This document shows positions 1-64,000 of a stretch of DNA of 64,000 nucleotides, piece by piece (the first letter of the stretch is position 1; each line of letters opens with the position of its first letter). Below the pieces are notes generated by a model. That model saw only the letters and a list, made by a program, of their open reading frames with translations. It did not search any database and was not told the DNA's origin. A program made the translations under genes and the position numbers. Origin of the DNA: an uncultured Planctomycetia bacterium (GTDB lineage: Bacteria; Omnitrophota; Gorgyraeia; 1-14-0-20-64-10). The stretch spans positions 28,688 through 92,687 of the forward strand of contig CAYJTM010000001.1 of the NCBI GenBank assembly GCA_964373055.1, in the 5' to 3' direction.

Positions 1-1676
1 TGTTCCACCGCCATCGCGGCGGCGATTTCGGTCAACCGGAAGTTGAAGCCGATCAGGTTGGTCAGCGGCTCCGCGCCGGCCTGCTCGGCGACCGCCTCCG
101 CGTGGTTGCGGATCAGGGCCAGCCGGTCCCGCAGCTTCGGATCGCGCGTGACGCAAACCCCTCCTTCCCCGACATGGATCATCTTGTTGACGTTCAGGCT
201 GAAGATGCCGATGTCGCCGAAGGAGCCGACGAACCGCCCGTTGATCTTGGCGCCGTGCGCCTGCGCGCAATCCTCCACCACCTTGAGGCCATGCTTTCGG
301 GCCAGCGCCATCAGCGGCTCCATGTCGGCCGGCAGGCCGAATTGGTGGACCACCACGATCCCGCGCGTCCGCGGAGTGATGCAGCGTTCGATCGAGGCCG
401 GATCCAGGGAACCGGTCTCCAGCTTCACGTCGGCGAAAACCGGGATCGCGCCGTAGACCAGGACGCAGGAGGCCGCCGCCGACATCGTGTAGGGGGAGAC
501 GATCACCTCGTCGCCGTAGCCGAGCCCCAGCGCGCCGATCGCCGCGATGAGCCCCGAGGTGGCGCTGTTTACGCTGACCGCATGGGGGACGTTGTAATAC
601 TCTTCCCAGGCCCGCTCCAACTTTTGGATGGAAGGCCCGCCCCAGAAACTGAAGGGCGGCTCCGGGTTCCAGTTTCCCTCGAAGAGCGAAAGCTGGCCCC
701 TCTGCAGCACCTCCAGCGCGGCTTGTTTCTCCTCTTCGCCGAACGTCTGTTTCTCCGGCGTCGCCATCGCTTGCGCCGCCCAGACCAGCTTCATGGTTTG
801 CGCGGTTTCCTCCAATGGGAAACGCCCTTCCTCCAGCGCCTTGGCCGCCGCTTCGACGGCGCCGGGCATCGATCCCTCCAATCCGCGCCAGGGGGATCCC
901 TCCACGGGCACGAGAACCCGCTCCCCGCGGGGGGTGAGGCGAACCTCCTCCGCCTCGATCCGCTTTCCGAAATCCAGGAAACGGATCCTTCCCTGCTCGA
1001 ATTGGAACTCCCCCTCGAAGAGCAGATAGCCCCGTTCATCCACGGAACGCAGATGGACCGGCGCCTCTCCCACCTGAAGCTCCACGTGGAGGTCGGCGTC
1101 GCTTCCCCGCCCAAACCCGGCCTGCCGGGCGGAAAAGAGCTGGGGTTCCTGCGGGAAGAGCATCCGGAGCAGATCGATCCAGTGGGTGCCGTTGTTGATC
1201 CATCCTCCATAGGTGGTGCAGGACCCTTCCAGCAGCTTTCCGAACCGGTTGGAGCGGGTCCACTCCGCGAGCTTCCGGTGGGGCGGGTCGAACCGCCGCG
1301 TGTGGTTGACTATCACGGTTACGCCGGCCTCCTGGGCCCGCTGCCGGATCTCGGCCAGCTCCTCGGGTTTCAGGCAGATCGGTTTCTCGACGAAGAGCAG
1401 CCGCGGCCGGCGGTCTCCCGCGAAGATCTGCCGGATCTGCGGAAAGTGGAGCTCCGTCGGGCTGCAGAGGGCGATGACATCCGGAGGGCCTCCGGAGAGC
1501 AACTCGTCGAGGTGATGGAAACCCCGCGGGACGCTCCACTCCTTCCGGAAACTCTCCAGCCGGTCCCCCCCCGGATCCACGGCGGCGGTCAAGCGGAAAC
1601 GGGGATGCTGTGAGAAGGCCTTGGCGTGCCGGCGGCCCATCCTTCCGCAGCCAACGATCCCAACGGACCATTTCAT
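1..1676 (-). CDS. Partial (C-terminus beyond window start): fusion protein, N-terminal Gfo/Idh/MocA NAD(P)-oxidoreductase + C-terminal DegT/DnrJ/EryC1 PLP aminotransferase
   Basis: Manual minus-strand translation from ATG at 1676: MKWSVGIVGCGRMGRRHAKAFS... (Rossmann GxGxxG), continuing without stops through ...FGEEEKQAALEVLQRGQLSLFEG...AVSVNSATSGLIAAIGALG...FSLNVNKMIHVGEGG (PLP-lysine motif) to position 1. The C-terminal half is paralogous to the stand-alone DegT at 23764..25059. Not in the ORF track because it runs off the edge. Confidence 0.72.
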   Translation of the reverse strand, partial: MKWSVGIVGCGRMGRRHAKAFSQHPRFRLTAAVDPGGDRLESFRKEWSVPRGFHHLDELLSGGPPDVIALCSPTELHFPQIRQIFAGDRRPRLLFVEKPICLKPEELAEIRQRAQEAGVTVIVNHTRRFDPPHRKLAEWTRSNRFGKLLEGSCTTYGGWINNGTHWIDLLRMLFPQEPQLFSARQAGFGRGSDADLHVELQVGEAPVHLRSVDERGYLLFEGEFQFEQGRIRFLDFGKRIEAEEVRLTPRGERVLVPVEGSPWRGLEGSMPGAVEAAAKALEEGRFPLEETAQTMKLVWAAQAMATPEKQTFGEEEKQAALEVLQRGQLSLFEGNWNPEPPFSFWGGPSIQKLERAWEEYYNVPHAVSVNSATSGLIAAIGALGLGYGDEVIVSPYTMSAAASCVLVYGAIPVFADVKLETGSLDPASIERCITPRTRGIVVVHQFGLPADMEPLMALARKHGLKVVEDCAQAHGAKINGRFVGSFGDIGIFSLNVNKMIHVGEGGVCVTRDPKLRDRLALIRNHAEAVAEQAGAEPLTNLIGFNFRLTEIAAAMAVE

Positions 1677-1705
1677 CGCACCGACTCCTGCCGGTAGGCC
1701 TTCCA
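1673..1705. repeat. 33-bp exact direct repeat copy A (tcatcgcaccgactcctgccggtaggccttcca); contains start codon and SD region of gene 1
   Basis: Identical 33-mer re-read base by base at 1673-1705 and 3447-3479. Confidence 0.85.
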
Positions 1706-2482
1706 TCATTTAACGCACGCCATGATGGACCCCGTTGCAAAGAAATCCAAACCCGGTTTATCTTCGGCCCACGCCGCGATTCTTGAGGTAAACTTTGGCC
1801 ACACCCTGGAGAAAGGATACGGAATGATCAGCTTGTTGTAACTGCACTGAGCCGTCACCCTGCAGCCAGCATCCAGAAGCAGACGCCGGAACTGCCCTTG
1901 GGTGTACGTGTTGCGCCGGATCCCGGCCGGTTTCCGGATGGTGAAGCGAACGAGGGCGCGCAGGGGCCCTGTGGTTCTCACGAGAAGGTCGTCGCAACTG
2001 AATTTTCTCGGTACATTAAATACCAGCCTCGCCCCCGGCCTGGCCACCCGAAGAGCTTCTCGGAGGACCTGTCGCGGATCCTCAAAATACTCCAGCAGCC
2101 CCAACCCGATGACCGCGTCGAACGCCTCATCGGGATACGGCAGCGACTCCGCATCCGCGACTTCAGCCGTAAACCGGGACGTCAGCCCCAAATCGCGAAT
2201 GCACTTCTGAGCATGGCGAATCATTTCGGGAACGCTGTCCGCCCCGTGGTATTCGACCTCTCGCTCCTTGAGCAGCTCGATCAAGGCCCCTGACCCGCAG
2301 CCGGCGTCCAACAAACGCTGCCCCTTGAGATCGCCCAGCAGCTCCACCGCCTTGCGTCGCCTCACCAGAAAACTATAGCTGGCCGGATTCGATGGGTTAT
2401 AGAGCTCGCCCCAGCGATTGCCCATGGCGTAGTCGTCGAAGTGCGCCCGAACCACCCTCCGCTGATTGCTGGGAAGAGTCAC
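1706..2482 (-). CDS. Class I SAM-dependent methyltransferase
   Basis: 258 aa; LLDAGCGSGALIELL motif I, acidic post-I; 4-bp overlap with upstream deacetylase. Confidence 0.85.
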   Translation of the reverse strand: MTLPSNQRRVVRAHFDDYAMGNRWGELYNPSNPASYSFLVRRRKAVELLGDLKGQRLLDAGCGSGALIELLKEREVEYHGADSVPEMIRHAQKCIRDLGLTSRFTAEVADAESLPYPDEAFDAVIGLGLLEYFEDPRQVLREALRVARPGARLVFNVPRKFSCDDLLVRTTGPLRALVRFTIRKPAGIRRNTYTQGQFRRLLLDAGCRVTAQCSYNKLIIPYPFSRVWPKFTSRIAAWAEDKPGLDFFATGSIMACVK

Positions 2483-3450
2483 ACGACACCCATCCGATGA
2501 ATGAGCGGCGTCATCTTCGCCACCAAGATGCTCACTGGAGCGAAGTCATCGATCATGATGCGGGGCAGCCGATAGGGGCCGTCGCCGGATGAGACCATGC
2601 GGAGTTCTGTAGTCCAGGCCGACCGATAGCCGGCCATCCGGATTCCCTGAATCACCCGCTCATCGTAATTTCCGCTGGGAAAAGCAAAGTGGTGAACCGG
2701 CCGGCGGGTCCACTGTTCAAGCAGCTGTTTGGACGTCTGGAGCTCTGCGGCCAACTCCTCATCGCTGAGCTGGGTCAGTTGGGCATGGGTGTGGGAATGG
2801 CTCCCCAGCGTGACCAGATCCCAGTCCAAGCCGCGCAGATGCTCCCGCGATGCGAGCTGGAATCTCTGAAGGCGGGAAGCGGGAGGTTCCCCCAGCTGCT
2901 TTAGAAAGTCCGCCAGGAGCGGCTCTCCCCGCGCTGCATCCGTCTGTTTGAGCATCTTGCTCACCGAGGCGACGACATATCCCCGGTTCCAGGAGCGCAG
3001 GCTCCATCGCTGCCCATCGCAAACCAACTGGGTTTTTGGGCTGTACAGAATGGCCGCGCGCAGACGATCGAACCAGAAAATATCGCTGGAGCCAACGAAC
3101 GCGGTCGGGACAAACCAGGTAGCGGGAAGCCGGTGAGCCTGGAGGGTGGGCAGGATCTCCTGGGCAAACGAAGCGTAGCCATCGTCAAAGGTCAGGGTGA
3201 TCAGCGGTTTCCGGATGTTGGAAGACAGGCTCGCAAGAAATTCTTCGATCCCCACAACATCTGCGTGCTCTTTCAGGAACAGCGCGTGCTTCTTGAAAAC
3301 GCGCGGGTCCACATTATGATAGCTCAAAGCGATCCGACGCTGGCCGGATTCCAAGCGGCCCGCCAAACGCAATAGGCCTGATCCGTGAAGAACCGGGATG
3401 GCCACCCTCTTTAGAACATGCCGGAGTCTGTGATGAGATGGTGGGGTCAT
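2479..3450 (-). CDS. Polysaccharide deacetylase (NodB-like)
   Basis: 323 aa; TFDDGYAS and HSHTH motifs typical of the NodB/CE4 fold. Confidence 0.82.
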   Translation of the reverse strand: MTPPSHHRLRHVLKRVAIPVLHGSGLLRLAGRLESGQRRIALSYHNVDPRVFKKHALFLKEHADVVGIEEFLASLSSNIRKPLITLTFDDGYASFAQEILPTLQAHRLPATWFVPTAFVGSSDIFWFDRLRAAILYSPKTQLVCDGQRWSLRSWNRGYVVASVSKMLKQTDAARGEPLLADFLKQLGEPPASRLQRFQLASREHLRGLDWDLVTLGSHSHTHAQLTQLSDEELAAELQTSKQLLEQWTRRPVHHFAFPSGNYDERVIQGIRMAGYRSAWTTELRMVSSGDGPYRLPRIMIDDFAPVSILVAKMTPLIHRMGVV

Positions 3451-3479
3451 CGCACCGACTCCTGCCGGTAGGCCTTCCA
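3447..3479. repeat. 33-bp exact direct repeat copy B; spans stop of cytidylyltransferase gene / start of deacetylase gene
   Basis: Identical to 1673-1705; here it encodes the C-terminus ...WKAYRQESVR* of the 3447..4211 gene and the ATG of 2479..3450. Confidence 0.85.
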
Positions 3480-4211
3480 GCGCCGCTCCACGCCCCGGTT
3501 TCGATCGGCGAGCTCCGGGTGCTCCTTCATGAATTCAAGGATCTGCGCCAGCCCGAATTCGGGGCCGCGCGGATAGAGATGCTCGTAAACGGCGCTCACC
3601 ACCTCAAAATCCTCGCGCGTATCCACCTCCAGGTAAAGCTCCGGCTGACGGAATCCCGGAGGGGCTTCCAGGTTGCAGATCCGGTACCGCTCCGGCCGGC
3701 CCAGGGTGCCTAAGCTCACATGTTCCCTCTGCTCGGGAGATCGGGCCGTTTGCTCGGCGTCAAACAGGAGGCGGGAGGGATAGACCGTCACCTCCATGCC
3801 GGGCGGATAGGTGGTCTTCAGGGCGCTCGTGACGACGTCGTAGCGGCCCGCGTGCTTGAGGGAGAAACCGATGAACTGGTCGATCAGCAAGGGATCCGGC
3901 AGAGGGCTGTCTCCGAGGAACTCCGCATGAAGATCGCCCGGAAAGGCGCGCAACGCGCCGGCGATACGAGACAGCACATCCTCCTCGCTGCCGCGGAAAA
4001 CCCCTACCCCAAGCCGGCGGGCCAACTCTTCCAGCGGGTCATCCTGCGGGTTGGTGCTGGTGGCCAGGACGATTTGATCAATGAGCCGACTACGGCGCAG
4101 GCGCTCGATCTGCAACTCAATCATCGGTTTGCCCAGGATCGGCAGCAGCACCTTCCCGGGAAGCCGGGAGGAGCCGGTCCGGGCCTGGATCGTCGCCGTG
4201 ACGGTCATCAC
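3447..4211 (-). CDS. Cytidylyltransferase, SpsF/PseF/NeuA-like (CTP:sugar nucleotidyltransferase)
   Basis: 254 aa; IQARTGSSRLPGKVL N-terminal signature of the CMP-sugar synthetase family; paralog of 22393..23157. Confidence 0.82.
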   Translation of the reverse strand: MMTVTATIQARTGSSRLPGKVLLPILGKPMIELQIERLRRSRLIDQIVLATSTNPQDDPLEELARRLGVGVFRGSEEDVLSRIAGALRAFPGDLHAEFLGDSPLPDPLLIDQFIGFSLKHAGRYDVVTSALKTTYPPGMEVTVYPSRLLFDAEQTARSPEQREHVSLGTLGRPERYRICNLEAPPGFRQPELYLEVDTREDFEVVSAVYEHLYPRGPEFGLAQILEFMKEHPELADRNRGVERRWKAYRQESVR

Positions 4212-5332
4212 CCCATCACCTCCGCCCTCAGATCCAAGAGGAGCTCTGCGATCCGGGCCGCCGCGTCGCCTGAGAGCAGCCGGCGCCGGAAGTCGGACTC
4301 CGAAACGGAAACGCCGGCGCCAGAAAAGAGGCCCTCCGACAGGTGGGCCGCGATCCCTTCCGGAGAGCGGGCGGAACGGACCAGGCCTGTCTCGGTCCCG
4401 ATGAAGGGGACGGCGATCCCCTGGGCCGGCTGGTAGCTGACGGCCGGCCGGCCCAGCAGCGCCGCCTCCACCAGGAGCATCGAGGTCATCCCGACCACGC
4501 CATCGGCGGCCAGCAGACAGGCCCAGGGCGGCTCGGCCTGCGCGAGCAGGAACTCCCTGGCGCGCGCCAGCGGGCCGGGCCGAAAGCGATCCCGATCCTC
4601 TTTCGGATGCAGCTTCACCACCCCCTTCAGCCGCCGGCCGTCCCGGCCCTCAACGATCCGGAGCGCCTGCGCCAACCCTTCGAGGGCGTCCGTCTCGGTG
4701 TAGCCCCGGTCATGGGGCGTCCCGCGCCGGAAGTCCTCGGAAAAGAGCTCCGAGGCGAACAGGATCAACGTCGCCGGCTCCTCGCCCATCCAGGCCGCGC
4801 GCAGCTGCCGGGCCTGCTGCAGCAGGCCGGCGTCTCCCGCCATGGCGGCGAGAGACTGCAGATGCGGCTGGCCCGTGATTCTGAGGATCTCCCTGGGAAG
4901 CCCCTCCGCCACTGCCCGCTCCAGAGCGATTTCGTCCATCACGGAGATCTGATTGGGCAGCCTCAGACGGCCGGATCCCGGCTCCACGAACCGCTCCCGG
5001 TAGTTGGACCAATGATCCACCACCGACAACGCGGGAATGCCGTTTTCTTGGCCAAACCGCAGGATCTCTTTTTCGATGCTCCGTCCCCAGGAAGTCCCCA
5101 GCAAAAGGGCCTCAGGCGCAGCGTCGCGCCAGCGCTCGCGCAGGAACCGCTCTCGTTCGCCTCGATCGGCCGGCGCCTCTTCGGCCGCGACCCCTTGCTC
5201 CCGGAAGATCCGCAGCGCCGGTCCCTCAGCGACAACGCGCAGCTGCACTCCAGGGTTGGCCTCCAGCCTTCTTAAGACCGGCAGCAGGATGTTGGCTCCG
5301 CCGGCGTCGCGGGCGGCGACCCAGACTCTCAT
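4208..5332 (-). CDS. GT-B fold protein, PseG/SpsG-like (possible nucleotide-sugar hydrolase or 2-epimerase-like)
   Basis: 374 aa; sits between NeuB-like and cytidylyltransferase genes as in sps/pse loci; C-terminal GVVGMTSMLLVEAALLGRPAV resembles the MurG/PseG C-domain. Family assignment uncertain. Confidence 0.55.
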   Translation of the reverse strand: MRVWVAARDAGGANILLPVLRRLEANPGVQLRVVAEGPALRIFREQGVAAEEAPADRGERERFLRERWRDAAPEALLLGTSWGRSIEKEILRFGQENGIPALSVVDHWSNYRERFVEPGSGRLRLPNQISVMDEIALERAVAEGLPREILRITGQPHLQSLAAMAGDAGLLQQARQLRAAWMGEEPATLILFASELFSEDFRRGTPHDRGYTETDALEGLAQALRIVEGRDGRRLKGVVKLHPKEDRDRFRPGPLARAREFLLAQAEPPWACLLAADGVVGMTSMLLVEAALLGRPAVSYQPAQGIAVPFIGTETGLVRSARSPEGIAAHLSEGLFSGAGVSVSESDFRRRLLSGDAAARIAELLLDLRAEVMG

Positions 5333-6165
5333 GGGGTCTCCCGACCGGCGGCGGTTTTCGGAAACCGGTTTCGGACCCTCTCGCGGATGGCCAGCTCCGC
5401 CTCCACCGGTTTCTTCAGCGCGGTTCCCAGCAGCCGTTCGGCCTGGCGGATCATCCCCACCAGCTCCCGCAGCTCCTCCGGGGTGACCGACAGGACGTGG
5501 TCGGTCCCCGGCAGCGTCTTATCCAGCGTGAAATGCTTCTCGATGACGGTTGCCCCGAGCGCCACCGCGATCACCGGAGCCAGCGCCCCGATCGTGTGGT
5601 CGGAATAGCCGATGGCGTGGTTCGGAAAGGCTTCGCGCAGGGCCTGGATGGCCCGGAGGTTGGCGTCGGAATCCCGGAGCGGATACTGGGTCACGCAGTG
5701 CAGGATAACGACCTGGGGAACCTTCCGGAGGAGGTTCGCCGCCTCCCGGACTTCCCCCAACTCCGCCATTCCGGTGGAAAGATAGACCCTCTGCGCATGG
5801 CCGGCGACGTATTCCAACAGAGGGCGGTTGAGCATCTCCGAGGAGGCGATCTTGATGGAGCGCAGGCCCACCTTCTCGCAGAGGAAGCGGGCCCGCTCCG
5901 GCGTGAAGGGGGCGCTCAAGAACTCCACGCCGTTGTCGCGGGCCAGGGCCGCCAGCTCGAAGTGCATCGCGTCGGGCAGCTCCACCTGATGGAACCATTC
6001 CTTTTCCGGGTCTTGGTCGGAGATGTCCCTGCCCCGGTAGGACTGGAACTTGACGACGTCCGCGCCGGCGCGAGCCGCCTCAATCACCATCTGCCGCGCC
6101 CGGCTCCAGTCCCCGACATGATTCTCGCCGATCTCGGCGATCACCGTCGTGCGTGGGTTCGTCAT
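5329..6165 (-). CDS. NeuB-family nonulosonic acid synthase, TIM-barrel only (no C-terminal SAF domain)
   Basis: 278 aa; IAEIGENHVGD, KFQSY, KIASS, GYSDHTIG, EKHFTLDK motifs of NeuB/PseI/SpsE. Confidence 0.82.
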   Translation of the reverse strand: MTNPRTTVIAEIGENHVGDWSRARQMVIEAARAGADVVKFQSYRGRDISDQDPEKEWFHQVELPDAMHFELAALARDNGVEFLSAPFTPERARFLCEKVGLRSIKIASSEMLNRPLLEYVAGHAQRVYLSTGMAELGEVREAANLLRKVPQVVILHCVTQYPLRDSDANLRAIQALREAFPNHAIGYSDHTIGALAPVIAVALGATVIEKHFTLDKTLPGTDHVLSVTPEELRELVGMIRQAERLLGTALKKPVEAELAIRERVRNRFPKTAAGRETP

Positions 6166-6863
6166 CGAAGGGCTTCCTCCAGCTCAGGGTTGGGCCCGGC
6201 CTCCCGCAGCGCCTGCATGCCCCAGGCCTGCGCGAGCTCGCGCCACCCCTCATGACGCGCCTGGCGCGAGTGAGTCATGCCCGCGGCGTGCCGATGGTAC
6301 GTGTAGAGAGGGGCGGCGACGTGCAGGAACCTTCCCTGAACGCGCAGCCGAAGGTAGAGGTCGTATTCTTCCCAGTAGAAGGGGCGATACCCTCCGATCG
6401 CGCGGAGCAGCTCGGTTCGGAAGAGCGTTCCGCAGGCGATCAGGGAGTACAGGTTGTCAGGGTCCACCCGGACGTGCCGCTTCTCCTCCCCCTCCCATTC
6501 GGTGCGGTCCGGCACGGCGCAGCTGGCCTCGGGGGCCGCCTCCAGCGCGGTTGCCATCCGCTCCAGCCAGTCCGGCGCCGCCCGATCATCCGAGTCGATC
6601 CGGGCAAGGTACTTTCCTTGGGCCAGCCGAAGCCCGGCGTTGCAGCTGGCGGGCAGCCCCTGGTTCGGCTGGCGGATGACGCGGAGCCAGTCCGATTGAT
6701 GCGAGAGGATCTCCTGAGTCTCATCGGTGGAACCGTCGTTGATGACGATCACCTCCCACCGATCAGGAGGAAGAGTCTGCGCGCGGAGACTCCGGAGCGC
6801 TTCGGAAAGCAGGGCGGCCTGGTTGAAGGTCGGCAGGACAGCGCTTACCAGGGGGCGGCTCAT
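6162..6863 (-). CDS. Family 2 glycosyltransferase
   Basis: Start at internal Met (MSRPLVSAVLPTFNQ) gives ATGA overlap with the upstream gene stop; VINDGSTDET, DSDD motifs. The ORF-track N-terminal 93 aa is a read-through extension. Confidence 0.78.
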   Translation of the reverse strand: MSRPLVSAVLPTFNQAALLSEALRSLRAQTLPPDRWEVIVINDGSTDETQEILSHQSDWLRVIRQPNQGLPASCNAGLRLAQGKYLARIDSDDRAAPDWLERMATALEAAPEASCAVPDRTEWEGEEKRHVRVDPDNLYSLIACGTLFRTELLRAIGGYRPFYWEEYDLYLRLRVQGRFLHVAAPLYTYHRHAAGMTHSRQARHEGWRELAQAWGMQALREAGPNPELEEALR

Positions 6864-9151
6864 CGGGGCTTCTCGCAAAGGGCGCCCAGCCCCAACAAAA
6901 GGACGAACGTGATCCCACAGCCGGCCGTAAGCATTTGCAGCGGCACGGCCTCTGCCGCTGTCAAGAGCACAGAGGAACTCTCCGGCGGCACATCGGCTTC
7001 CCACCGAAACCCGGAGAATTGAAGCGCAAGCGGGACGGCGTGGCCACCCCGGTCGACTGCGCTTGCTTTCATTTTCCGGAGATCCACGTGAAGCGACAAC
7101 CGTCCCCCTTTCGGATTTTGGAACCGGACGGCAATTCCCCACGGGATATGTTCCAGCGGCAATGGAACCCCGGGCTCATCAAGAAAGAAGGCAACCGGCT
7201 TGGCGCTTCTGTTTTCGAAGACCGCCGCGTACTCTCCCTGATACACCCGGCTGAACTTCTCTGGGTAAAGGCTTCGCAGGTCGAAATTACTCAGCCAATA
7301 CCGCACCCCATACGCTTCAAAACTCTCCGGCCCGGGGTCGACAATCTCGGCGAGGCGACGATTCAGGAAGGCGCCCTCCGGGCTGTTCGGCCGGTGGAGG
7401 AACGGGTTGCCGTCCGCCCTTAAGTTTCTTTGGACCGGCGTGTAGAAATGCAAGCTGGGGAGCAGGAACGCGAGGCCCTGCCGAAGGGACTTGTCATCCG
7501 CCGAAAGATAGGAAAGGATGACGTTCTCCCGCTGCATGACGGTCGCCCAAAACTTCTTCAAATTCCCTTGGGCAAGGTGGACGTTCGAGGCGAGGATCAA
7601 CCCGACCCGGTATTCGTAGCTCGGGACGCGATCCCGCAGGAACCGGAATTCCGATGGAGGAGACAAGGCCGCATCCAACCCCGGCTGCCGAACGTGCCAT
7701 TCCTGCGAATACCCGACGCTCAACGTGGGCGTCGCGATCGTCAAAAACAACGCGCCAAAGCAAAGAACCGGCCGAGAAGAGGCCCGAAAGGCCCGGGCTC
7801 CGAAATAGCCCGCAAGCCCCAGCGCGACCCCGGCCGCCACGGCGCGTGTGCCGCGCAAAAACTGCGGGATCATGGCCCCGGAACCCAGCATCCCGAAGCG
7901 CGAAGCCCACTCGGTCAACTGCTGGGCGTTCAGCGCGCAGAGAGCAAAAAAGGTCGCGGCTGCGCCGATCAGGAGCGCCTGGTAGAACCGGTGCAAGATC
8001 CGATTCGGCCGGCCAAACTCCTCTCGTCCGACGCCTGCGGCGACCACGAAGCCGCTGAGCAATGGAAAAAGGAAGGTGCGATGGAACCCCAACCCCCTGA
8101 TCAGCGGGGAGGGAATCCGGACCGCCTCCGCCACAGCCAAGGAGCCGATGTACAATCCCATCCCGATGGCCAAGGTTCGCATGCCCCTTTGCCTGGACCA
8201 CCCAAGGGCCAGGAGACTCGGGAGAAAGAGGAACGACCCAAAAAGAAAATTATTGGGAGGTTGTATTTTGCCCAGCCACCCCAGCTTGCTCAGCACGTCT
8301 CCCGCCACGATCGGAGCGGGGAACAGCAGACCCAACAAGCCGGTAAAAACGGAGCCGTCCAAGCCCCAGGCAAGCTCTCTCGGAGTGTATCGGGCGACTA
8401 AACCGGAACCCAACGAGAAGAGGATCGGAGCCAGGATTGGCGTCCAGGCAAGGGCGGTGATCGGCCATACCCACAGGGTCCATGGAACAAGCGTTCGCCT
8501 CCAGCTCCCCTTGCGGTAGACGGCCATCAGAAGAATCGCGGCGAACAGGTAAGCTTGGCTTGCGATCAGGGATGACAGGCCGGCAACGTACGGCTGCAGG
8601 GCGTTGGCAACCGCGCAGGCAAGCAGGTGCCCGCGCCGCCCTGTCTTGAGAAAAAGCCAAAACTCCCCCAAGGAGACCGCCAGCAGAATGGCAGCGGGCA
8701 CCCCGTAGGCCGTGACGACCCATTCCGACCACGAAGGCGAGAAGAACGCCACCACGGCTCCCGTAATCCCGGCGGTTCGAGTAACCCGGAAAACCGTTCG
8801 GCTGTAGCGATACACCACAAAGAAAAGAAGACTGTGCAGGCCCATCAGAAGGATCCCCCAGCCGGCCGCGCTGGCGCCCAGGGCGATGCTGGCCAGGCGA
8901 AGCAGGTGGAATGGATGGAAGACAATGTCCTGGCCCCAAAGCCGGGTATCCGCTGAGAGGTCGAAGTAGTGAAAGAACCGTCCCCCGGGCCGGTTGTCAC
9001 CCAGCAAGGTCAGCATGTGCTCCACGGGATCATCCTCTGAGCTCGTGAGGACGGTCCGCGCGGAAAGCAGCATGGGCCCATAAAAGACAAGCAGGCATAA
9101 AGCCAGCGCAAGGAAAGGAAGGAACCGATCCTTCCCCGGAGAATCGTTCAC
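6860..9151 (-). CDS. YfhO-family polytopic membrane glycosyltransferase (GT-C-like), paralog 1
   Basis: ~764-788 aa, >12 predicted TM helices plus C-terminal extracytoplasmic domain. Shares LALCLLVFYGP, YGVRYWLSNFDL, EGEYAAVFEN blocks with the next gene. Likely GTG start at 9151 overlapping the upstream TGA (GTGA); the ORF track starts at 9226. Confidence 0.75.
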   Translation of the reverse strand: MNDSPGKDRFLPFLALALCLLVFYGPMLLSARTVLTSSEDDPVEHMLTLLGDNRPGGRFFHYFDLSADTRLWGQDIVFHPFHLLRLASIALGASAAGWGILLMGLHSLLFFVVYRYSRTVFRVTRTAGITGAVVAFFSPSWSEWVVTAYGVPAAILLAVSLGEFWLFLKTGRRGHLLACAVANALQPYVAGLSSLIASQAYLFAAILLMAVYRKGSWRRTLVPWTLWVWPITALAWTPILAPILFSLGSGLVARYTPRELAWGLDGSVFTGLLGLLFPAPIVAGDVLSKLGWLGKIQPPNNFLFGSFLFLPSLLALGWSRQRGMRTLAIGMGLYIGSLAVAEAVRIPSPLIRGLGFHRTFLFPLLSGFVVAAGVGREEFGRPNRILHRFYQALLIGAAATFFALCALNAQQLTEWASRFGMLGSGAMIPQFLRGTRAVAAGVALGLAGYFGARAFRASSRPVLCFGALFLTIATPTLSVGYSQEWHVRQPGLDAALSPPSEFRFLRDRVPSYEYRVGLILASNVHLAQGNLKKFWATVMQRENVILSYLSADDKSLRQGLAFLLPSLHFYTPVQRNLRADGNPFLHRPNSPEGAFLNRRLAEIVDPGPESFEAYGVRYWLSNFDLRSLYPEKFSRVYQGEYAAVFENRSAKPVAFFLDEPGVPLPLEHIPWGIAVRFQNPKGGRLSLHVDLRKMKASAVDRGGHAVPLALQFSGFRWEADVPPESSSVLLTAAEAVPLQMLTAGCGITFVLLLGLGALCEKPR

Positions 9152-11481
9152 GGAATCACCCTGAATAAAAGCACAAGGAGTAAGAGAAAGCTGGCAACGG
9201 ACCCGGTCGTCAGCCGCCTGAGCCAAACAGATTCCTTCGCCGTAAAAACAACGGTGGAAGTGCCCGGCGGCAGTTCAACCACCCAGCGCAGGCCGGAGGG
9301 CTGCAGGACAAGTGGAGATGCGTGTCCATTCGCATCCATCGCCCGAGCGTCCATCCTTCTTAAATCCAGGTGGACCGAGAGCTTCCCGCCTTTTTGTCGG
9401 GGGAGTGCGATGGCGACTCCATAGGGTGCGTGTTGGAGCGGCAGCGGCACTTCCGGTTCATCCAGAAAGTGGGCGACCGGTTTGGCGCTCGGATTCTCGA
9501 ACACCGCCCCGTACTCACCCTCTGCCACGCGGACAAACTTCTGGGGGTGGAGCCGCTGCAGATCGAAGTTGCTTAACCAGTACCGGACACCGTAGTCGTC
9601 GAAGCAGCCCGCCTCAGGACGGACAATCACGTCGCGTCGAGTGAGCATCTGCGTTTCTCTGCTGTCCAGGCGTTTCAGGAACGGGTTTCCCTCCCTCCGA
9701 AGCTCACGATGAACGGGCCCATAGAAATGCAAGTACGACAGCACAAAAGCCAGGCCCTGCCGCATCCACGGACCGTTTAGACGGATGGAGTACAAAACCC
9801 GATTCTGATACTCGCTCGACGCAGTCCAGTAGCCCTTCCAATCTCCTTCTGCGAGCAGCATCTCCGAGGCGCAGAGGACCCCTGCCCGGTAGGTGTAGTC
9901 TGGGATGCGCTCTTGGAGGAACCGAATCTCTCGCGGATGGAACAACGTCGCGTCCAATTCCGAATGCCTTGTGTACAATCCCCATCCATACCCGATACCG
10001 AGCGCCGGTGGCACGATCGCCACGAACAAGGCGATGACCCGAGCTCTCCCTTTCGCGTTCTTGGATCGAAAATAGCCCAGAAGCCCCAGCGCAATCCCTG
10101 CGCAGAAGAGGAGGGTGCCTCGGAAAAAACGAGGAATCTCTGTTCCAGACCCCCCTAGCCCAAGTCGGAAGACAACGTCGGTGAGTGCCTGTTCACCTAC
10201 CATCCACAACGCGATCCCTCCAAGGAGTGCCACCCCCAGGATCAGCCCATAGAGACGGTGCAGCGTCCGCAGCCCTCTCGGGTTCACATTCGTCAGGAGT
10301 GCCTCCATCCCCCCCGCGACCACAAAACCGCTCAGCATTGGGAAGGCAAGCGGCAGCCAGAACGAGAGCGGCCGGAACAGGGGTGAAGGAACCAAGACCG
10401 ATTCTACCGCGAGGAAGAAGATGCAGCACAGCGCAACCCCACGGCCAAGGATCCGAAAGGCGCTCCGCCGCGACTGCCAGAGCGCGAGAAAGCAGGGCGC
10501 GAAGAGGAACGATCCAAAAAACCAGGGGGCCGGAGGAGACAGCCTGCTGATTCCAAGTTTTGCCCAGAGGACAAAAGTCACGCTGGGGACTGGGAAGAGA
10601 AGCCCCAAGAGCTGCGTCGAGCGCGAAAGGTCGATCCCCCACCTTAATGGCGCAACTGCCTCCCGAACCGCTAACCCAGAGCCCACGGTGTAGAGGAGCG
10701 GCCCGAGGATCGGCATCCAGCCGAGAAGCGATCGGGGCCAAACGATCAGGAGCAGCGGCAACACGGAGCCCCAAGCATCCCTCTGCGCAGAGGTGCGTGG
10801 CGGCGCATCCTCTAGCGCCGGCCGCCGGCGGAAGAAAGCCATGAGACCCACTGCCCCTAGAAGATAGGCCTGCGAGGGAATGAGGGAGTGCGATTGAGAC
10901 ACGTACGGCTGAAGTACGTTGGCAAGGATGCACAGGATCAGGTGCCGGCGCTGCCTCGTTGTTAGAAAGAGCGCGTATTCACCGACGGACACGACCAGAA
11001 GAAGCAGGGCGGCCGTGGGATGAATCGCCGCTGTCCACATCGGCCAGGATGCCGCGAAGAAGGCTACCGTGGCCCCCGTCAGGGCGGCCGCCGCAGAGGT
11101 TTGCAGCACGCTGCGGCTATACGCGTAGAGGGTCAGGAAGACCAAGCTGTGCACCCCAACAATGAGCGCTCCCCATCCGGTTTGGTTTGAACCCAACACG
11201 ATGCTGATCCATCGGATGAGATGAAGAGGGTTGTAAACCACGTCATCGCACCACAGCCGCGCGTTCACCGAAAGGTCAAAATAATTGAAAAACCGTCCCG
11301 CCGCTTGGTTGTCGCCGAGCAAGGTGAACATGTGGGCCGCCGGATCGAGAGTCGTGCCGGTCAGGACGCTTCCCGAAGAGAGGAGGATGGGCCCATAGAA
11401 CACAAGCAGGCACAGCGCCAGCACGGCGAAAGGCAACACGCGACTTTTCTCGGTACTGGGAGCCAACACGGGGTCAGGCAT
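9148..11481 (-). CDS. YfhO-family polytopic membrane glycosyltransferase (GT-C-like), paralog 2
   Basis: 777 aa; clear protein- and DNA-level homology to 6860..9151 (tandem duplication). Confidence 0.78.
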   Translation of the reverse strand: MPDPVLAPSTEKSRVLPFAVLALCLLVFYGPILLSSGSVLTGTTLDPAAHMFTLLGDNQAAGRFFNYFDLSVNARLWCDDVVYNPLHLIRWISIVLGSNQTGWGALIVGVHSLVFLTLYAYSRSVLQTSAAAALTGATVAFFAASWPMWTAAIHPTAALLLLVVSVGEYALFLTTRQRRHLILCILANVLQPYVSQSHSLIPSQAYLLGAVGLMAFFRRRPALEDAPPRTSAQRDAWGSVLPLLLIVWPRSLLGWMPILGPLLYTVGSGLAVREAVAPLRWGIDLSRSTQLLGLLFPVPSVTFVLWAKLGISRLSPPAPWFFGSFLFAPCFLALWQSRRSAFRILGRGVALCCIFFLAVESVLVPSPLFRPLSFWLPLAFPMLSGFVVAGGMEALLTNVNPRGLRTLHRLYGLILGVALLGGIALWMVGEQALTDVVFRLGLGGSGTEIPRFFRGTLLFCAGIALGLLGYFRSKNAKGRARVIALFVAIVPPALGIGYGWGLYTRHSELDATLFHPREIRFLQERIPDYTYRAGVLCASEMLLAEGDWKGYWTASSEYQNRVLYSIRLNGPWMRQGLAFVLSYLHFYGPVHRELRREGNPFLKRLDSRETQMLTRRDVIVRPEAGCFDDYGVRYWLSNFDLQRLHPQKFVRVAEGEYGAVFENPSAKPVAHFLDEPEVPLPLQHAPYGVAIALPRQKGGKLSVHLDLRRMDARAMDANGHASPLVLQPSGLRWVVELPPGTSTVVFTAKESVWLRRLTTGSVASFLLLLVLLFRVIP

Positions 11482-12478
11482 GGGGACGGTAATAGATCGG
11501 CGCGCACCAGTGATTCTTAGAAACCCAGTCCGTATTCGGGAAGTCCCCTTCCCTCTTGAGGATCCGGTGGCAGGGCTGGTCGTACACCTTTCCGGTGGAG
11601 GGCTCCGCCGGCTCGAAGGTGATGAACTTGTAGTAGCCGGAGGTCATGCCCTCCGGCAGCGTCAGTCGGCGCGGGAACCGGGGATCCAGCACCCGCCGCG
11701 CGTAATCGTTCTTCCAGGCAACAATCTCCGGCAGCCGCTGGGTCTGCACACAGCCGATCGCGGCGGCGAACTCGCTCATTCGGAAGTTCATGCCCTCGAC
11801 GTCGTAGGAGTTTTTGCCGTAGTTGCGGTGCTTCCGGGCGAAGGCCTCCAGCTCCTTATGCCGGGTGACCAGCATCCCCCCTTCCCCGGTGGAGACGGTC
11901 TTGGTGGCGTAGAAGGAATAGATGCCGGCATCGCCCCAGCTGCCCGGTTTCCGGCCGTTCCATTCCGCGCCGTGCGCGTGCGCGCAGTCTTCCAACAGCC
12001 AGATCCCGTTCTTCCGGCAGTAGTCGGCGATCAGTTCCACTTCGAAAGCGATGTGCCCGCCGATGTGAACCAGCCAGGCCGCCTTCGGTTTAAAGCGCTC
12101 CACCTTGCGGATGAAGTCCTCGTAGGAGAGGCAGAGATCGTTTCGGTTGCAGTCCACGAACTCCACCCGTCCGCCCGCCTTCAGGACGGAGAGCGGAGTG
12201 GCCATGAAGGTGTTCGAAGGGCAAAGGACCGTCTCGCCCCGGACGCCGATGAACTCGAGAGCCGCCATTGCCGCCCCCGCCCAGCTGGAAGTGGCCACAG
12301 CCGGCAGGCCGTTCCACCGGGACCAGAGCTGCTCGAACCGCTCGGTGAAGGGTCCTTCGCTCCACCGCTCGGAGGCGACGATCGAATCCCACATCTCGTG
12401 CAGCCGGGGAAGATCCCGCCGGTCGAAACCGATCGAGAAGGCCTGGGACTGAGCCTGATCAGGAACGGAGAGCGGCAT
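11474..12478 (-). CDS. DegT/DnrJ/EryC1/StrS family aminotransferase
   Basis: Start at internal Met MPLSVPDQ (12478); ...SSWAGAAMAALEFIGV..., SFYATKTVSTGEGG (PLP lysine). The 105 aa upstream in the ORF track overlap the epimerase gene and are discarded. Confidence 0.78.
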   Translation of the reverse strand: MPLSVPDQAQSQAFSIGFDRRDLPRLHEMWDSIVASERWSEGPFTERFEQLWSRWNGLPAVATSSWAGAAMAALEFIGVRGETVLCPSNTFMATPLSVLKAGGRVEFVDCNRNDLCLSYEDFIRKVERFKPKAAWLVHIGGHIAFEVELIADYCRKNGIWLLEDCAHAHGAEWNGRKPGSWGDAGIYSFYATKTVSTGEGGMLVTRHKELEAFARKHRNYGKNSYDVEGMNFRMSEFAAAIGCVQTQRLPEIVAWKNDYARRVLDPRFPRRLTLPEGMTSGYYKFITFEPAEPSTGKVYDQPCHRILKREGDFPNTDWVSKNHWCAPIYYRPHA

Positions 12479-13403
12479 CCACCTTGCTCCAGCTCTGCTG
12501 CTGTTGCCGCTGCAGGGCCTGAGTCCAGTCCAGGTAGCGCCGCAGGCCCTCTTCAAAGGGGGTCGAGGCGCGCCAGCCCAGCTCCTGCTGGGCGCGAAGG
12601 GAGCAGGCCACCTTTCCCGAGAAGTCCCCCGGCCGGCCCGGCGTGTGCACGATCTCTCCCCGGCCGACGACCCGCTGGACCGCCTGCGCGATCTGAAGGA
12701 TCGAGACCCGGTCTTGGCCGTCCAGGTTGTAGACCCGGTTGGCGGCCGCGGGCTTAAGGGCCAGCACGATCCCCTCGGCCAGGTCCTCGACATAGATGAA
12801 CTGGCGGAATTGCTGCCCGTCGCCCGCCACGGTGATCGGTTCCCCCTTGAGGGCCTTCGACACGAACAGCGGGACGACGGCGCCGCTGCGGGCCCGGGGC
12901 CCGTAGGGGATCCCGAAGCGGAGGATGGTGTACGGCAGATGGTAGAGAGCCCCGTAGGAACGGCAATAGAACTCCGAAGCGATCTTGGTGGCGGTGTATA
13001 GGTGGGAGGGAGGCGGTATCGGTGTCTCCTCGTCCACCTCCGTTTCCGGGCAATCGCTGTAGACCCAGGTGGTGCTTCCGTAGATCACGCGCGGGGCGGA
13101 GCCGCGGCGGGCCGCCTCCAGGACGCAGATTGTTCCGCGCGTGTTCACCGTCTCGGCATAGGAAGGGTCCTCAAAAACCTCCTTCACGTCGGCGACGGCC
13201 GCCAGGTGGATGACGGCGTGGATCCCCGTCATCGCCAGGCGGAGCGCCTCGATGTCCAGGACCGAACCGATGAAATGCTCCACCCCCGCGTGGTAAGGCG
13301 AGCGCTGCTGGTCGAAGATGCACGGCTCCACGCCGTGCGCGGAAAGACGATCCACCACGTGCGAGCCGATGAATCCCGAACCGCCGGTGACGAGGACTCT
13401 CAT
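12459..13403 (-). CDS. NAD-dependent epimerase/dehydratase (SDR-type nucleotide-sugar enzyme)
   Basis: Start MRVLVTGGSGFIGSHV (13403, ATGA overlap with upstream gene); YxxxK present (YTATKIASE). Confidence 0.85.
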   Translation of the reverse strand: MRVLVTGGSGFIGSHVVDRLSAHGVEPCIFDQQRSPYHAGVEHFIGSVLDIEALRLAMTGIHAVIHLAAVADVKEVFEDPSYAETVNTRGTICVLEAARRGSAPRVIYGSTTWVYSDCPETEVDEETPIPPPSHLYTATKIASEFYCRSYGALYHLPYTILRFGIPYGPRARSGAVVPLFVSKALKGEPITVAGDGQQFRQFIYVEDLAEGIVLALKPAAANRVYNLDGQDRVSILQIAQAVQRVVGRGEIVHTPGRPGDFSGKVACSLRAQQELGWRASTPFEEGLRRYLDWTQALQRQQQQSWSKVDAALRS

Positions 13404-14374
13404 CTTTCTCCTTGTTGGTTCAGGTGACGTTGCAGAAGCCCTAAGGCCAACCGGGCGGCTTGGGTCTGAGACTCGACCGTGGCACCGGCAATGTGGGGGG
13501 TAATCACGATCTGGCCCGAACGGTGAAAGCGAAGCAGCGGCGACCGGTCTTGGGTTCCCAGGGTTTCCCCCTCCAGAACGTCCAGGCCGACCCGAAGGTC
13601 GGGCCGCCGATCGAGAACGGTTGCCAGGTCCCTTTCCACCAGGACCTCGCCACGGGAGGTGTTCACCAGGCACGCCCCGGCTTTAAGCCGGCCCAACAAC
13701 GCGGCGGTGACCATTCCGGTTGTTTCCCGGCTCAAGGAACAGCAAATGCAGACCGCGTCGGATCGGCTGAACAGATCTTCCAAGGAAACGGCCGGAGCGG
13801 CGGCGGAAACAACGAGCGGATCGTGGTAAACAACCTGGGCGTCGAAGGCCGCGCAGTACCGGGCGACCCGCCGTCCGATCCGGCCGAAACCGACCAGGCC
13901 GACCTGTTTCCCCTGCAGCTCATACCCCCGCAGCAGCTCCTCGCGGTCCCGCCAGCGGCCTTCCGAGACTTCTCGGATCGCCGTGTCCAGGCGCCGCAGC
14001 GTGTTGAGCAACAGCAGGAACGTGAACTCCGCGCTGGCCGAGATCTCGTTCAACCCCTCCCGGTCATCCAGCAGGCTGTAGACGGCGACGCCCCGTTCCC
14101 GGCAGGCCTTGAGATCCAAGTGATTGCTTCCGGTGGAGGGAGTCACGATCACCGACAGGGCCGGGAGATCCCGAAGCACGGCGCCGTCCACGTGGAATTG
14201 CTGGCCCGGATTGACCACCCAAGCCGTGAGCCCGGGGTCCGGCAGGAGCTCTTCCCGCTTCCAGATCTCACGGAAGGCGGTCGGCATCAGGCGCCGGAAC
14301 TCCCCCTGGAGATCCCCCAGGAAAGAGAACGGCGCGCTAAAAAGGCAGGAAGCGGTCTGGGTTTTAATCATCAT
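13400..14374 (-). CDS. D-isomer-specific 2-hydroxyacid dehydrogenase family protein
   Basis: Start MMIKTQ (14374, ATGA overlap); GLVGFGRIGRRVA NAD-binding motif; catalytic His region ITPHIAG. Confidence 0.78.
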   Translation of the reverse strand: MMIKTQTASCLFSAPFSFLGDLQGEFRRLMPTAFREIWKREELLPDPGLTAWVVNPGQQFHVDGAVLRDLPALSVIVTPSTGSNHLDLKACRERGVAVYSLLDDREGLNEISASAEFTFLLLLNTLRRLDTAIREVSEGRWRDREELLRGYELQGKQVGLVGFGRIGRRVARYCAAFDAQVVYHDPLVVSAAAPAVSLEDLFSRSDAVCICCSLSRETTGMVTAALLGRLKAGACLVNTSRGEVLVERDLATVLDRRPDLRVGLDVLEGETLGTQDRSPLLRFHRSGQIVITPHIAGATVESQTQAARLALGLLQRHLNQQGER

Positions 14375-15069
14375 CGGACCACCTCCCTGACTCGGTCCGA
14401 AAGCCTCCGGAACTCCTCCGGGGTCGCGCTGAGCGCGTGGTCCCGGATCACGGTCGAGCTCTTGTCCATCGTGAAATGCTTTTCCAGGTAGCGGGCGCCC
14501 CGGTCGATCGCCAGGAAGCAGGCGGAGAGATCGAGGCAGTGGTCGCTGTAGCCGTAGTAGCCCGATTCTTCGAACCGCTCCGGAAACCCCGCAAGGTCCG
14601 ACCCGAAGGCCGGATATTTGGAGCGGCAATAGATGTAGAAAAGGGTTTTTCCGTCCGGCGGCCCGAACGGGAACCGGGGTTCATCCCACATCCCCAGGGA
14701 GACGAAGGTCGGCTTCCCCTCCGCCAGGATCTTGCGGACGAGCTCCGGGCGATCCACCACGGTGCGGGAGGCCACCTTGTAGCGCGGAAGCTCCAATTCC
14801 CGCGCCCACTCCAGCGCCTCCTCCGTGAAGAGTGAGGCCATCAGCTCGATACCGGTTTCCACGCACCAGTCTTTCAGCCGGCGTACCCGCCCGAGGTCCA
14901 TCGCGTTGATCTCCCCCGGCCCGGATCTCCAGCCGAACTGGAACTTGGCGGCGTCCGCCCCGGCGAGCTTCGCCTGGCGGATCATCTCCCGGGCGCGATC
15001 CCAATCTCCGTCGTGGTTCAGCCCGATCTCAGCAACAAGCAGCATGGAGGGGCTCCAGGCATTTTTCAA
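14371..15069 (-). CDS. NeuB-like nonulosonic/ulosonic acid synthase, short form (232 aa, no SAF domain)
   Basis: VAEIGLNHDGD, AKFQ, YKVAS, GYSDHCLD, EKHFTMDK...RDHALSATPEE; second NeuB paralog in window. The start may be the internal Met at 15045. Confidence 0.72.
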   Translation of the reverse strand: MKNAWSPSMLLVAEIGLNHDGDWDRAREMIRQAKLAGADAAKFQFGWRSGPGEINAMDLGRVRRLKDWCVETGIELMASLFTEEALEWARELELPRYKVASRTVVDRPELVRKILAEGKPTFVSLGMWDEPRFPFGPPDGKTLFYIYCRSKYPAFGSDLAGFPERFEESGYYGYSDHCLDLSACFLAIDRGARYLEKHFTMDKSSTVIRDHALSATPEEFRRLSDRVREVVR

Positions 15070-15949
15070 AAGGGGCGGTGAACTCCACCATGTTCCGCCT
15101 CAGGTGAAACGGGGAGGTCTCATCGGTGTTGAAGCCGAAGAGGGCCGTGCAGGAAAGGGAGAAGCCGGCCGACCGCAGCAGGGCGACCGTCTCCTCATCG
15201 AAATGCCCCTCCTGCCCCTCCGGGTAGGAGAAAAGATCTACCGGCTCTCCCAGCTGGCGTTCGATGGCCTGCCGGCTGCCTTGGATCTGGGACTCTTTCC
15301 CTTCCCGGCTCAGATGGGTGAGGATCGCATGGTCCACCGTATGCGCGCCGAACTCGCAGAGACCGGAGCGCCGCATCTGCCGGACCTGATCCCAGGAAAG
15401 GGTGCGGTAATCGGGATAATCGTATCGGGGGTCCACACCCAGCCGCTGCTGCATCTGCGCCAGAACGGGCTCGATCAGACCCGGGGTCTGCTTCAAGGCG
15501 GCCTTGATCTGGCACAGCGCCGCCCTGCGGTCGTCCGGTGTCCGAAGGAGAAACCCAAGCTGCAGGGCGGGCAGGAAAAAATCCGCCTGAGCGGTTTCGT
15601 TGAGGAGGTACTCCACCTTGTCCACCCAGAAAACCCTCTCGGTTCCGATGTGGCCGGAGGAGAGAAAGAAGGTGGCCGGGATGCGCAGCCGTTCCAGGAT
15701 GGGAAACGCCACGTTGTAGTTGTTCTCAAACCCGTCGTCGAAGGTCACGGCGACCGAGCTCTCCGGCAGGGCCCGCCGGGAACTCAGGCGGACCAGCTCG
15801 CGCAGAGACAGGACTTGGTATTCCGCCGCAAGCCGCTCCATCTGACGCTTAAATTCCCCCGCGGGGATCTGCTTGCGGGACGAGTTCTCGATCCCGCGGT
15901 GATTCTGCTCCGTGACGCCGTGGTAAAGGAGGATGACGAATCGACTCAT
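15029..15949 (-). CDS. Polysaccharide deacetylase (NodB-like), second copy
   Basis: Start MSRFVILLYHGV (15949, ATGA overlap); VTFDDGFENNY, HTVDH motifs. Confidence 0.8.
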   Translation of the reverse strand: MSRFVILLYHGVTEQNHRGIENSSRKQIPAGEFKRQMERLAAEYQVLSLRELVRLSSRRALPESSVAVTFDDGFENNYNVAFPILERLRIPATFFLSSGHIGTERVFWVDKVEYLLNETAQADFFLPALQLGFLLRTPDDRRAALCQIKAALKQTPGLIEPVLAQMQQRLGVDPRYDYPDYRTLSWDQVRQMRRSGLCEFGAHTVDHAILTHLSREGKESQIQGSRQAIERQLGEPVDLFSYPEGQEGHFDEETVALLRSAGFSLSCTALFGFNTDETSPFHLRRNMVEFTAPFEKCLEPLHAACC

Positions 15950-16653
15950 GGGGCCATCCCATCCAGGTGTCGCTGCAGGCGCCGGCCGGCCAGCCACCGC
16001 TTGAGGGGCCCGATGGCGGAGAGGGTGGTGCCCCGGGTCAGGTCCTGGGGCACGGCGGCAGGGAGATTCCCGAGCTGAAGCTCGCTCAGGATCTGCTCCG
16101 CCATCTCGGCGGCCAGGAGTGTGGTGTGATAACGCAGGTGGTGTGCTCTCATGCCGGACCGCAGCTGCAGCCGGCGCTGGAGGAGCACTGGGCCGGTGTC
16201 CAGCTTCTCCTCGAGGAGGTGGAGGGTCGTCCCGACGTTGCCGAAATCCCGCTGGTACACGGCCCAGAGGTCGGAATCCAGGCCCCGGTAATCGGGCAGG
16301 ATTCCCCGATGGACGTTGAGGCTGAGACGTCCCAGCCGGTAGACCGCCGGGAGGATCCGGCCGGTCCCGAAGGTAACGAGCAGATCCGGTTGGACCCGGC
16401 GGATCAGGGCTTCGCATTCCGGCTGATTCCCGCTGCGGAACCGATGGAGGCCTCCCGGCGCCTCGAACCGCTCCGAAGCGCCGTTGAACGACTGCTGCTC
16501 AAACCGGTCCTGGAGGCGCCCGAAAGGCGAGTGGGCCGGACGCGCCGGGCCTTTTTCCTCCAGCACGACGGTTAACTCCGCGCAGCGGGCGATGCGGCCC
16601 GCGAAGTACCGGTGGTGACGGGTGTCCGTCGTCAGCAGCAGGCAGCGGATCAC
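15946..16653 (-). CDS. Formyltransferase (Fmt/ArnA N-domain-like; probable sugar N-formyltransferase)
   Basis: 235 aa; SLNVHRGILPDYRGLDS matches the formyl_trans_N catalytic His/Asp region. Confidence 0.75.
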   Translation of the reverse strand: MIRCLLLTTDTRHHRYFAGRIARCAELTVVLEEKGPARPAHSPFGRLQDRFEQQSFNGASERFEAPGGLHRFRSGNQPECEALIRRVQPDLLVTFGTGRILPAVYRLGRLSLNVHRGILPDYRGLDSDLWAVYQRDFGNVGTTLHLLEEKLDTGPVLLQRRLQLRSGMRAHHLRYHTTLLAAEMAEQILSELQLGNLPAAVPQDLTRGTTLSAIGPLKRWLAGRRLQRHLDGMAP

Positions 16654-18101
16654 GGGGCCACCTTCTCCGGTGCTCCGGTTCTCGGGACCGGGGTCTGCGC
16701 AGCTGACGCCTGATGTGCCTGCCGCTGCCGCAGCAGGAACTCGATCAGCTGCAGATCGAAGGGGGTTTTGATCTGGAGACTTTCCTCCCGCGTCATCGTG
16801 ATGTGGCCAACCCTGCGGCCGACGAGATCCTGTTCGGTCAGGATGTCCCGCCAGAGGGCCCGGATCGCCCCGTTGCTCTCGTACAGGCCCTCCCGTTCGA
16901 GGCGGATCTGCCGGTGCATCGCCGGGTTGAGCGGCGTCAGCCCGTTCGGGCCGTGCACGAAATGGAGGTCGGTGTCTTCGCAGACGCTCACCACGCTGTC
17001 GGCCTCATACAGGATCAGGGTGTTCACCGCTTCGCGGATGTGCGCGGCGGTGCGCAGAGGCGCGTGCACGCTCAGCAGCACCAGGATGTCCGGCCTGCTC
17101 CCAAGCTTTTGTTCCAGGTGGGTCACCGCGTCCAGCGCCACTTCGGCTTCCGAGGTCCTCTCCCCGGAGAGCCCCGGAGAGCGCAGCATCGCGGAGATCC
17201 CCTGGACGCCCTGGCAGTGCCGCGCCACCTCGGGGTCATCGGTGCTGACCAGGATCTGCTCGAACAGCTCGGCCTGCAGCGCAGCCTCCAGCGTGTAGTC
17301 GATGAGCCGGGCCCCGGAGAGCTCTTTCAGCACGACGTTGGGCAGATGGGCGTAGCTGTTTTTCGCCTGCACGATCGCGGCGATCTTCAAGCCCGCCGTG
17401 CTGTTTCGGCTATCCACCATCGCCTGCTTGATTTGGCGGCGGGCCTCCAACAGACGCTCCTGCTTGCTGGACTGGGAATCGGCATGCTGACGGTAGAAAA
17501 AGAGGGGCGTCGCCACATTGGCGATCTCGTGCTGGGGGAGCAGCTTCAGCCACAACTCGTATCCGTCCTGGGCGCTGTGGCGCTCGTCATAGCCGCCCAG
17601 CTTTTTCAGCACCTCCCTGCGGACCAGCGTGCCGGCCCCGTGAGCGGGCAGGTCCAGGAACTGGGCCTCCTTCCCGATCCGTTTGCGGTGCTCCACGCCG
17701 AGGTAGTTGCCGGCTTCGTCCACGTAGATGTAGTTCGGGTAAACGAGTGCCACCTCCGGATGCCGATCCAAATAAGAGGTCAACACGAGCAGCGCGTTCT
17801 CATCCAGGAAATCGTCGGCGTCCAGCCGCAGGATAGTGTCGCCCCGCGCCGCTTGCAGCGCGGCATTGGCGCCAAACTGCAATCCGCGCGGCGGCGAATG
17901 CCGGATCACCCGGATCCGGTCCGGATGCTCCTTCTGGAAGCCCTCCGCCACCCGCGCCGTCTCATCCTCGGAGCCGTCGTCCACGATGATCAGCTCCCAA
18001 TCCGCGCGGCTCTGGCTCAAGACCGACTCGATGGCCTGCGCGAGATACCGCCCGTAATGGCGGCACGGGATGTAAACCGTCACCTTGGGGATCGAGCTCA
18101 T
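16650..18101 (-). CDS. Bifunctional: N-terminal GT2 glycosyltransferase + C-terminal acylneuraminate (CMP-NeuAc) cytidylyltransferase-like domain
   Basis: Start MSSIPKVTVYIPC (18101, ATGA overlap). N-terminal IIVDDGSEDET...DADD is GT2. C-terminal KIAAIVQAKNSYAHLPNVVLKELSGARLIDYTLEAA...LLSVHAPLR...ESNGAIRAL matches CTP_transf_3. Confidence 0.78.
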   Translation of the reverse strand: MSSIPKVTVYIPCRHYGRYLAQAIESVLSQSRADWELIIVDDGSEDETARVAEGFQKEHPDRIRVIRHSPPRGLQFGANAALQAARGDTILRLDADDFLDENALLVLTSYLDRHPEVALVYPNYIYVDEAGNYLGVEHRKRIGKEAQFLDLPAHGAGTLVRREVLKKLGGYDERHSAQDGYELWLKLLPQHEIANVATPLFFYRQHADSQSSKQERLLEARRQIKQAMVDSRNSTAGLKIAAIVQAKNSYAHLPNVVLKELSGARLIDYTLEAALQAELFEQILVSTDDPEVARHCQGVQGISAMLRSPGLSGERTSEAEVALDAVTHLEQKLGSRPDILVLLSVHAPLRTAAHIREAVNTLILYEADSVVSVCEDTDLHFVHGPNGLTPLNPAMHRQIRLEREGLYESNGAIRALWRDILTEQDLVGRRVGHITMTREESLQIKTPFDLQLIEFLLRQRQAHQASAAQTPVPRTGAPEKVAP

Positions 18102-19192
18102 GGAAGCTCCTTGGCCTTTCCGGTCCGTTGGGATTTGAGCGCCCGCATGAACTCTTCCTCGCTCAGGCCCGTGATCTGAAGGTAGTAATCCAGCTGCCCC
18201 GGCCGCTGGGGATCGAACTTCTTGATCAGCTCGAATCCCTCCTCGCGGGTGAGCAGCCCGGCCCGCACATCCTGGCTGACGTGATCGGTGGCCCGCCCGA
18301 AACCCCGTTTCACGAACTTGGCGTAGTCGTGCACGCCGGCCATCCTGCACTCCACGCTCTTGTACCCCTTGTAGGTCCCCTCGACGTTGTCTTCCCGCCA
18401 GCCGTAAGCGGATTTAAGAAACTCCACTTGCCGCTCGCCGTCCCAGAAGAGGTAGTCGCCGAGAAAGATCCCGCGGACGCCGGCGGCCTGGAGCTCCTCC
18501 GGGGTCGGAAACCGGAACGGGTAGAGGTCCCGGCCCGAGAGCCCCTCCCCCTCCATCCCTTCCACCCCCACCTTCATCGAGACCTTGGGATAGTAGCCCT
18601 CGTCGAACCGGACGGCGTCCTGGTAGCTTGCCTTGTTTCCCGCCTCGGCGACCGATTCCCCCCAGATGATCAAGGGGACGTTGAACTTGACAGCCACCTG
18701 CAGAGGGAAGGAGCCCACGCCCGCGTGGCAATGCCAGCAGGGATCCCCGATCCGGTAGAGGGATTTTTGGGCGATCCGGTTCACCAGGTCGCGGGCCGGG
18801 CTGAACAGCAGGTGGTCCACCCCCATCTTCTCCAGGATGTTCCAGAGATTGTATTCGCCGGTCTCGGTGAACCACCGGTGGCTGAAGGTGCAGGCCAGCG
18901 GCTTCATCCCGTATTGTTTCACCAGCACGTGAAGCTGGAAGGCGCTGTCCTTGCCTCCGCTGATCGGAACCAGGCAGTCGTAGTTGTCTCCGCTGGAGCG
19001 CTTGGCCTCTTCCAGGATCCCGCGCAGCTGCCGTTCTCGTTCGGCCCAATCGATACGCATCTTCTGTTCCGAGCTCTGGCACGCGCGGCAGACCCCCATC
19101 TCATCAAAGAGGGTTCCTTCGGAAGTCTCCGGCATGCAGCAGCGGACGCAGGTGCGCAGGTTCGCGAACAGAGGCCGGCCCGGCGCGCTCAT
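18098..19192 (-). CDS. N-acetyl sugar amidotransferase, PseA/WbuX family (PP-loop ATPase)
   Basis: 364 aa; N-terminal Cys-rich zinc ribbon (CVRCCMPE...CRAC), SGGKDS PP-loop, strong overall similarity to the PseA/WbuX family as recalled. Confidence 0.85.
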   Translation of the reverse strand: MSAPGRPLFANLRTCVRCCMPETSEGTLFDEMGVCRACQSSEQKMRIDWAERERQLRGILEEAKRSSGDNYDCLVPISGGKDSAFQLHVLVKQYGMKPLACTFSHRWFTETGEYNLWNILEKMGVDHLLFSPARDLVNRIAQKSLYRIGDPCWHCHAGVGSFPLQVAVKFNVPLIIWGESVAEAGNKASYQDAVRFDEGYYPKVSMKVGVEGMEGEGLSGRDLYPFRFPTPEELQAAGVRGIFLGDYLFWDGERQVEFLKSAYGWREDNVEGTYKGYKSVECRMAGVHDYAKFVKRGFGRATDHVSQDVRAGLLTREEGFELIKKFDPQRPGQLDYYLQITGLSEEEFMRALKSQRTGKAKELP

Positions 19193-20280
19193 CAGTTCAT
19201 CTTCGCGGCGGCCGCGAGGAACCGGCGCGCTTCCATCTCGGCCCGTTGCACCGCCTCTTCCGGAGGGCCATCCAGGATCGTAAAGGGGTTCTTCTCTTTG
19301 CGGATCGTCTTCAGGATCCGACCGGTGTCACCCGAGCAGGCTTCCACCAAAGACAAGAATCCACGGGCCTTGTCCTCAAACCGGCGCTCGTAGGTCCGGA
19401 GCCGATGGGAGAGGTCAGCCGCGCTGTCCCGGGTCCCGCCGTCGATCGCGTCGAGGAGCTCCGCGCGGGAAAGCGGCCGGGCCGCGCGGGCCAGCGTGTA
19501 GTACGCGCCCGGGATCCCCTCGAGGGGCTCGGAGGTGAACCGGATCGGCTTGAAGCCGAAGCGCAGCAGCGCCAGCTTCAGCGTCCGGTTCGAGAAATAG
19601 CGGTAATGGTTGTGGTTGTAATATTCCAGCGGGGAGCCCCACATCGCGTGGCTGCGGGTGCGCATCAGCAGCAGCCCGCCCTCCTCCAACACGAAGCGGC
19701 AGCGGCGCATCGCGCGGGAGAAATCGTAGACGTGCTCGAACGTGCCGAGGCTGACCGCCAGCGAGAACTCCCCTTTCCGGAACGGCAGGTTCTCGGCGTC
19801 GCCGATCCGCACTGGCAGCCGCAGGCCCCGGCCCGTCTTCACCGAGCCGACGTCCGGGTCCACGCCGGCGCACCGCCAGCCGGCTTTCAGGAACGGGACC
19901 ATCGTGGCGCCCGCCGAGCAGCCGATGTCCAGCATCTTGCCGGCGGAGCTGGCCGCCTTTTCGATGAAGCGAAGGATTTGTTCCCCCCGGTGTGTTTGCC
20001 GCCTCAGGTATTCTGCCGTGGGGGCGGAGCGGCCGGTGGCGACGTGCCGGTAGGTCTTACGGTAATAATCGATGTAGAACCGGCGCTCGTACCGCGGGTT
20101 GATCATCACGAACCCGCAGCGCCCGCAGACCCGCACCGGCAGCGGGCCGTAGACGCCCGGCCCGCCGACGCGGCCCTTGGACTGCAGCAGGCTGAACCGC
20201 CTGCTGTCGCAGATCTCGCAGGGGATCGTCCGCGGACGGTAGCGGCCGTTCATGCCGATGATTTCCAGATATTTTTTCAT
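19192..20280 (-). CDS. Zinc-ribbon SAM-dependent methyltransferase (class I); possible CmoB-analog partner of the adjacent CmoA
   Basis: 362 aa; CEICDSRRF...CGRCGF ribbon, MLDIGCSAGATM motif I, GTFEHV motif. Confidence 0.78.
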   Translation of the reverse strand: MKKYLEIIGMNGRYRPRTIPCEICDSRRFSLLQSKGRVGGPGVYGPLPVRVCGRCGFVMINPRYERRFYIDYYRKTYRHVATGRSAPTAEYLRRQTHRGEQILRFIEKAASSAGKMLDIGCSAGATMVPFLKAGWRCAGVDPDVGSVKTGRGLRLPVRIGDAENLPFRKGEFSLAVSLGTFEHVYDFSRAMRRCRFVLEEGGLLLMRTRSHAMWGSPLEYYNHNHYRYFSNRTLKLALLRFGFKPIRFTSEPLEGIPGAYYTLARAARPLSRAELLDAIDGGTRDSAADLSHRLRTYERRFEDKARGFLSLVEACSGDTGRILKTIRKEKNPFTILDGPPEEAVQRAEMEARRFLAAAAKMN

Positions 20281-21011
20281 GGTTTCAGCGCGATGAACGA
20301 GGCGAAGTTATACCAGCGGAAATACAGCTCCGGCGCGGCAAAACCGTTTCGCTGGAGCAGCTCGGCGTTCTCTTTTACCTTGTACGGGACCAGCACATTC
20401 TCCAGAGCTTCCCTTTTTTGCGCAATCTCCATTTCTGAATAGCCTTTCTTGCGCTTGAACTCGTAGTAGAGGTCGATATACATGCTGTTCAGCGTGGGGT
20501 CTTCCGCGAGCACCTTTTCCGACAGCAGCAGGCAGCCCCGCGGCCGCAAGGCCTGGAAGATGTTCCGGATCAGCGTGTCCCGGTACAGGGGGCGAACGAA
20601 CTGCAGCGTGTAGTTCATGATCACCACGCTGACGGGCCCAAGATCGAATTCCTGGTGGAGGTCCTGCTGGCGCAGGTCGCAGCGTTGAAGCAAGCCCAGC
20701 CGGCCCAGGTTCTCCCGGCTCTTGTCCAGCATCGCCTTCGAAAGGTCGAAGCCCACAATGCGGACCGTGGGGTCCGGAATGCCCTGACAGAGCAGGGCCA
20801 TCGTGGTTCCGGTTGAACAGCCCAGATCGGCCACCCCGCTGCCCGGCTGCGCGAAATTCCGGGCCAGCTCGACCGTCATGCGCTGCGCCTCCCTGTAGAG
20901 CGGCACGCTGCGCTCCAGCATATCGTCGAACACGTTGGCCACCGTCTCGTCGAACTGGAAGCCGGACGCCCTCTGCACCGGGGAATCGAAAATCTTGTCC
21001 CGGCCGCTCAT
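20277..21011 (-). CDS. cmoA: Carboxy-S-adenosyl-L-methionine synthase (CmoA family)
   Basis: 244 aa; N-terminal FQFDETVANVFDDMLERSVPLY and C-terminal KKGYSEMEIAQKREALENV align closely with E. coli CmoA ([20 protein letters not shown] ... ANGYSELEISQKRSMLENV); same length class. Confidence 0.8.
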   Translation of the reverse strand: MSGRDKIFDSPVQRASGFQFDETVANVFDDMLERSVPLYREAQRMTVELARNFAQPGSGVADLGCSTGTTMALLCQGIPDPTVRIVGFDLSKAMLDKSRENLGRLGLLQRCDLRQQDLHQEFDLGPVSVVIMNYTLQFVRPLYRDTLIRNIFQALRPRGCLLLSEKVLAEDPTLNSMYIDLYYEFKRKKGYSEMEIAQKREALENVLVPYKVKENAELLQRNGFAAPELYFRWYNFASFIALKP

Positions 21012-22381
21012 GAACGGCTCTCCGCCATCGCCGGGTCTCTCTGGGCCATTTCCACGGGGCTCCTCTCTTGCAGAAACCCTTCCTGCGTCAGCAGGCGGGC
21101 GAATTGGAGCAGCGGGTAATCCCCGTATTTTCGCCCCACCAGTTGCGCGCCGAACGGGAGCCCGGAGGGAGCGGTGAAAACCGGTATGCTCAGGGCCGGA
21201 ACACCGCAGAAGGTCCAGATCAGGCAGTTGTCCGGCAGGTCCCTTCCCTCGAGGCCGAGCGGGGCCTCTGAGCCGGTGGAGAGCGTAAGCAGCAGGTCTA
21301 CTGCTTTCTCCTCAAACAGGCGATCCAAATCCTGGGTGGCCCTTGCCTGAAAATCCAGGCAGTCCCGGTACTCGGCCGGGCCGACCTTCGCCCCTTCCTC
21401 CAGCATGGAGCGGAACAACCCGCTTAAGGCGTCCGGGGTCCGGTTCTCCGCCTTGAAGTAGTAGGCCAGCATGCGGCAATAGATCCGCTGGTGGACGTCG
21501 TGGATCCTTGCAAAATCGGGCGGCAGGTTCACATCGACAACCGAAACACCCCGCACCGCCGCAAGCCGGCCGACGAACCGCTCGAGCGCTTCTCTCGCGT
21601 AGGGCTTCGCCTGCTCCCACTTGGGCCCCCGCACGAAACCGACCCGCCAGCCGGAGGGGTCCGGCGCCTCAGCCGTGGGATCCACACGCTGCTGGACCAC
21701 TGGGTGGTTGCTCCCTCGAACGCGCGTCCGGTCGAAAATCAGCCGGAGATCGTCGATGTTCCGAGCCAAAAAGGAAACGTGATCCAACGTGTCCGTTGTC
21801 TTGAGCATGCCCGTCCTGGGAAGCAACCCGAAGCTGGGCTTGAAGCCATAGATGCCGCAGTAGCTGGCCGGCCGGATCGTGGAGCCGGCGGTCTGGCTGC
21901 CCAAGGCGAGGGGGACCATTCCCGTGGCGACCGCCACGGCCGAGCCGCTGGAAGAGGTGCCCGGTGAGCGGGCGAGATCGTGGGGGTTCCGTGTGGGCCC
22001 CGGCGCGTGGACCGCGAACTCACTGGTGACCGTCTTGCCCAGCACAATCCCGCCGCTGCGTTTCAACGCGGCCACCACCCGGGCGTCGTTTCCTGGGGTG
22101 AAGCCCTTCCAGAGGGGGCTCCCCATCTCGGTCGGCATCTCGGTTGTGTTGAAGATGTCCTTCACCCCGATTGGGGCTCCCTCCAGTGGGCCGGCGGTTC
22201 CGCCCCGTGCCCTGGAGTGGTCCGCTTCCTCCGCGTGCCGCAACGGGATCTCCGGATTCAGGAAGGCCCAGGCGCGGAGCTGCGGTTCCAGCGAATCGGC
22301 GCGAGATAAACAGGAGCGCGCCCATTCCGCGGAGCGGAGTTTCCCCGCCCGGATCTCCGGAATCGCCCTAGAGGCCGACAT
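21008..22381 (-). CDS. Amidase-signature family amidase (GatA-like)
   Basis: GTSSSGSAVAVATG (GGSSGG-type motif), Ser-cisSer-Lys context. Start likely MSASRAIPEIRAGKL (22381); the ORF track starts at 22426. Confidence 0.78.
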   Translation of the reverse strand: MSASRAIPEIRAGKLRSAEWARSCLSRADSLEPQLRAWAFLNPEIPLRHAEEADHSRARGGTAGPLEGAPIGVKDIFNTTEMPTEMGSPLWKGFTPGNDARVVAALKRSGGIVLGKTVTSEFAVHAPGPTRNPHDLARSPGTSSSGSAVAVATGMVPLALGSQTAGSTIRPASYCGIYGFKPSFGLLPRTGMLKTTDTLDHVSFLARNIDDLRLIFDRTRVRGSNHPVVQQRVDPTAEAPDPSGWRVGFVRGPKWEQAKPYAREALERFVGRLAAVRGVSVVDVNLPPDFARIHDVHQRIYCRMLAYYFKAENRTPDALSGLFRSMLEEGAKVGPAEYRDCLDFQARATQDLDRLFEEKAVDLLLTLSTGSEAPLGLEGRDLPDNCLIWTFCGVPALSIPVFTAPSGLPFGAQLVGRKYGDYPLLQFARLLTQEGFLQERSPVEMAQRDPAMAESRS

Positions 22382-22392
22382 CTGCCAGGGGT

Positions 22393-23157
22393 TCACGCGG
22401 CGCACGCCTCTTTCTGCGACATCCATTCCAGCGGAAGCCGACCGGCCGCAGCGGCTTGCATCACCGCGTGAAGATCAAAGTCCGGATCCCACGGATGGCA
22501 GGCCGTGAAGACCTCCCGGACCCCATCGAGGTTGTGAGGGTAATTAACGGCAAACGTCCACTCCGGTTTGTGGAGCTGAGCCCAGGGGCCTTCGGCCGCC
22601 AGGTAGCCGATCGAAAATTCTTCGGGATGTTCCGTGAAATAGCGTGTCGAATGCTCCCGGTCCATCGGATCGGTGGTCCGCGCAGCCACCCGGTCAAGCG
22701 CGTCGGCCGAGTAGACCTGGGCCCGGATCCCAATGGGGAATCGGGGCAGCCCCGCAGGGGCGTGCGGGTATTCCCGGGTCACATTGACGGCATAGTCAAA
22801 ACGGCCGGACTGATAGAGCCCCACCACGGCCTCGATCAGCGCCGAGTGGACCAGCGGGTTGTCGCCCAAGAGCTCCACGATGGCGTCCCCTCCGAAACGT
22901 TTCCATGCCTGATGGACGCGCCCGAGCACATCCTCGGCGGGGCCGCGGTGACAGAGAACGCCCAGGCGCTCTGCCCACAAGCTGAGGGGGGCGTCCTCCG
23001 GGCAGTCCGTCGTGGCCAGGACGATCCGGTCCAGACAGCGCGCCTTGGAAACCCGCTCCAGCATCCGTTCGATCATCGGTTTGCCCAGGATCAGCTGCAT
23101 TGTTTTGCCTGGAAACCGGCTGGAGCCCATCCGCGCCACTAGGATCGCCGTCGTCAT
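22393..23157 (-). CDS. Cytidylyltransferase, SpsF/PseF/NeuA-like (paralog of 3447..4211)
   Basis: Start MTTAILVARMGSSRFPGK (23157, ATGA overlap); 254 aa, same length and signature as 3447..4211. Confidence 0.82.
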   Translation of the reverse strand: MTTAILVARMGSSRFPGKTMQLILGKPMIERMLERVSKARCLDRIVLATTDCPEDAPLSLWAERLGVLCHRGPAEDVLGRVHQAWKRFGGDAIVELLGDNPLVHSALIEAVVGLYQSGRFDYAVNVTREYPHAPAGLPRFPIGIRAQVYSADALDRVAARTTDPMDREHSTRYFTEHPEEFSIGYLAAEGPWAQLHKPEWTFAVNYPHNLDGVREVFTACHPWDPDFDLHAVMQAAAAGRLPLEWMSQKEACAA

Positions 23158-23735
23158 GAGCCGTTTCCGAAGCGCCGCAGGAACTCGTTTTTGAGAACGC
23201 CGTATTCGATCACGTCCAGGTATCGGTTCTGTTTGAACGCCGCTTGGCGCCGGCACCCCTCTTCCCTCATCCCGAGGGAGCGGGCAAGCCGCCTCATCGG
23301 CGCGTTGGTTTCGAAGGTTCCGCAGTAAACCCGGTTCAGATTCAGCGTGAAAAAGGCGTGCCGGAGCAGCAAGGCCGCCGCCTCCTTCGAATACCCCTTA
23401 CCCCAGCAGGACCGGTCGCCGATGAGGATGGCGAACTCCCCGGAACGGGAGACCGGATCGATGCTCTTTAAGGCCACGTTCCCGATGTGCTGCCTGTCGC
23501 TCCGGCGGGCCACGGCCAGGATGAGCTCGCTCGCGTTGGAATGGGCCCGCTCGACGTACCGGAGCGCCTGCTCTCTCGAGTAAGGGAACCGGTGGTGCCC
23601 GTTCCCGGCGCAGACCACCTCATCGTTGAACCACTCCGCGTAGGGGCCGAAGGCGTCCTGGCGGCGGAGGGGCCTTAAAAAAACCTTTTTTCCTTGGAGG
23701 AAAGGAACCCCCTGGGAATGGACAGATTTCATCAT
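23154..23735 (-). CDS. GNAT-family N-acetyltransferase (PseH/RimL-like)
   Basis: Start MMKSVHSQ (23735); acetyl-CoA binding-like segment RQHIGNVAL...GKGYSKEA. The N-terminal 71 aa of the ORF track are discarded. Confidence 0.72.
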   Translation of the reverse strand: MMKSVHSQGVPFLQGKKVFLRPLRRQDAFGPYAEWFNDEVVCAGNGHHRFPYSREQALRYVERAHSNASELILAVARRSDRQHIGNVALKSIDPVSRSGEFAILIGDRSCWGKGYSKEAAALLLRHAFFTLNLNRVYCGTFETNAPMRRLARSLGMREEGCRRQAAFKQNRYLDVIEYGVLKNEFLRRFGNGS

Positions 23736-23763
23736 GTAACTTGTTATGATAGCACGAATTCTG

Positions 23764-25059
23764 TTACCGGGGAGCGGATTCGAGGAGTGCGGGGGCGTTC
23801 TCGAGGACCTTGTGAAAAGCGGCACTAACCTGGTCCATATGCGTCTGCGTGAGGGGCCAGCGGCAGAACCGCCCGAAGAGGAGCTCCCGCTCAAACAGAG
23901 CTTCCGCGGCGGGACAGAGGCCGCGTGGATAGCGGTAGGGAGCTCCACCCGGCCCGTTCCGGAACGGGAAGCCCTCTTTCCCGATGGCGATCCCCTTCTG
24001 GAAGAGCGGCTCCCAGTAGACGGGTCGGGCGTAGTCGCTCCTCAAGGGGATCCCCTCCGCCTGGACGGCCCGCAGGAACAGCTCACGCGGCAGTCCGCAG
24101 CGCTTCTCGTCGTAGCGCATGGCGTAGAAGTAATAGACGTGCCGGCTGTCCGGGTCGAGCGCCCGCTGAGGCCGCAGGCCGGGCAGCGAGGCCAGCTCTT
24201 TGTCCAGCGAGGCGGCCAGCCGCAGGCGATGCTGCGTCAGCTCTTCCAGCCGGCGCAGTTGCACGGAGGCGATGGCCGCTTCAATTTCGGTCATGCGGGT
24301 GTTTCCGCCGAAGGTGTTCTCCAGGCGCTCCACCCCCAGGGCTTCCACCGCGGTTTCGCCGTGATTCCGGATCAGCCGCAGGCGCAGGGCCAGCTCCTCG
24401 TCCTCCGTCACCATCACCCCGCCCTCCCCGGTCTGGATCGTCTTGTGGACGTTGAGGCTGAACCCCCCGATCCGACCCAGCGTGCCCACCGGCTTGCCCC
24501 GGTACGCCGCCCCCGGGGCCTGCGCGCAGTCCTCGAGGACGGCCAGGCCGTGGCGGCGGGCGACCTCCAGCAGCGGCTCCATCGGGGCGGGATGCCCGAA
24601 CAGGTGGACCACCACCAGGGCCCGTGTCCGCTCGGAGATCCGTTCCTCCACTGAAACGGGGTCGATGCAGAAGGTCTGCGGGTCCACGTCCGCAAAGATC
24701 GGGACCGCCCCGTAGGCCAGCGGGCAGACGGCGGAGGCGGACATGGTCAGCGGCGGGACGATCACTTCATCGCCGGGACCGATTCCCAGCGCTCCGATGG
24801 CGGCGTACAGACCGGAGGTCAGGGAGTTGAAAGCGATCGCGTGGCGCACCCCAAAATGGCCCGCCCACTCCTGTTCCAGCTTGCGCACCCGTGGGCCACC
24901 CAGGAAACCGGGCCCGGGTCCCGCTTGGAATCCGGAGAGGGTCCCCGAATCCAGAACCTCGAGGACGGCCTGCTTCTCCTCCTTCCCGATGGTGGAGGCC
25001 TCGGGCCACCTCTCTCGGCAAACGGGGACGCCTCCCAGGAGGGCTAGCTGTTCAGGCAT
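23764..25059 (-). CDS. DegT/DnrJ/EryC1/StrS family aminotransferase
   Basis: 431 aa; EEKQAVLEVL..., SLNVHKTIQTGEGG PLP-lysine; paralog of the C-terminal half of gene 1. Confidence 0.85.
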   Translation of the reverse strand: MPEQLALLGGVPVCRERWPEASTIGKEEKQAVLEVLDSGTLSGFQAGPGPGFLGGPRVRKLEQEWAGHFGVRHAIAFNSLTSGLYAAIGALGIGPGDEVIVPPLTMSASAVCPLAYGAVPIFADVDPQTFCIDPVSVEERISERTRALVVVHLFGHPAPMEPLLEVARRHGLAVLEDCAQAPGAAYRGKPVGTLGRIGGFSLNVHKTIQTGEGGVMVTEDEELALRLRLIRNHGETAVEALGVERLENTFGGNTRMTEIEAAIASVQLRRLEELTQHRLRLAASLDKELASLPGLRPQRALDPDSRHVYYFYAMRYDEKRCGLPRELFLRAVQAEGIPLRSDYARPVYWEPLFQKGIAIGKEGFPFRNGPGGAPYRYPRGLCPAAEALFERELLFGRFCRWPLTQTHMDQVSAAFHKVLENAPALLESAPR

Positions 25060-27040
25060 GCCGCGCCATCTCTTGAACCTCCGCCGGTTCCGGAGGGGGC
25101 GTCACGGATCCGTGTTGCCGCCCGACATCCTCGACGGCGGAGAGGATCACCCGGCGGAATCGCTCGAGGCATTCCCCGTCGGAATAGCGGCTGAAGTCGC
25201 GCGCCAAAGAGTCCCAGTGGCAGTCGAATCCCCGGAATCCGGACGCTATGCCCCGGAAAGCGCGTACCAAATCCTTCCGATTCCGGAGGACTAAATCCCG
25301 GCCGTACTGAGCAAAGACTTTTTCCGCCAGGAACCGGTAGTCGAACGTGAAGGTGGGCTTGCCGGCCGCCGTCGTCTCGATGAGGCCTGTCGTGGTTGTG
25401 GCCGCGATCACCAGATCTGCGAGCGCAAACCACTCGTACGTAGTGAAATGGCTTAAGTCCAGCACGATCCGTGAATCCTCTCGCAGCACCGCTTCAAGCC
25501 CAAGGGCCCGAGTGCGGGCAGCAAGCTCCACGGAACGGAATCGACAGACCACCGTGAGGTCACCGGGCACCTCGGCGCGCAGGAGGCGCAACCCCTCAAT
25601 CGCCTCCCGGATGCGGCGGAGGTCTTGGTGCCCGCCCAGCGTCGGAAAGAGCATGACCACCAGCGGCCTGCGGCCGCCGGTGAGGCCCCGGAAGCGCTCC
25701 TGCAGCTCTTGTAAGCGCTCCTGCCGCTGGGCGGCCTTCACAAAATCGCTCCTCCAGGAGCCGACAAGTATATTCTGCATGTGGTTCCAGTGCGGCTCGA
25801 AGGCCCTCAGGAACGCCTCTCCCCACACGGCGTGCCGGTGGATGTGGGTGTATCGGAGCACCGGGAATCCGGCGGGCCCATCCGGGGCTCCGTGGTGGTC
25901 CCCGACGGTGATTCGCCCCAACTTCTCGGATAGGATCGTGCGGACCACGTGGGAGGAGGAATAATCCTGGGCCTCCAAGAGCACCTTGTATTCCACCCAC
26001 GTGGTAAAGAGCTGGATTTTCAAGAAATTGTGCAGCAGGGCGGCGGAGGCCCAGGTGATCCGCGGATCTTCGGAGAGGGCCTCTCCGAAACGCCGGAGGA
26101 GTCCTGCCAGAAAATGCAAGTAATAGCCGAGCGCCTCCCGCGTGAATCCAAGAGTCAGGGGGAACCGTTTCGGATCGAAGTAGCGGATCCCCCGGCGGTT
26201 CATCCGTTCCTCCTGATTCCGCCTCTCCTCCGGGGTGAAGAGCCATTCCGAAAAATAGAAGGCCATGCGCGACGGGTCCAAGTCGCCGCCGAGAAGATAG
26301 GAATCGTCCAACCCGGTTTTCAAACCGCGGTTCGTGCCGTCCTCGCTGAATCCCCAGATCAACGGCGCCACCACATCGGCCCGGATCGGAGCCGCTCGCC
26401 GGCGAAACCCGGCGCGCCACGCGGTCCTCAGCAGGAAGAGGGCGGGCGTCCCGAGAAGGAAGAGCAGGTTGAACCCCAAGAGGCGGCGGACCCAATGGCC
26501 GAGGCGGTCCTTCATCCATAAGGCCGAGCGGACGGCTGAAGGAACCGCGTCATGGAGCTCCTGCTCCGTGAGGAAGGACTGATGGAACGCGTACCGGTCG
26601 TATGCGGCCGGGATGATGCCTAACGTTTCCCCGGAGCTCTTGAGGTGGCGTGCCGTCCGGTAGAACTGGGTCTCATAGAGGACCCAGGGAAGCAGCCGGA
26701 TTTTATAGAAGCGGTCCAGATGCGGGTCCGCGATCAGGCCCTGAAGAACCGAGGGGCTGGCGGAGCCCGCGACGCGGGGAAAGAGCGCCTCCAGGGCGCG
26801 GTCTGAGGCGAGGTTGTTCTCATAGGCCAGCGGGAAGGCCTCCTCGGGTTCCTGCTCCCCGACAACCGCCCGCCGGTTGATCCAGCGGATAAGACGCTCC
26901 GCCCACCGGCCGCGCCTGGCCTTGCGCCCTAACCGACCCAGCCAGTAAGGGCGATAAAAAACCACTCGGTCCGCCCGCAGGAGCTGAGGCAATGCCAGCA
27001 AGACCAGCCCGATCGACGGGTTTTGAAAAAAGAGGGTCAT
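25052..27040 (-). CDS. Large cytoplasmic transferase, probable TagF-like (CDP-glycerol glycerophosphotransferase family, PF04464-like) polymerase/phosphotransferase
   Basis: 662 aa; C-terminal ADLVIAATTTTGLIETTAAGKPTFTFDY resembles the aDiLITDYSS...grPiifY block; VVMLFPTLGGHQD resembles the YAPTWR region. Family call is tentative. Confidence 0.45.
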   Translation of the reverse strand: MTLFFQNPSIGLVLLALPQLLRADRVVFYRPYWLGRLGRKARRGRWAERLIRWINRRAVVGEQEPEEAFPLAYENNLASDRALEALFPRVAGSASPSVLQGLIADPHLDRFYKIRLLPWVLYETQFYRTARHLKSSGETLGIIPAAYDRYAFHQSFLTEQELHDAVPSAVRSALWMKDRLGHWVRRLLGFNLLFLLGTPALFLLRTAWRAGFRRRAAPIRADVVAPLIWGFSEDGTNRGLKTGLDDSYLLGGDLDPSRMAFYFSEWLFTPEERRNQEERMNRRGIRYFDPKRFPLTLGFTREALGYYLHFLAGLLRRFGEALSEDPRITWASAALLHNFLKIQLFTTWVEYKVLLEAQDYSSSHVVRTILSEKLGRITVGDHHGAPDGPAGFPVLRYTHIHRHAVWGEAFLRAFEPHWNHMQNILVGSWRSDFVKAAQRQERLQELQERFRGLTGGRRPLVVMLFPTLGGHQDLRRIREAIEGLRLLRAEVPGDLTVVCRFRSVELAARTRALGLEAVLREDSRIVLDLSHFTTYEWFALADLVIAATTTTGLIETTAAGKPTFTFDYRFLAEKVFAQYGRDLVLRNRKDLVRAFRGIASGFRGFDCHWDSLARDFSRYSDGECLERFRRVILSAVEDVGRQHGSVTPPPEPAEVQEMARHA

Positions 27041-28764
27041 GGGTTCAAGAGGAGAGGTGTTCCCTGCTCGACCGGTCCTCCCCGGCTCAGCGTCAAGACC
27101 TGGTCAAACCGAAGCACGCTGGAGAGGTGATGGGCGACGACGAGGATGGTCCGCCGGCCTCTCTGCTCCTCCAACGTCCGGTGGATGTACTGCTCGGAGG
27201 CCGGGTCCAGGGCGCTGGTGGCCTCATCGAGGATCAGGATCTCCGGGTCGCGCACGATAGCCCTGGCCAGCGCGATCCTCTGCCGCTGGCCGCCGGAGAG
27301 GCGGCAGCCGCGATCACCGATAAGGGTGTCATACCCTTCATGCAGCCGCTCCACAAACTCCTCGACGCGCGCGGCGCGAGCGGCGGCCAGGATCTTCTCC
27401 GGCGTGGCCCGGGGGTCGCCGAAAGCGATGTTCTCCCGTATGCTGGCGTGAAAAAGAAAGGGGTCCTGGGCGACAACACCCAGCCGGTCGCGCCAGGAGT
27501 CCAGCGAGAAGGCCTGGATCGGCTCTCCATCCACAAGGATCTGCCCGGCGGTGGGCTCATAAAGCCGGACCAGGAGATCCAGCGCGGAGGATTTCCCGGA
27601 TCCGGAAGGCCCGACGAACGCTGTAAAACTGCCGCGAGGGATCCGGCAGGAGAAGTTCTCCAGGGCGGGCGGCTCATCCGGACGGTAGCGCAGCGCCACC
27701 TCCCGGAATTCGATCTCACGCCGCAGGCCGGCGAACCGGCGTCCCACGGAGGGGGAACCGCCGCCGGCCGCTTCCGCCGCCCGGAGGAAGTCCACGATCC
27801 TCTTCAGGTGGGGCTGGGAGCTGGCGATCGCGGAGAGACTCGTGTGGATCGCCCCGATCCGGGGCGACATCCGGTGCAGCGCGATCACGAATGCCAGAAG
27901 GGAGGGCAGCATCTGTTTGGCCTCGGAGCCGAGCCAAACATATCCGCTGAGCAGAAAAAAGCCGGCCCCCAGCACCATCAGCGAGTCCACCACCGGCTCC
28001 AACACGGAGCCCCAGATGGCGGTGTCACGGGAGGCGGAGGCGCCCCGGCGTGAGATCTCCTGCAACGAACGCATCGCCTCCTCCTGGCGGCTGAACGTGT
28101 GGATCAGGCGGATCCCCTGCACGAATTCGGTGCTGCGCTCATGGAGCCGCTGGGTCGCCTCCGTGAGGGAGCTTGCGTGGCGCTTGACCTCCACGATCAC
28201 GCGCTGCAAAAGACGGGAGATCAGCCCATAAACGATAAATGCGAGCAGGCTGAGCTGCCAGGAGATCGTCAGCAGGATCCCTGCATACACGGCAGCCAGC
28301 AGGCAACTTCGCACGAGGAGGTTTATCTGCGCCAGGAACTGGTGCAGCCACTGGGATTCCTGGAGCAGATGGGTCAAATCTCCCAGGCGGTAGGCGGAAA
28401 CCCGCTGGAACGGAAGCTCCATGATCCGACGGAAAATCCGCTGAAAGCCCTCCATCTGCACCCTGACCTGCAGATGGGCGGTGGCCCAACAGCCCGCGAA
28501 CTGCAGCAGCGATCTGGAAAGCTGGGCTCCGACGGCCAGCAGGACCAGCACCAGGAACAGTTTTCCCTGCCCCAGTTCTGCCAACATCCCGGGAAGCGCC
28601 TGTCCCGCGGAGGGAAAGTTGCCCACAAGGGTGTGAATGGCCAGGACGAGACAACCGATCGTGGCCCCCTCAAAGAAGGCGGCCAAGAGGTTGGCGACAC
28701 CGGCGGCCAGGGCCCACCGCCACCCTGCCCGCGTCACATCCCAAAGGAGATGCCTGGCTTTCAT
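27037..28764 (-). CDS. ABC transporter, fused permease/ATP-binding (type I exporter, MsbA-like)
   Basis: 575 aa; 6-TM N-domain, Walker A GPSGSGKSS, signature LSGGQRQRIALARA, Walker B ILILDEATSALD. Confidence 0.88.
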   Translation of the reverse strand: MKARHLLWDVTRAGWRWALAAGVANLLAAFFEGATIGCLVLAIHTLVGNFPSAGQALPGMLAELGQGKLFLVLVLLAVGAQLSRSLLQFAGCWATAHLQVRVQMEGFQRIFRRIMELPFQRVSAYRLGDLTHLLQESQWLHQFLAQINLLVRSCLLAAVYAGILLTISWQLSLLAFIVYGLISRLLQRVIVEVKRHASSLTEATQRLHERSTEFVQGIRLIHTFSRQEEAMRSLQEISRRGASASRDTAIWGSVLEPVVDSLMVLGAGFFLLSGYVWLGSEAKQMLPSLLAFVIALHRMSPRIGAIHTSLSAIASSQPHLKRIVDFLRAAEAAGGGSPSVGRRFAGLRREIEFREVALRYRPDEPPALENFSCRIPRGSFTAFVGPSGSGKSSALDLLVRLYEPTAGQILVDGEPIQAFSLDSWRDRLGVVAQDPFLFHASIRENIAFGDPRATPEKILAAARAARVEEFVERLHEGYDTLIGDRGCRLSGGQRQRIALARAIVRDPEILILDEATSALDPASEQYIHRTLEEQRGRRTILVVAHHLSSVLRFDQVLTLSRGGPVEQGTPLLLNP

Positions 28765-30065
28765 CGGAATTCACCCCGCCAGTAGAGGAACGTGAACCAG
28801 ATTCGAGAAAGAACGTAGGCCAACGGGAGAAGGAAGGGATACAAAATCTTGCGGAGCATATCCCGCCACGAGGTGAACCGGGCGTACCACCTAAGGGGCG
28901 GCACCTCTCCGGAGAACGGGAGGAGAACGTTGAGCAGGGCGCGGGGCCTGGATCGGCTCCGGCCGAGGACCATGAACGGGTACTCCAGCTCACGCATCTC
29001 CCGCTCGTAGATCACTTCCAGGAACGCGATTTCCCGCGGGAGCAGCCGTTTCTTCCAGCGCTCGGTGACCTCTCTGTTCGGCCTGAAGAAACGGTCTTGC
29101 CCTGGAGGATCGTTGGCCAGCGGGCCCTGCGTGAAGGGCTGGTACGCGGTGCTGAAGGCGCTCATCCCTTGCCAGGGGACCCCGTTGGAGGTTGGGACGT
29201 AGTCGGGCGAAGACCAGGGATCAAACCAGCTTACGCCAAGCCAGCGCGTGAGCCGTTCCAGCGTGGCCGCAAACCGGAGATTGAGATCCTCGTTCCGCAC
29301 CGTGAAAACTTGGGCCTGATCCACGCCGGATTTCCAGAAACGGACCGCCCGCGCGCCGCGCGTGGTGGTCAGCAGGATCCAAACCCATGTGAAGCCGTTC
29401 TCGCCCCGGAGGAACCGCTCCAGCGGGTACATGCTCCGCCACTGGTTGACATACTGGTGGCGCAGGGAGGCGAAGTTGGCGCGGGGATCCCGCACCAGAT
29501 GGATCACCCGGGCGGGAGGGGACTCTCTTCGGACGGCCTCCAGGAAAGCTCCGTCGTTGGACTCGACCGACTCGGTCAGCAGCAGGTACCGGATGGAGCG
29601 CAGGGACCTGCCGGTGGCCAGCGCGTAGCCCAGGTAGAGGGCCCGGACTACATCGGACGGGCTGACCTCCGCTTGGTCTCGCACGAGCGCGCGAAGGACC
29701 CGCCGCACCGCCTCTCGGTCGATCGGCGCGTTCGGGTCGTTTCCCATCCGGAGAAACAAGCGGCGGATCTCCGGGGTCGGGTCGTTCACCAGAAGGGAGA
29801 CATTGGTTTCGGTCATCAGATGCTCAAAGGCCTCCCTGCCGGGGAGGGCGCTCCGGCCTCGAGCGAGCTCCGTGAGGCCCTGGTAGAGATAGGAGACATA
29901 AGGCAGGGTCAGGACCTCCGGGTGCCGGTCGAACAGCCGGGTGAAGAAATTTCCGCCCGCCCGGGCATGATCCACCGCGAGGAGAAGAGGCGCTTGCCGT
30001 ATCCCCGCGAAGGCCTCCCCGAGGTCGGCCGGGGCGGCCTGCAGAGGGGCGGAGGAGATCGTCAT
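28761..30065 (-). CDS. Sulfotransferase-domain protein with C-terminal membrane anchor
   Basis: Start MTISSAPL (30065, ATGA overlap); HARAGGNFF resembles the 5'-PSB loop, HLVRDPRANFAS the 3'-PB motif (RDPRD...S); hydrophobic C-terminus ILYPFLLPLAYVLSRIWFTFLYW. Confidence 0.55.
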   Translation of the reverse strand: MTISSAPLQAAPADLGEAFAGIRQAPLLLAVDHARAGGNFFTRLFDRHPEVLTLPYVSYLYQGLTELARGRSALPGREAFEHLMTETNVSLLVNDPTPEIRRLFLRMGNDPNAPIDREAVRRVLRALVRDQAEVSPSDVVRALYLGYALATGRSLRSIRYLLLTESVESNDGAFLEAVRRESPPARVIHLVRDPRANFASLRHQYVNQWRSMYPLERFLRGENGFTWVWILLTTTRGARAVRFWKSGVDQAQVFTVRNEDLNLRFAATLERLTRWLGVSWFDPWSSPDYVPTSNGVPWQGMSAFSTAYQPFTQGPLANDPPGQDRFFRPNREVTERWKKRLLPREIAFLEVIYEREMRELEYPFMVLGRSRSRPRALLNVLLPFSGEVPPLRWYARFTSWRDMLRKILYPFLLPLAYVLSRIWFTFLYWRGEFR

Positions 30066-31096
30066 AGCTGAAGAGAGGGAGGCGCCGGTTCCTTGAACAC
30101 CGCCGGATCTACCTCGCGCCCCCCGTGAGCCTGATAGCGGCGGACCAGCCCCATCGTCATGCGCACGCACTCCACCGGGTACTTTCCGATCGCCGTCTCC
30201 GCCGCCAGGACCAGGCCGTTGGCCCCATCCAGCAGCGTGTTGGCGATGTCATTGACCTCCGCCCGCGTCGGGTAGGGCCGCTCCACCATGCTCTCAAGCA
30301 GGTTGGTCGCCACATAAACGGGGATCGGCCGCCGGACCGCCTTCGAGATGATCCACTTTTGGATCGCCGGGATCTCCTCCAACGGAACGCTGCGCGAGAG
30401 ATCCCCCCGGTCAATCAGCAGGGCGTTGGACTCTCCGATGATCTCATCCAGATGAACCAGCGAGGGGCGGTTCTCAATCTTCGAGAGGATGCTCGACTCC
30501 GGGCCGACCAGCTCCCGGAGCATCCGCACCGCCTCCGCGCTTGAGCAGAAGGAGTAGGAGTAGAAGCGGATCCCCAGCCGGCGCGCCAGGGCCACCGCCC
30601 GTCTGTCCTTTGGGGTCAGCGGTGGAAGCGACAGCTCCCGATCCGGCGCCACCCCCTTGTTGCTGCCGATCCGTCCCCTGCTTAAGACCCGCGCCTTGAA
30701 CCCCTCCCCTTCTCGTTCTCCGACGCGCAGCACGCAGGTGTCAAAATCGACCCGCAAGGTCATGCCCGGCTCCAGAAAGGGAAACGCCTCAGTCGGATAG
30801 AGCGCCAGGCGCTGTGGGTTCCCTTCGGCTGTTCCCGGCACCAGATGGACCGTTTGCCCTGAGCTCAAATCCACCCGCCCCCCCTGCATCGGCCCGGTCC
30901 GGATCTGCGCTCCCTCCGTATCCAAGCAGATGGGGACCTCCGTCGCCGCCCGGATCTCCCGAACCAGCGACTCTAACTCCTCTAACGGCGTGTGGGAAAG
31001 GTTGATCCGAAAAAGGTTCGCCCCAAACCCTTCCATCTGCCGGAGAATGGCTGGGTTTCGGGAGGCCGGCCCGACGGTGCAGATCAGCTTAAACAT
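30062..31096 (-). CDS. Pyruvate kinase-like protein (barrel + lid domains, lacks C-terminal regulatory domain)
   Basis: 344 aa; ICTVGPAS, FRINLSHT, EIRTG-like, KIENRPSL, IDRGDLS, TRAEVNDIANTLLDGANGLVLAAETAIGKYP all parallel PK core motifs. About 120 aa shorter than canonical PK. Confidence 0.75.
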   Translation of the reverse strand: MFKLICTVGPASRNPAILRQMEGFGANLFRINLSHTPLEELESLVREIRAATEVPICLDTEGAQIRTGPMQGGRVDLSSGQTVHLVPGTAEGNPQRLALYPTEAFPFLEPGMTLRVDFDTCVLRVGEREGEGFKARVLSRGRIGSNKGVAPDRELSLPPLTPKDRRAVALARRLGIRFYSYSFCSSAEAVRMLRELVGPESSILSKIENRPSLVHLDEIIGESNALLIDRGDLSRSVPLEEIPAIQKWIISKAVRRPIPVYVATNLLESMVERPYPTRAEVNDIANTLLDGANGLVLAAETAIGKYPVECVRMTMGLVRRYQAHGGREVDPAVFKEPAPPSLQL

Positions 31097-31108
31097 AGGG
31101 ACATGATA

Positions 31109-33001
31109 CTATAACCCGCGTGGAGCGTCCAAGGGGCGCTCGAGGGAACGAAGCCACACTTCAAACGTCAGCAGCAGCCACAACCTCTGGCCGGCATCCT
31201 CCCGCCCGCTGTCATGATGATGAAGGAAGGCCTGCAGCCCTTCCGGCTTGAGGTACCGAAGCACTCTCGGGCGCCCCGCCGCAAGGAGGTCGTGCAGCGG
31301 TTCCTTCCAGGGACCCCGGAACCAGGTTTCAAGCGGAACGCCAAACCCCATCTTCCTGCGGGTCAAGATCGGTTGCGGGAGGTCATCCCGGAACGCTCTC
31401 CGCAAGATCCATTTCGTGACCCCTTTTCTCCACTTGAAGCGGTCCGGCAGAGAAAAGCTCCATTCGATCAAGCGCGTATCCAGGAAAGGAGAGCGGGTTT
31501 CCAGGCCGTGGGCCATGCTGCATCGATCCAACTTCACGTTTAAATCATTCGGCAGGTAATCGTGAAAATTGAGCCGGAGGAGTTGTTGCAGCGGGGTCGC
31601 CCCCTGCTCCACGGCCACGGCCGGATCCGGCTGGCGGTATTCCGGTCGCAGGATGGAGTCCAGGTCCGGGAAGTAGCGCATCCAGGAGGAAAACCGTTCC
31701 GGTAGCCCTAAGTGGGCGGACGCGAAGAAACGGCGCAGCCGCGTCCAAGAGGATTTCTGAGAAGCCCCGGCCGGCAGCCGGTTCGCGAGATGAGAAGCGA
31801 GCAAGCGGATGGGACGCGGAATCCTCTCGGCAAAGAGGCCCGCCGAAAAGCGGTCGTAACCGGCAAAGAGCTCATCCCCGCCGTCCCCGGTGAGGGCCAC
31901 GGTCACCTGGGACCGGGCCCACTGGGACAGCAGGTAGGTGGGAACCGCGGAAGAATCTCCGAAGGGCTGGTCATGGTGCCAGACGAGTTTTTCCAGAAGA
32001 TCGAAGGACTGGGCGGTTACGGTGAACAGATGATGCCGGGTTCCAAACCGGGCCGCCGCTTGGTTCGCGAAGGAGGCCTCGTTGTAGCGCTCATCCCCTT
32101 CAAACCGGATGCTGAAGGTGCGAAGCGGTTCCCCCGTGATCAGCTTCGACAACAGAGAGACCACGATGCTCGAGTCCAACCCACCGCTTAGGAAAGCGCC
32201 CAGAGGCACGTCGGAAATGAGCCGGCGGCGGACAGACTGGGTCAAGAGGTCCCGCAGCTGGTCGACGGCTTCCTGATCGGACCGAGGCGCCGGAACGGCG
32301 CCGGGGACCGGGTTTGGGGCTGGGAGAGACCAGTAGACGCGGGGCTGGGGATCCGGATCATCGGCGCGGAAACGGAGCAAGGCGGCCGGAGGGACTTGGC
32401 GTATTTCTCGATAGCAAGTCAAGCCGGCGGGAGGGGCGCCGAAGGCCAGCAGAACTCCCAAGGCCTTCTCGTTGACCTCCCGGGGAACGTGGGGATGGGC
32501 CAAGAGGGCCTTGATCTCTGAGGCGAAGGTGACACAGCGGCCGTCGGTCCAGTAATAAAGCGGCTTCTTGCCCGTGCGATCGCGCGCCAGCAGGAGCTCT
32601 TGACGGCGGGAGTCCCACAAAGCGATGGCAAACATCCCGTCCAGGCGCGGGATCGCTTCCGCTCCCCAGACCTCGTAGGCGCGAAGGATGACCTCGGTGT
32701 CCGACCGGCTCCGGAATCGGCAGCCGCGCGCAGTCAGCTCCTCCCGGAGCTCCTTGAAATTATAGATCTCGCCGTTGAAGCAAATCCAGAGGGATCCGCT
32801 TTCATTCGACATGGGTTGGTCGGCCGCTTCCGACAGGTCGATCACCCTCAGGCGGGCGTGGGCCAGCGCGATTCCCGGTTCCGGAAGGAGATGGGCAAGC
32901 CGGTCGGGCCCCCGGTGCTTCAACCGGTCGGCCATGGAAGCGGCTTCTTGCTCCGCCACCGGCCGGCGATCCCAATGGACAATCCCCCCGAATCCGCACA
33001 T
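31109..33001 (-). CDS. asnB: Asparagine synthetase (glutamine-hydrolysing) family amidotransferase (AsnB/WbpS-like)
   Basis: 630 aa; N-terminal MCGFGGIV (Ntn Cys2), SGGLDSS PP-loop. Confidence 0.88.
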   Translation of the reverse strand: MCGFGGIVHWDRRPVAEQEAASMADRLKHRGPDRLAHLLPEPGIALAHARLRVIDLSEAADQPMSNESGSLWICFNGEIYNFKELREELTARGCRFRSRSDTEVILRAYEVWGAEAIPRLDGMFAIALWDSRRQELLLARDRTGKKPLYYWTDGRCVTFASEIKALLAHPHVPREVNEKALGVLLAFGAPPAGLTCYREIRQVPPAALLRFRADDPDPQPRVYWSLPAPNPVPGAVPAPRSDQEAVDQLRDLLTQSVRRRLISDVPLGAFLSGGLDSSIVVSLLSKLITGEPLRTFSIRFEGDERYNEASFANQAAARFGTRHHLFTVTAQSFDLLEKLVWHHDQPFGDSSAVPTYLLSQWARSQVTVALTGDGGDELFAGYDRFSAGLFAERIPRPIRLLASHLANRLPAGASQKSSWTRLRRFFASAHLGLPERFSSWMRYFPDLDSILRPEYRQPDPAVAVEQGATPLQQLLRLNFHDYLPNDLNVKLDRCSMAHGLETRSPFLDTRLIEWSFSLPDRFKWRKGVTKWILRRAFRDDLPQPILTRRKMGFGVPLETWFRGPWKEPLHDLLAAGRPRVLRYLKPEGLQAFLHHHDSGREDAGQRLWLLLTFEVWLRSLERPLDAPRGL

Positions 33002-33002
33002 G

Positions 33003-35999
33003 CTATAGCCAACCCTTCAGCCGGTAGTAGAGGATGCTGAACATTTCGTGAAGAATCCCCCGCAGCTGCTTGTACGTGATGGCGCCGTGCGGCGCGTAAT
33101 AACCGCTTTCGTGGGCCGGCGTGTGAACGACCTGAAGCCCAGGGGCGTTGCGTCGGAAGGTCAGGTCGGCCCGGCGGCCATGGTAAGGGGAGGTGACCAG
33201 CAGGATCCGTTTCCAACCCCTTTGCCGAGCGGTCTCCTTGACCTGCAGCACGTAATCCTTCGTGGAGCCGACCCGGGTCTCCTTCCGGATGGCCGCATCA
33301 GGCACGCCCAAGCTTTCCGTGAGGAGGGCCATCACATCCGCCTCGCGAAAGATCCGGGTAAAACCGGAGATCAGGAGGATCTCCGGAGCATATCCCTGTT
33401 GATAAAGCTGCACCGCCTGTTTTACCCGTTCCTCATAACCCTCCCCCGCTTGACCGGATTCACCGACTCCCCCCGCGAAGACGACAACGGCATCCGCCTT
33501 TCTCGGCGGGTCGGAGATGCGCAGCGGACTTGCCGCCCACCAGAGCAAGGGCGTCTGGAAGAACAGCAGGTAAACGCACAGAACCCCCGCCGGAAGAAGG
33601 AGCGCGCGCCACATCAACCTCTGGGAGGTCCTGCGAAGGATCCCGCTCCAGCCCTCAGATCGGGCCCGGCGCTTGGTCCGAAGCGCCTCCTCCAGGATCC
33701 CACTCATTGAATCGATCCGGTCGGGCCAAGAATGCGTGCGGGCGACCGCCTTGCGCAGCTCCTTGTAGCGCGGATCCTTTTCGTCGAGGGCCTCCCGTAC
33801 GTGGGCTTCGAACTGGCCGGCGTTTTCTCCGATGCGGACGAGAGCGCTGTTCCCTCGCGCGATCTCCAACACCTCCGGCAGGGCGGTGGAGACGACCGGT
33901 TTCCCCAGGCTCAGGTACTCGTAGAGCTTGGTGGGATACACCGTTTGGGTGTAGGGGTTGAGGCAATAGGGAATCAGGCAGACGTCGAAGTGGGCCATGT
34001 GCTGGGGGATTTTCTCATGCGGCTGAGACCCGAGCCAAAAGACATTGCGCTTTTGGCGGAGATTCTGCGCCGGTTCCTGGGACGGCCCCACCAAGACGAT
34101 CGACCAGTCCGGATGCCGGTCGGCGAGGGTGCCCAACAGCTCGAAGTCCACGTGGCGCTGCAGCGCCCCCACGTAGCCGATCCGGGGCCGCGGGATTTTG
34201 GCCAGCTCCTCCGGAATCTCCATCAACTCCGGCCGCTCAAAAAGCTCCGGGCGGACCCCGAACGGAAAGATAGAGACATTCGAGACGAATGGGCGGCAGC
34301 GCTGGGCCAGCAGCTCTCCCTGGGCGAACACCACATCGGTGCGGCGCAGCAGCGCCTGCTGGGCTTTCCGGACCTTCCGAGAAGGGCCGACCTTCTCGAA
34401 ATCGGCGATGCAGTAATAGACCACCAGCTCCGGGTCCAGCACATCCATCAGGTCCAGCGTGATGCGGGTCGGCAAGAAGGTCCAGAGGATGGGATTCTTG
34501 GAGCCTACCAGCCGCAGCCATTCGCGAATCGTGCGGTACAAAAGGAACCGGTTGATGGTGCCGGCCAGCCGGGAATACGGGAAGGGAAAGATCACCGGGG
34601 AGCAGACCCAGAGGCGCTCCCGGATTTTCCGGATGCCTCCGACGTTCCTTCTCCAGTTGGCCAGGCGGGCCCCCAGCCGGGAGAGATCCTTCAGGCCAGG
34701 CACGCGAATCCCGGTATTTTCGATGAAGAGGACCGTGTTCCCTTGATCGGCAAAGGCGGACATGACCTCCTGGTGTCCCTGCCAGTTGAAATCCCAATCA
34801 ATGGAAGAGACGCAGACAACGGTCTCGGAATTGAGCCGCGGGGCCGGCGCGTGTCCTGGCTCAGAGGTCCCGTTCTGTCCGACCCTCAAGACCGGCGCGT
34901 GCCGTTTGGACGCCGGGAGGATCTCCTCCAGCGCCTGGAGAAATTTCGGAGCGAACTGGGACAGCGCGTACTGCTCTTCGACGGAGCGCCGCCCGGCGTC
35001 CCCGAGCCGGCGCCGGAGTTCGGAACCGTCCAGCAGCCTCTCCAGGGCGGGCAACCACTCCTCCGGAGAGCGGGCCAGCAGTCCATCCGTGCCGTGGCGG
35101 ATGATTTGGTTGTTCATTCCAATGGCGGATGCGACGACAGGCACGCCGGAGGCCATGAACTGGAGTGCCTTGTAGCCGCATTTTCCTCTTGACCACTCGT
35201 CATCCCAGAGCGGATAAACCCCGATGTCGCAGTTCCGGAACTCTTCCGCCTCCGTTTGCAGGTCCCACCCCTTGCAGTCCACCTCCACGCCCGGAATCCG
35301 GACCGGCTGGCCCGCCCCCACCACCTTCAGCCGAAACCGATGGGTGCGGGCCAATTGCTGGAAGACCGGGGTCAGACTCAGCAGATACTTCGCCGTGCTG
35401 GGGGATCCGATCCAACCCACCGTGAGGAGAGACCCGCCGGGATTGTTGGATCTTGGAACGTAGCGATCCGTGTCCACCGGCGTGGGGAGGCAAACCACAT
35501 CGGGGTTCAACTTCGCCGCGTATTCGGCCAGAAATGAATTGCCGGCAATGACGCGCCGGCTCAAGGCGATCAGGTGCCGGACGCTGTGGGTGTTTTCCAG
35601 TTTTCCCACGAGGCCTCGGTTACGCCGGTGAGGCAAAAAGATGGCGTCGTCGAAATCGTAGATCACGGGCGCTCCATGCCGCCGGAGTTCCCCCTCTAGA
35701 AGTGCCATGCCGGGCAGGAGCCCCAGCGGAAACAGCTCCCGGTGGATGAAGACCAGGTCGTATCGGGTGCCGCGCAAGACCTCCAACCTTTTTCGAGCTC
35801 CCTTCAGCAGCCAACCGGTCTTGCTCCCCGCCTTGCCGGGCGCGTAGAGCTCCTCCAAGGATTCCGAAGGGAAGAAGGGATGGAACTGGATTTCATAACC
35901 GGCTTCGCGCAGGGCCGGTTCGTAGGCCAGCACCCGGTACCGGGTGGAAGCCACCTCGAGGGGGTGTGTCGCCAGGAAGAGGAGGCGGACGTTATTCAT
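33003..35999 (-). CDS. Multidomain protein: two tandem GT4/GT1-type (GT-B) glycosyltransferase domains + TM segment + C-terminal DUF218 (SanA/YdcF-like) domain
   Basis: Start MNNVRLLFLATHPLE (35999). Two GT-B C-domains (EWSRGKCGYKALQFMASGVPVV; TVYPTKLYEYLSLGKPVV), TM LLPAGVLCVYLLFF, then ADAVVVFAGGV...ILLISGF typical of DUF218. Confidence 0.75.
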   Translation of the reverse strand: MNNVRLLFLATHPLEVASTRYRVLAYEPALREAGYEIQFHPFFPSESLEELYAPGKAGSKTGWLLKGARKRLEVLRGTRYDLVFIHRELFPLGLLPGMALLEGELRRHGAPVIYDFDDAIFLPHRRNRGLVGKLENTHSVRHLIALSRRVIAGNSFLAEYAAKLNPDVVCLPTPVDTDRYVPRSNNPGGSLLTVGWIGSPSTAKYLLSLTPVFQQLARTHRFRLKVVGAGQPVRIPGVEVDCKGWDLQTEAEEFRNCDIGVYPLWDDEWSRGKCGYKALQFMASGVPVVASAIGMNNQIIRHGTDGLLARSPEEWLPALERLLDGSELRRRLGDAGRRSVEEQYALSQFAPKFLQALEEILPASKRHAPVLRVGQNGTSEPGHAPAPRLNSETVVCVSSIDWDFNWQGHQEVMSAFADQGNTVLFIENTGIRVPGLKDLSRLGARLANWRRNVGGIRKIRERLWVCSPVIFPFPYSRLAGTINRFLLYRTIREWLRLVGSKNPILWTFLPTRITLDLMDVLDPELVVYYCIADFEKVGPSRKVRKAQQALLRRTDVVFAQGELLAQRCRPFVSNVSIFPFGVRPELFERPELMEIPEELAKIPRPRIGYVGALQRHVDFELLGTLADRHPDWSIVLVGPSQEPAQNLRQKRNVFWLGSQPHEKIPQHMAHFDVCLIPYCLNPYTQTVYPTKLYEYLSLGKPVVSTALPEVLEIARGNSALVRIGENAGQFEAHVREALDEKDPRYKELRKAVARTHSWPDRIDSMSGILEEALRTKRRARSEGWSGILRRTSQRLMWRALLLPAGVLCVYLLFFQTPLLWWAASPLRISDPPRKADAVVVFAGGVGESGQAGEGYEERVKQAVQLYQQGYAPEILLISGFTRIFREADVMALLTESLGVPDAAIRKETRVGSTKDYVLQVKETARQRGWKRILLVTSPYHGRRADLTFRRNAPGLQVVHTPAHESGYYAPHGAITYKQLRGILHEMFSILYYRLKGWL

Positions 36000-36651
36000 C
36001 GGATTCCAGCGGCCGGCCCAACAGCCGTTTCCCCGCCCTCTTAAGCTCATGGAGGATTCTTGGGCCCGGCATCTGCATCCGCGCCCGGAGGGTTTGGGGG
36101 ACGGAGAACCGGCCTAGACCCGCCTGCTGAACGCTCATGAGCCGGCCGGCCGCGTCCCGGAGGGCAACGCCCTGCGCGACATCCCAAACGGTCCAGTGGT
36201 CCCCCAGGCGCACAAAGGAGAACACCCGGTCTGGAGAGCCGTCGCGGCCCCGGATCACCCTCCAGAAGGAGGGGATGCCCGCGTAGGTCGCCAGCGTCGT
36301 GAAGACGTCGGCCGCTTGATCCTTGGTTCCGTAGCCGCGGATGATGATGTGGGTGATGTGATCATCCACAATCGGCCATCCGGGAGGCACCGGGCGGATC
36401 TGCTCACGGGTCCACCTGAACAACGTCTCCGCCTTCGCCTCTTCCGGCACCACGCCCCGGGTGACCTCGGCGGCCAGGCGCCGGTACTCGTAGTCACGCA
36501 CCAGAAAGCCCATCCCTTTGACGCCGACCGGGATCTGCTTCTCGGTAACCTTGAAATTGACGCCCTGCCGGGTGGTGGCCGGCCAAGCCAGCAGGCCCAG
36601 CAGCAAGAGGCCCGCCAGGGACCCAAAGAAAACTTTTTTCGGAAAACGCAT
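35992..36651 (-). CDS. Secreted/lipoprotein-like hypothetical protein (possible degenerate transglutaminase-like core)
   Basis: 219 aa; N-terminal signal peptide MRFPKKVFFGSLAGLLLLGLLA; segment GYGTKDQAADVFTTLATYAGIPS resembles the G-x-C...GIPAR core, but Cys is replaced by Thr. Confidence 0.5.
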   Translation of the reverse strand: MRFPKKVFFGSLAGLLLLGLLAWPATTRQGVNFKVTEKQIPVGVKGMGFLVRDYEYRRLAAEVTRGVVPEEAKAETLFRWTREQIRPVPPGWPIVDDHITHIIIRGYGTKDQAADVFTTLATYAGIPSFWRVIRGRDGSPDRVFSFVRLGDHWTVWDVAQGVALRDAAGRLMSVQQAGLGRFSVPQTLRARMQMPGPRILHELKRAGKRLLGRPLESDE

Positions 36652-36665
36652 GAGGATGGCCCTAT

Positions 36666-38423
36666 TTAACGCTGGCTGGCCGCGTCGCCACCGCGACGCG
36701 GCATTTCCTCGGCAGCAAGGAGGGTGCCGCCTCGGTCAGAGACGGCCGGGACGGTCGGTTTACTTTGGAAGTAGGAACAGACCCGCTGTTGGTCATCCAG
36801 CGAATGGATCTCCGACCAGCCGTGATCGATCTCCATGCCGAACATGGGGACCTGCTGCTCAAGCAGGTCCAGCAGGAGATCGGTGAAATCGGCCTTTTCC
36901 ACCGTGGGGGATTCGTGATAGGGGCGGTCCTGGGTCCGGCCCAGGGCTTGGCGCCAGGCGGCCTGGAGTTTCGCGAAGCCCTCCGCCCGGAGATAGGCCA
37001 AGCCGATGAACTCATGCCCCGCCTTCTCGCGCGGGACCCGTTTACCGATGGAGCGGATCCTCTTGAAGCCCGAAAGCCGCAGGTCCCTGGAGCCCTCGGC
37101 GGCGGAAGGGGTCTCCTCCACCCAGACGAGATCCAACGGCTTGTCCCGCGGGGGGAGGGTCCGGTACGCGCGGTCCATCACCAGCGTGATCTCATGGGGG
37201 CTGCGCAGAAGCCGCTCGAGGATTTGCGGATCGAACAGGATATCCGAATAAAGGATCAGCACGTCCCGGTTCGACGGGTTCTGCACCTGCAGAATGGATT
37301 GGGCGCACCCGCAGCGCTCGTAATCAGGGTTGTAGAGCACGGTGACCGACTCCGCCTGTATCTTGTCATGCAGATGCCCACCCACCACGGTGACCTCCTG
37401 GACCCCGGCCGAGCGCAAAAGGTCGACCTGCCTCTCCAGCAGCGTCCTGCCGGCGATGTCCACCATGCAGAGCGGCTTGTCCTTGAGCAGGTCCAGAAGG
37501 TCCGCCTGGAAGCGGTGGTCCCGCGCGGCCGGGATGACCGCCCTGACCTTGCCCCGGTCCAGGAACCTCTTTTCCTCTTCCTTCATCCGCGTGAGCCCCT
37601 GCAGCTCGAATACCTCCTGTAAGGAAGCGATCTCCTTCTCCACCGCCGCCGTCGACCCGCTCGCGGCGATCGTCTGGAACACGCGGTCCAGCGCGCGGAT
37701 GGAGGCCCGCAGGCCCTGGTTGGCGTAGATCACCATCGAGAAGCCTTCCCGCTCCAGTTCCGAGGCCGTCACCTTGAAGTAGGTGGTCGGGATCGCCACC
37801 AGCGGGGCCCGGCGCCGCCACCTTCGGGCGAAGGCAAAGATCTCATCAGGGGTGGAGGCCTTCGAATGGATGACGATGCCGTCCGCGCCCGCCTCGGCGT
37901 ACGCCTGGGCCCGCCGGAGCGCCTCCTCCAGCCCAAAGCCGGCAATCAGCGCCTCCACCCTGGCAAAGACCATAAAATCAGCGCCGCGCTGGGCCTCTTT
38001 GGCCGCCCGGATTTTTCCGGAAAACTCTTCCAGTGAAACCAATTCCTGCCGGCCCTGCACCAAGCTGTTGAGCTTCGGAAAACGCTGGTCCTCGATGACG
38101 ACGGCGGCTAGGCCCACCGCCTCATAACGCCGCACCATGTGCATCACATTGGAGGCGTTCCCGTAGCCGGTATCACAGTCGCAGACGACCGGAAGCTGGG
38201 TCGCGTCGTTCATCGCCCGGGCGGCTTCCAAGTTCTCGGTCATTGTCAGGAGGTTGGCGTCGGGCAGCCCGTACGCGGTGGAGACCTCCAACCCGCTCGC
38301 CCAAACCCCATCGAACCGGTGCCGCTCAACCAAGCGGGCTCCCAGCCCGTTGTGCGCCCCCATGATCCGGACGATCCCGCCTGATGCCAGCCGTTCCCGA
38401 AGGACCGATGACTTATCCGTCAT
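36666..38423 (-). CDS. Fusion: N-terminal phosphoenolpyruvate mutase-like (ICL/PEPM superfamily) + C-terminal MobA/LicC-like nucleotidyltransferase
   Basis: 585 aa; IMGAHNGLGA, DCDTGYG, EDQRFPKLNS (PEPM E-D-K-x5-N-S signature with K->Q), then KVRAVIPAARDHRF...VVGGHL nucleotidyltransferase domain. Architecture resembles the Ppm-nucleotidyltransferase fusions of phosphonate-glycan pathways as recalled. Confidence 0.7.
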   Translation of the reverse strand: MTDKSSVLRERLASGGIVRIMGAHNGLGARLVERHRFDGVWASGLEVSTAYGLPDANLLTMTENLEAARAMNDATQLPVVCDCDTGYGNASNVMHMVRRYEAVGLAAVVIEDQRFPKLNSLVQGRQELVSLEEFSGKIRAAKEAQRGADFMVFARVEALIAGFGLEEALRRAQAYAEAGADGIVIHSKASTPDEIFAFARRWRRRAPLVAIPTTYFKVTASELEREGFSMVIYANQGLRASIRALDRVFQTIAASGSTAAVEKEIASLQEVFELQGLTRMKEEEKRFLDRGKVRAVIPAARDHRFQADLLDLLKDKPLCMVDIAGRTLLERQVDLLRSAGVQEVTVVGGHLHDKIQAESVTVLYNPDYERCGCAQSILQVQNPSNRDVLILYSDILFDPQILERLLRSPHEITLVMDRAYRTLPPRDKPLDLVWVEETPSAAEGSRDLRLSGFKRIRSIGKRVPREKAGHEFIGLAYLRAEGFAKLQAAWRQALGRTQDRPYHESPTVEKADFTDLLLDLLEQQVPMFGMEIDHGWSEIHSLDDQQRVCSYFQSKPTVPAVSDRGGTLLAAEEMPRRGGDAASQR

Positions 38424-39726
38424 TAGCAGTTCCCTCCAAAAGTCGGTGATGCATCAGCAGCGCGCAAAACCCGAGCAGCAGCAGGCCATAAAACGGTAGG
38501 GACCACCAGAGGTACATCAGGGAATGCTGTTGGCCCCAGACCGGATGCGGCGGCAGCTTGTTCAGGGCGCCCCCGGGAATCACCATGCCAGTCAGGCCGT
38601 AGGCCAGACCGAACAGGCCGACGTGCACGGCCGAGAAAGAGTCCCGGCGCTGGATCAGCAGCAGGCCCACCGCCACGAACCCGGGCAGCACGAGGATCGA
38701 GTAATGGACCCGGGAAGCTTGGGAGATGACCAGGATCATCACGAGGGAGAGGGTCGCCTCGAGCAGGTGCAGCGGCCAGCGGTCTTCCCGCTCCCGCCGG
38801 CTCCACCGGCCGCGCAGCAGGAAGAGGAGCCACCCGACCACCGCAAGCCCCTTCAAGGCCTTCGCAAGTCCAAGCGCCAGTGCCGGATTGGGCACCGGCA
38901 TGTAGGTTCCGCGCCGGATGTATTCGAAAAAGGAGGTTCGAGGCTCCGGCCGGGCGAACCAGCGATTGATGGTGCCGCTCAAGGTTTGCATCTCCACGCT
39001 GGCTTCCGGCCGGTTCCCCTCATGCTGGTGGTCCAACATCAGGGCGGTCGCACGGCCGAAAAACCCGGAGGAGAGAATCTTCGGGCCGAACGAGGCGAAA
39101 ACGGCCCCCAGCACCACGGCTGCCCCGAGCAGTGAACCCAGCAGGACCTTCCATTCCCGCTTGGCTCCGAAATGGACCAGCAGCAGCGCCGGAAGGTACT
39201 TCAGGTTCGCGGCCGCCATCAGCAGGCCCCCGCACAGCAGATCCCTGTGCCGCCGGAACGCCCGCAAGGCGAAGCAAATCAGCAGGAACTCGATCCCTTC
39301 CACCTTGTGCTGCGCGAGCGTCTCCAGAAAAGGTTGGGAGTTGACCACCAGCGCCGCCGTGACCCCGTACGCAATCCACGGCGGACGGGAGGGGCCGGTC
39401 CAGACGGCCTGTGTCAGGCAAAGAATGGCGGCCGGGTAAAACAAGAACTGGAGGAAATAGAAGATGAAAGCGCAGCGGCGCTGACCGCCGGCCAGCGCGT
39501 CGACCCACAGCAGCAGCGCGTAATAGAATGGCGGGTGGAGGTGCCACGAGGTGCCGCTTGGCGCGGGGGAGTCCAGGGAAACTTTCCATTCCATCGCTTC
39601 CTGATAGACCCGGTTGAAATCGCCGCTGGCGGCCCCTCGAAAAACGCTGTACTGCGTCACCGAGAAAGCCAGGTGCAGCGCCGTGTAAGCGAGCAATAAG
39701 GCCCAAAGGATCTTCTTAAGCGACAT
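38413..39726 (-). CDS. Polytopic membrane protein, DUF2029/GT87-like GT-C glycosyltransferase candidate
   Basis: ~437 aa, >10 TM helices; start MSLKKILWALLL (39726). Confidence 0.55.
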   Translation of the reverse strand: MSLKKILWALLLAYTALHLAFSVTQYSVFRGAASGDFNRVYQEAMEWKVSLDSPAPSGTSWHLHPPFYYALLLWVDALAGGQRRCAFIFYFLQFLFYPAAILCLTQAVWTGPSRPPWIAYGVTAALVVNSQPFLETLAQHKVEGIEFLLICFALRAFRRHRDLLCGGLLMAAANLKYLPALLLVHFGAKREWKVLLGSLLGAAVVLGAVFASFGPKILSSGFFGRATALMLDHQHEGNRPEASVEMQTLSGTINRWFARPEPRTSFFEYIRRGTYMPVPNPALALGLAKALKGLAVVGWLLFLLRGRWSRREREDRWPLHLLEATLSLVMILVISQASRVHYSILVLPGFVAVGLLLIQRRDSFSAVHVGLFGLAYGLTGMVIPGGALNKLPPHPVWGQQHSLMYLWWSLPFYGLLLLGFCALLMHHRLLEGTANDG

Positions 39727-40414
39727 CGCCTTCCCCCTTTGACGCGACGACCGCCACATAGGTGAACAGGTCTCCGGGTCCGAAGTCCGACCGAAGCAGT
39801 GTGAGCCGGTTGCGTCCCATCATCTCCCGGATCCACCGGAAAGAATGGATGCGGGAGAACTCGTCTGGATGCAGCTTGAGCGGTTGCCGGCGGAAACGGT
39901 TCGCAATCCCCGTGAACAGCCCCAGCGCGATCACCGACAGGCCGAAATCCGGGGGCCAGAAAAGGACCATGCGCCCCCCGTCTTTCAACACCCGCTTGAA
40001 CTCCGATAGGATTGAGCCGATCTGTTCCTCCGTGAAGTGCTCCATCACGCCGAAATTGAAGATGCCGTCCATTGAGCCCGAAGCGTACGGCAGCCTAAAA
40101 ATGTCCCCGCAAGCGTAATTGCGCCTTAAATTCATCGGTTGACGCTGATGCAGTTTCATCGCCACCGGCGACAAATCCAAGAAGTGGAACCGGGACCGCG
40201 AGAGCGGGATCCGCTGGTCCGAGCCACCGCTGCCGCAACCGGCATGCAGGTAATTCCGCTCAGGTCCGTCCGGAAAATGCCGGTTTAAGACCCGGGCCGC
40301 CGATCGGGAGATGATCTGGTCCCGGTAAAATTGTGCAATCACCTGATAAGGGTTTTGTCGGCGCGGTTCGGCTGCCCGGGTCCAGTAAAGATCCCACTCC
40401 ATGGTCTGGGTCAT
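39716..40414 (-). CDS. Class I SAM-dependent methyltransferase
   Basis: Start MTQTMEW (40414, ATGA overlap); YLHAGCGSGGSD motif I. The upstream 242 aa of the ORF track overlap the next gene and are discarded. Confidence 0.72.
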   Translation of the reverse strand: MTQTMEWDLYWTRAAEPRRQNPYQVIAQFYRDQIISRSAARVLNRHFPDGPERNYLHAGCGSGGSDQRIPLSRSRFHFLDLSPVAMKLHQRQPMNLRRNYACGDIFRLPYASGSMDGIFNFGVMEHFTEEQIGSILSEFKRVLKDGGRMVLFWPPDFGLSVIALGLFTGIANRFRRQPLKLHPDEFSRIHSFRWIREMMGRNRLTLLRSDFGPGDLFTYVAVVASKGEGDVA

Positions 40415-41283
40415 GGCTTCCTGAAGATCGCAAACATCTCGCCGGGAAGGGCCAGCGTGACCTTCAAGCCCGAGATGGCCGGATGTGCCGTCAGCCGCCG
40501 GGCGGCCGAGCCGATGGCCGGATAACGGCTCAGCGATTTCGCCACCGATCCCAACGTGGTCACGTGAGGGTAGCGACCGACCCAGACCTCCTGGAATCCG
40601 GCCTGAACGAAGGCGCAGCGCAGCGAGTGGTGGCTGAAGACCTGAAGATGTTGCCCCTGGATGTACCACCACTGTCTGCCGAATAAACGCGCCGGCAAGC
40701 TTGCGATGTCGCCGGTCCACAGGCAAACGAGTCCCCCGCCGCGGAGCAGCCCGTGCATTCTGCGGATCTCTTCGACCGGTTGCTCGAAATGTTCTATGAC
40801 GCCCCAGAGCGTCAGCAGATCGTAGGGTTCGCTTGGGCGGAAATCGGCCAGCTTGGACCGGTGGACCGTGAGCCCTCGCGAGCGGGCGATGTCGGCCGCC
40901 CAGCCGGAAAGCTCCAGTCCTTCCGTTTGGAAATGGCGGCGGGCCTCTGACAGGAAGTCTCCCGTCGCGCAGCCGATGTCCAGCAGCCGCCCCGATGGCC
41001 GGTAGCCGGTGATCCTGCGCAGCACGCGGCGGGCGCTCACCAGCCGCTCCGGTTGGCGCTTCAGGTAAGCCGGGTCCTCCACCTCCTCGTACTGTTGCCA
41101 GAGCTGGGCCGGCCGCGGCGAGGCATAGCCATGCCGACAATCCCGGCAGAAAACCACGCGGTAGGTCTTCATGTGATCCGGCGTGAAGTCATAGCCGAAC
41201 CGAGGCAGCTGGGTCTCCAGCGTGTCGGGGTAAAGCTGCGCGTGGCCATCCTGGCCGCATAGGGGACAAGGAAAATGGATCAT
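40411..41283 (-). CDS. Zinc-ribbon SAM-dependent methyltransferase (class I)
   Basis: 290 aa; CPLCG...CRDC ribbon, LLDIGCATGDF motif I. Confidence 0.8.
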   Translation of the reverse strand: MIHFPCPLCGQDGHAQLYPDTLETQLPRFGYDFTPDHMKTYRVVFCRDCRHGYASPRPAQLWQQYEEVEDPAYLKRQPERLVSARRVLRRITGYRPSGRLLDIGCATGDFLSEARRHFQTEGLELSGWAADIARSRGLTVHRSKLADFRPSEPYDLLTLWGVIEHFEQPVEEIRRMHGLLRGGGLVCLWTGDIASLPARLFGRQWWYIQGQHLQVFSHHSLRCAFVQAGFQEVWVGRYPHVTTLGSVAKSLSRYPAIGSAARRLTAHPAISGLKVTLALPGEMFAIFRKP

Positions 41284-42011
41284 GAGGGATGGGACCCGTT
41301 TCGGGCCATCCGCTGAAGACTCAGTCTACAGAGCGTCTTGACCGCTCGCAGGATCTCGGCCCGGGAGATCTTGGATTTCCCCTGGTGGCGGGAGCTGATG
41401 ACGATGGGGACCTCGCCGACCGTGTGCCCTTTCTTCCGGATGTGGAACAGCATCTCGATCAAGAAGGCGTAACCTTCCGCCTGGATCTCATCCAGATTGA
41501 TCTCCTTGAGGAGCGCCACCGGGTATAGGCGAAACCCGCCGGTGCAGTCGTACGGAATCCGCAGGAAGGAGGTCGTCAGCCCGTGAGCAATATGGGTCAA
41601 GATCCTCCTGGGGAGGCTCCAGCCCGCCAGCCCGCCTCCGGGCAGGTAGCGGGAACCCACCACCACGTCGGCGAAGTTCGAGCCCGCGATCAGCTGTTTC
41701 AGGTACCGGGGGGAATGCGCGAAATCCGCGTCCATCGTGAGGACCCAACGGTAACCGCGTTGCATGGCGTACCGGAAGCCGGCCTTGTGGGCCCCGCCTA
41801 TCCCTAACTTCCCCGCCCGGTGAAGAACCGTCACCGGCGCCTCCGATTTCAAAGCCTCCGCCACTTGGCCGGTGCCATCCGGCGAATGGTCGTCAATGAC
41901 CAGGATATCCAGCGGCAGTTTCTCCTGAACAATCTCCCGGATCAGGCGAGGCAGATTCTCCGCTTCATTGTACGTGGGGATCACCACCAGCGTTTCGGCC
42001 CAAGGAGCCAT
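41280..42011 (-). CDS. GT2 polyprenyl-phosphate glycosyltransferase (GtrB/CsbB/DPM1/ArnC-like)
   Basis: Start MAPWAETLVVIPTYNE (42011); LVIDDHSPDGT, DADF, RGYAF...KGHTVGEVPI typical of Dpm1-like GT2. Confidence 0.82.
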   Translation of the reverse strand: MAPWAETLVVIPTYNEAENLPRLIREIVQEKLPLDILVIDDHSPDGTGQVAEALKSEAPVTVLHRAGKLGIGGAHKAGFRYAMQRGYRWVLTMDADFAHSPRYLKQLIAGSNFADVVVGSRYLPGGGLAGWSLPRRILTHIAHGLTTSFLRIPYDCTGGFRLYPVALLKEINLDEIQAEGYAFLIEMLFHIRKKGHTVGEVPIVISSRHQGKSKISRAEILRAVKTLCRLSLQRMARNGSHPS

Positions 42012-43315
42012 CAAACAACCCTGGGCTCGGGGAACGCAACAACAAACCGGGTGCCGCCGGCGCGGAGCACTTTTTCCCGCTCGAGAAAACCCTCCAGGAA
42101 ATGCCATGGAAGGACCAGCAAAAGGTCCGGTTTCGCGCGGCGCATCTCTTCCTCCGAACAGATGGGAATGGAAGTGCCGGGGGTGCGCCTGCCCCATTTC
42201 GCCGGATTTCGGTCGGCGATCGCGGCCAGGTCTTCCGGCCCGAAACCGCAGTACTGCAGCAGGACATTGCCTTTGGTGGAGGCCCCGTAGCCATAGACCG
42301 ACTTCCCTTCCCGCGCGGCCTGCCTCACCAGCTCCTGAGTGGCCGACCGGATCCGGACCGCGTTGGCTTGGAAACGAGCGAAGCGTTCAGGGCTGTACAC
42401 GGCGGCCCGTTCCTCATCCGCCAACGCCCGATCGATCCTGCGCTGAGCTTCCGGATCCGGCCCCGGCTGGCCGGAGGTCTTTCGAAACGAGCAGCGCATG
42501 CTCCCGCCGTTGGAGGAATTGAAGGCCACATCCTCCAAACGGAAACCGCAGGTCTGGGCGAGACGGTTCATGCAGTTCAAGCTGTAATAGCCCAGGTGCT
42601 CATGGCAGATGGCGTCGAACGCGTTGGTCTCCAGCATGGACCCCCAGTAGTGCAGCTCCACGACCCACAGCCCATCTTCCGCGAGGATCCGGTGGATCTG
42701 GCGGCAGAACCCGGCGGGGTCCTCAATGTCGTAGAACATCGCGACGGTGGTCACGGCCCTGGCCTTCCGGCCCGGGCACTCCTTTTGAAGGTCCTGGGCG
42801 CCGGTTTGGCTGCTGAAGAAGCTCCGGAGGACGCGGACACCCCGCCGCTCGGCGACCGCCGCGGCATCGGAGGGCTCGAACCCAAACCGGACCAGGCCCG
42901 GTTCACGATAGGCCAGCAACGTGGTCCCGTCATTGGCGCCGATGTCCACCACGAGGTCGCCGGCTTTCAGATCGAGCCGGGACTCGATCTCCGCGGACAG
43001 CTGTTCCAGGTGCCGGCGCATGGTTTCATTGAGGCCGGAGCGGTAGCCGTAATCTTGGAACATCAGATCCGGAGGCACAGAATGCCGAAGCTGAATGAAA
43101 CCGCATCCTTTCGAAGAAGGATCGCAGCAGACGACTTCCAGGGGGACTGCAGCCCTCAATTGGTTCTGGGGTCTGCCGTCATCGAACAGGCCGGCCAAGA
43201 ACTGGGAGCCAAGGTCAATGACCGGGCGCAGCAGGCGGCCGCCGCAGACGCGGCAGGCCTGAATCACCCGCACCCGTTTTTCCCAGCCCTGGAGGGACTG
43301 ATCAACGGTGGGCAT
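42011..43315 (-). CDS. Zinc-ribbon SAM-dependent C-methyltransferase (TylCIII/NovU-like NDP-hexose C-methyltransferase family)
   Basis: 434 aa; CRVCGG...CCDPSSKGCG ribbon, VVDIGANDGT motif I, C-terminal C-methyltransferase domain (GYGASTKGNVLLQYCG). Confidence 0.78.
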   Translation of the reverse strand: MPTVDQSLQGWEKRVRVIQACRVCGGRLLRPVIDLGSQFLAGLFDDGRPQNQLRAAVPLEVVCCDPSSKGCGFIQLRHSVPPDLMFQDYGYRSGLNETMRRHLEQLSAEIESRLDLKAGDLVVDIGANDGTTLLAYREPGLVRFGFEPSDAAAVAERRGVRVLRSFFSSQTGAQDLQKECPGRKARAVTTVAMFYDIEDPAGFCRQIHRILAEDGLWVVELHYWGSMLETNAFDAICHEHLGYYSLNCMNRLAQTCGFRLEDVAFNSSNGGSMRCSFRKTSGQPGPDPEAQRRIDRALADEERAAVYSPERFARFQANAVRIRSATQELVRQAAREGKSVYGYGASTKGNVLLQYCGFGPEDLAAIADRNPAKWGRRTPGTSIPICSEEEMRRAKPDLLLVLPWHFLEGFLEREKVLRAGGTRFVVAFPEPRVV

Positions 43316-43652
43316 CGGATCTTCCCATCAGCCGCATCAAAAAGCTGGACTCCCAGACCGAGCGCCAATCCTCCGGCCCGAAGAGGCCGACCCCAGCGGC
43401 CACCAACCCCACGCCCCGCAGCGGAATGCCCCACGCGGCAACCTCCCGATGGAGCAGGAACAGAGCGAGCGCATTGGAAAGGATGGCCGCAGTAAGAAAA
43501 GCGGACAGGGCCCGCGGAGAAAGCCCCCACCCGAGGAGTTTACCGAGGAGGTCCTCGCTCTTCCGAAAGAACCCTTGCGCGAAGCGAGAACACGAGGAGA
43601 TCAGAAGGCTGCCCGCGAGGTAATCGCGAGTCGCGCGATTTTCCTCTCCCAT
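43302..43652 (-). CDS. Small membrane protein (~116 aa), possible GtrA-family
   Basis: Internal Met MGEENR at 43652 right after the upstream stop, AGGA 13 nt upstream; 3 hydrophobic helices. Alternatively non-coding. Confidence 0.35.
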   Translation of the reverse strand: MGEENRATRDYLAGSLLISSCSRFAQGFFRKSEDLLGKLLGWGLSPRALSAFLTAAILSNALALFLLHREVAAWGIPLRGVGLVAAGVGLFGPEDWRSVWESSFLMRLMGRSDAHR

Positions 43653-43653
43653 C

Positions 43654-44928
43654 TTACTTGATCCTTTTGTTCTCAAAATAATCATCTGAAAAGACCGCGA
43701 ACGGCTTGGAAATGACGATTCCGGAGTGTTCCTGACCGTTGATCTTAAACCAGATGCGCGCCCCCTGGTGCAACGGGCGTGCCCAGACGGATGAAACGAG
43801 CTTCCCCTCCTCCATCGTGATTTGAGCGGGCAGAAGCACTTCCGCGATGGGATAGGGGCCCATGTTGTAGTTCCTGTGCACGCCCGCAGCCCGCACCTGA
43901 CCCAGTGGACGCCTGAGTTTCCACTCCAGGGAGTCCTGAAACTCCTGCATCGCGCGCGCGCTCGGTTCGTCCAGCAGGACGGTGGCGACCATGAACGCCT
44001 GAAACCCAGAGCTGATATAGACGAGACCCTCGCCGATCCTGATCTTCGGTGCATCTTGGAGCTCAAAGCTCACGTCAGCTGCCCTTCCCGCTATCTTGGG
44101 GGTTGTTTTCAGTTGAATCTTCAAACACTCGGGGCTCACCAGGGTCGCCTCGCCGATCCGCTCTTCGTTGAGCCACACGGTGGTCCCATTGAGAAAGTGC
44201 TTTCCATAGAGGACTAAATCGACGGTATCTCCGAGAACAATCCGATCCGGCGCCACGGAAGTGATCTCGGGTGCCGGCGCCACGGTGACGGCCTCTTCCC
44301 AGGTGGCGGATTGGCCTCCGGCGTTGGTCACGGTCAACCGTTGTTGGCCCAGCGGCAGCGGAGGGCCTTTGCTGAAATCCGCGGAGAGCTTCCGAGTGGG
44401 GGCTGAGCTGTGCCTGTCCGCTGGAATTTCACGCTCTCCGAGGCGGATGGTGCACGAGCGAGAAAAGAAGTTTCCGGAGATATCCAGACGCGCGCCCTCC
44501 CCCGTGCTGTAGAGGATCTTCGGCTTGACCTCCGAGATCTTCGGTTCCCAAACGACTTCCAGAGGATCCGGGACGGTCGCGGTCCGGCCGTGACTGTCCC
44601 GCACCCACAATGCATAGACCCCGGGCTCAACCTCCTCGTTGATCTCGACCCCAAGGACCGAATCCTCCCAATAGACGCCCTTCCGCGAGATATGCTCGCC
44701 CAATCGGACGGTGGTGGGTGGATCAAAACCGGTTCCTCTCACAACCACAAATTGGCGGGGCCCCGCGACGATCCGCTTGGGCTCCACGTCGGCGATCTCG
44801 AGGGCCCGGTAGTGGGAAACGCCCACGGCGTAGGCAACCACACCCCCCATGCTTAAAAGAAAAAGTGAAACCAGCAGATCTAAAAGATTGAGCTTCCCGA
44901 AAAGGCGGCCCCGGCTATCCAGCCACAC
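43654..44928 (-). CDS. Membrane-anchored protein with three IPT/TIG-like Ig-fold repeats (function unknown)
   Basis: 424 aa; N-terminal TM LLDLLVSLFLLSMGGVVAYAV; repeated PKRIVAGPRQFVVVRGTGF / PKILYSTGEGARLDISGNFF / ITSVAPDRIVLGDTVDLVLYGKHF blocks. Confidence 0.55.
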   Translation of the reverse strand: MWLDSRGRLFGKLNLLDLLVSLFLLSMGGVVAYAVGVSHYRALEIADVEPKRIVAGPRQFVVVRGTGFDPPTTVRLGEHISRKGVYWEDSVLGVEINEEVEPGVYALWVRDSHGRTATVPDPLEVVWEPKISEVKPKILYSTGEGARLDISGNFFSRSCTIRLGEREIPADRHSSAPTRKLSADFSKGPPLPLGQQRLTVTNAGGQSATWEEAVTVAPAPEITSVAPDRIVLGDTVDLVLYGKHFLNGTTVWLNEERIGEATLVSPECLKIQLKTTPKIAGRAADVSFELQDAPKIRIGEGLVYISSGFQAFMVATVLLDEPSARAMQEFQDSLEWKLRRPLGQVRAAGVHRNYNMGPYPIAEVLLPAQITMEEGKLVSSVWARPLHQGARIWFKINGQEHSGIVISKPFAVFSDDYFENKRIK

Positions 44929-46300
44929 GGTTGGGCGCCTCCCCGGAAAACCCTTGCTTGCCGCGCGCGAAGATCCAGAAGCCGGCGGCGGAAAAGAGTA
45001 GAACCATAGGGGTTGTCATGTCCCGCATACGAACCAGGATCCCCACATTGCCGATGGACAGAGCGCCCATCAGGACCCAGAGGAGGAGAGGCGCGGCAAG
45101 GAAGGCGCAGTTCCAGGTGTTCCGGCGAATCCCCGCGGCAACGCCGATCAGCGCGAAGGGCAGCAGGAAATACCAGAGCACCATCTGGGGGATCATGAAA
45201 AAGGGGCTTCCGCTGACGGTGCGGCTCGGCAAGGGCTGAAAGAAATAGTGCGCCAACGCGGTGGGAGTTCTCCTAATCACCACCCCCACCAGGTCGGCTC
45301 TCCGGGTTTCGCTTTCCAGGTTATAGAACGGATCGGGAAGATACCGGTAGGTCATGCTGTCCGTCTGATATCCCATATGCCGGTAGACGGCGTAACCGAT
45401 CGCGCCCTGAATCCTCTTCGTTGGGTTGAAAACCATCAGGACAATGACCGCAAGCAGCAGAGCCGCGTACCACCGTTTCCGGATGCACCATTCCAACCCC
45501 CCTACGCCGAGCAAACAAACCATTAAAGCCAAGATCCACTCCTCTCTCCCGAGACTCTGCGCGACCCAGAAGATCGCCCCGAAGGCGCCTAAAATGGCGA
45601 TCCGGCGCTTGAGGCCAGGAGCGGTCCGAAGCGCGGCGAAAAGCAGCAGCAACAGCGTGATCAGAAGGAACAGCAACGGATCCTTCAGATTGCTCGCGGA
45701 CCAGACGAGAAGCGTGGGAAAGCAGGCGGCTAACCCACCCGCCCATCGGGCGATGCTGGATTGAAAACAGACCTTGGCGAGGTGGAAGAGGGCGATCACC
45801 TGCAGGGCGCCGAACCAGCAGTTCAGCCACTTCACGGAGAAGGGGCTGAAGCCGAAGGTATAGTAAAACCAGCCGACGACGAAGAGGTAGCCGTGGTGGC
45901 CGTACCTCGTGATGCGTTGAAGCACCGTGGGCGCCCGATTCCCGCTCGCGTAATGCGCCAGGGAGTACCCCCGTCCGGAGTAGTAGTCGCTGTCCCCCAG
46001 CCGAAGGAAAGCCCGGGACTGGTCGCTCATGCCGAGATCCCAAACGTGGGGAGGCCCCCATCGCGTAGGCAGGCGCCCCTCCACCTTCCATGAAATCGCA
46101 TCGAAGCAAACAGAGAGGCCCATGCGCAGGAAGAAGGCGACCAGGAACAGCCGGACCAGGAACACGCGGTCCCCCGGCGCGGTGAAGCGGCGGAGCGCCG
46201 CGCAGACGCTCGCCGCCAGAAACAGGACAAACACCCCCCCCGGCGAGAACGCCGCGGCGCCGCCCAGAAACGCCCCCAGCAACAACGGTTTTTTACTCAT
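44915..46300 (-). CDS. Polytopic membrane protein, putative GT-C glycosyltransferase (ArnT/PMT-like)
   Basis: Start MSKKPLLLGAFLGG (46300); ~461 aa with >10 TM helices. Confidence 0.55.
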   Translation of the reverse strand: MSKKPLLLGAFLGGAAAFSPGGVFVLFLAASVCAALRRFTAPGDRVFLVRLFLVAFFLRMGLSVCFDAISWKVEGRLPTRWGPPHVWDLGMSDQSRAFLRLGDSDYYSGRGYSLAHYASGNRAPTVLQRITRYGHHGYLFVVGWFYYTFGFSPFSVKWLNCWFGALQVIALFHLAKVCFQSSIARWAGGLAACFPTLLVWSASNLKDPLLFLLITLLLLLFAALRTAPGLKRRIAILGAFGAIFWVAQSLGREEWILALMVCLLGVGGLEWCIRKRWYAALLLAVIVLMVFNPTKRIQGAIGYAVYRHMGYQTDSMTYRYLPDPFYNLESETRRADLVGVVIRRTPTALAHYFFQPLPSRTVSGSPFFMIPQMVLWYFLLPFALIGVAAGIRRNTWNCAFLAAPLLLWVLMGALSIGNVGILVRMRDMTTPMVLLFSAAGFWIFARGKQGFSGEAPNRVAG

Positions 46301-47199
46301 CAGGCCACCGGGGCGGCCACAGGAGCCGCCGAGCGATCCGAACCGGGAAACCGGAAACATACGGGAGGATCCGCGGAGAGGTCCGCACCGCCTTGGCTGC
46401 CCAGGCGACCGCCTGTTTCCACTCCCCATTTCGAGAATAGCCGCCCGCCAGCATGGCATAGAACCGGGCCCAAACCTGCGGGGCTTGCGCACGGAGCGCG
46501 GGTTCCAGTAAGGGGTTCGAGAAGAACCGCTCCAGCGAGCGAACCCCCGGTTCCAAGTGGATCCCCACGTCCCGGCTCTGGTTCTTGGGATACTGCCTGT
46601 ACAAAACCAGGATTTCCGGAACCGACCGGAGGGTTCCCGCGCGCGCCAGCCGGCAAGCCATATCCCAGTCGGAGAGGATGACCAGGTCTTCCCCGAAGCC
46701 CCCGACCATTTCAAAGGCGCGCTTGCGCACGACCAGGGTGGAGGAGAAGGCCGGCAGGTTCTCGAAGAGCAGAAAATTCATCAGGCTGTCCCGCGCGGGG
46801 TCACAGCGCCGGACCTCCAGGACCTCCTTCAGTTGAGCGTCCACGCAGCAGGCGCCGCATTGGACGGCCAGGATGCCGGGCTCCCGCTGGAAGGCCGCCA
46901 TCTGGGTTTCCAGTTTCCGGGGAAGCCACAGGTCGTCTCCGTCCAGAAAGGCCACAAATTCACCTTTTGCCCGGGCGATTCCCAGGTTTCGCGCCGAGCC
47001 GGTCCCGCCATTGGGTTTCGGAAGGTAGCGGACCTTGTCCCCGTAAGGCCGCACTCGGGCGGCCGTGTCGTCTGTGGAGCCGTCATCCACCACGAGGACC
47101 TCGATCTCCCGGTACGACTGGCGCAGCACCGAGTCGATCGCCTCCGGGAGGGTGTCCGCCTTGTTGTACGTGATGATGCACACGGAAACGTTAGGCACG
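46293..47199 (-). CDS. Family 2 glycosyltransferase
   Basis: Likely GTG start at 47199 (GGAG 9 nt upstream, 9-nt overlap with upstream TAA) giving M-PNVSVCIITYNK...; VVDDGSTDDT, DGDD motifs. Confidence 0.72.
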
Positions 47200-48120
47200 G
47201 AAAAACTCCACGATGTTGCGCGCGCAGCGAAGCTCCATCTCACCCCGCGAGCGGGCGGTGAGAGAGGCCACGTGCGGCGTGCAGAGCACTTGAGGGAATC
47301 GGCACAGCTTCCCGGCGGTGGTCGGCTCGCTCTCAAAGACATCCAGGGCCGCCGCGGAGAGATGGCCCGACTCCAGGGCCTCGATCAGCGCGGCCTCGTC
47401 CACGAGGCGGCCCCGGGCCGTGTTGATGAGGCGGCTTCCCTTCCGCATGAAGGCGAACTCTCGCCGGCTCAACAGAGGTGGGGCGTCCGGCGGCAAGGCC
47501 GCGTGAAGCGAGACGACATCCGACTCCCGCAGCAGGGATTCAAGCTCCGCGCAGCGGGTCTCCTGGGGGAAGCGCTGCGCGGGGAGGTTGGGATCGTAGA
47601 CCCGGATCGCGCACCCAAAAGGTTGAAGGTACTCGTGAAACGCTCTTCCAACCCTTCCCAAGCCGACGACCCCCACCGTCCACTCCGAAAGAAGATGGCC
47701 CGTGCGCTTCCTCCACTCTCCCCGACGGAAGTCGTCCCAATGCAAGGGCAAGTTTCGAGCAAGGGCCAGCAGCATCGCCAGGGCCATCTGCGCCACCGGC
47801 TCGACTACCTCATCGGGCGTGGTAAGCACAGCAACCCCCCTTTTCCGTGCGGTTTCCAGATCAATGCTGTCGGTCCCGGTCCCGCAGCGGCTGATGCACC
47901 GCAAACGGGGCAGGCGTTGCAGGATCCCCGCGTCGTAGGGCTCGATTCCGGCCAGCACCGCGTCCGCCTCATTTAGAAAATCCGGCATCTCTTCCCGGCG
48001 GAGGCGCCGCCCCAGCGGATTCTCCCGCACGCGCAGGCCGGCCCGCAGCAGCTCCCGCCGGGGCCGGTCATTCCCCTCGCAGAAGGTTTGCAGCGCGACA
48101 AAAACACTTTCTCCACTCAC
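47191..48120 (-). CDS. D-isomer-specific 2-hydroxyacid dehydrogenase family protein (second copy)
   Basis: Likely GTG start at 48120 overlapping the upstream TGA (GTGA); GVVGLGRVGRAF NAD motif, CTPHVAS. The ORF-track N-terminal 113 aa are a read-through extension. Confidence 0.72.
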   Translation of the reverse strand: MSGESVFVALQTFCEGNDRPRRELLRAGLRVRENPLGRRLRREEMPDFLNEADAVLAGIEPYDAGILQRLPRLRCISRCGTGTDSIDLETARKRGVAVLTTPDEVVEPVAQMALAMLLALARNLPLHWDDFRRGEWRKRTGHLLSEWTVGVVGLGRVGRAFHEYLQPFGCAIRVYDPNLPAQRFPQETRCAELESLLRESDVVSLHAALPPDAPPLLSRREFAFMRKGSRLINTARGRLVDEAALIEALESGHLSAAALDVFESEPTTAGKLCRFPQVLCTPHVASLTARSRGEMELRCARNIVEFFRA

Positions 48121-48884
48121 GTGTTGAGGATCTCCTTCAATACAGCTTGCTGGCGCGGATCGGAGGCCAGGATCTTCTTCGCCTGGGCAAGCTCCCGGGG
48201 GTGATTGACGCCCGCGTACGCCTTCCGGAAAGGGACGCTCTGAAGCCAGTGGTCGTGCTCGATGATACGGGATTGGTCCACCGATTCGGCCCTCTCCAGG
48301 GGTGTGCGCTTCAGCCGGCCGTAGCGCTCCAAAAAGTCCACCCGATAGCCGAGGATCCCGAGCAGGCTCCGGACCGGCTCCATTCCGCCAGGCGCTTGGG
48401 CCAGCCACGAGGCGTCCCGGGTGCAGAGCAGGATCCGACCGCTGGCCGAAAGGATACATTTTACAACGGAACGGTCGTGGAATGTCGCCTCATGCTCGAT
48501 GGGTCCCACCGCGTTCCAGGCCGGTATTTCAGGACGCCGGAGGATTGCCGAAACCATCCTCTTGAGGTCGCGCGGGAGGACCAGAAGCTCATCTCCCTGC
48601 ACGTTGACGACATGGGAACATCGAATCCCCCGGGCGGCTTCCCGCACGCGGTCCGTCGCGGCCGGATGCTTGGCGGAGGTCATCCGGACCTTCCCGCCGT
48701 AACGCCGCACGCAGCGGGCGATCTCCCTGTCGCAGGTGGCCACCCAGACCTCGCTGAAGGCGCCCGACAGCAGCGCCCGCCTGCGCACATGCTCCACCAT
48801 CGGCAACCCGCGGATCTCCTTCAGCGGTTTTCCGGGGAATCGTGTGGAGGCCATTCGCGCGGGGATGATCGCTACGATTCTCAT
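48117..48884 (-). CDS. kdsB: 3-deoxy-manno-octulosonate cytidylyltransferase-like (KdsB family CMP-ulosonic acid synthetase)
   Basis: 255 aa; MRIVAIIPARMASTRFPGKPL...GLPMVEHV...VVNVQGDE aligns closely with E. coli KdsB over the full length. Confidence 0.82.
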   Translation of the reverse strand: MRIVAIIPARMASTRFPGKPLKEIRGLPMVEHVRRRALLSGAFSEVWVATCDREIARCVRRYGGKVRMTSAKHPAATDRVREAARGIRCSHVVNVQGDELLVLPRDLKRMVSAILRRPEIPAWNAVGPIEHEATFHDRSVVKCILSASGRILLCTRDASWLAQAPGGMEPVRSLLGILGYRVDFLERYGRLKRTPLERAESVDQSRIIEHDHWLQSVPFRKAYAGVNHPRELAQAKKILASDPRQQAVLKEILNT

Positions 48885-48891
48885 CGCGGGG

Positions 48892-49647
48892 CTACTGAGG
48901 GAGGGTGCCGCAATCCACGTTGATGCATTGCCCGGTGATCGCCGAGGAGGCCAGGCCGGCCAGGAAGAGGACCACCTCCGCCACCTCCTGAACCGTGGGC
49001 AGCCGCCCCAGCGCGGTCTGGGAGGCGGCGAACTGCTCCAGGTAGCGCTCCACCCCGCCCTGCCCCTGGGCGGGGGAGCCCGGCTCGGAAAGGGACTCCA
49101 GGATTGTCTCGGTCCGGACGTAGACGGGGCAAACGGCGTTGACCCGGATGCCGCGGGGGCCCAGTTCCTTGGCCAGCGATTGGGTGATCCCGTTGACGGC
49201 GAACTTGGCCGCGCAGTAGACGCTGTTATTGGCGCTGCCTCGCTTGCCGGCCAGGCTCGAGACGTTCACGATGACGCCGCCCTCCTTCATCACCGCAGCC
49301 GCCGCAGCGCAGCCCCAGAGGGTCCCCAGCACGTTGGTCTCGATCAACTCGGAGGAGAAATCGGCGTCGATCTTCTCGATCGGGCGCCACCGAGAGATGC
49401 CCGCGCAGTTGACGAACAGGTCCAGCCCTCCGTAGGCGCCGAGCACCGATCTCACGAATTGGTCCACCTGCTCCTTCCGCCGGATGTCGGCCGGGTGAAC
49501 CAGGATGCCCGCCGGAAGTGCAGAATCCTGGGGGGAACGGGCGCAGACCGCGACCGAATAGCCGCGGGCCAGGCAGAGATCGGCCACCGCTCGGCCGATC
49601 CCGCGCGTCCCGCCCGTCACCGCCGCGACCAACTTGTGATCTTCCAT
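48892..49647 (-). CDS. Short-chain dehydrogenase/reductase (SDR)
   Basis: 251 aa; TGGTRGIGRA, NCAG, S...YCAAK catalytic triad region. Confidence 0.85.
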   Translation of the reverse strand: MEDHKLVAAVTGGTRGIGRAVADLCLARGYSVAVCARSPQDSALPAGILVHPADIRRKEQVDQFVRSVLGAYGGLDLFVNCAGISRWRPIEKIDADFSSELIETNVLGTLWGCAAAAAVMKEGGVIVNVSSLAGKRGSANNSVYCAAKFAVNGITQSLAKELGPRGIRVNAVCPVYVRTETILESLSEPGSPAQGQGGVERYLEQFAASQTALGRLPTVQEVAEVVLFLAGLASSAITGQCINVDCGTLPQ

Positions 49648-49649
49648 GG

Positions 49650-50426
49650 CTAAACCGTCATGGCGGTGAACCCGCCGTCCACAGTGACCATGGAGCCGGT
49701 CACAAAGACGGCCTCATCCGAGCAGAGCCAGAGCGCGGCGCCCACCAGCTCCTCGGGCCGGCCGAACCGGGCCATCGGCGTGTGGCCGAGGATCTTCCTC
49801 TTGCGGGAGGGATCGATAAAATGTTTCATGCTCCAATCGGTTGGGAAGAAGCCGGGCTTCAAGGCGTTGACCCGCACGCCGAACGGCGCCCATTCCCTGG
49901 CCAGGTTCTGCGTCAGGTTGGCCACGCCCGCCTTGGCCGCCGAATAGAGGAAGGCCTTTGACAGCGGCGGGCCGGAGGAGACCGAGGCGAAGTTGATGAT
50001 GCTGCCGGAGCGCTGCCGGACCATCACCTCCCCGAACACCTGGCAGCCGGTGAGGGTCCCCACCAGGTTGACCCCCAAGATCCGCCGGATCTCGGCATCG
50101 GTGATCTTCAGGAAGGGAGTCGGCGCGTTCGCGCCGGCCCCGTTGAGCAGGACGTCCACGCGGCGGTGTTTCCGGATGACCGCCCCCCTGCAGCGGACCC
50201 AATCCGCCTTCGAGGTCACGTCGCAGCTGAACCAGTCTGCCGCTTTGGCCAGATCGGCGGGCAGGCTCTTCCTCTGCCCCGGCAGGTCCAGGATCGCCAC
50301 GCGCATGCCGGACTCCAGGAACGCCCGGGCCAGCACGGAACAGAGATGCCCCGCCCCGCCGGCCACGACGGCGACTTTCCCCGCAAGGTTGAACTGACTC
50401 TCTATTGTACGCTTCGCCCAGACCAT
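49650..50426 (-). CDS. Short-chain dehydrogenase/reductase (SDR), second copy
   Basis: 258 aa; VAGGAGHLCS, NGAG, YSAAK. Confidence 0.85.
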   Translation of the reverse strand: MVWAKRTIESQFNLAGKVAVVAGGAGHLCSVLARAFLESGMRVAILDLPGQRKSLPADLAKAADWFSCDVTSKADWVRCRGAVIRKHRRVDVLLNGAGANAPTPFLKITDAEIRRILGVNLVGTLTGCQVFGEVMVRQRSGSIINFASVSSGPPLSKAFLYSAAKAGVANLTQNLAREWAPFGVRVNALKPGFFPTDWSMKHFIDPSRKRKILGHTPMARFGRPEELVGAALWLCSDEAVFVTGSMVTVDGGFTAMTV

Positions 50427-50431
50427 AGTTT

Positions 50432-52015
50432 TTACGGCCCTTTTCTCTTCCCATGATAAAAACCGTCAGGATAGACCGCCGCGTAGTCAATGAGCACCGT
50501 TCCCTTCCGAGGGATCTTCCCCTTTCCGGAGGAATGGGCCCGGAAATCAGGGAAGAAATCAAAGGTCAACATCTCTCCTTCAGATTGAACAGGAGACCGC
50601 GCTAGATGTACACCATCCCACAAAATCTTTCGGGGGTACCCGGCGCGCTGAGGGATCGTTCTCCCTATCATCCAGCTAAGTTGGGTCTCAAATCCTTTAC
50701 CCAACAACCCCTCGACCCCCCAATAGTAGTCGAGCTGATTGGCGGGATCTTTGACCCACGTGTAGGGGATCCTTTGGGCAAAACTGTACTGATCATAGAG
50801 CACCCGATCCGCCTGCAGGATGGATCCCATCTTCTCTTTAATGGTCTCCTCGATCGCGTTATTCATCCGGCATGAAACCACTTGGTTCCAGGCAATGCCT
50901 TGGGACATGATCAGACCCATTCCAAATAAAAACACCGGGAACAGCGGCCGCCATCTGATGAAGAAACGAACGGCGGCAACGACCAGGACAGAAAAGCCAA
51001 TTGAAGCCAAAGCGGTGTGGCGGCTTTCCATATAAGGAATAAATGTAAAGGGAGCCAAGAAGAAGACCCCCATGGCGGCTGAGAGAAGGATCGCTCGAAG
51101 CGGAACCCAGGGGAGGGACTGCCTCCTCAACCACCGGAAGAATCCCCAAAGAGCCAACCCGTCCATTGCCAATAAAATGAAAACCCAAGGAGACTCCATG
51201 GTAGGAAATCGCGCCAGGCCATACGCGATCCACTTGATCATTTGCCTGCCGAAATAAAGATTCGGTACCGTCACGAACAGCTGGTGCTTAAAATACATCA
51301 GCGGCTGGCTGAATCCCATGGAGGGGTAGCCCTGGCTGAGAAGATGCCCCCTCCACAACAAGCTGAGGCCCGCGGGAAGGAGAAAGAGGAGAGAATCTCC
51401 CAGTTTCTTTCTTTCGTAAAACCATGCCGCAACAATTAAAAGCAACGGAAGAAAGAAACCCGCTTCATACCAAAAAATCACAACGGTATAACACATGAGC
51501 GAAACCCAAAGAGTAACGCGATTCGAATTTCTCAAATAGATTAAAAACAAAGCCGCGCTGGCGACGGTCACCGCATAGGCCGCGTTCATGGTCGAATAGA
51601 GTAGATGATGGTAAAGTTGAACCTTATTCGGTAAAAGGACGAAGACGCCGCCGCAAATCAAACCCAGCGCGCGGTTTCCAACCATCTCCACAGTCAAGTA
51701 ATAAACAGATACGGCAAGAAGAGTGCTCGTTAAGAAAACGGTGGTGATCCACAGAGCCGGCACGTCTCCAATAAGCCAATCCAGGAGCATCGTGGAAAAC
51801 ACGAGCGGACGCGGCCCTGGCTGGGCCAGCCAAGACCGGATGGATTCCCCATAGGACCAACCCGGCTGCAGACGGACGCTCATATTCGTGAGATCATCCA
51901 ATGTCAAAGAAACCCGTTCAAAGGGAAGAAAATGAGCCAAGAGATTTAAACCTACAATGACCAAGACGGGAAGGGCGGCGGGCACCCATCTTAGGCAGGA
52001 TTCCTGGATGCTCAT
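50432..52015 (-). CDS. Polytopic membrane protein (GT-C/polymerase-like), compositionally atypical (low GC)
   Basis: Start MSIQESCLRW (52015, ATGA overlap); ~527 aa, >11 TM helices. DNA is ~50% GC versus ~66% in flanks; few shadow ORFs here. Confidence 0.6.
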   Translation of the reverse strand: MSIQESCLRWVPAALPVLVIVGLNLLAHFLPFERVSLTLDDLTNMSVRLQPGWSYGESIRSWLAQPGPRPLVFSTMLLDWLIGDVPALWITTVFLTSTLLAVSVYYLTVEMVGNRALGLICGGVFVLLPNKVQLYHHLLYSTMNAAYAVTVASAALFLIYLRNSNRVTLWVSLMCYTVVIFWYEAGFFLPLLLIVAAWFYERKKLGDSLLFLLPAGLSLLWRGHLLSQGYPSMGFSQPLMYFKHQLFVTVPNLYFGRQMIKWIAYGLARFPTMESPWVFILLAMDGLALWGFFRWLRRQSLPWVPLRAILLSAAMGVFFLAPFTFIPYMESRHTALASIGFSVLVVAAVRFFIRWRPLFPVFLFGMGLIMSQGIAWNQVVSCRMNNAIEETIKEKMGSILQADRVLYDQYSFAQRIPYTWVKDPANQLDYYWGVEGLLGKGFETQLSWMIGRTIPQRAGYPRKILWDGVHLARSPVQSEGEMLTFDFFPDFRAHSSGKGKIPRKGTVLIDYAAVYPDGFYHGKRKGP

Positions 52016-52647
52016 CGGAGGAGGGACCTGAAGTCCGGCACGGTGAGGGTGCTGCCCGGCAGAGAGGTTTCGCCCAGGGTGACAAAGGGGCATCCCGCCC
52101 TCTCCGCTGCGCGCGCGTCCTCCGGGGTGTCGCCGAAAAAGAGGATCCGGTCCGCCGGGTATCCCAGCCCCTGCAGCCCCTTGAGCCAATCCGCCTTCAC
52201 AACCGGGGCCCCGCGCTGCAGATCAAAAAGCCCAAGCCATCCGCGGGCTTCCAGGATCTCCCGGAGGATCGGATGGGGAGTGCTGGAGAGGACGGCCGTG
52301 TGGGCCTTGTGCCGGACCGACTCCAGGAAACCGGAAGCGCCCGGGACTTCAGGGGCCCCGATGATCGCCTGCGTGGTCTCCCGCTCGAAGCGCCGGTGCA
52401 GCTGCTGTTCGGCGTCGGCCGTGTAAGGCAGGCCCAGGATCCGCTCGTAGACGTGGCGGAATTTCTCGCTGCGGGTCGTGTGGTTGTTGCCGCGGCAATA
52501 GGCGAGGATCTCCCCCCGGCGGGCCGCAAACTCCGGCCCCGAGAAGCAGTTCTCAAAAGCCCGCCACTTGATCGGATTGGAGTCCACGAGGGTGCCGTCG
52601 AAATCAAAGACATAGAGGTCGGCCTCCGGGGCATGGGTCTTAACCAT
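52012..52647 (-). CDS. HAD-superfamily hydrolase/phosphatase
   Basis: Start MVKTHAPEADLYVFDFDGTLVDS (52647); DxDGT motif I, GDTPED motif IV. Confidence 0.75.
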   Translation of the reverse strand: MVKTHAPEADLYVFDFDGTLVDSNPIKWRAFENCFSGPEFAARRGEILAYCRGNNHTTRSEKFRHVYERILGLPYTADAEQQLHRRFERETTQAIIGAPEVPGASGFLESVRHKAHTAVLSSTPHPILREILEARGWLGLFDLQRGAPVVKADWLKGLQGLGYPADRILFFGDTPEDARAAERAGCPFVTLGETSLPGSTLTVPDFRSLLR

Positions 52648-54394
52648 TTCGCCGGAAGATCGTGAACTCACCGATCCGGGTCTCCACGCGATAGCCCAGG
52701 CCGTCCGCCGGCCCGGCCCAGCCGGCTTTGGCGGTCGGGACCACCAGGTAGTCCGGCGGCCCAAACTCCTCCAGGCGGTGGGACACCGCCGCGGGGTCCT
52801 GCGCTTCCCAAGCGGCCACGAATTCGTTCATCCGGCGATTCTTTTCCTCCCACCATTGAAGTTTTGGGTAGTCCAGGTAGAAGGCCGCTGGATGGCCCAT
52901 CGGCATGGTCCGTCCGGCCCGGGTTCGCAGCGAAGCGTCAAAATGAAGCGCCGAGGGTTGGCGATGGGTGTCTTCCATCGAAAGGGCCAGCACAGTGGCC
53001 GAGGGAGGCGTTCGCTCTAAAAAGTACTCGTTGACGCCGACCCATTTCGCGCAGAGGTTGTCCCCGATGATCCCGTGCCGGACCAGGTAGACCAGCGCCT
53101 CCCGGCGCTGGTGGAGGGCGCCGATCGTGTAAAGGGCCAGCGTCCCGATCAGGACCGGGACGGCCGCCAACCGAAGCCGCTCACCCGGCTGCAGCCGTTC
53201 CAGCGCGAGCGTCCGGCAGCGCATCAGCCCCACCGCCAGGAGGAACCCGGCCAGGATCAACAGCTTGACCCGCGGCTCCTCGTGCAGAAGGTACAAGCCG
53301 AAGAAGGCGGCCAGGGAGAGCCACGCGGCCCGGCAGGAGGAGGCCTGCCCGATCCGTTTCAGCAGTCCAACCGCCAGCGCGGCCATCACGATGTAGGAGG
53401 GCCAGCGCAGAGCCCGACGGGGATCGAACGGGACCAGATAGGGAATCTTCATGAAATCAGGGGCGAAGGTCAGGTAGAGCCCGCTGAGCAGCCAGGTGGC
53501 CAGGCCGATCATGACGATGACCCGGACGCGGCGAAGCGCCTGCGCCGGCAGATCTAACGGGAGGAAGGCCAGCAACGAGAAGGCCGCGAAACAGAGGTTG
53601 GCCCAGGCGGGGTACAGGAACGGGTTTGCCTCGGCGTCGTCGATCTTGGCCAGAATGTAATCGAACAGCTTCACGTCGCTGCCGTCCGGCGGGCGGATAG
53701 CCAGCGCGTAGAAGGCCAGCCCGCCGCTTACGGCGAGGCACGCTCCGAGCAGCGTCCATCGCTTGGCCGCTGGGCCCAGCCGGTCTTTCCAAAGCAGCAC
53801 GGAGGCGGCGATCACCGGGATCCAGGTGTTCTTGAGGGAGATCGCCAGGCAGAGCGCGATCAGGGGCACCTGGCGGGCAGCCCCCCACCCCGCCAACACC
53901 CCATAGAGAAGCCAGAGGGCCGCCACCGCCCCCAGGCCGGTGCCGCTGAAACCGTAGTTGTCGACCAGCACCGAATGAATGATGAAGAAGCGGTGCTCCA
54001 AAAGGAGGAAGGCCAAGATCGCCGCCCGTTCCAGCCGGCCTTTCAGGCCCAGCAGCCGGACCGTCTTATCCAAAGCGGCCAAGGAGAGGATCGCCATCCC
54101 CATAAAGAAGAAAAAGGTGAAGCGGTCATCCAGCCAGATCGGGCCGGCCAGTTTCACGATCCCGTAATAGAGAGAAAGAAGCACCGGGCGGGTTGCTGGA
54201 GCGAAGGCGTCCCCCGGGAAAGATCCGGGGTAGAGCACTTGAAACACGCACCCCGAATAGCCGCTGTGGCCTTCCAGCCCCCGGAACATGGCCGCTGTGT
54301 AGGCCAGACTTAAACCGAGGATCAGCAGCACCCAACGGAAGTGATGTCCGTTCAACGGCGCTCCCGGATCAGTTTTTTCATCCGTTCTCCCCAT
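52640..54394 (-). CDS. Polytopic membrane protein with C-terminal extracytoplasmic domain, GT-C-like
   Basis: 584 aa; >12 TM helices. Start uncertain (the 54394 ORF-track start overlaps the upstream gene by 43 nt). Confidence 0.55.
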   Translation of the reverse strand: MGRTDEKTDPGAPLNGHHFRWVLLILGLSLAYTAAMFRGLEGHSGYSGCVFQVLYPGSFPGDAFAPATRPVLLSLYYGIVKLAGPIWLDDRFTFFFFMGMAILSLAALDKTVRLLGLKGRLERAAILAFLLLEHRFFIIHSVLVDNYGFSGTGLGAVAALWLLYGVLAGWGAARQVPLIALCLAISLKNTWIPVIAASVLLWKDRLGPAAKRWTLLGACLAVSGGLAFYALAIRPPDGSDVKLFDYILAKIDDAEANPFLYPAWANLCFAAFSLLAFLPLDLPAQALRRVRVIVMIGLATWLLSGLYLTFAPDFMKIPYLVPFDPRRALRWPSYIVMAALAVGLLKRIGQASSCRAAWLSLAAFFGLYLLHEEPRVKLLILAGFLLAVGLMRCRTLALERLQPGERLRLAAVPVLIGTLALYTIGALHQRREALVYLVRHGIIGDNLCAKWVGVNEYFLERTPPSATVLALSMEDTHRQPSALHFDASLRTRAGRTMPMGHPAAFYLDYPKLQWWEEKNRRMNEFVAAWEAQDPAAVSHRLEEFGPPDYLVVPTAKAGWAGPADGLGYRVETRIGEFTIFRRNG

Positions 54395-55107
54395 TTCCAG
54401 AGCAGGAAGACGTCGGAGGCCAACACCACGAAGGTGTAGCCGGCCCTCAGGGCCGCCGCCACGCTTTGAGCGTCCGGGTCCACGACCTGGGTCCCGCAGG
54501 CCTTGCCCAGTTTCCGGCAGACCTCCACCACCCGGCTGCAGGCCTTGGTGACGCGCGGGTGCGTGAGCTTCCCCGGGATCCCCAAAGAACCCGAGATGTC
54601 ATAGGGCCCCACCATCGCGCCGTCCACCTCCGGATGGGAGAGCAGCTCCTCGGCCGCCTCCACGCCGGCGATCGATTCAATCTGGATCATCAGCACCGAC
54701 CGGCGGTTCCAGCCGGAGACATAAGAATTGAATTCGAAGCCGTATCCCTGGGCCCGGGCGACACCAAACCCCCGCTTGCCCACCGGCGGGTACTTCACCC
54801 ACTCCACGATTTGCTCCACCTCTTCGCCGGTGGAAACGTTCGGCACCAGCACGCCATCGGCGCCTGAGTCCAGCAGGCGCCGGATCTGCTCGCCGTTGTG
54901 AGAAGAGACGCGGGCGAGGCAGGCGGTTTTGTTCGCCTGGGCGGCCGCGATAATCCTCTGCGCCTGCCCGAGGCTGATCGTGCTGTGCTCCAGGTCGATC
55001 CCGACGAAATCCACGCCGATCCGGCAGAAGGCCTCGGTGATGGAGGGGTGCCCCAGCGACGTCCAGGCTCCGAAAACGGTTTGACGATCACGCAGCTTCT
55101 TGCGCAT
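54352..55107 (-). CDS. HpcH/HpaI-family class II (pyruvate-dependent) aldolase
   Basis: 251 aa; VFGAWTSLGHPSITE...VDFVGIDLEH..., RVSSHNGEQIRRLLDSGADGVLVP, MIQIES motifs typical of HpaI/GarL/citrate-lyase-beta fold. Confidence 0.78.
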   Translation of the reverse strand: MRKKLRDRQTVFGAWTSLGHPSITEAFCRIGVDFVGIDLEHSTISLGQAQRIIAAAQANKTACLARVSSHNGEQIRRLLDSGADGVLVPNVSTGEEVEQIVEWVKYPPVGKRGFGVARAQGYGFEFNSYVSGWNRRSVLMIQIESIAGVEAAEELLSHPEVDGAMVGPYDISGSLGIPGKLTHPRVTKACSRVVEVCRKLGKACGTQVVDPDAQSVAAALRAGYTFVVLASDVFLLWKWGERMKKLIRERR

Positions 55108-56257
55108 AGATCTCCCTCAAAAAATCGAGCAGCTTCGCGGAGCTGCGTTCGGTGCTGAATTCTCCAGCCGTTTCAAGTCCGCCGGCTCGGACCCGCCGGC
55201 GGAGGGGTTCCTCCCGGAGCAATCGCAGCGTCTGATCCCGCAGCGCGGCGGGGTCGCCCGGCGGGCAAAGGAGGCAGTTCTCCTCTTCCTTGGCGTACTC
55301 CACGACCCCCTCGACGGCGGTCGTGACCAGTGCGGCCCCGCAGGCCATCGCCTGCAGAGGCGGCGCCGGAAAACCGTCAAACAGACTAGGATAAACGAAA
55401 ACATCCGTTTCCTGGAGCGCCGCGATGTAATCCTGCCCGCGCAGGTAGCCGTGATTCACGTCGAAGAGATTTTTCTGCTCTCCGGCCACCTGCCCGATCG
55501 AGCAGAGCCGGATCTCCGGCGCGCGGGCCCTCAGGCCGGCCATCGCCTCCACCCCGGTCTCCATCCCCTTGTGCTTGTTCGGATCGCAGTAGAGCGAAAC
55601 CGTCAGCCGCTCCCCAGCCGGCCGCTGCTTCACCTTGAAGAGGTTCAGATCAATCCCGCCGGGGATCATCCTTTGGACCGGGATCCCGAGCCGCTCGGCG
55701 GCCTGCTGGGAATCCCGGCTGGTGGCGTAGCGCGGGATCTTCAAACCGCGCTCCAACTCCACCCAGTGCCGGAACCAAGCCGATCCCTCTGGAGAGGCGC
55801 TGCAGGCCGCCTTTTCCAGGTTGACGTGGAGCGCCCCCACCAGCTTCGGCATCCGACGCGGCCTGCTCTCCAGCAGGCGGCGGGCAACCACGTAGGTGTG
55901 CGGCGCCACCGTGATCCCCCCTTCCAGGGAGCTCAGCGGGGGGATGGCCCCGAAACGGCTGACCCGGACGCGCGGGTCCACATGGAAGTCGGAGAACCCG
56001 CACCACGGTTTCGGAAAAAGGGCCGCGCGGGCCGACTCCGCGGCCAGCTTCAGGGCCTCTTTCAGCCGGGGCAAGGGTGCCAGGCGGCCGAGCATGAAAC
56101 GCCGGTACTCCCACCAATCCACCGAGGGGAACATCACCGTCGCCGGGATCCCGTTGCGCACCAGGTAGTTGGCCGTGTCCGCCGTGATGCGGGTGACGCT
56201 AACCGGAAGGTTCGTGGCCAGCAGGAACCGGACGTGGAACCCATTCGGCTTGCTCAT
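55088..56257 (-). CDS. GT4-family glycosyltransferase (GT-B)
   Basis: 389 aa; C-terminal YPSLFDGFPAPPLQAMACGAALVTT (E-x7-E-like region). Confidence 0.78.
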   Translation of the reverse strand: MSKPNGFHVRFLLATNLPVSVTRITADTANYLVRNGIPATVMFPSVDWWEYRRFMLGRLAPLPRLKEALKLAAESARAALFPKPWCGFSDFHVDPRVRVSRFGAIPPLSSLEGGITVAPHTYVVARRLLESRPRRMPKLVGALHVNLEKAACSASPEGSAWFRHWVELERGLKIPRYATSRDSQQAAERLGIPVQRMIPGGIDLNLFKVKQRPAGERLTVSLYCDPNKHKGMETGVEAMAGLRARAPEIRLCSIGQVAGEQKNLFDVNHGYLRGQDYIAALQETDVFVYPSLFDGFPAPPLQAMACGAALVTTAVEGVVEYAKEEENCLLCPPGDPAALRDQTLRLLREEPLRRRVRAGGLETAGEFSTERSSAKLLDFLREIYAQEAA

Positions 56258-56314
56258 CCCCGCTCCAGTAATGATTTCGGTGGCTGCGATAGTAGGCGAC
56301 CGTCCGCAGGCCGC

Positions 56315-57076
56315 TCATGGCTTGCTCCTCCAGCGGGCGTACCAGGGCAATGGGAAGCGCATGTCCGGCTTGTCTTCGACGCGGACCTCGCCGGGCCGGC
56401 CGCTCTTGAGCAGCACCGCCATCGCGGTCTCGGCGGTCCCGGTCTCCAGGAGATAACACTCCTTCGGCAAATAACGGTTCTCCTTCCCGCCCAGCACCAT
56501 CCGGTGGCGCTGCACGGTCACCTCAGCTTTCGGGCGGCGGCGGCGCACGAAGTCCACTGTTTCCTGCAGGTTCAGGACCAGGTAGGGCATCCAGCCGTCG
56601 TAGTGGTATTGGCAGGAGAGCTCCGGGTCCATCACGGTTTCGCCGGAATCCCGCGTCCGCAGCCGGACCACCACCGCCTCGGTGGCCCGGTCCAGAAGCT
56701 GCCCGAGGAAACCGAATGGATCGGTCTGATGATGGACCACGTCCTTGGAGTAGACCACCTCGGCGCTCTCTGGCTGCCCGCCGGAAAGCAGCGTCTCGGC
56801 AACCGGCCTTTCCGGCGAATGAAGAAGGAAAAGACCCTTCGGGTATTTCTGGCGCGCCCTCTCCAGCGCCACGCGGGAAACGTCGATGCCGCAGTACCGC
56901 ACCGAGGGAAATTGAAGGCGCAGGTACCGATGGAATTCTCCGGTGGCGCAACCCACCTCCACCAGCGAGGCACCCGGGTTCCGGGAAAGTATCCCCCCCA
57001 GCATCCGCACGTCGTTGAATGCCCCATAGTGGCCGGCCAGCGCCCGATCGGACAAGGCGCTGCGCGCGTCGAACAC
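56315..57076 (-). CDS. Class I SAM-dependent methyltransferase
   Basis: 253 aa, GTG start; LVEVGCATGEFHRYL motif I; flanked by 57-61 nt intergenic gaps. Confidence 0.68.
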   Translation of the reverse strand: MFDARSALSDRALAGHYGAFNDVRMLGGILSRNPGASLVEVGCATGEFHRYLRLQFPSVRYCGIDVSRVALERARQKYPKGLFLLHSPERPVAETLLSGGQPESAEVVYSKDVVHHQTDPFGFLGQLLDRATEAVVVRLRTRDSGETVMDPELSCQYHYDGWMPYLVLNLQETVDFVRRRRPKAEVTVQRHRMVLGGKENRYLPKECYLLETGTAETAMAVLLKSGRPGEVRVEDKPDMRFPLPWYARWRSKP

Positions 57077-57137
57077 CCGGACGTGGCCGGTGTTCTGCCA
57101 GTCCTGATGCCACTTCGAATCCGGTTTGGTCGTGGCT

Positions 57138-58703
57138 CTAACCGACGTAGGTCAGCATCCGGTCCGCTTCGTCCACTCCGTAGACCATCTCGTAAAATTC
57201 CTTGGAGAGTTTTTCGAACAGAGCGTTCCCCTCCTCATCGAACGTTTCGGCCCTCTGGATTTCCGGGTAGCGCTCCTTCGGCAGGCGGACGTAGAGCGGG
57301 AACACGCGCTGAAGGCTGAGGATCTCCTTTCCGGAGAGATAGGGCGGCGGCATATTCAAAATGGATTCCGCGATCACCGAGGTGGTCTGCCGCTCAGGGT
57401 CCAGCCAGCCCTCCTTGAGGGCCATCTCCCTTAAGACCGTGCCGTGGTAGGGCACAAAGACGTTGACGCTCAGCGCGTCGAACGTGCCGATCTCCCGGTT
57501 GAACATCATCGACTCAAACATCAACTCCCGCGTCTCGTAGGGGAAGCCCACGATGTTGTTTAGCGTGTACGGGATGCCCACCTTGTGAACGATCTGGGAC
57601 TGCTGCAGCATCTTCTCGTTGGAGATGTTCCGCCGCAGGATCTCCTTGCGGTACTTTTCATTGCCGTGCTCGAGCCCGAAGGAGATCCGGTAGCAGCCGA
57701 CCGATTTGAGCCAGGCCAGCTTCTCCTCGTCGATGTCCTCGAACCGGGTCTGGAACCAGAAGGGGATCTTGAACTCCTTGTACATCTCGGTGAAGTCGGC
57801 GATCTCCTGCTTGGGCCTCGCCATGAAGGCGTCGTCGTTGATGTAGAAGAATTCCGGCGAGTAGCGCTTGATCAGCGACAGGATCTCCGTGCGGAGTGCC
57901 TCGATGCTCTTGCGCCGCAGGAAATAGCCCTGTCCGCTCTCCTTCGCGATGGTAACCTGGGCCGGCGAGTTGCAGAAGGTGCAGGTGTAGGGACAGCCCC
58001 GGTAGGTCTCCAGCGGGATCGTCTTCCAGATCTTGGCCCCCAGCGGGCGGTAGAAGCGCCGCTCGTCGAACAGCGAGAAGTCGGCCATCACGTCGTTGAT
58101 GTTGACCAGCGGCCGCTTGGGGTTGCGGGTCACGTTGCCTTCGGAACCCCTAGCCCACGTGCCTTGGATGTTGGCCGTGGAGGCCCCGTTCCTCACCGCC
58201 TCGCAGAAATCCACGACCGTCTCCTCTCCCTCGCCCAGGCCGATCGACTGGATGTAGGGGGATTGGATCACCATCTCGGGCGCCATCGTCGTGAAGACCC
58301 CGCCGACCAGCGTCCGAATCTCCGGGAAGCCCTCGGCCAGCACCTTCAGCATGTCCCTGGCCTGCGGCCAGGTGTCCTCCACCAGCGTCGAGAAGATCAC
58401 CGCCTGCGGCTTGAACTGCTCCACCTTTTTGACGAAATCGCCCAGCAGATCCTCGCGGGCGTCACCGAACAGGGCCTTGGCGTCGAATCTCCGGCTGTTC
58501 AGCAGGCTGTTGGCCCGTGTGACCGGCAGCGGCTCCTTCATGAACTCGTAGGAGGCCAGGTAGGGGGTGCAGTCAAAGAGGTCGATCTCGTAGCCTTGGG
58601 CTTTCAGGAGGGTCGTGAAGAGCCCCACCGCGTAGGAAGGGGTGAGCATCATGCTCAGGTTCGGGTAGGCGATCAGAACCCGAAATTTAGATTTCTCGAT
58701 CAC
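57138..58703 (-). CDS. Cobalamin-binding (class B) radical SAM methyltransferase
   Basis: 521 aa; N-terminal B12-binding domain (FRVLIAYPN...), radical SAM CPYTCTFC (CxxxCxxC); protein K/E/F/Y-richer than neighbours. Confidence 0.88.
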   Translation of the reverse strand: MIEKSKFRVLIAYPNLSMMLTPSYAVGLFTTLLKAQGYEIDLFDCTPYLASYEFMKEPLPVTRANSLLNSRRFDAKALFGDAREDLLGDFVKKVEQFKPQAVIFSTLVEDTWPQARDMLKVLAEGFPEIRTLVGGVFTTMAPEMVIQSPYIQSIGLGEGEETVVDFCEAVRNGASTANIQGTWARGSEGNVTRNPKRPLVNINDVMADFSLFDERRFYRPLGAKIWKTIPLETYRGCPYTCTFCNSPAQVTIAKESGQGYFLRRKSIEALRTEILSLIKRYSPEFFYINDDAFMARPKQEIADFTEMYKEFKIPFWFQTRFEDIDEEKLAWLKSVGCYRISFGLEHGNEKYRKEILRRNISNEKMLQQSQIVHKVGIPYTLNNIVGFPYETRELMFESMMFNREIGTFDALSVNVFVPYHGTVLREMALKEGWLDPERQTTSVIAESILNMPPPYLSGKEILSLQRVFPLYVRLPKERYPEIQRAETFDEEGNALFEKLSKEFYEMVYGVDEADRMLTYVG

Positions 58704-58775
58704 TTGGCCAGTTTAGCACGGACGATCCCTATCGTCAATCGCTGCAGCCGGTTACCTGCTCAACGAGGAGACCGG

Positions 58776-59492
58776 TTACGCCCGAGCGGGGGTCTTGGGA
58801 CCGGTGAAGCGGGCGCCGTCCTTGAGGAACATCTGCACCGTTTCCTTGCTGTAGGGGTGCACCAGCATCCCCTCGATCAGCGAAGGGGCCGCCGTGACGA
58901 TGTGGGCCCCCGCCTCAAACCACTCGATGATGTTGAGCACCTCGCGTGTCGAGCCGACGATGATCTTGGCCGGACTGCCGAAGGCGTCGAGCAGCCCGCG
59001 CAGGCGGCGGATCTCCAGCCGGGAATCGTAGCCCATGTTGTTGACGCGCCCGCCGAACAGCGAGACGTAAGTGGCCCCTGCTTGCGCCGCCAGCAGGCAC
59101 TGCTGGGCACTCATCATCGCGGTCACATTGACCCGGATGTCCAGGTCCGTTTCCAACTCATGCACCAGCTTCAGGTTCTCGGTCCCCCCTTCCGGCCCGT
59201 GGATGGGGATCTTGACGTTGATGTTCTTCGCCCAGCCAGAAAATTGCCGGGCCTGCCAGAGCATCTCCTCGGGTTCGTTGGTGGTGACCTCGACCGAAAC
59301 CGGCAGCGGGTCCACTAGACTGGAGATCTGCCGGATCTGCTTCTCGATGCCGGGCCACCCGCCGGAGACCCCCTCCTTGGCCAGGATCGTTGGGTTGGTG
59401 GTGACCCCCCGGATGATCCCCATCTCGTGCAGCTTCTGGATCTCCTCCAGCTTGGCCGTATCGAGGAAGATGCCGATCAGATCATTGCTCAT
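58776..59492 (-). CDS. Transaldolase / fructose-6-phosphate aldolase (TalC/FSA-like)
   Basis: Start MSNDLIGIFLDTA (59492, ATGA overlap); FLDTA...GVTTNP signature and Schiff-base Lys region. Confidence 0.78.
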   Translation of the reverse strand: MSNDLIGIFLDTAKLEEIQKLHEMGIIRGVTTNPTILAKEGVSGGWPGIEKQIRQISSLVDPLPVSVEVTTNEPEEMLWQARQFSGWAKNINVKIPIHGPEGGTENLKLVHELETDLDIRVNVTAMMSAQQCLLAAQAGATYVSLFGGRVNNMGYDSRLEIRRLRGLLDAFGSPAKIIVGSTREVLNIIEWFEAGAHIVTAAPSLIEGMLVHPYSKETVQMFLKDGARFTGPKTPARA

Positions 59493-60115
59493 GTCCGCTG
59501 AACCTCCTTCAAGCCCGTTGAGCCTTCCCATTTGTTTTGGCGCAGCATGAGGCGCGGGTCCGACACGATCGCGTGCCAGACCACTCCCTGAAAGGCCTCC
59601 GTATGCGGCGTCACTTGGTTTTCGTTCACCGTCGGGATCACCAACACCAGATCCCCTTTTTTCTTCGTGTAGCCGCCGTCCCGGCCGACGAGGCCCAGCA
59701 CGTCCATGCCGCGCCGCTTCGCCTCATCCACGGCGCAAACCAGATTGGGGCTGATGTTTTTCTCGCGGCTGCCGCCGCCGACAGAGAAGATCATCAGCGC
59801 GTCCTTGGAGGCCGCCTGGCTCACCTTCATCCACTCGGAGAAGACGGTCTCCCACCCCTCGTCGTTCGTGCGGGCGGTCAGCTCCGAGACATTATCCGTG
59901 GGGGCGTAGGCCTCAATGCCGGCCAGTTTCCTAAAATCGTTCACCGCGTGGCTGCAGTTGCCTGCGCTGCCTCCGACGCCGCACAAGAACAGCCGGCCCC
60001 GCTCCTCCCGAAGCCGGACCAGTCGCTGGACCATCCGGTCCAGCAGGTCGAGGTCCAACCCGGCCGCGATCTGCCGCGATTCCTCAAAAAACCCCCGCAG
60101 GAACTCCTTGCTCAT
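59489..60115 (-). CDS. gmhA: SIS-domain sugar-phosphate isomerase, GmhA (sedoheptulose-7-phosphate isomerase)-like
   Basis: 208 aa; LCGVGGSAGNCSHAVNDF matches GmhA GNGGSAxDAxH; single SIS domain, no CBS domains. Confidence 0.75.
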   Translation of the reverse strand: MSKEFLRGFFEESRQIAAGLDLDLLDRMVQRLVRLREERGRLFLCGVGGSAGNCSHAVNDFRKLAGIEAYAPTDNVSELTARTNDEGWETVFSEWMKVSQAASKDALMIFSVGGGSREKNISPNLVCAVDEAKRRGMDVLGLVGRDGGYTKKKGDLVLVIPTVNENQVTPHTEAFQGVVWHAIVSDPRLMLRQNKWEGSTGLKEVQRT

Positions 60116-61077
60116 CGCTTCTTCGCCACCACGCGCGCGAAGGAGCTCAAACCCCGGCGCTGCAGGAAACTCTGGAACTCCGCCCGCGTCTCCGCGTCCG
60201 CTTCCACGACCTGCCGCTCAAAACGGGACAAGGCGACTGACGGGTCGGCCCGCAGATGGGCCTGCACGATCTCCACGTCCAGCACGCCCGGCGTGGAAAC
60301 CTCGAGCAACTTGAAGCCCTCGTTTTCGATCAGCCGCCGGAGTCCCTTCAGGCTGAAGCAGTTGGTCCGGTCCGGCGGGTAGAGGTACCGGCTCTTGAGC
60401 CCCAGAACCTCCAGGTCGAACCCGGAAGCGACGAGGGCCGTCGCGAAGAGCAGCCCGCCGTCGGTCAGCCGGTTCGAAGCCCCTTTCAGCAGGCCGCGCG
60501 GGTCATCCACCCTGTCCAGCGACTCCAGCATCACGATCGCCTCCGCGCTGCCCTGCTCCCGCGCGGCGCCGTCGTGGGCCAGATCCATCTCGTTGACGGC
60601 GCGGATCTCGGCGAAGGAGCGGCACTCCTTGAGCAGCGCGCTCATCTCGCTCGGCGGGGTAACCGCTTCCAAGATGCGGGCCTTCCGGATCCCTTGCAGC
60701 GCCAAGGTCTCGCGGATCCAGTCCAGCTTCGGGGCATAGACGTTGTCGGTCCGCGATTGGGAAAGGTCCCCGTTCAAGCCGCCCGGCGCGTGGCGGGAGC
60801 GGCTGATTTCAGCCAGCAGGGCCTCCCATTCCTTCGGGCCGGAAAGGCGCATCAGGAAGAGGGAGCCGGTCTCGGCGCAGAGGCCGTACGGCAACCCCTC
60901 CACCTCTCCGAGCGGCTGCAGCCCTTTCCCCGTGATCGGGGAAACCGCGCGGGCACGGCCGGCCTTCTCCAGCAGCCGGCGCGTGGCCGACAGGCAGAGC
61001 TCCCTCAGCGAGGAGATCCTCTCCAGCGGCTTCACGGAAGAGAGCGGGAACGTCTGCCCTGTTTGGATGGATCTCAC
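60112..61077 (-). CDS. Hypothetical protein, divergent methyltransferase-like fold
   Basis: Likely GTG start at 61077 overlapping the upstream TGA (GTGA); IVMLESLDRVDDPRGLLKGASNRLTDGGLLFATA resembles MTase motifs II-III, but motif I is degenerate. Confidence 0.45.
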   Translation of the reverse strand: MRSIQTGQTFPLSSVKPLERISSLRELCLSATRRLLEKAGRARAVSPITGKGLQPLGEVEGLPYGLCAETGSLFLMRLSGPKEWEALLAEISRSRHAPGGLNGDLSQSRTDNVYAPKLDWIRETLALQGIRKARILEAVTPPSEMSALLKECRSFAEIRAVNEMDLAHDGAAREQGSAEAIVMLESLDRVDDPRGLLKGASNRLTDGGLLFATALVASGFDLEVLGLKSRYLYPPDRTNCFSLKGLRRLIENEGFKLLEVSTPGVLDVEIVQAHLRADPSVALSRFERQVVEADAETRAEFQSFLQRRGLSSFARVVAKKR

Positions 61078-62084
61078 CGGACCTCCTGCTTGGAAAGAGC
61101 GTAGATCTCCTGGACAAGCCGCATCACCTGCCGGGCATCCTCCAGCTGGCCGTGCGTGGCCGGTCGCTTTTGCTGGATCGCGGCGATAAATTCGTTGACC
61201 TCCCGGTCCCACGACTCGTCCCGGTCAAAATGGATGATCTCTTCCCGCGGGTTCCCCAGCGCGAGGGCTTCATCCTCGAACTGCCTTTTGCCGATCACCA
61301 GCTGCTCCCGGCCGTAGCTTCCGGTCTGGGAGAGGAAACCGCTGGCGATCAGGTAGCCGTTCTCGCAGCCGATCTCGACGCGGAAGGTGTGCTTCCAAAG
61401 GGTCGCCGAGGAATGGAGGAAGGCGGGGACCCCCCGCTCCGACTTCAGCAGCACAAACGCGTTGTCCTCGACGCCGCACTTCCAGAAGGAATCGGCCAGC
61501 ACGGCGTCCACCACCCGGAACGGACCGCCGAAGAACTGGAAAAGATCCAGCATGTGGATCCCCTGGTCGAGCAGGATCCCGCCGCCGGAGACCTCGGGGT
61601 CGTTGCGCCAGCTTTCCCGGTAGCGGGCTCCGCCGGACTTCCCGTAGGTCCCCTTGATGTAGAGGACTTCACCCAAGGTCCCTTCATCCAAGAGGGCCTT
61701 GGCCGACTGCACCGACGGGTGGAGCCGGTGGTTAAACCCGAAGACCAGCGTCTGGCCCGGCGCCTGCTCCGCGGCGGCGGCGATGCGGCTCAAATCCTCC
61801 CAGTTTCTTCCGGGCGGCTTCTCGCAGAAGACATGCCTGCACCGCTGGAGCGCCTCCACGCAGAGATCAGCCGTCACGTTGTTGGGCGTGCAGATGAAGG
61901 CGGCGTCGTGCTCCTTCCATGGCACCGGCGCTTGAGCGGGCAGCAAAGAGCCGTTCAGCTCCGAGGCCGAAGCCGGGGAGGGAGCAGGGTCCACCACGGT
62001 GATCCTCTCCACGGCGGGGTGTTTCCGCAGCGATTGATAACGGATCTTTCCCATGTAGCCGTAGCCGAAGATCAGGCAGTTCAC
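61074..62084 (-). CDS. Gfo/Idh/MocA family NAD(P)-dependent oxidoreductase
   Basis: 336 aa; N-terminal Rossmann IFGYGYMGK, EKP motif (CEKPPG), C-terminal GFNHRLHP. Confidence 0.85.
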   Translation of the reverse strand: MNCLIFGYGYMGKIRYQSLRKHPAVERITVVDPAPSPASASELNGSLLPAQAPVPWKEHDAAFICTPNNVTADLCVEALQRCRHVFCEKPPGRNWEDLSRIAAAAEQAPGQTLVFGFNHRLHPSVQSAKALLDEGTLGEVLYIKGTYGKSGGARYRESWRNDPEVSGGGILLDQGIHMLDLFQFFGGPFRVVDAVLADSFWKCGVEDNAFVLLKSERGVPAFLHSSATLWKHTFRVEIGCENGYLIASGFLSQTGSYGREQLVIGKRQFEDEALALGNPREEIIHFDRDESWDREVNEFIAAIQQKRPATHGQLEDARQVMRLVQEIYALSKQEVR

Positions 62085-63619
62085 GCGAGAACCTCCAGAA
62101 ACGCCCTGAGAGAAGTGTCGTCCACAGGAATAGCATAAGATCTCACAAACTCACTTGCAACAGTCCATTCCTTTTTGGAGGAGGCCTCCCCCGCCACTGC
62201 GTACCGGCTGAGGATCCCCTCCAGCTCTTCGAGCCCCTCCGCGGTCTCTTTCCACTGCGAAAGGGCCGAGAGGGAGTCCAAATCCGGCAGCGACCGTTCC
62301 CTCAGATAGACGGGCTTCAGGCCCGTGCGAACCGCGTACAGGACCGAAGAGGACCCCCGATAGAGCAGCACCGAGGAGCGGGCAAAATCCTCCTCCACCG
62401 CCTTGGCCGTGGAAACCTCGAGATTCGGGATCTCCGCCGGGTCGCGCCCCAAGCTGGAGCGGATCTGAGTTTTGGGGGACGGCAAGATCGGATGACACCG
62501 CAGGATGAAGTGGTGGTCCGGCAGCCGCTCGGCGATGCGCGCCGCCGTCTGGAACAGGAGCGACATCTCCTCGGCGTGGGCCTCCGGCAACACCAGCACG
62601 GTCTTGCGCCCGGGAACCGGCATGCTGCCGTTTGTCGCGGCGGTCCTCAGGCCGGCGCTAGAGGAAGCGCCGCCACGCGCCTCAGCGCAGCGAAAGGTTC
62701 CGAAGGGGATCAAGCGGGCGCCCGGATGGGCCGGCCGCAGCATTTCGGCGGAGTGGGGCCCCAGGCAAAGGACCGCGTCGGGTTTCGCGGAGAAGCGGTC
62801 CCGGCCCGGGAGACGAAGCATCGAAAGCTGGTGTGGGTGCAGGATCGTATGTTGATAACCGATGGTTTTGCAGGAGGGATGCGCCTCCTTGGCGGCGGCC
62901 CAGGCGAACTGTTCCCATGGGTGCCCCTCGTAGAGTGTGAGCATCCCTCTCGGCTTCCAGATCTCAGCGGCCCGTTTAAACATCGGATAGGTCAGCCCCT
63001 GGAGCAGGTGCCGGAAGGAAAGGCAGTCCAGCATCGCCCGCTTGGCCACTTCGGCCGTGAGCCCCGTGGTCTTGGAGCCCAAGCGGCTCAAATACCGGGA
63101 GGTGGCCCATTGAGAAAAGACCAGCCGGAGCGGAGCGGAAAGAGGCAAGAGGACCATCTCATGCAAATTCCAGGTTTCTGGGTCGGACGCAAGGCGCGGA
63201 CCTCGCCACGCGGCACCCCTCGGGTAGCTGTAGAGGGTGAGCATTCGCAGCCCCTTCTCCTGCAGCCGTCGCCGCAGATCCCCGTAGTAAAAATCCCCCT
63301 CCGCGCCCTCGCCCGTCTCAAACCGCCAGCTCTTTGCCACGAGGTCGAAGCGCTGCGAGGCGAGCGCCCGCAGCGCCGTCGAGTGCCGCGCCCGAATTTG
63401 CAAGAGCCGCGCGGTGAGAGTGAGCGCGTAAAGGAGCGAGAAGAGGGCGGAAGCCGCGCGTCGAAGATCTCCAGGCCCGCGCCGCGGCGGGCCCAGCAGC
63501 TCTCGGTGCGCCGGGTGGATGGGGTGCTTCATCTGCATCCAGGGGATGGCCAGCAATGGAACCTCCGGGCACCTTTCCCGGACGGCCTGGATCGCTTCGT
63601 GCAGGGAGTTTAGGCTCAT
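62081..63619 (-). CDS. Hypothetical protein (512 aa), possible capsule-synthesis (KpsC/KpsS-like) type transferase
   Basis: Start MSLNSLHEAIQ (63619, ATGA overlap); two HP motifs (YEGHPWEQF, ILRCHPILP). Weak family evidence. Confidence 0.5.
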   Translation of the reverse strand: MSLNSLHEAIQAVRERCPEVPLLAIPWMQMKHPIHPAHRELLGPPRRGPGDLRRAASALFSLLYALTLTARLLQIRARHSTALRALASQRFDLVAKSWRFETGEGAEGDFYYGDLRRRLQEKGLRMLTLYSYPRGAAWRGPRLASDPETWNLHEMVLLPLSAPLRLVFSQWATSRYLSRLGSKTTGLTAEVAKRAMLDCLSFRHLLQGLTYPMFKRAAEIWKPRGMLTLYEGHPWEQFAWAAAKEAHPSCKTIGYQHTILHPHQLSMLRLPGRDRFSAKPDAVLCLGPHSAEMLRPAHPGARLIPFGTFRCAEARGGASSSAGLRTAATNGSMPVPGRKTVLVLPEAHAEEMSLLFQTAARIAERLPDHHFILRCHPILPSPKTQIRSSLGRDPAEIPNLEVSTAKAVEEDFARSSVLLYRGSSSVLYAVRTGLKPVYLRERSLPDLDSLSALSQWKETAEGLEELEGILSRYAVAGEASSKKEWTVASEFVRSYAIPVDDTSLRAFLEVLA

Positions 63620-64000
63620 TTTACGAGTTTCCCCACCAAAGTGCGGACGGCCCGGACCGGGCGAGTGCGGAAAGACCGGGCGATCTCTCGGAGCCATTCC
63701 CGGTACCGGCCGTGGGCCAGGAACCAATCCGCCCGGAAGATGTACGAGTAGGAGAGACCGTCCCGGAGGATCTCCCGCTCCTCGCCAGCATAGTCGTCTC
63801 CCTCCAGCAACCGCTGGAAAACCTCGATGTACTCATCGGCGGCCTTCAGGCTGTAGGAATCTTGGGCAGGGTACCGGCGGCAACCCACCAGCGCCTCGGG
63901 CAGGTTGATCGCGCGGTACCTCCTGAGGAACCGGATGAAGAGCTCCCTGTCCGACGCGTACCGGTAGCGCTCATCGTACCCGCCGGCATCCAGCAGCGCT
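63616..64000 (-). CDS. Partial CDS (N-terminus beyond window end), hypothetical protein
   Basis: Minus-strand frame open from 64000 down to the TGA at 63616 (manual translation ...ALLDAGGYDERYRYASDRELFIRFLRRYRAINLPEAL-VGCRRYPAQ...LVGKLVK*). The ORF track shows only the 90-aa tail because of the GTG-as-M convention. Confidence 0.5.
   Translation of the reverse strand, partial: ALLDAGGYDERYRYASDRELFIRFLRRYRAINLPEALVGCRRYPAQDSYSLKAADEYIEVFQRLLEGDDYAGEEREILRDGLSYSYIFRADWFLAHGRYREWLREIARSFRTRPVRAVRTLVGKLVK

Follow-up and report, generated by a model that had tools for sequence, protein, structure and literature searches.

The window, that is, the whole stretch of 64,000 nucleotides analysed here, carries on its reverse strand a gene for a 483-aa protein in which a GT2 glycosyltransferase domain is followed by a CT-like domain of the NeuA (CMP-sialic-acid synthetase) type. 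The open reading frame runs from an ATG at 18101 to a TGA at 16650-16652 (483 codons) with no internal stops or frameshifts. A Shine-Dalgarno sequence, AAGGAG, lies 6 nt 5' of the ATG, which overlaps the stop codon of the upstream WbuX-type amidotransferase gene (ATGA). We placed the start at this ATG because of the ribosome-binding site and the agreement with homologue N-termini; an alternative GTG start at 18350 (566 aa) was rejected, as it would overlap the WbuX gene. The features of the locus are as follows.

18098-19192, minus strand: WbuX-type N-acetyl-sugar amidotransferase, upstream and translationally overlapping (NCBIfam TIGR03573, E=3.8e-103, score 345 bits, cutoff 203)
16650-18101, minus strand: whole gene of the GT2 + CT-like fusion protein, 483 aa (ORF call)
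17472-18089, minus strand: GT2 (GT-A) glycosyltransferase domain, residues ~5-210 (Pfam, PDB sequence matches, Foldseek)
17811-17822, minus strand: DxD motif D94-A-D-D97 (GAC GCC GAC GAT), read from the sequence
17382-17471, minus strand: inter-domain linker helix, residues ~211-240, with a model helix at 214-232 (homologue alignment A1 and AlphaFold2 model)
16719-17381, minus strand: NeuA/CMP-sialic-acid-synthetase-like domain, residues ~241-461, with degenerate catalytic residues (PDB sequence and Foldseek matches, motif loss, dN/dS)
17331-17369, minus strand: degenerate P-loop QAKNSYAHLPNVV, residues 245-257, in place of the canonical PARGGSKGIPRKN (alignment, family counts)
16899-17006, minus strand: equivalent of the dimerisation arm, residues ~366-401, ending at the R165-equivalent R400 (homologue alignment A1)
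16767-16775, minus strand: Q443-I-K445 (CAG ATC AAA), where the synthetases have the Mg2+-binding D209-I-D211 (alignment, family counts)
15946-16653, minus strand: formyltransferase-like gene, downstream and overlapping the fusion gene (Pfam, gene calls)
15029-15949: polysaccharide deacetylase, after the formyltransferase-like gene (Pfam, gene calls)
14371-15069, minus strand: short NeuB-type synthase (SAF-less), part of the fusion gene's operon, 224-232 aa (Pfam NeuB, E=4e-31; 224 aa on contig L001)
22393-23256, minus strand: standalone SpsF-like cytidylyltransferase with the canonical P-loop VARMGSSRFPGK; likely start Met34 at ~23157
3447-4211, minus strand: second standalone SpsF-like cytidylyltransferase, with QARTGSSRLPGK, GDSPL and EVD

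The sequence-only reading had described a single polypeptide with a complete GT2 domain and a complete NeuA/CMP-sialic-acid-synthetase fold, and Pfam, PDB comparisons and the AlphaFold2 model bear this out, in a gene that sits within a NeuB cluster. The motifs it quoted are all present: DDGSEDET at residues 41-48, DADD at 94-97, KIAAIVQAKNSYAHLPNVV at 238-257 and ESNGAIRAL at 408-416. The sequence near residue 230 shows no hidden stop or frameshift of the kind it had named as splitting the protein into two genes. The ORF is continuous, its identical 483-aa product is found on independent metagenome contigs (L001, L002), and more than 120 full-length homologues with 51-80% identity encode the same single polypeptide. 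The idea that two genes were merged by a sequencing or assembly error, or fused recently and locally without function, has virtually no chance of being right: it is already refuted by the independent contigs, by the homologues and the 80 genomic loci in more than 15 phyla that share the architecture, and by purifying selection on both halves, and the linker helix is conserved as well (R221, I224 and K225 are invariant in alignment A1). The AlphaFold2 model of the fusion protein reached a pLDDT of 86.9 and a pTM of 0.83, and the latter indicates a defined two-domain arrangement in the model.

For the N-terminal half, the domain HMM comparison proposed earlier gave a clear answer: Pfam Glycos_transf_2 (PF00535) matched residues 8-168 over profile positions 1-167 of 168 with 104.9 bits (threshold 23.3, E=5.5e-30). 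PDB sequence matches were to the A2 domain of K4CP and to 6P61 (E~1e-22), and the model superposed on the Leptospira GT2 6P61 in Foldseek with a TM of 0.94 and an rmsd of 1.8 A; further Foldseek matches with a GT-A fold were WrtF, TarP, TarS and K4CP. The nucleotide-binding DDGS motif corresponds to D41-D42-G-S, and the metal/diphosphate-binding DxD motif aligns to LDSDD of the chondroitin polymerase K4CP. Over 120 homologues there is little or no variation at D41/D42/D46, D94/D96/D97 and D179 (D94 and D97 in 120/120, D96 in 119/120). D179, in QDGYELW, is likewise kept in 120/120 and by its position only would be the catalytic base (xED / QDG-type motif). Judged by its catalytic motifs, the GT2 half looks intact and looks like an active glycosyltransferase of this inverting GT-A family.

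For the C-terminal half, the same HMM comparison agreed in part: CTP_transf_3 scored above its cutoff (46.4 bits against 22.6, E=5.4e-12) and covered only profile positions 1-82 of 217. Full-length matches came from PDB sequences, where residues 242-461 aligned to the CMP-Neu5Ac synthetases 6IFD (its residues 24-248, E=5e-16) and 1EYR (E=1.5e-15), and the C-domain of the model superposed on both with TM values of 0.80-0.85. Scores against NCBIfam equivalogs were far under the cutoffs (58.7 against 205.7 for PseF, 22.2 against 155.2 for KdsB). The best conserved stretch of the domain, SVYEDxDLHFxHGxxGLEPLNPxMHxxxRLERE, is the region equivalent to the synthetase dimerisation arm as defined in VcCMAS (PMC6580227); in our monomer model this region has a lower pLDDT (61-76).

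We mapped the catalytic residues onto the N. meningitidis and V. cholerae CMP-Neu5Ac synthetases and counted them over 120 homologues. In the P-loop, Arg12, Ser15, Lys16, Lys21 and Asn22 are replaced here by K247, Y250, A251, V256 and V257. Across the family, the R12-equivalent is K in 112/120, the K16-equivalent is variable, the K21-equivalent is I, V or L in 118/120, and the ribose-binding N22-equivalent is V in 110/120. At the Mg2+ site, position 443 (D209-equivalent) is Q, R, N or M (Q in 93/120), and position 445 (D211-equivalent) is K or R in 117 of the 120. Other residues were kept: the cytosine-selecting Arg71 as R307 in all 120, the carboxylate-binding Arg165 as R400 in 111, and the N175-equivalent as N in 117. 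Among representatives of 50%-identity clusters, none of the 23 fused C-domains had K21 or both Asp, whereas standalone relatives of ~230 aa had K21 in 52 of 55 and D211 in 47 of 55. In the known enzymes, K21A abolishes and K16A attenuates synthetase activity (PMC6580227); in NmCSS, activity was unmeasurable with D209A, kcat fell 15,000-fold with D211A, and R165A was inactive (PMC2901514).

Despite these losses, the C-domain is not decaying: purifying selection on it is as strong as on the GT2 domain (dN/dS of 0.119 and 0.126, respectively), with a mean pairwise identity of 0.54 versus 0.64 and about 27 invariant positions. The invariant polar residues include N248, E375, H383, E402, R403, E404, W417, R418 and H433, and His346 occupies the position of the metal-binding Asp of KdsB-type enzymes. 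A sugar-nucleotidyltransferase fold kept under selection after the loss of catalytic residues has a parallel in the pyrophosphorylase-like domains of eIF2B epsilon and gamma, although their pathway and partners are unrelated and the relationship is one of fold class only.

Because the triphosphate-binding lysines and the Mg2+-binding aspartates are lost, CMP-sugar synthesis by the C-domain is not expected. The earlier claim that this domain activates the sugar found no support: Lys16, Lys21, Asn22, Asp209 and Asp211 are replaced family-wide, and canonical cytidylyltransferases stand alongside in nearly every locus. Among 43 well-flanked loci (at least 5 kb on both sides of the fusion gene), 40 had a standalone cytidylyltransferase within 10 kb, mostly with the canonical AR..S.R.PGK loop, and three did not; our window holds three. 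NeuB was found in 60 of the 70 loci with a called fusion ORF, as a rule adjoining the fusion gene, with 49 NeuB ORFs within 2 kb of it over the 80 related loci. Frequent gene orders are FUS-NeuB-SpsF and SpsF-FUS-NeuB. In Bradymonadales the module comprises a membrane protein, the fusion, a short NeuB and an SpsF-like protein, between unrelated flanks (prfC, peroxidase).

The architecture had also been called unusual. By frequency it is not, being that of a large conserved family in more than 15 phyla; it does stand out in being uncharacterised, and our literature searches for the GT2 + CT-like architecture or a characterised member found nothing relevant. RefSeq names the homologues only "glycosyltransferase family 2 protein", and cultured carriers include Lujinxingia vulgaris and L. 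sediminis (e.g., WP_230467563.1). Other N-terminal partners of the degenerate CT-like domain were not evident, as matches of ~300-370 aa appear to be N-terminally truncated GT2 fusions or had no recognisable partner. The window also contains an equivalent GT2-NeuB-x-SpsF module whose GT2 paralogue (6162-7142) has no CT-like domain. A 374-aa protein (4208-5332) in this second module was considered as a split-off CT-like domain and rejected (hhalign probability 0.3%).

Compared with known systems, the C-domain resembles NeuA/CSS (N. meningitidis 1EYR, V. cholerae 6IFD) and PseF in its fold, dimerisation arm, Arg71/Arg165/Asn175 equivalents, and STDD and PLR motifs. It differs from them in the replaced P-loop GxSK...K-N signature and D-x-D Mg2+ site, in the change of Gln104 to Ser and Thr106 to His, in a variable Tyr179 and in always being fused behind a GT2. 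The GT2 domain shares the GT-A fold, DDGS, DxD and the C-terminal YRxH region with SpsA-type enzymes (Leptospira 6P61, at 27-28% identity, the K4CP A2 domain, B. subtilis SpsA/EpsE/TuaG), but those are single-domain or paired with another GT-A, and none carries a NeuA-like domain. Natural fusions of a NeuA/PseF-type domain with a glycosyltransferase-fold domain in a nonulosonate pathway include CgtA-NeuA of C. jejuni NCTC 11168 (Cj1143) and PseF-PseG of H. pylori (HP0326). In both, however, a catalytically canonical cytidylyltransferase is joined to a partner other than GT2, and the fusion is confined to particular strains or species, whereas the fusion described here is an ancient multi-phylum family. 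Literature searches for the C. jejuni CgtA-NeuA precedent found no supporting paper. The legionaminic-acid sps system of B. subtilis encodes the same three protein types together (SpsA, a GT2; SpsE, a NeuB; and SpsF), but its GT2 is separate and has no CT-like domain, whereas the fusion GT2 carries a degenerate NeuA-like one. There, by genetic evidence, the transfer of legionaminic acid needs SpsF and its synthesis does not, and the GT2 SpsA was ruled out as the transferase for this sugar (PMC7439481).

With middling confidence, we suggest that the fusion is an active GT2 glycosyltransferase for a nonulosonate glycan, whose NeuA-derived domain is non-catalytic and serves to bind CMP-nonulosonate, to dimerise, or both. 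The protein would be a soluble, probably dimeric enzyme dedicated to a nonulosonate-containing glycan. Its N-terminal GT2, with DDGS, DxD and Asp179 intact, would be the catalytic part, most likely a metal-dependent transferase with an NDP-sugar as its putative donor. The C-domain descends from a NeuA-type CMP-nonulosonate synthetase and would have lost CMP-sugar synthesis; it keeps the arginines for recognising the cytosine base and the carboxylate of the sugar, with Lys/Arg at the former metal ligand Asp211. Most likely it is a non-catalytic module that would dimerise the protein and bind either CMP-nonulosonate or, on the presumed acceptor, the nonulosonate moiety, and in this way couple what the GT2 does to the nonulosonate pathway. 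The step of sugar activation would fall to the separate SpsF-like cytidylyltransferases nearby, a role with which the B. subtilis spsF genetics agree, the CMP-nonulosonate synthetase function being a genetic assignment only. Some features sit uneasily with this explanation: one would expect the polar conservation seen in the C-domain from a catalytic site more than from a module that binds passively, the retained K247 at the R12 position leaves some room for an unconventional nucleotidyl transfer, with the ribose-binding Asn22 lost even cytidine binding is not assured, and three of the 43 well-flanked loci had no standalone cytidylyltransferase within 10 kb.

A truly bifunctional enzyme, with a C-domain that makes CMP-nonulosonate from CTP and a GT2 that transfers it at once, would fit the complete NeuA-like fold, the CTP_transf_3 score above the Pfam gathering threshold, the NeuB cluster, K247 at the R12 position and the conserved R307 and R400; the natural CgtA-NeuA fusion of C. 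jejuni NCTC 11168 reportedly has both activities. We regard it as very unlikely, since the K21, K16, N22, D209 and D211 equivalents are replaced family-wide when single substitutions kill or cripple known enzymes, scores are far below every NCBIfam equivalog cutoff, and standalone canonical cytidylyltransferases are almost always co-encoded. Moreover, a DxD metal-dependent GT2 is not of a kind known to use CMP-sugars, an argument also made for SpsA (PMC7439481).

Two further readings give the C-domain a more active part. It could be a metal-independent, CMP-nonulosonate-dependent glycosyltransferase, with the GT2 adding a second sugar to give a hexose-nonulosonate unit, and the protein would then resemble two-domain polymerases such as chondroitin/heparosan synthase and the meningococcal W/Y capsule polymerases. 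The arginines for cytosine and carboxylate remain while the residues that handle triphosphate and Mg2+ are gone, K/R stands at the D211 position close to the alpha-phosphate, and, much as in sialyltransferases, one of the invariant H383, H433, E375, E402 and E404 could act as general base; the compact module of Bradymonadales offers no cytoplasmic transferase candidate but the fusion beside the synthase and activator. In Foldseek, the fusion's two domains align with the GT-A pair of PmHS2 and K4CP over ~430-530 columns, but at an rmsd of 17-20 A and TMq of at most 0.43, so the fold type is common and not the arrangement. Each domain of those polymerases has its own DxD and NDP-sugar site, whereas in the fusion the C-domain lacks one and only the N-domain has it. 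We know of no precedent for glycosyl transfer by a nucleotidyltransferase-type active site, and the GT2-only paralogue makes the extra domain dispensable for at least one such module, so that we consider this reading unlikely. Modification at the nucleotide level seems quite unlikely too: here the C-domain would hold CMP-nonulosonate as acceptor while the GT2 glycosylates it, yielding a CMP-activated disaccharide for a downstream transferase. The residue pattern suggestive of CMP-nonulosonate binding, an operon linkage that is tight to NeuB and the cytidylyltransferase and not to variable glycosyltransferases, and the confident fixed inter-domain geometry (from the pTM) speak for it, but it is purely inferential and no CMP-disaccharide donor is known to us. 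More broadly, that the NeuA-derived domain is no passive remnant but a new class of metal-independent CMP-nonulosonate transferase, or another new CMP-nonulosonate enzyme, built on a nucleotidyltransferase fold is in our judgement an improbable outcome.

Nonulosonic acids (sialic, pseudaminic, legionaminic and their relatives) are widespread on environmental bacterial surfaces, and to our knowledge only in a few pathogens have the enzymes been identified that build them into glycans. The fusion described here belongs to a large multi-phylum family genetically welded to a NeuB synthase and an activating enzyme, and recognising its degenerate C-domain corrects a tempting misannotation as "bifunctional synthetase/transferase". 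It raises the questions of whether the C-domain binds CMP-nonulosonate and which sugar and acceptor the GT2 uses, and the cultured Lujinxingia hosts make experiments feasible. For the glycobiology of sialic-acid-like sugars in bacteria, the family is a candidate for a new module of substrate recognition or of transfer; if the new-transferase reading were true, many environmental bacteria would have in it the nonulosonate transferase they are missing, or a synthase with dual activity.

At the gene level, the target (window 16650-18101, minus strand) is a single open reading frame for a protein of 483 aa, with its stop codon at 16650-16652 and its ATG at 18101, preceded by AAGGAG and overlapping the stop of the upstream gene (ATGA). 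A longer GTG-start frame (566 aa) from a mechanical listing was rejected, since it overlaps the upstream gene and misfits the N-termini of the homologues. The identical product is encoded on two independent metagenome contigs. The gene holds no hidden stop or frameshift, and joined genes or an assembly error are excluded as the origin of the fusion.

Pfam placed Glycos_transf_2 at residues 8-168 (E=5.5e-30) and found CTP_transf_3 above the gathering threshold (E=5.4e-12), the latter covering only the first 82 of 217 profile positions. Among PDB sequences, residues 242-461 align end to end with the CMP-Neu5Ac synthetases 6IFD and 1EYR (E about 1e-16 to 1e-15). In the AlphaFold2 model, built from 35 homologues (mean pLDDT 86.9, pTM 0.83), Foldseek matched the N-domain to the Leptospira GT2 6P61 (TM 0.94) and the C-domain to CMP-Neu5Ac, CMP-Kdn, and CMP-Pse synthetases (TM 0.77-0.85); over the whole chain, solved structures gave no match (TMq <= 0.43). 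The continuous frame, Pfam, the PDB alignment, and the model all bear out the sequence-only reading, which had described a GT2 and a cytidylyltransferase-like domain in one polypeptide.

To evaluate the C-domain, we mapped it onto the N. meningitidis CMP-Neu5Ac synthetase and counted each position in 120 homologues.

Residues of the N. meningitidis enzyme (role), their counterparts in the fusion, and occurrence in homologues (n=120)
Arg12 (beta-phosphate): K247; K 112, R 7
Ser15 (P-loop): Y250; Y 111
Lys16 (beta-phosphate): A251; variable
Lys21 (alpha/beta-phosphate): V256; I/V/L 118
Asn22 (ribose): V257; V 110
Arg71 (cytosine): R307; R 120
Gln104 (sugar / Mg2+): S344; S 94, N 20
Thr106 (sugar): H346; H 107
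Arg165 (sugar carboxylate): R400; R 111
Asn175 (sugar): N410; N 117
Tyr179 (glyceryl chain): R414; variable
Asp209 (Mg2+): Q443; Q 93, rest mostly R/N/M
Asp211 (Mg2+): K445; K/R 117

Every contact to the beta- and gamma-phosphates and to Mg2+ is lost, the cytosine-binding and carboxylate-binding arginines are kept, and Lys/Arg is gained in place of Asp211, the metal holder next to the alpha-phosphate. This pattern points to a site that would bind the product, CMP-nonulosonate, rather than synthesize it. In CMP-sialic acid synthetase, Arg71 confers cytosine selectivity and P-loop residues hold the phosphates; K21A abolishes activity and K16A attenuates it (PMC6580227). No activity could be measured for D209A, R165A is inactive, and D211A cuts kcat 15,000-fold (PMC2901514).

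When 1.8 billion representatives were searched without a profile, using just the C-domain, 28 relatives scored E <= 1e-30, mainly fused proteins or their fragments; standalone NeuA-like proteins of ~230 aa follow from about E=1e-24. We aligned 100 relatives, including 55 standalone and 23 clearly fused. The standalone proteins show the motifs PARGGSKGIPRKN / LQPTSPLR / RRQD..NGAIY / SxDIDT and carry Lys21 (52/55) and Asp211 (47/55), whereas the clearly fused C-domains have Lys21 and both Asp in none of 23, and Arg71 in 22. Because of this split, we take the loss of catalytic residues to be ancient and to define the fused clade. Judged by its residues, the C-domain is non-canonical as a cytidylyltransferase.

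Despite this loss, the C-domain is strongly constrained. Homologues average a pairwise identity of 0.54 over it and 0.64 over the GT2 domain; measured against a 77%-identical orthologue, dN/dS is 0.119 for the C-domain and 0.126 for the GT2 domain. Invariant residues peculiar to it are N248, E375, H383, E402-R403-E404, W417, R418, H433, and S441. Conservation peaks at residues ~366-407, equivalent to the dimerisation arm, which in synthetases completes the active site of the partner subunit (PMC6580227). The same residues are the lowest-confidence part of the C-domain in the monomer model, which would fit packing against a second subunit.

The GT2 domain looks competent from its motifs: DDGS (41-44), D46, DxD (D94, D96, D97), H154, D179 in QDGYELW, and YRQH are invariant or nearly so in the 120 homologues, and align with their counterparts in chondroitin polymerase and 6P61. 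No transmembrane segment is evident.

Nearly all of the window is one minus-strand array of glycan genes.

Genes around the target, in transcription order
22393-23256 (-), SpsF-like cytidylyltransferase
21008-22426 (-), amidase
20277-21011 (-), CmoA-like protein (242 bits; NCBIfam equivalog cutoff 193)
19192-20280 (-), methyltransferase (Zn-ribbon)
18098-19192 (-), WbuX amidotransferase
16650-18101 (-), fusion
15946-16653 (-), formyltransferase-like protein
15029-15949 (-), polysaccharide deacetylase
14371-15069 (-), short NeuB
13400-14629 (-), 2-hydroxyacid dehydrogenase
12459-13673 (-), epimerase/dehydratase
11474-12793 (-), DegT aminotransferase

CmoA is the carboxy-S-adenosylmethionine synthase of tRNA modification; the CmoA-like gene lies inside a sugar-modification operon, between the amidase and the Zn-ribbon methyltransferase, and this placement may hint at sugar carboxymethylation. 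NeuB proteins lacking the SAF domain, like the short one here, are typical of environmental bacteria (PMC8208679).

At 3447-7142 (-) the window has a second module, of the order GT2-NeuB-unknown-SpsF.

Second module and a further cytidylyltransferase
6162-7142 (-), GT2-only paralogue without the CT-like domain, 31% identical to the target's GT2 domain, inter-domain linker helix included
5329-6165 (-), NeuB
4208-5332 (-), unknown 374-aa protein without family match
3447-4211 (-), second SpsF-like cytidylyltransferase
48117-48884 (-), KdsB-like cytidylyltransferase (motifs IIPARMASTRFPGKPL, NVQGDE; full-length CTP_transf_3, E=6.6e-38)

Comparison rejected the 374-aa protein as a split-off CT-like domain. 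Counting the KdsB-like protein, the window holds four cytidylyltransferase-fold sequences.

Searching 5.8 billion protein clusters with the fusion gave 765 matches; the best 120 all have 458-577 aa, 51-80% identity, and at least 93% query coverage, nearly all with both Pfam domains. Scanning one genome per species turned up 113 encoding loci; the 80 that were kept lie in Planctomycetota, Omnitrophota, Myxococcota/Bradymonadales, Chloroflexota, Gemmatimonadota, Gamma- and Alphaproteobacteria, Desulfobacterota, Elusimicrobiota, Bacteroidota, Bacillota, Actinomycetota, Acidobacteriota, and Verrucomicrobiota. The closest is from an uncultured Planctomycetia (77% identity).

Clustering the ORFs of the 80 loci, we called the fusion in 70, with NeuB alongside in 60 (49 NeuB ORFs at <=2 kb) and an SpsF-like cytidylyltransferase in 41. 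Recurrent orders were fusion-NeuB-SpsF, SpsF-fusion-NeuB, and SpsF-NeuB-x-fusion, with short or overlapping intergenic gaps. Of the 43 loci flanked by 5 kb or more on each side, 40 encode a standalone cytidylyltransferase when every ORF of that family is counted, most with the canonical AR..S.R.PGK loop. The SpsF-like proteins carry KdsB-type motifs (AR..S.RLPGK, GD.PL, AVD), with Asn replacing the Asp of AVD in 17/44, including the window copy at 22393-23256. In Bradymonadales, cultured Lujinxingia included, a module of polytopic membrane protein, fusion, short NeuB, and SpsF-like protein is flanked by unrelated genes (prfC, catalase-peroxidase, amine oxidase). This compact four-gene form, bordered by housekeeping genes, was seen in loci L011 and L013-L017 (Bradymonadales/Myxococcota), where the membrane protein has ~470 aa and no Pfam match, and no genes for a 2,4-diamino-hexose precursor were seen nearby.

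Altogether, the evidence supports the view that the fusion belongs to a nonulosonate pathway and is dedicated to it. Its GT2 half would be a working glycosyltransferase, and its NeuA-derived half would have given up nucleotidyl transfer, supplied instead by the co-encoded SpsF-type enzymes. Given its residue pattern, we favour, at about even odds, a C-domain that would serve as a substrate-recognition and dimerisation module. B. subtilis requires SpsF to transfer legionaminic acid but not to make it, and the legionaminic acid transferase there is not SpsA, a GT2 that carries DxD (PMC7439481).

The many invariant polar residues of the C-domain leave room for an acquired catalytic activity. It could itself transfer the nonulosonate, making the protein a dual transferase, which we regard as unlikely, or it could present CMP-nonulosonate as acceptor to the GT2 domain, for which the chances seem slim. 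Activation and transfer by a single protein, as initially proposed, is improbable, with the catalytic residues replaced and activation assigned to the co-encoded SpsF-type enzymes.

Elsewhere in the window, the gene at 36666-38423 (minus strand) joins a PEP phosphomutase to a MobA-like nucleotidyltransferase domain, which suggests that a phosphonate decoration is made in the same glycan region. A 1015-aa protein (33003-36050, minus strand) joins two GT4 (Glycos_transf_1-type) domains to a DUF218 domain, and a 344-aa pyruvate-kinase barrel-only protein (30062-31096, minus strand) in the glycan operon adjoins an asparagine-synthase-like amidotransferase and a sulfotransferase-like protein. Three large minus-strand operon ORFs, at 6860-9226 (788 aa), 9148-11481 (777 aa), and 25052-27040 (662 aa), had no Pfam or NCBIfam match; tblastn found homologues of the 662-aa ORF in five of the related loci, and none for the other two.

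The two folds, like their families, are familiar, and databases already list the architecture under a generic label: in RefSeq and UniRef the relatives, among them WP_230467563.1 from cultured Lujinxingia vulgaris, are named simply "glycosyltransferase family 2 protein". We found no paper on the GT2 plus NeuA-like architecture or on any characterised member. As far as the accessible literature shows, the new points are that the family is large and ancient, with ties to NeuB and a cytidylyltransferase, and that its NeuA-like half is conserved yet catalytically degenerate. The fusion is a worthwhile, testable lead for nonulosonate glycobiology.

What the first reader, a model, noticed from the sequence alone, without database searches (positions are those of the whole stretch)
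18098..22426. PseA/WbuX-type amidotransferase with a GatA-like amidase nearby and no WbuY/WbuZ (HisH/HisF-like) partners
PseA/WbuX enzymes convert acetamido to acetamidino groups on sugars and normally depend on HisH/HisF-like WbuY/WbuZ for ammonia delivery. Here a WbuX-like gene lies in the same operon as, and two genes from, an amidase-signature (GatA-like, glutaminase-type) protein, and no HisH/HisF-like gene is visible in 64 kb. The amidase may be a non-canonical ammonia donor. Together with the AsnB-like gene (31109..33001), the glycan probably carries amidino and/or carboxamide groups.
Basis: inference. Interest (0 to 1): 0.55.

Follow-up and report, generated by a model that had tools for sequence, protein, structure and literature searches.

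The report
Amidase-partnered acetamidino-sugar amidotransferase (WbuX)
A sugar-modifying enzyme that normally gets its ammonia from HisH/HisF-like helper proteins is paired here with an amidase instead; the pairing recurs across bacteria and archaea, often as one fused protein, and I found no paper describing it.

Summary
Gene 18098-19192(-) is a WbuX/PseA-family N-acetyl-sugar amidotransferase. Gene 21008-22396(-) is a catalytically intact amidase-signature enzyme. No HisH/HisF-like gene exists anywhere in the 64 kb.

- In 78 of 80 species genomes chosen by amidase similarity, a WbuX orthologue lies directly beside the amidase. The other two loci are cut by contig ends. Most pairs have overlapping stop and start codons.
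- In 44 of 52 evaluable metagenome loci chosen by WbuX similarity, the amidase follows directly. None has HisH/HisF.
- About 65 protein clusters are single-chain WbuX-linker-amidase fusions.
- WbuX paralogues that sit beside WbuY/WbuZ form a separate clade (27-40% versus at least 48.6% identity).

One correction: the amidase is closer to malonamidase E2 than to GatA, so its amide substrate is unknown. The two intervening genes are a CmoA (carboxy-SAM synthase) homologue and a methyltransferase, which is a lineage-specific insertion. No biochemistry exists, and no paper I could find describes the pairing. Verdict: a new variant of a known system, widespread rather than special to this window.

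The parts
18098..19192 (-). WbuX/PseA-family N-acetyl sugar amidotransferase (364 aa), amidase-associated subfamily
   Evidence: TIGR03573 345.5 bits versus cut-off 203.2. 8WEX match E 1e-45. 52-85% identical to WbuX genes beside amidase orthologues in about 120 other loci.
18944..18961 (-). PP-loop SGGKDS (aa 78-83) of WbuX, the ATP pyrophosphatase motif
   Evidence: Read from the translation. The motif is defined for the family in PMC10607449. It is invariant in 59 fusion proteins.
19079..19150 (-). Tetracysteine motif CxxC...GxCxxC (aa 15-38) of WbuX; binds zinc in the solved family member
   Evidence: C15, C18, C35 and C38 in the translation. Zinc binding was shown for LpNASAT in PMC10607449.
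19192..20280 (-). Class I SAM-dependent methyltransferase (362 aa) between CmoA-like and WbuX
   Evidence: Methyltransf_23/11. Not CmoB-like. Orthologues sit beside WbuX in L022 (54%), L090 (63%) and L155.
20277..21011 (-). CmoA homologue (carboxy-S-adenosyl-methionine synthase-like, 244 aa)
   Evidence: TIGR00740 242.1 bits versus cut-off 193.3. 39% identical to E. coli CmoA over the full length. The arginine aligned to 4GEK chain residue 213 (Arg199 in native numbering, from my memory) is kept. Same position in L090 and L155.
21008..22396 (-). Amidase-signature amidohydrolase (462 aa; longest ORF extends to 22426), proposed ammonia-generating partner of WbuX
   Evidence: PF01425 260.6 bits. 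In numbering from 22426, K89, S158 (cis-Ser), S182 (nucleophile) and R185 are invariant in the family and align to K62, S131, S155 and R158 of malonamidase E2. A WbuX gene lies beside its orthologues in 78/80 genomes.
22393..23157 (-). CMP-sugar-type cytidylyltransferase (CTP_transf_3)
   Evidence: Pfam PF02348 83 bits. Gene limits from the assembly calls in L001.
23154..23735 (-). GNAT N-acetyltransferase (weakly PseH-like)
   Evidence: PF13302 84 bits. TIGR03585 PseH 32.6 bits, sub-threshold. Limits from L001.
23764..25059 (-). DegT/PseC-like sugar aminotransferase
   Evidence: PF01041 295.9 bits. PseC model 217 bits, sub-threshold.
14371..15045 (-). NeuB-family nonulosonic acid synthase, same operon
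   Evidence: PF03102 108.7 bits. Limits from L001. A NeuB homologue is present in 37/48 related loci longer than 15 kb.
31109..33001 (-). AsnB-type glutamine-dependent amidotransferase (630 aa), a separate amidation activity
   Evidence: Asn_synthase 345.9 bits plus GATase_7 158.8 bits. Not linked to the WbuX-amidase pair elsewhere (4/48 loci).

Best explanation
WbuX (18098-19192) and the amidase (21008-22396) are two subunits of one amide-dependent amidotransferase. It converts an N-acetyl group of a nonulosonic-acid-type sugar into an acetamidino group.

Proposed mechanism:
1. The amidase uses its Ser-cisSer-Lys triad to hydrolyse a small carboxylate-bearing amide. Candidates are glutamine, asparagine or a malonamate-like compound; which one is unknown.
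2. The nascent ammonia passes to WbuX.
3. WbuX uses its PP-loop to adenylate the acetamido oxygen with ATP, so that ammonia can displace AMP and give sugar-N-C(=NH)CH3.

The amidase therefore does the job that the HisH-like glutaminase WbuY and the HisF-like barrel WbuZ do in the canonical system.

What is shown: the family memberships, the intact catalytic motifs, the absence of HisH/HisF, and the conserved adjacency, fusion and co-divergence.

What is inferred: physical complex formation, ammonia transfer, the identity of the amide donor, and the sugar substrate. The substrate is probably a CMP-activated 5,7-diacetamido nonulosonate, judged from the NeuB, CMP-transferase, DegT and GNAT neighbours.

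My sub-confidences are 0.9 for a dedicated partnership, 0.7 for ammonia donation, and 0.35 for glutamine as the donor.
For: Selection by amidase: at least 591 species genomes hold a relative of the amidase. In the best 80, which span more than 15 bacterial phyla plus archaea and CPR bacteria, 78 have a WbuX gene (52-75% identical to the window's) directly beside it. The other 2 are cut by contig ends.

Translational coupling: 29 pairs overlap by exactly 4 nt and most others lie within about 20 nt.

Fusions: L048, L051, L072 and L077 encode one ORF of about 870 aa, WbuX-linker-amidase. A search with that fusion returned about 65 clusters of 848-893 aa covering at least 98% of it at 38-93% identity. 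One is WP_211249788.1 of Solidesulfovibrio alcoholivorans.

Intact chemistry: across 59 fusions the PP-loop and the amidase Lys, Ser-Ser and Ser-x-x-Arg positions are invariant.

Structure: an AlphaFold2 model of a fusion has pLDDT 88.4 and pTM 0.83, with only the linker at low confidence. This is consistent with a fixed inter-domain arrangement.

Selection by WbuX: 44/52 evaluable loci have the amidase directly downstream and none has HisH/HisF.

Partition by partner: HisH/HisF occur in only 3 of the 80 loci. There they flank extra WbuX paralogues (TIGR03573 322-377 bits; HisF-like protein reaches TIGR03572 WbuZ at 305.9 bits) that are only 27-40% identical to the amidase-type clade. Within that clade identity is at least 48.6%.

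Co-divergence: pairwise distances of WbuX and amidase correlate at r = 0.86, Mantel p = 0.001.

Precedent: amidase-signature enzymes include a known ammonia-channelling glutaminase subunit, GatA of GatCAB (PDB hits; the channelling role is from my knowledge of the family). The closest solved homologue, malonamidase E2, releases ammonia from a small carboxy-amide, and its carboxylate-binding Arg158 is kept (the role of Arg158 is from memory, and PDB 1OBK is an R158Q mutant).
Against: - No enzymology exists for any member, and WbuX chemistry itself rests on genetics.
- The amidase is not an orthologue of GatA and reaches no curated equivalog model, so glutaminase activity is unproven.
- pTM is only indirect evidence of docking.
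- The amidase is not strictly indispensable to this WbuX clade. L141 and L147 lack it. L124-L128 carry only a fused remnant that has lost the Lys and cis-Ser region.
- In the window the pair is separated by two genes, so the coupling is looser than in most genomes.
- Housekeeping HisH/HisF elsewhere in this genome cannot be excluded.
Confidence: 0.72

Rival explanations
1. The amidase acts on the sugar or its substituents rather than as a nitrogen donor. It might remove an N-acyl group, hydrolyse an amide-linked substituent, or work as a transacylase through its acyl-enzyme intermediate. Under this reading it is linked to WbuX only because both act on consecutive pathway steps.
For: Amidase-signature enzymes hydrolyse very diverse amides (PDB hits). 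One family member, ClbL, is reported to form amide bonds (bioRxiv 10.1101/567248, abstract seen). The cluster contains many other tailoring enzymes, including GNAT, formyltransferase-like and deacetylase genes.
Against: Pathway neighbours are rarely fused and rarely this constant. The one invariant neighbour across phyla is WbuX, not GNAT, deacetylase or NeuB. The family keeps the malonamidase E2 Arg158 equivalent, which by my recollection binds a substrate carboxylate. That fits a small acidic amide better than a bulky CMP-sugar. HisH/HisF are missing exactly where the amidase is present.
Confidence: 0.12
2. WbuX here uses free ammonia, or the organism's housekeeping or distant HisH/HisF. The amidase would then be a structural or regulatory partner without a nitrogen-supplying role.
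For: Some members of this WbuX clade have no amidase, or only a catalytically dead remnant (L141, L147, L124-128). This suggests WbuX can work without an active amidase. The rest of the genome is not visible.
Against: The catalytic Lys, cis-Ser and Ser are invariant in 18 stand-alone amidases and 59 fused ones, so hydrolytic activity is under selection. Loci that carry both systems keep HisH/HisF beside a different WbuX clade.
Confidence: 0.1
3. The AsnB-like enzyme (31109-33001) is the nitrogen donor or amidine-forming partner in this cluster, and the amidase is unrelated to it.
For: AsnB has its own class-II glutaminase domain. In one related locus (L147), AsnB-like genes follow WbuX where the amidase would otherwise be.
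Against: AsnB-type enzymes are self-contained glutaminase-plus-synthetase proteins (both domains sit in one chain). An AsnB homologue occurs in only 4 of 48 related loci, whereas the amidase is near-universal. In the window it lies 9 kb from the amidase and 12 kb from WbuX.
Confidence: 0.04

Closest known systems
WbuX/WbuY/WbuZ, also known as PseA + HisH/HisF-like, WbpG + HisH2/HisF2, and AglY/AglX/AglZ: the acetamidino-sugar amidotransferase system
   Same: The synthetase component belongs to the same family (TIGR03573, PP-loop, 4-Cys zinc site). The genomic setting in surface-glycan and nonulosonic-acid clusters is the same. The presumed reaction is the same: N-acetyl to acetamidino, using ATP and ammonia.
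   Different: There is no HisH-like class-I glutaminase and no HisF-like barrel. A single amidase-signature protein stands in their place, often fused to WbuX. The WbuX proteins concerned form their own subfamily, at least 48.6% identical to each other and 27-40% identical to the WbuY/Z-linked paralogues examined.
GatCAB tRNA-dependent amidotransferase (GatA glutaminase subunit)
   Same: An amidase-signature hydrolase generates ammonia for an ATP-dependent partner. The Ser-cisSer-Lys triad is the same.
   Different: This amidase is not a GatA orthologue (188 bits versus a 481 cut-off). No GatC-like or GatB-like partner is present. The acceptor enzyme is a PP-loop ATP pyrophosphatase acting on a sugar, not a kinase-type transamidase acting on aminoacyl-tRNA.
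Malonamidase E2 (Bradyrhizobium japonicum; PDB 1OBI, 1OCK and related entries)
   Same: It is the closest solved relative by sequence (208 bits, aligned over 372 residues) and by fold (TM 0.88). K62, S131, S155 and R158 are all conserved.
   Different: Malonamidase E2 is a stand-alone catabolic amidase of 412-414 residues. This family is always coupled or fused to WbuX and carries family-specific invariant motifs such as TPGNDAR and RPASYCG.
Glutamine-dependent NAD+ synthetase, GMP synthetase and AsnB: PP-loop or adenylating synthetases with a dedicated glutaminase domain
   Same: The logic is the same. An adenylating synthetase is joined, as a subunit or as a fusion, to an amide hydrolase that supplies ammonia.
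   Different: Those enzymes use nitrilase-type, class-I triad or Ntn-type glutaminases. To my knowledge, an amidase-signature domain joined to a PP-loop synthetase has not been described.

Membership tests
WbuX/PseA N-acetyl sugar amidotransferase (NASAT, TIGR03573) | Whole-protein match above the curated cut-off | tested here: met
   345.5 bits versus 203.2, covering profile positions 2-343 of 344.
WbuX/PseA N-acetyl sugar amidotransferase (NASAT, TIGR03573) | PP-loop SGGxDS | tested here: met
   SGGKDS at aa 78-83. The motif is defined in PMC10607449.
WbuX/PseA N-acetyl sugar amidotransferase (NASAT, TIGR03573) | Tetracysteine motif CxxC-Xn-[GN]xCxxC (zinc site) | tested here: met
   C15-x2-C18 ... 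G33-V-C35-x2-C38.
WbuX/PseA N-acetyl sugar amidotransferase (NASAT, TIGR03573) | Converts a sugar N-acetyl group to an acetamidino group | not testable with these tools
   This needs an enzyme assay or glycan MS/NMR.
Canonical three-component WbuX/WbuY/WbuZ system | HisH-like glutaminase (WbuY) and HisF-like barrel (WbuZ, TIGR03572 / NF038364) encoded with WbuX | tested here: not met
   No HisH, HisF or HisA homologue in any six-frame ORF of the window. No GATase or His_biosynth domain in any gene. The same search detects WbuZ in control loci L014, L017 and L028. The rest of the genome is not visible.
Amidase signature (AS) family, PF01425 | Full-length Pfam match | tested here: met
   260.6 bits, profile positions 3-445 of 445.
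Amidase signature (AS) family, PF01425 | Ser-cisSer-Lys catalytic triad | tested here: met
   K89, S158 and S182 (numbering from 22426) align to K62, S131 and S155 of malonamidase E2. They are invariant in the family.
GatA (glutaminase subunit of GatCAB, TIGR00132) | Score above the equivalog cut-off | tested here: not met
   188.2 bits versus a cut-off of 481.1. PDB GatA chains score 125-135 bits versus 208 for malonamidase E2.
GatA (glutaminase subunit of GatCAB, TIGR00132) | GatB and GatC partners encoded nearby | tested here: not met
   No GatB or GatC family hit in any gene of the window. In related loci WbuX and the amidase abut or overlap, leaving no room for a small ORF between them.
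GatA (glutaminase subunit of GatCAB, TIGR00132) | Glutamine as substrate | not testable with these tools
   The substrate-pocket residues of GatA lie in the C-terminal half, which does not align by sequence. No model coordinates are available.
CmoA carboxy-SAM synthase (TIGR00740), for gene 20277-21011 | Score above the equivalog cut-off and full-length similarity to E. coli CmoA | tested here: met
   242.1 bits versus 193.3. 39% identity over 243 aa. The arginine aligned to 4GEK chain residue 213 (Arg199 in native numbering, from memory) is conserved. The stricter NF011995 model is not reached (181 of 285).
CmoA/CmoB tRNA cmo5U pathway | CmoB carboxymethyltransferase partner | tested here: not met
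   The adjacent methyltransferase shows only a 28-residue SAM-motif match to E. coli CmoB and no CmoB NCBIfam hit.

The most novel reading that the evidence does not exclude
Beyond the amidase-for-HisH/HisF swap, the window's lineage has inserted a CmoA homologue and a methyltransferase between the amidase and WbuX. The same arrangement is seen in L090, L155 and several short contigs. The most novel reading is that carboxy-SAM made by the CmoA homologue is used by the neighbouring methyltransferase to carboxymethylate, rather than methylate, the newly made acetamidino group or another position of the nonulosonic acid. That would be the first use of carboxy-SAM in glycan biosynthesis and would give an N-carboxymethyl-acetimidoyl type sugar.
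Probability: 0.2. Interest if true: 0.8.

Novelty: new variant of a known kind. Interest (0 to 1): 0.66.

Why it matters
Acetamidino sugars put a positive charge on flagellin glycans, O-antigens and archaeal N-glycans, so they affect antigenicity and host recognition. The enzymology that makes them has, to my knowledge, never been reconstituted. The 2023 structure paper states that little is known about function (PMC10607449).

If the amidase is the nitrogen-supplying subunit, three things follow:
- Amidase-signature enzymes join the class-I, Ntn and nitrilase types as glutaminase-like partners of adenylating synthetases. The only precedent is GatA.
- Hundreds of genes annotated simply as 'amidase' or 'GatA family amidase' beside nonulosonic-acid genes get a role. 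Fusion proteins named only 'N-acetyl sugar amidotransferase' get their second half explained.
- The natural single-chain fusions offer a tractable one-protein system for finally assaying acetamidino formation. One comes from the cultured Solidesulfovibrio alcoholivorans.

Annotation rules that infer acetamidino modification from WbuX+WbuY+WbuZ would miss this whole subfamily.

Tried and rejected
- I first suspected that ORFs 58776-59531 (251 aa) and 59489-60115 (208 aa), next to a 366-aa ORF, were a hidden HisF/HisH/WbuX triad. They are a transaldolase/FSA-like protein, a SIS/GmhA-like protein and a methyltransferase.
- I tested whether the methyltransferase 19192-20280 is a CmoB analogue by sequence. 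It is not.
- I asked whether the amidase travels with AsnB, as a deamidase/amidase cycle. It does not: AsnB is in 4/48 loci.
- Five literature searches for any link between an amidase and PseA, WbuX, acetamidino, legionaminic or nonulosonic acids found nothing relevant.
- Jones et al. 2012, the paper on the archaeal AglXYZ system, is not held. Its mechanistic content is cited from memory only.
- I could not identify the source organism. The exact amidase sequence is on unnamed NCBI and Logan contigs, and the nearest genome relative is only 58% identical (an uncultured Gemmatimonadetes MAG).
- I could not map the glutamine-binding residues of GatA onto this family, because the C-terminal halves do not align by sequence and model coordinates are not exposed.
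- The Foldseek search of the fusion model found no solved chain that covers both domains.


Full report
**What is in the window**

The 64-kb window has about 64% G+C, and almost every gene is on the minus strand. It is one very large surface-glycan biosynthesis region. It holds two NeuB-family synthases, four CMP-type cytidylyltransferase domains and several DegT aminotransferases. It also holds many glycosyltransferases, an ABC exporter, a sulfotransferase, an AsnB homologue, a PEP-mutase fusion, a B12-radical-SAM enzyme and seven or more methyltransferases.

The reported interval 18098-22426 holds four genes whose stop and start codons overlap by 4, 4 and 1 nt:

| Gene | Coordinates (minus strand) | Product |
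|---|---|---|
| 1 | 21008-22396 | amidase |
| 2 | 20277-21011 | CmoA homologue |
| 3 | 19192-20280 | class I methyltransferase |
| 4 | 18098-19192 | WbuX |

The gene limits agree with those called on three public contigs that carry the identical sequence.

**Check of the observation**

- WbuX is a clear family member. It scores 345.5 bits against TIGR03573 (cut-off 203.2).
- It has the PP-loop SGGKDS and the CxxC...GxCxxC zinc motif that define the family (motifs as described for the Legionella enzyme in PMC10607449).
- It matches that crystal structure, 8WEX, at E 1e-45.
- The amidase is a full-length amidase-signature protein (PF01425, 260.6 bits).
- No HisH/HisF-like gene is present. phmmer with E. 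coli HisH, HisF and HisA against all six-frame ORFs of at least 60 aa found nothing in the window, although it picked up such genes in other loci. Family scans of every plausible gene show no class-I glutaminase or HisF-type barrel.
- I briefly suspected a 251-aa/208-aa/366-aa gene trio at 58.8-61.2 kb of being a hidden triad. It is a transaldolase-like, SIS-domain and methyltransferase set.

**Is the amidase really linked to WbuX? Selection by the amidase**

The amidase belongs to a tight family. Thousands of database proteins match it, and the best 120 are 50-100% identical and come from many phyla.

I scanned one genome per prokaryotic species with an alignment of the family. At least 591 genomes encode a relative. 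I examined the best 80 loci. They come from Gemmatimonadota, Verrucomicrobiota, Planctomycetota, Chloroflexota, Omnitrophota, Campylobacterota, Pseudomonadota, Acidobacteriota, Bacteroidota, Cyanobacteria-related lineages and CPR bacteria. They also include Methanosarcinales, Halobacteriales, Nanoarchaeota and Woesearchaeota.

In 78 of these 80 loci a WbuX gene, 52-75% identical to the window's, lies directly beside the amidase. In the other two, the contig or fetched stretch ends about 90-170 nt before the amidase. Two of these neighbours were confirmed as TIGR03573 members (337 and 341 bits).

The usual order is WbuX then amidase. In 29 pairs the genes overlap by exactly 4 nt, and most others are within about 20 nt, which is the signature of translational coupling. 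The window, a Gemmatimonadetes MAG (L008) and a Planctomycetia MAG (L022) have the reverse order.

**Gene fusions**

In four loci (Dehalococcoidia, Chloroflexia, Desulfarculia, Desulfobacteraceae) the two genes are one uninterrupted ORF of about 870 aa: WbuX, a 40-60-residue linker, then the amidase.

A protein search with one such fusion returned about 65 clusters, at 90% identity, of 848-893 residues. They cover at least 98% of the fusion at 38-93% identity. One is from the cultured Solidesulfovibrio alcoholivorans (WP_211249788.1), named only 'N-acetyl sugar amidotransferase'. Triple fusions of about 1150 aa also exist.

Across 59 fusions the PP-loop, the four cysteines and the amidase Lys, Ser-Ser and Ser-x-x-Arg positions are invariant. 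Both chemistries are therefore under selection.

An AlphaFold2 model of the S. alcoholivorans fusion has mean pLDDT 88.4 and pTM 0.83, with low confidence only in the linker. For a two-domain protein that value suggests a defined inter-domain arrangement. I could not inspect coordinates, so this is indirect. No solved structure covers both domains.

**Reciprocal test and partition by partner**

I then selected loci by WbuX similarity from metagenomes. The 52 evaluable loci had WbuX at least 49% identical and enough flanking DNA. They divide as follows:

| Outcome | Loci |
|---|---|
| Amidase directly downstream | 44 |
| WbuX fused to a dead amidase remnant lacking the Lys and cis-Ser region | 5 near-identical loci |
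| No amidase downstream | 3 |
| HisH/HisF present | 0 |

Of the three without a downstream amidase, L090 has the window's gene order and is cut off upstream, so its amidase cannot be assessed.

HisH/HisF-like genes appear in only three of the 80 genome loci, all Chthoniobacterales. There they sit beside additional WbuX paralogues, and one HisF-like protein reaches the curated WbuZ model (305.9 versus 299.7 bits). Those paralogues are 27-40% identical to the amidase-linked WbuX proteins, which are at least 48.6% identical to each other (median 61.5%).

There are therefore two WbuX subfamilies, each with its own partner type, and they can coexist in one locus without swapping partners.

Pairwise divergences of WbuX and the amidase across 72 species correlate strongly (Pearson 0.86, Mantel p = 0.001). 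The pair is inherited and transferred as a unit.

**What kind of amidase it is**

'GatA-like' needs correcting. No curated NCBIfam equivalog is reached (best: AtzE 205 of 461 bits; GatA 188 of 481).

The nearest solved protein, by sequence (208 bits, aligned over 372 residues) and by fold (TM 0.88), is malonamidase E2 of Bradyrhizobium. GatA chains score 125-135 bits.

The catalytic K62, cis-S131 and S155 of malonamidase E2 align with invariant K89, S158 and S182 of the window protein. R158 aligns with invariant R185. Numbering here is from the long ORF; subtract 10 for the 462-aa form. From memory, R158 binds the substrate carboxylate, and the PDB titles list mutants at each of these positions.

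I infer that the substrate is a small amide that carries a nearby carboxylate. Glutamine, asparagine and malonamate-like donors all fit, and the data do not choose between them.

**Most likely mechanism**

All adenylating amidotransferases that use an organic nitrogen donor pair a synthetase with an amide hydrolase, as separate subunits or as a fusion. By that analogy the amidase liberates ammonia and passes it to WbuX. WbuX activates the acetamido oxygen with ATP at its PP-loop and forms the acetamidine.

In the canonical system the same roles are taken by WbuY/HisH (glutaminase) and WbuZ/HisF (barrel). These appear in the curated models as 'glycosyl amidation-associated protein WbuZ' and 'AglZ/HisF2 family acetamidino modification protein'. 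Genetic evidence comes from Methanococcus maripaludis (Jones et al. 2012, J Bacteriol 194:2693). I saw that title only in reference lists, so its content is from my memory.

The sugar is probably a nonulosonic acid. NeuB homologues occur in 37 of 48 related loci longer than 15 kb. The window operon itself encodes DegT, GNAT, CMP-transferase and NeuB genes around the pair.

The family memberships, motifs and genomic linkage are shown. Complex formation, ammonia transfer, the donor and the acceptor are inferred.

**Rival explanations**

- The amidase could act on the sugar, or act as a transacylase. However, the one constant neighbour is WbuX, the two are often fused, and the amidase appears exactly where HisH/HisF are missing.
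- WbuX might use free ammonia, with the amidase merely structural. The few lineages with no amidase or a dead remnant show that WbuX can do without an active amidase. The strict conservation of the triad elsewhere argues that hydrolysis matters.
- AsnB is self-contained and is not linked to the pair elsewhere (4/48 loci).

**What is peculiar to this window**

The CmoA homologue and the methyltransferase inserted between the amidase and WbuX are restricted to close relatives:
- L155, a MAG contig that is syntenic over ten genes;
- L090;
- several short contigs that carry both an amidase 67-88% identical and a CmoA-like protein 77-88% identical to the window's.

L022 has the methyltransferase but no CmoA.

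The CmoA homologue passes the curated CmoA cut-off and is 39% identical to E. coli CmoA over its whole length. It keeps the arginine that aligns to chain residue 213 of 4GEK, which is Arg199 in native numbering by my recollection. The neighbouring methyltransferase is not CmoB-like.

Carboxy-SAM is known outside tRNA in 3-thiaglutamate and microcin C biosynthesis (PMC10491745) and in phage DNA modification (PMC12783734). I found no report for glycans.

By analogy with the N-methylacetimidoyl legionaminic acid of Campylobacter (from my own knowledge), the methyltransferase may alkylate the amidine. Whether it uses SAM or carboxy-SAM is open.

**Novelty and verdict**

Seven full-text searches were run on the acetamidino/amidase question, five of them aimed at an amidase link. 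None found a paper that connects an amidase with WbuX, PseA or acetamidino formation. The one structural paper on the family does not discuss the nitrogen source. Public databases name the fusions after the WbuX half only. The library lacks most subscription journals, so a prior description cannot be excluded.

I classify this as a new variant of a known kind. It is a real, widespread, amidase-partnered form of the acetamidino-sugar amidotransferase, and the window is one member with an unusual gene order and an extra CmoA/methyltransferase insertion.

Noticed in passing
window 19192-21011 (-); also L090:1-1664 and L155:2800-4601: A CmoA (carboxy-SAM synthase) homologue and a 362-aa methyltransferase are inserted between the amidase and WbuX. 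This is conserved only in close relatives. It may indicate alkylation, perhaps carboxymethylation, of the amidino sugar. I found no report of carboxy-SAM use in glycan biosynthesis.
   Followed up: partly
L156:1-6547, L157:382-5592, L158:1-5553: The next-closest CmoA-like proteins (about 60% identical) are not next to CmoB. Each sits beside a 260-290-aa methyltransferase. Two of the three loci (L156, L158) also have B12-radical-SAM enzymes, and L156 and L157 have a C39-peptidase ABC exporter. This looks like a peptide natural-product cluster that uses a CmoA-plus-transferase module.
   Followed up: partly
L124-L128 (e.g. L125:5998-7911); proteins P0206-P0240: WbuX proteins of about 600-640 aa carry a C-terminal vestige of the amidase. 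It aligns from the nucleophile region onward at 23% identity and has lost the N-terminal roughly 165 residues that hold the Lys and cis-Ser. The domain is apparently dead but retained.
   Followed up: partly
proteins P0155, P0161 (about 1150-1180 aa); P0200, P0213 (WbuX+GNAT); P0209 (WbuX+formyltransferase); P0219 (WbuX + kinase-type domains): WbuX of this subfamily is also found fused to GNAT acetyltransferase, formyltransferase and kinase-like domains. In triple fusions an extra unidentified stretch of about 330 aa precedes or flanks WbuX-amidase.
   Followed up: no
L014:1395-14771, L017:8835-17515, L028:5184-17281: Three Chthoniobacterales genomes carry both systems in one locus: amidase-type WbuX and one or two canonical WbuX+HisH/HisF sets. 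This implies two or three different acetamidino modifications.
   Followed up: partly
window 36666-38423 (-): A PEP phosphomutase is fused to a nucleotidyltransferase domain. This suggests that the glycan, or a companion polymer, carries a phosphonate group. A B12-radical-SAM methyltransferase-like gene (57138-58703) and an HpaI-type aldolase (54352-55107) lie further along.
   Followed up: no
window 25052-31096 (-); compare L004:11934-18759 and L141:7218-11065: A module recurs in distant relatives: a large protein with no known domain (662 aa here; 628 aa in L004 and 695 aa in L141, homology not tested, though a 27%-identical match exists in L015), an ABC exporter, a sulfotransferase and a pyruvate-kinase barrel-only protein. 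Parts of it appear in an Omnitrophota genome and a metagenome contig. Its function is unknown.
   Followed up: no
window 6860-11481 (-) and 50432-52189 (-): Three long ORFs (788, 777 and 585 aa) have no Pfam family. They lie in stretches of lower G+C (0.55-0.62) or strong AT skew (about 0.2) compared with the rest of the window. They may be membrane polymerase/ligase-type proteins or recently acquired DNA.
   Followed up: no
L147:7164-10591: In one metagenome locus, a WbuX of this subfamily (62% identical) is followed by a short AsnB-like protein and then a full AsnB instead of the amidase. This may be a third way of supplying nitrogen.
   Followed up: no

What the first reader, a model, noticed from the sequence alone, without database searches (positions are those of the whole stretch)
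19192..21011. CmoA ortholog and partner methyltransferase embedded in a glycan operon: possible carboxy-SAM-dependent sugar modification
The 244-aa gene matches CmoA (carboxy-S-adenosyl-L-methionine synthase) along its whole length, including the RSVP...Y region and the YSE(L/M)EI(A/S)QKR..LENV block. It overlaps by 4 bp a zinc-ribbon class I methyltransferase, in the position CmoB occupies in the cmoA-cmoB pair. Cx-SAM is so far known only as donor for tRNA cmo5U. Placement between a sugar amidotransferase and an amidase in a tightly coupled glycan operon suggests carboxymethylation of a glycan, amino sugar or protein acceptor.
Basis: partly seen in the sequence, partly recalled or inferred. 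Interest (0 to 1): 0.8.

Follow-up and report, generated by a model that had tools for sequence, protein, structure and literature searches.

The report
Carboxy-SAM gene pair in sugar operon
A gene for the enzyme that makes carboxy-SAM, a rare cofactor best known from tRNA modification, is paired with an uncharacterised sugar-type methyltransferase inside a sialic-acid-like surface-sugar operon. The same pairing recurs in dozens of environmental bacteria, which points to an undescribed carboxymethyl decoration of bacterial surface sugars.

Summary
Window 20277-21011(-) encodes a full-length CmoA-family protein. It scores 242 bits on TIGR00740 (cutoff 193), is about 45% identical to E. coli CmoA, and keeps Arg199 and the SAM-contacting residues. 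Its stop overlaps by 4 bp (ATGA) the start of a 362-aa Zn-ribbon class I methyltransferase, here called MT18. An amidase lies upstream and a WbuX amidotransferase downstream, in a glycan cluster longer than 64 kb with NeuB, DegT and cytidylyltransferase genes.

MT18 is not CmoB. Its closest fold is the NDP-sugar C-methyltransferases (TcaB9).

The main new evidence is comparative. Of 87 MT18-family loci, 59 have a CmoA-family gene within 100 bp on the same strand, in either order, almost always in nonulosonic-acid clusters. No cmoB occurs in the window or in any MT18 locus. By contrast, 54 of 80 genomic cmoA loci have cmoB within 10 kb.

The best reading is a dedicated Cx-SAM synthase plus a new sugar carboxymethyltransferase.

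RiPP, microcin C and phage DNA uses are published.
- The acceptor is unknown.
- Most partner CmoA-like genes belong to a divergent clade without Arg199.
- Nothing has been tested biochemically.

Verdict: new variant of a known kind, interest about 0.68.

The parts
20277..21011 (-). CmoA-family protein, 244 aa; predicted carboxy-S-adenosyl-L-methionine synthase (prephenate + SAM -> Cx-SAM)
   Evidence: TIGR00740 at 242 bits, above the cutoff of 193. Full-length alignment to 4gek and 1im8. Keeps Y39, D62, G64, S66, D89, D117, N132, F137, E164 and R199 in E. coli numbering (residue roles from PMC3663124).
19192..20280 (-). MT18: 362-aa Zn-ribbon + class I methyltransferase + helical C-terminal domain; predicted Cx-SAM-dependent carboxymethyltransferase acting on a sugar nucleotide
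21008..22426 (-). Amidase-signature (GatA-like) enzyme, translationally coupled to the CmoA gene; possibly the ammonia-generating partner of the WbuX enzyme (inferred)
   Evidence: PF01425 at 261 bits. ATGA overlap with the CmoA start. The order amidase, CmoA, MT18 is kept in L083 and L084.
18098..19192 (-). WbuX/PseA/PtmG-family N-acetyl sugar amidotransferase (PP-loop ATPase)
   Evidence: TIGR03573 at 345 bits, above the cutoff of 203. TGATG junction with MT18. Kept downstream of MT18 in L083 and L092.
16650..18098 (-). GT2 glycosyltransferase fused to a CTP_transf_3 cytidylyltransferase domain. The likely start is the ATG at 18098; the listed ORF runs on to 18350.
   Evidence: Pfam Glycos_transf_2 at 104 bits and CTP_transf_3 at 46 bits. 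The equivalent 470-aa gene follows WbuX in L083.
22393..23256 (-). CTP_transf_3 cytidylyltransferase (SpsF/PseF-like)
   Evidence: PF02348 at 83 bits. Same position in L001 and L084.
23154..23948 (-). GNAT N-acetyltransferase (PseH-like)
   Evidence: PF13302 at 84 bits; weak TIGR03585 PseH hit.
23764..25059 (-). DegT/PseC-type sugar aminotransferase
   Evidence: PF01041 at 296 bits.
12459..16653 (-). Downstream nonulosonic-acid genes: formyltransferase (15946-16653), polysaccharide deacetylase (15029-16417), NeuB-like synthase (14371-15069), D-2-hydroxyacid dehydrogenase (13400-14629), NAD epimerase/dehydratase (12459-13673)
   Evidence: Pfam and NCBIfam hits. The same order is found in L083.

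Best explanation
The amidase, CmoA-like, MT18 and WbuX genes form a translationally coupled tailoring module inside a nonulosonic-acid (sialic-acid-like) glycan pathway.

- **Step 1 (strongly inferred from sequence).** The CmoA-like enzyme converts SAM and prephenate into carboxy-SAM.
- **Step 2 (inferred from conserved gene pairing and fold).** MT18 resembles NDP-sugar C-methyltransferases. It uses Cx-SAM instead of SAM to put a carboxymethyl group (+58 Da) on a nucleotide-linked sugar of the pathway.
- **Step 3 (speculative).** The new carboxylate, or a neighbouring N-acetyl group, is then amidated. In this window the WbuX PP-loop enzyme would do this with ammonia from the amidase. In most other loci an AsnB-type amidotransferase would do it. 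This parallels the phage CmoA/CmoX/CmoY logic, in which the carboxymethyl group is a handle for amide formation.

The modified sugar is then activated and transferred to a surface glycan by the cytidylyltransferases and glycosyltransferases of the cluster.
For: **CmoA identity.** The protein exceeds the TIGR00740 cutoff and aligns full-length with solved CmoA structures. Arg199, which salt-bridges the cofactor carboxylate, and the SAM contacts are conserved.

**Coupling in the window.** ATGA, ATGA and TGATG junctions link the four genes. No minus-strand terminator-like site lies inside the module.

**Conserved pairing.**
- The order amidase, CmoA, MT18 (then WbuX where the contig continues) is kept at 77-78% CmoA identity in L083 and L084.
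- Of 87 MT18-family loci, 59 have a CmoA-family ORF within 100 bp on the same strand, 26 upstream and 33 downstream.
- Of the 49 loci with flanks on both sides, 37 have it adjacent and 41 have it within 10 kb.
- Reverse sampling from divergent CmoA-like proteins found MT18 adjacent in both informative cases.

**Not the tRNA pair.**
- cmoB lies within 10 kb of 54 of 80 genomic cmoA loci. None occurs in the window or in any MT18 locus.
- None of those 80 cmoA loci has MT18.
- The window's CmoA clade sits beside CmoA genes from RiPP-like clusters and cmoB-less lineages.

**MT18 and sugars.**
- The active-site His aligns with TcaB9 His225.
- The neighbours of MT18 are NeuA, NeuB, NeuC, 2-hydroxyacid dehydrogenase and AsnB.

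**Precedent.** Non-CmoB methyltransferase folds are known to use Cx-SAM: MccB-CTD and CmoX. CmoY is an AsnB-like amide ligase acting on the carboxymethyl group.
Against: - No biochemical data exist for any member.
- 53 of the 59 adjacent CmoA-like partners belong to a divergent clade. It scores about 150 bits on TIGR00740, below the cutoff, and lacks Arg199 (E/T/A/S instead) and Asn132. It carries R/K one helical turn later. The conserved partnership therefore need not always involve Cx-SAM.
- I could not identify a Cx-SAM-specific residue in MT18. The family-specific R207 swaps charge with E219 in a short clade that still neighbours CmoA, so it looks structural.
- Eight MT18 loci with adequate flanks have no CmoA within reach.
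- The window holds at least four other methyltransferases that could be the Cx-SAM user.
- WbuX enzymes are known for acetamido-to-acetamidino conversion, not carboxylate amidation.
- The source genome was not recovered, so a second cmoA or a distant cmoB cannot be excluded.
Confidence: 0.58

Rival explanations
1. Two ordinary methyltransferases. The CmoA-like protein, and especially its divergent relatives, has lost or never had Cx-SAM synthase activity. Together with MT18 it performs plain SAM-dependent methylations of the nonulosonic acid. A known example is N-methylation of the acetamidino group, as PtmH does next to PtmG.
For: - The divergent partner clade lacks Arg199 and Asn132 and falls below the TIGR00740 cutoff.
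- A WbuX-family enzyme followed by a methyltransferase is a known pair that makes CMP-Leg5AmNMe7Ac.
- MT18 has only generic methyltransferase Pfam hits.
Against: - The window's protein is a full, above-threshold CmoA with every cofactor-contacting residue, including Arg199.
- CmoA is not known to methylate anything.
- Canonical-type and divergent-type CmoA genes substitute for each other beside the same MT18 family, which argues for one shared function.
- The divergent clade keeps the CmoA-specific lid motifs and a compensating R/K at position 203.
Confidence: 0.17
2. Cx-SAM is made here but used by an enzyme other than MT18. Candidates are other methyltransferases of the cluster, or a protein or lipid acceptor outside the glycan pathway. 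MT18 would be an ordinary SAM-dependent sugar methyltransferase that merely travels with the pathway.
For: - The window encodes further methyltransferases at 39716-41140, 42011-43315 (TcaB9 type), 56315-57076 and 60112-61212.
- No Cx-SAM-binding signature could be defined in MT18.
Against: - Only MT18 is consistently adjacent to CmoA across 59 loci whose other gene content varies.
- None of the other methyltransferases appears among the conserved neighbours.
- The 4-bp start/stop overlap suggests stoichiometric co-expression.
Confidence: 0.12
3. This is the genome's housekeeping tRNA cmoA, lying in a glycan operon by accident of gene order. cmoB would sit elsewhere, and MT18 would be unrelated to it functionally.
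For: - The protein is a bona fide CmoA by sequence.
- 26 of 80 genomic cmoA loci also lack cmoB within 10 kb.
- The rest of the genome could not be examined.
Against: - Adjacency to MT18 is conserved across relatives sharing only 34-45% MT18 identity, in both gene orders. Chance does not explain that.
- The translational coupling on both sides points the same way.
- The nearest CmoA relatives are in glycan or RiPP-like clusters, not beside cmoB.
Confidence: 0.06

Closest known systems
CmoA/CmoB (tRNA cmo5U34 pathway, E. coli)
   Same: The first enzyme is the same family and presumably catalyses the same reaction (SAM + prephenate -> Cx-SAM). It is followed immediately by a class I methyltransferase-fold gene.
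   Different: - The partner is not CmoB. There is no TIGR00452 or PF08003-level match, and it lacks the CmoB N-terminal domain.
- The context is a glycan operon, not a stand-alone pair.
- The presumed acceptor is a sugar, not ho5U in tRNA.
Phage CmoA/CmoX/CmoY (5-carboxymethylcytosine and its glycine amide; PMC12783734)
   Same: CmoA has been recruited next to a methyltransferase of a different substrate class. An ATP-dependent amide-forming enzyme of the asparagine-synthetase/PP-loop kind sits alongside it, so the carboxymethyl group can act as a handle.
   Different: - The acceptor there is DNA cytosine C5, and the methyltransferase is a C5-MTase homologue.
- Here the partner is TcaB9-like and the locus makes nonulosonic acids.
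- Amidation of the carboxymethyl group here is only a hypothesis.
MccS/MccB-CTD (Bacillus microcin C) and TglE/TglF (3-thiaglutamate)
   Same: A CmoA homologue supplies Cx-SAM to a dedicated transferase in a secondary-metabolite cluster. MccB-CTD shows that a methyltransferase fold unrelated to CmoB can be strictly Cx-SAM specific.
   Different: The acceptors are a peptidyl-nucleotide and a peptide thiol. MT18 shows no sequence relationship to either transferase.
PtmG (Cj1324) / PtmH (Cj1325) of Campylobacter and Legionella ORF 28 / ORF 8
   Same: A WbuX-family amidotransferase acts with a methyltransferase that alkylates a CMP-nonulosonic acid, giving CMP-Leg5Am7Ac and then CMP-Leg5AmNMe7Ac.
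   Different: That system transfers methyl from SAM and has no CmoA. MT18 was not seen to be related to PtmH, though this was not tested directly. Most MT18 loci have AsnB rather than WbuX.
TcaB9 / MtmC / KijD1 NDP-sugar C3-methyltransferases
   Same: - N-terminal four-Cys Zn-binding domain plus a class I methyltransferase domain.
- The conserved Tyr and His positions of MT18 align with the TcaB9 catalytic Tyr76/His225 region.
   Different: - Sequence identity is only about 15%.
- The C-terminal Methyltransf_14 domain is replaced by a helical bundle.
- Glu224 is Asn in MT18.
- The window has its own genuine TcaB9-type gene at 42011-43315.
- MT18 alone is linked to CmoA.

Membership tests
CmoA (carboxy-SAM synthase; TIGR00740) | Full-length match to the curated equivalog model above its cutoff | tested here: met
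   242.1 bits against a cutoff of 193.3, covering residues 4-243 of 244.
CmoA (carboxy-SAM synthase; TIGR00740) | Arg199 salt bridge to the cofactor carboxylate, plus the SAM-contact residues Tyr39, Asp62, Gly64, Ser66, Asp89, Asp117, Asn132, Phe137 and Glu164 | tested here: met
   All are conserved in the window protein. Residue roles come from PMC3663124. Asn90 is Leu; it contributes a main-chain contact.
CmoA (carboxy-SAM synthase; TIGR00740) | Prephenate-dependent conversion of SAM to Cx-SAM | not testable with these tools
   Needs an enzyme assay.
CmoA/CmoB tRNA cmo5U system | cmoB encoded next to or near cmoA | tested here: not met
   A CmoB HMM was built from 47 neighbours, one of them verified at 368 bits on TIGR00452. 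It finds nothing above 43 bits in any MT18-family locus and about 20 bits in the 64-kb window. The rest of the genome is unavailable.
CmoB (tRNA U34 carboxymethyltransferase; TIGR00452 / PF08003) | MT18 matches the CmoB model and has its N-terminal domain with Lys91, Tyr200 and Arg315 | tested here: not met
   MT18 has no CmoB hit in NCBIfam or Pfam. Only about 23 bits to PDB CmoB 7ct8 over the Rossmann core.
TcaB9-type NDP-sugar C-methyltransferases (PF08421 + PF13489 + PF08484) | N-terminal Zn-binding domain and class I methyltransferase domain in the same arrangement | tested here: met
TcaB9-type NDP-sugar C-methyltransferases (PF08421 + PF13489 + PF08484) | C-terminal Methyltransf_14 domain and Pfam-level family match | tested here: not met
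   No PF08421 or PF08484 hit. The C-terminus is predicted helical. Identity is about 15%.
TcaB9-type NDP-sugar C-methyltransferases (PF08421 + PF13489 + PF08484) | Catalytic His225, Glu224 and Tyr76 equivalents | tested here: inconclusive
   In a two-step alignment, MT18 H225 and Y77 align with His225 and Tyr76, while Glu224 is Asn. The alignment has low identity and no coordinates were available.
WbuX/PseA/PtmG N-acetyl sugar amidotransferase (TIGR03573), gene 18098-19192 | Match above the curated cutoff | tested here: met
   345.5 bits against a cutoff of 203.2.
Cx-SAM 'handle plus amide ligase' systems (CmoA/CmoX/CmoY type) | CmoA, a dedicated transferase and an ATP-dependent amide-forming enzyme encoded together | tested here: inconclusive
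   Gene content fits. WbuX is adjacent here, and AsnB lies within about 50 bp of MT18 in 18 loci and just beyond CmoA in 5 more. AsnB and WbuX are common in glycan clusters anyway, and no activity is known.

The most novel reading that the evidence does not exclude
A previously undescribed carboxymethylated (possibly carbamoylmethylated) nonulosonic acid decorates the surface glycans of many environmental bacteria, including abundant marine ones. It would be made by a new family of Cx-SAM-dependent sugar carboxymethyltransferases (MT18) working with either canonical CmoA or a large divergent CmoA clade that lacks Arg199. This would be the first use of carboxy-SAM in carbohydrate chemistry.
Probability: 0.5. 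Interest if true: 0.8.

Novelty: new variant of a known kind. Interest (0 to 1): 0.68.

Why it matters
Carboxy-SAM is a rare cofactor. Its known acceptors are tRNA, two peptide antibiotics or metabolites, and phage DNA. A sugar acceptor would add carbohydrates to that list and define a new tailoring reaction for sialic-acid-like sugars. These sugars shape phage recognition, immune evasion and cell-surface charge.

The cassette (NeuA, NeuB, NeuC, 2-hydroxyacid dehydrogenase, MT18, CmoA-like) is common in marine metagenomes, and one member is annotated as Pelagibacteraceae. The chemistry may therefore be abundant in the ocean.

The work also flags a large CmoA-like clade without the hallmark Arg199. 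Its activity is an open and directly testable question. MT18 would in addition be a natural carboxymethyltransferase scaffold for biocatalysis.

Tried and rejected
1. **Finding the source genome.** A genome-contig scan with the CmoA protein returned nothing closer than 54% identity. Cluster look-ups gave no accession or organism for the window proteins. The question of a second cmoA/cmoB pair therefore stays open.
2. **CmoB homology of MT18.** Rejected.
3. **A Cx-SAM-binding signature in MT18.** R207 is Arg in the family and Glu in 72% of outgroup relatives. However, a short clade with E207/K219 still sits next to CmoA, and the CmoA-less loci keep R207. It is probably a structural salt bridge, so I dropped it as a marker.
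4. **MT18-CmoA fusion proteins.** None found among 149 representatives.
5. **Separate subfamily for CmoA-less MT18 loci.** They fall into two clades. One of them has CmoA 5-9 kb away in sister loci, and the motifs do not differ.
6. **Regulatory elements.** No Rfam family, promoter-like site or convincing terminator in or around the module.
7. **Literature.** No paper in the library combines Cx-SAM terms with nonulosonic, pseudaminic or legionaminic acid terms. A Campylobacter coli hit was only a cmoB annotation. SugarBase does not mention carboxymethyl sugars.
8. **Flagellin glycosylation island.** Considered, but no flagellin or Maf gene was seen. The ABC transporter, the GT1+DUF218 gene, and KpsS-like genes in related loci point to a capsule or other polysaccharide. 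This is not settled.
Full report
**1. Observation**

All genes of the region lie on the minus strand.

ORF 20277-21011 (244 aa) matches the NCBIfam equivalog model for carboxy-SAM synthase CmoA (TIGR00740) from end to end. It scores 242 bits against a curated cutoff of 193, E 6.5e-72. It aligns over residues 1-243 with the solved E. coli (4gek) and H. influenzae (1im8) CmoA structures, E about 1e-51.

The residues that contact the cofactor in E. coli CmoA are listed in PMC3663124. They are Tyr39, Asp62, Gly64, Ser66, Asp89, Asp117, Asn132, Phe137 and Glu164, plus Arg199, which salt-bridges the extra carboxylate. All are conserved in the window protein.

The stop codon of this gene overlaps the start of ORF 19192-20280 (362 aa, called MT18 here) in the sequence ATGA. 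The upstream amidase (21008-22426; PF01425, 261 bits) overlaps the CmoA start in the same way. MT18 runs into the WbuX-family N-acetyl sugar amidotransferase (18098-19192; TIGR03573, 345 bits) through TGATG. No minus-strand terminator-like site lies inside these four genes.

**2. Surroundings**

The whole 64-kb window is one minus-strand glycan cluster. It contains:

- two NeuB-type synthases, two DegT aminotransferases, an NAD epimerase/dehydratase and two CTP_transf_3 cytidylyltransferase domains;
- a PseH-like GNAT, a formyltransferase and polysaccharide deacetylases;
- two D-2-hydroxyacid dehydrogenases and an AsnB-type amidotransferase;
- a PEP mutase fused to a nucleotidyltransferase, a sulfotransferase and an ABC exporter;
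- several GT1, GT2 and GT87 glycosyltransferases, a B12 radical-SAM enzyme and a genuine TcaB9/MtmC-type NDP-sugar C-methyltransferase.

This is a nonulosonic-acid (sialic-acid-like) glycan locus. No flagellin or Maf gene was seen.

**3. What MT18 is**

MT18 hits only generic class I methyltransferase Pfam families. It has no CmoB match.

It belongs to a compact family of 360-378 aa. Invariant motifs include four Zn-ribbon cysteines, LDxGC, E182-H183 and GSPLEYYNHNH. In a library of 1.84 billion representatives, only about twenty clusters match it full-length.

A profile alignment to the window's own TcaB9-type protein has 83% probability. It places MT18 His225 on the catalytic His225 of TcaB9 and Tyr77 on Tyr76, while Glu224 is Asn. 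The C-terminal domain differs: it is helical and has no Methyltransf_14 match.

So MT18 looks like an enzyme that alkylates a nucleotide-linked sugar. It is not a member of the TcaB9 Pfam family.

**4. Comparative evidence for coupling**

Close relatives of the window's CmoA (77-78% identity; L083, L084) keep the order amidase, CmoA, MT18. In L083, WbuX, GT2/CTP, formyltransferase, deacetylase and NeuB follow. The L084 contig ends at MT18.

Distant MT18 relatives (34-45% identity; L088, L089, L090) also have a small methyltransferase nearby whose best NCBIfam hit is CmoA (235, 147 and 156 bits).

I then collected 80 more MT18-family loci from metagenomes and scored every ORF with local HMMs:

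- Of 87 distinct loci, 59 have a CmoA-family ORF within 100 bp on the same strand.
- CmoA is upstream in 26 of these and downstream in 33.
- Among the 49 loci with at least 800 bp on both sides, 37 have it adjacent and 41 have it within 10 kb.

With roughly one cmoA per genome, such adjacency cannot be chance (inference).

The other recurrent neighbours are a 2-hydroxyacid dehydrogenase (43 loci, usually abutting MT18), NeuA-type cytidylyltransferase (39), NeuB (36), NeuC-type epimerase (34) and AsnB (23).

Sampling in the opposite direction gave the same picture. I started from three divergent CmoA-like proteins chosen only for contig length. Both informative cases showed NeuA-NeuB-NeuC-2-hydroxyacid dehydrogenase-MT18-CmoA-like. 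The third contig was truncated.

**5. Not the tRNA pair**

In 80 genomic cmoA loci from GTDB species representatives, a verified cmoB (TIGR00452, 368 bits) lies immediately downstream in 47 and within 10 kb in 54. None of these loci has MT18, the amidase or WbuX. Conversely, no cmoB is found in the window or in any MT18 locus.

In a neighbour-joining tree, the window's CmoA clade sits inside the canonical family, in a branch whose members with known context are never next to cmoB. That branch contains:

- the L088/L096 glycan type;
- P0013 and P0023, each followed by another novel methyltransferase beside C39-peptidase exporters; P0013 also sits with an NHLP leader and four B12 radical-SAM genes;
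- cmoB-less Nitrospinota and Actinomycetota.

**6. An important complication**

Only six of the 59 adjacent partners are canonical-type CmoA (window, L083, L084, L092, L088, L096). The other 53 form a separate monophyletic clade.

- They align with CmoA over the full length and keep Tyr39, Gly64, Ser66, Phe137, Glu164 and the lid motifs.
- They have E/T/A/S at position 199 and L/Y/F at position 132.
- They carry R/K at position 203, one helical turn after 199. This looks like a charge swap of the canonical Arg199/Glu203 pair.
- They score about 150 bits on TIGR00740, below the cutoff.
- The clade is large (2,467 hits at E <= 1e-20) and mostly marine. One member is annotated as Pelagibacteraceae.

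Whether these proteins make Cx-SAM is unknown. Canonical and divergent types replace each other beside the same MT18 family, and MT18 proteins with canonical partners form one clade. The simplest reading is a shared function, but this is inference.

**7. Mechanism proposed**

- *Strongly inferred:* the window's CmoA-like enzyme makes Cx-SAM.
- *Inferred:* MT18 uses it to carboxymethylate a nucleotide-linked sugar of the nonulosonic-acid pathway.
- *Speculative:* the product is then amidated. In the window the candidates are the WbuX PP-loop enzyme with the GatA-like amidase as ammonia source. Elsewhere an AsnB-type amidotransferase abuts MT18 or CmoA.

The amidation idea follows the phage system, in which an asparagine-synthetase-like ligase (CmoY) amidates the carboxymethyl group that CmoX installs.

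An alternative for this window is carboxymethylation of the acetamidino nitrogen made by WbuX. This would parallel PtmG/PtmH, which make CMP-Leg5AmNMe7Ac.

The TcaB9-like active site and the tightly linked 2-hydroxyacid dehydrogenase also allow C-alkylation next to a keto group, or O-alkylation of a 2-hydroxyacyl substituent.

The acceptor cannot be decided from sequence. I could not define a Cx-SAM-binding residue in MT18. The family-specific R207 behaves as a salt-bridge partner of E219.

**8. Comparison with what is known, and novelty**

Published cases include TglE/TglF, MccS/MccB-CTD (a methyltransferase fold unrelated to CmoB and strictly Cx-SAM specific) and phage CmoA/CmoX/CmoY.

Recruiting CmoA next to a new transferase is therefore a known kind of system. 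What is new is the glycan setting, the TcaB9-like partner family and the divergent CmoA clade.

In the searchable library, no paper combines Cx-SAM terms with nonulosonic-acid terms. None of the 54 papers since 2019 that mention Cx-SAM concerns glycans. I rate this a new variant of a known kind.

**9. Limits**

- The source genome is not among the GTDB representatives searched (best hit 54% identity), and no accession could be recovered. A second cmoA or a distant cmoB cannot be excluded.
- Eight MT18 loci with adequate flanks show no CmoA.
- All functional statements beyond family membership and gene linkage are inference.

Noticed in passing
L085-L087 (gene at 10001-10708 in L085) and L175/L176 (gene at 7001-7732): CmoA homologues about 61-62% identical to the window's are each followed by a 260-287-aa methyltransferase. 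The two partner methyltransferases are 56% identical to each other, and the L085 copy, the one scanned, has no NCBIfam match. They sit beside C39-peptidase ABC exporters, and L085 also has an NHLP-type leader and four B12 radical-SAM genes. This looks like a second, apparently undescribed CmoA plus non-CmoB methyltransferase cassette in RiPP-like clusters.
   Followed up: partly
L089-L171, e.g. L090 9080-9778; L172 7001-7705: A large, mostly marine, monophyletic CmoA-like clade has 2,467 hits at E <= 1e-20, one of them annotated Pelagibacteraceae. It lacks Arg199 and Asn132 but carries R/K at position 203. It is annotated in databases as tRNA (cmo5U34)-methyltransferase, yet it sits in NeuA-NeuB-NeuC clusters.
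   Followed up: partly
L008-L017, L021, L025, L030, L036, L039, L051: CmoA loci from Nitrospinota lack cmoB within 10 kb. Twelve cmoA loci, Nitrospina/Nitrospirae MAGs among those listed, instead share a conserved gene of about 530 aa immediately upstream. This may be yet another non-tRNA pairing.
   Followed up: no
window 42011-43315 (-): A genuine TcaB9/MtmC-type NDP-sugar C3-methyltransferase (Methyltransf_13, _23 and _14; E 1.5e-60 to 4rv9). The glycan therefore probably also contains a C-methyl branched sugar.
   Followed up: partly
window 36666-38423 (-): A PEP mutase fused to a nucleotidyltransferase domain, with a pyruvate-kinase-barrel-like gene (30062-31096) and an HpcH aldolase (54352-55107) in the same cluster. 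This suggests a phosphonate decoration of the same glycan.
   Followed up: no
window 50001-52000 (ORF 50432-52189, 585 aa, no Pfam hit): G+C drops locally to 0.55 against about 0.64 elsewhere, over an unannotated ORF. It could be a polymerase- or ligase-type membrane protein, or a recent insertion.
   Followed up: no
window 25052-27040, 9148-11481, 6860-9226 (-): Three long ORFs (662, 777 and 788 aa) inside the operon have no Pfam or NCBIfam match. In L084 the position upstream of the amidase is held by a 687-aa radical-SAM protein, and in L083 by a 471-aa protein with only a faint Radical_SAM hit.
   Followed up: no
L163-L171 (e.g. L169 9980-10885): A short (about 300 aa) MT18 clade lacks the C-terminal helical domain. 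It has E207/K219 in place of R207/E219 but is still followed directly by a divergent CmoA-like gene.
   Followed up: partly
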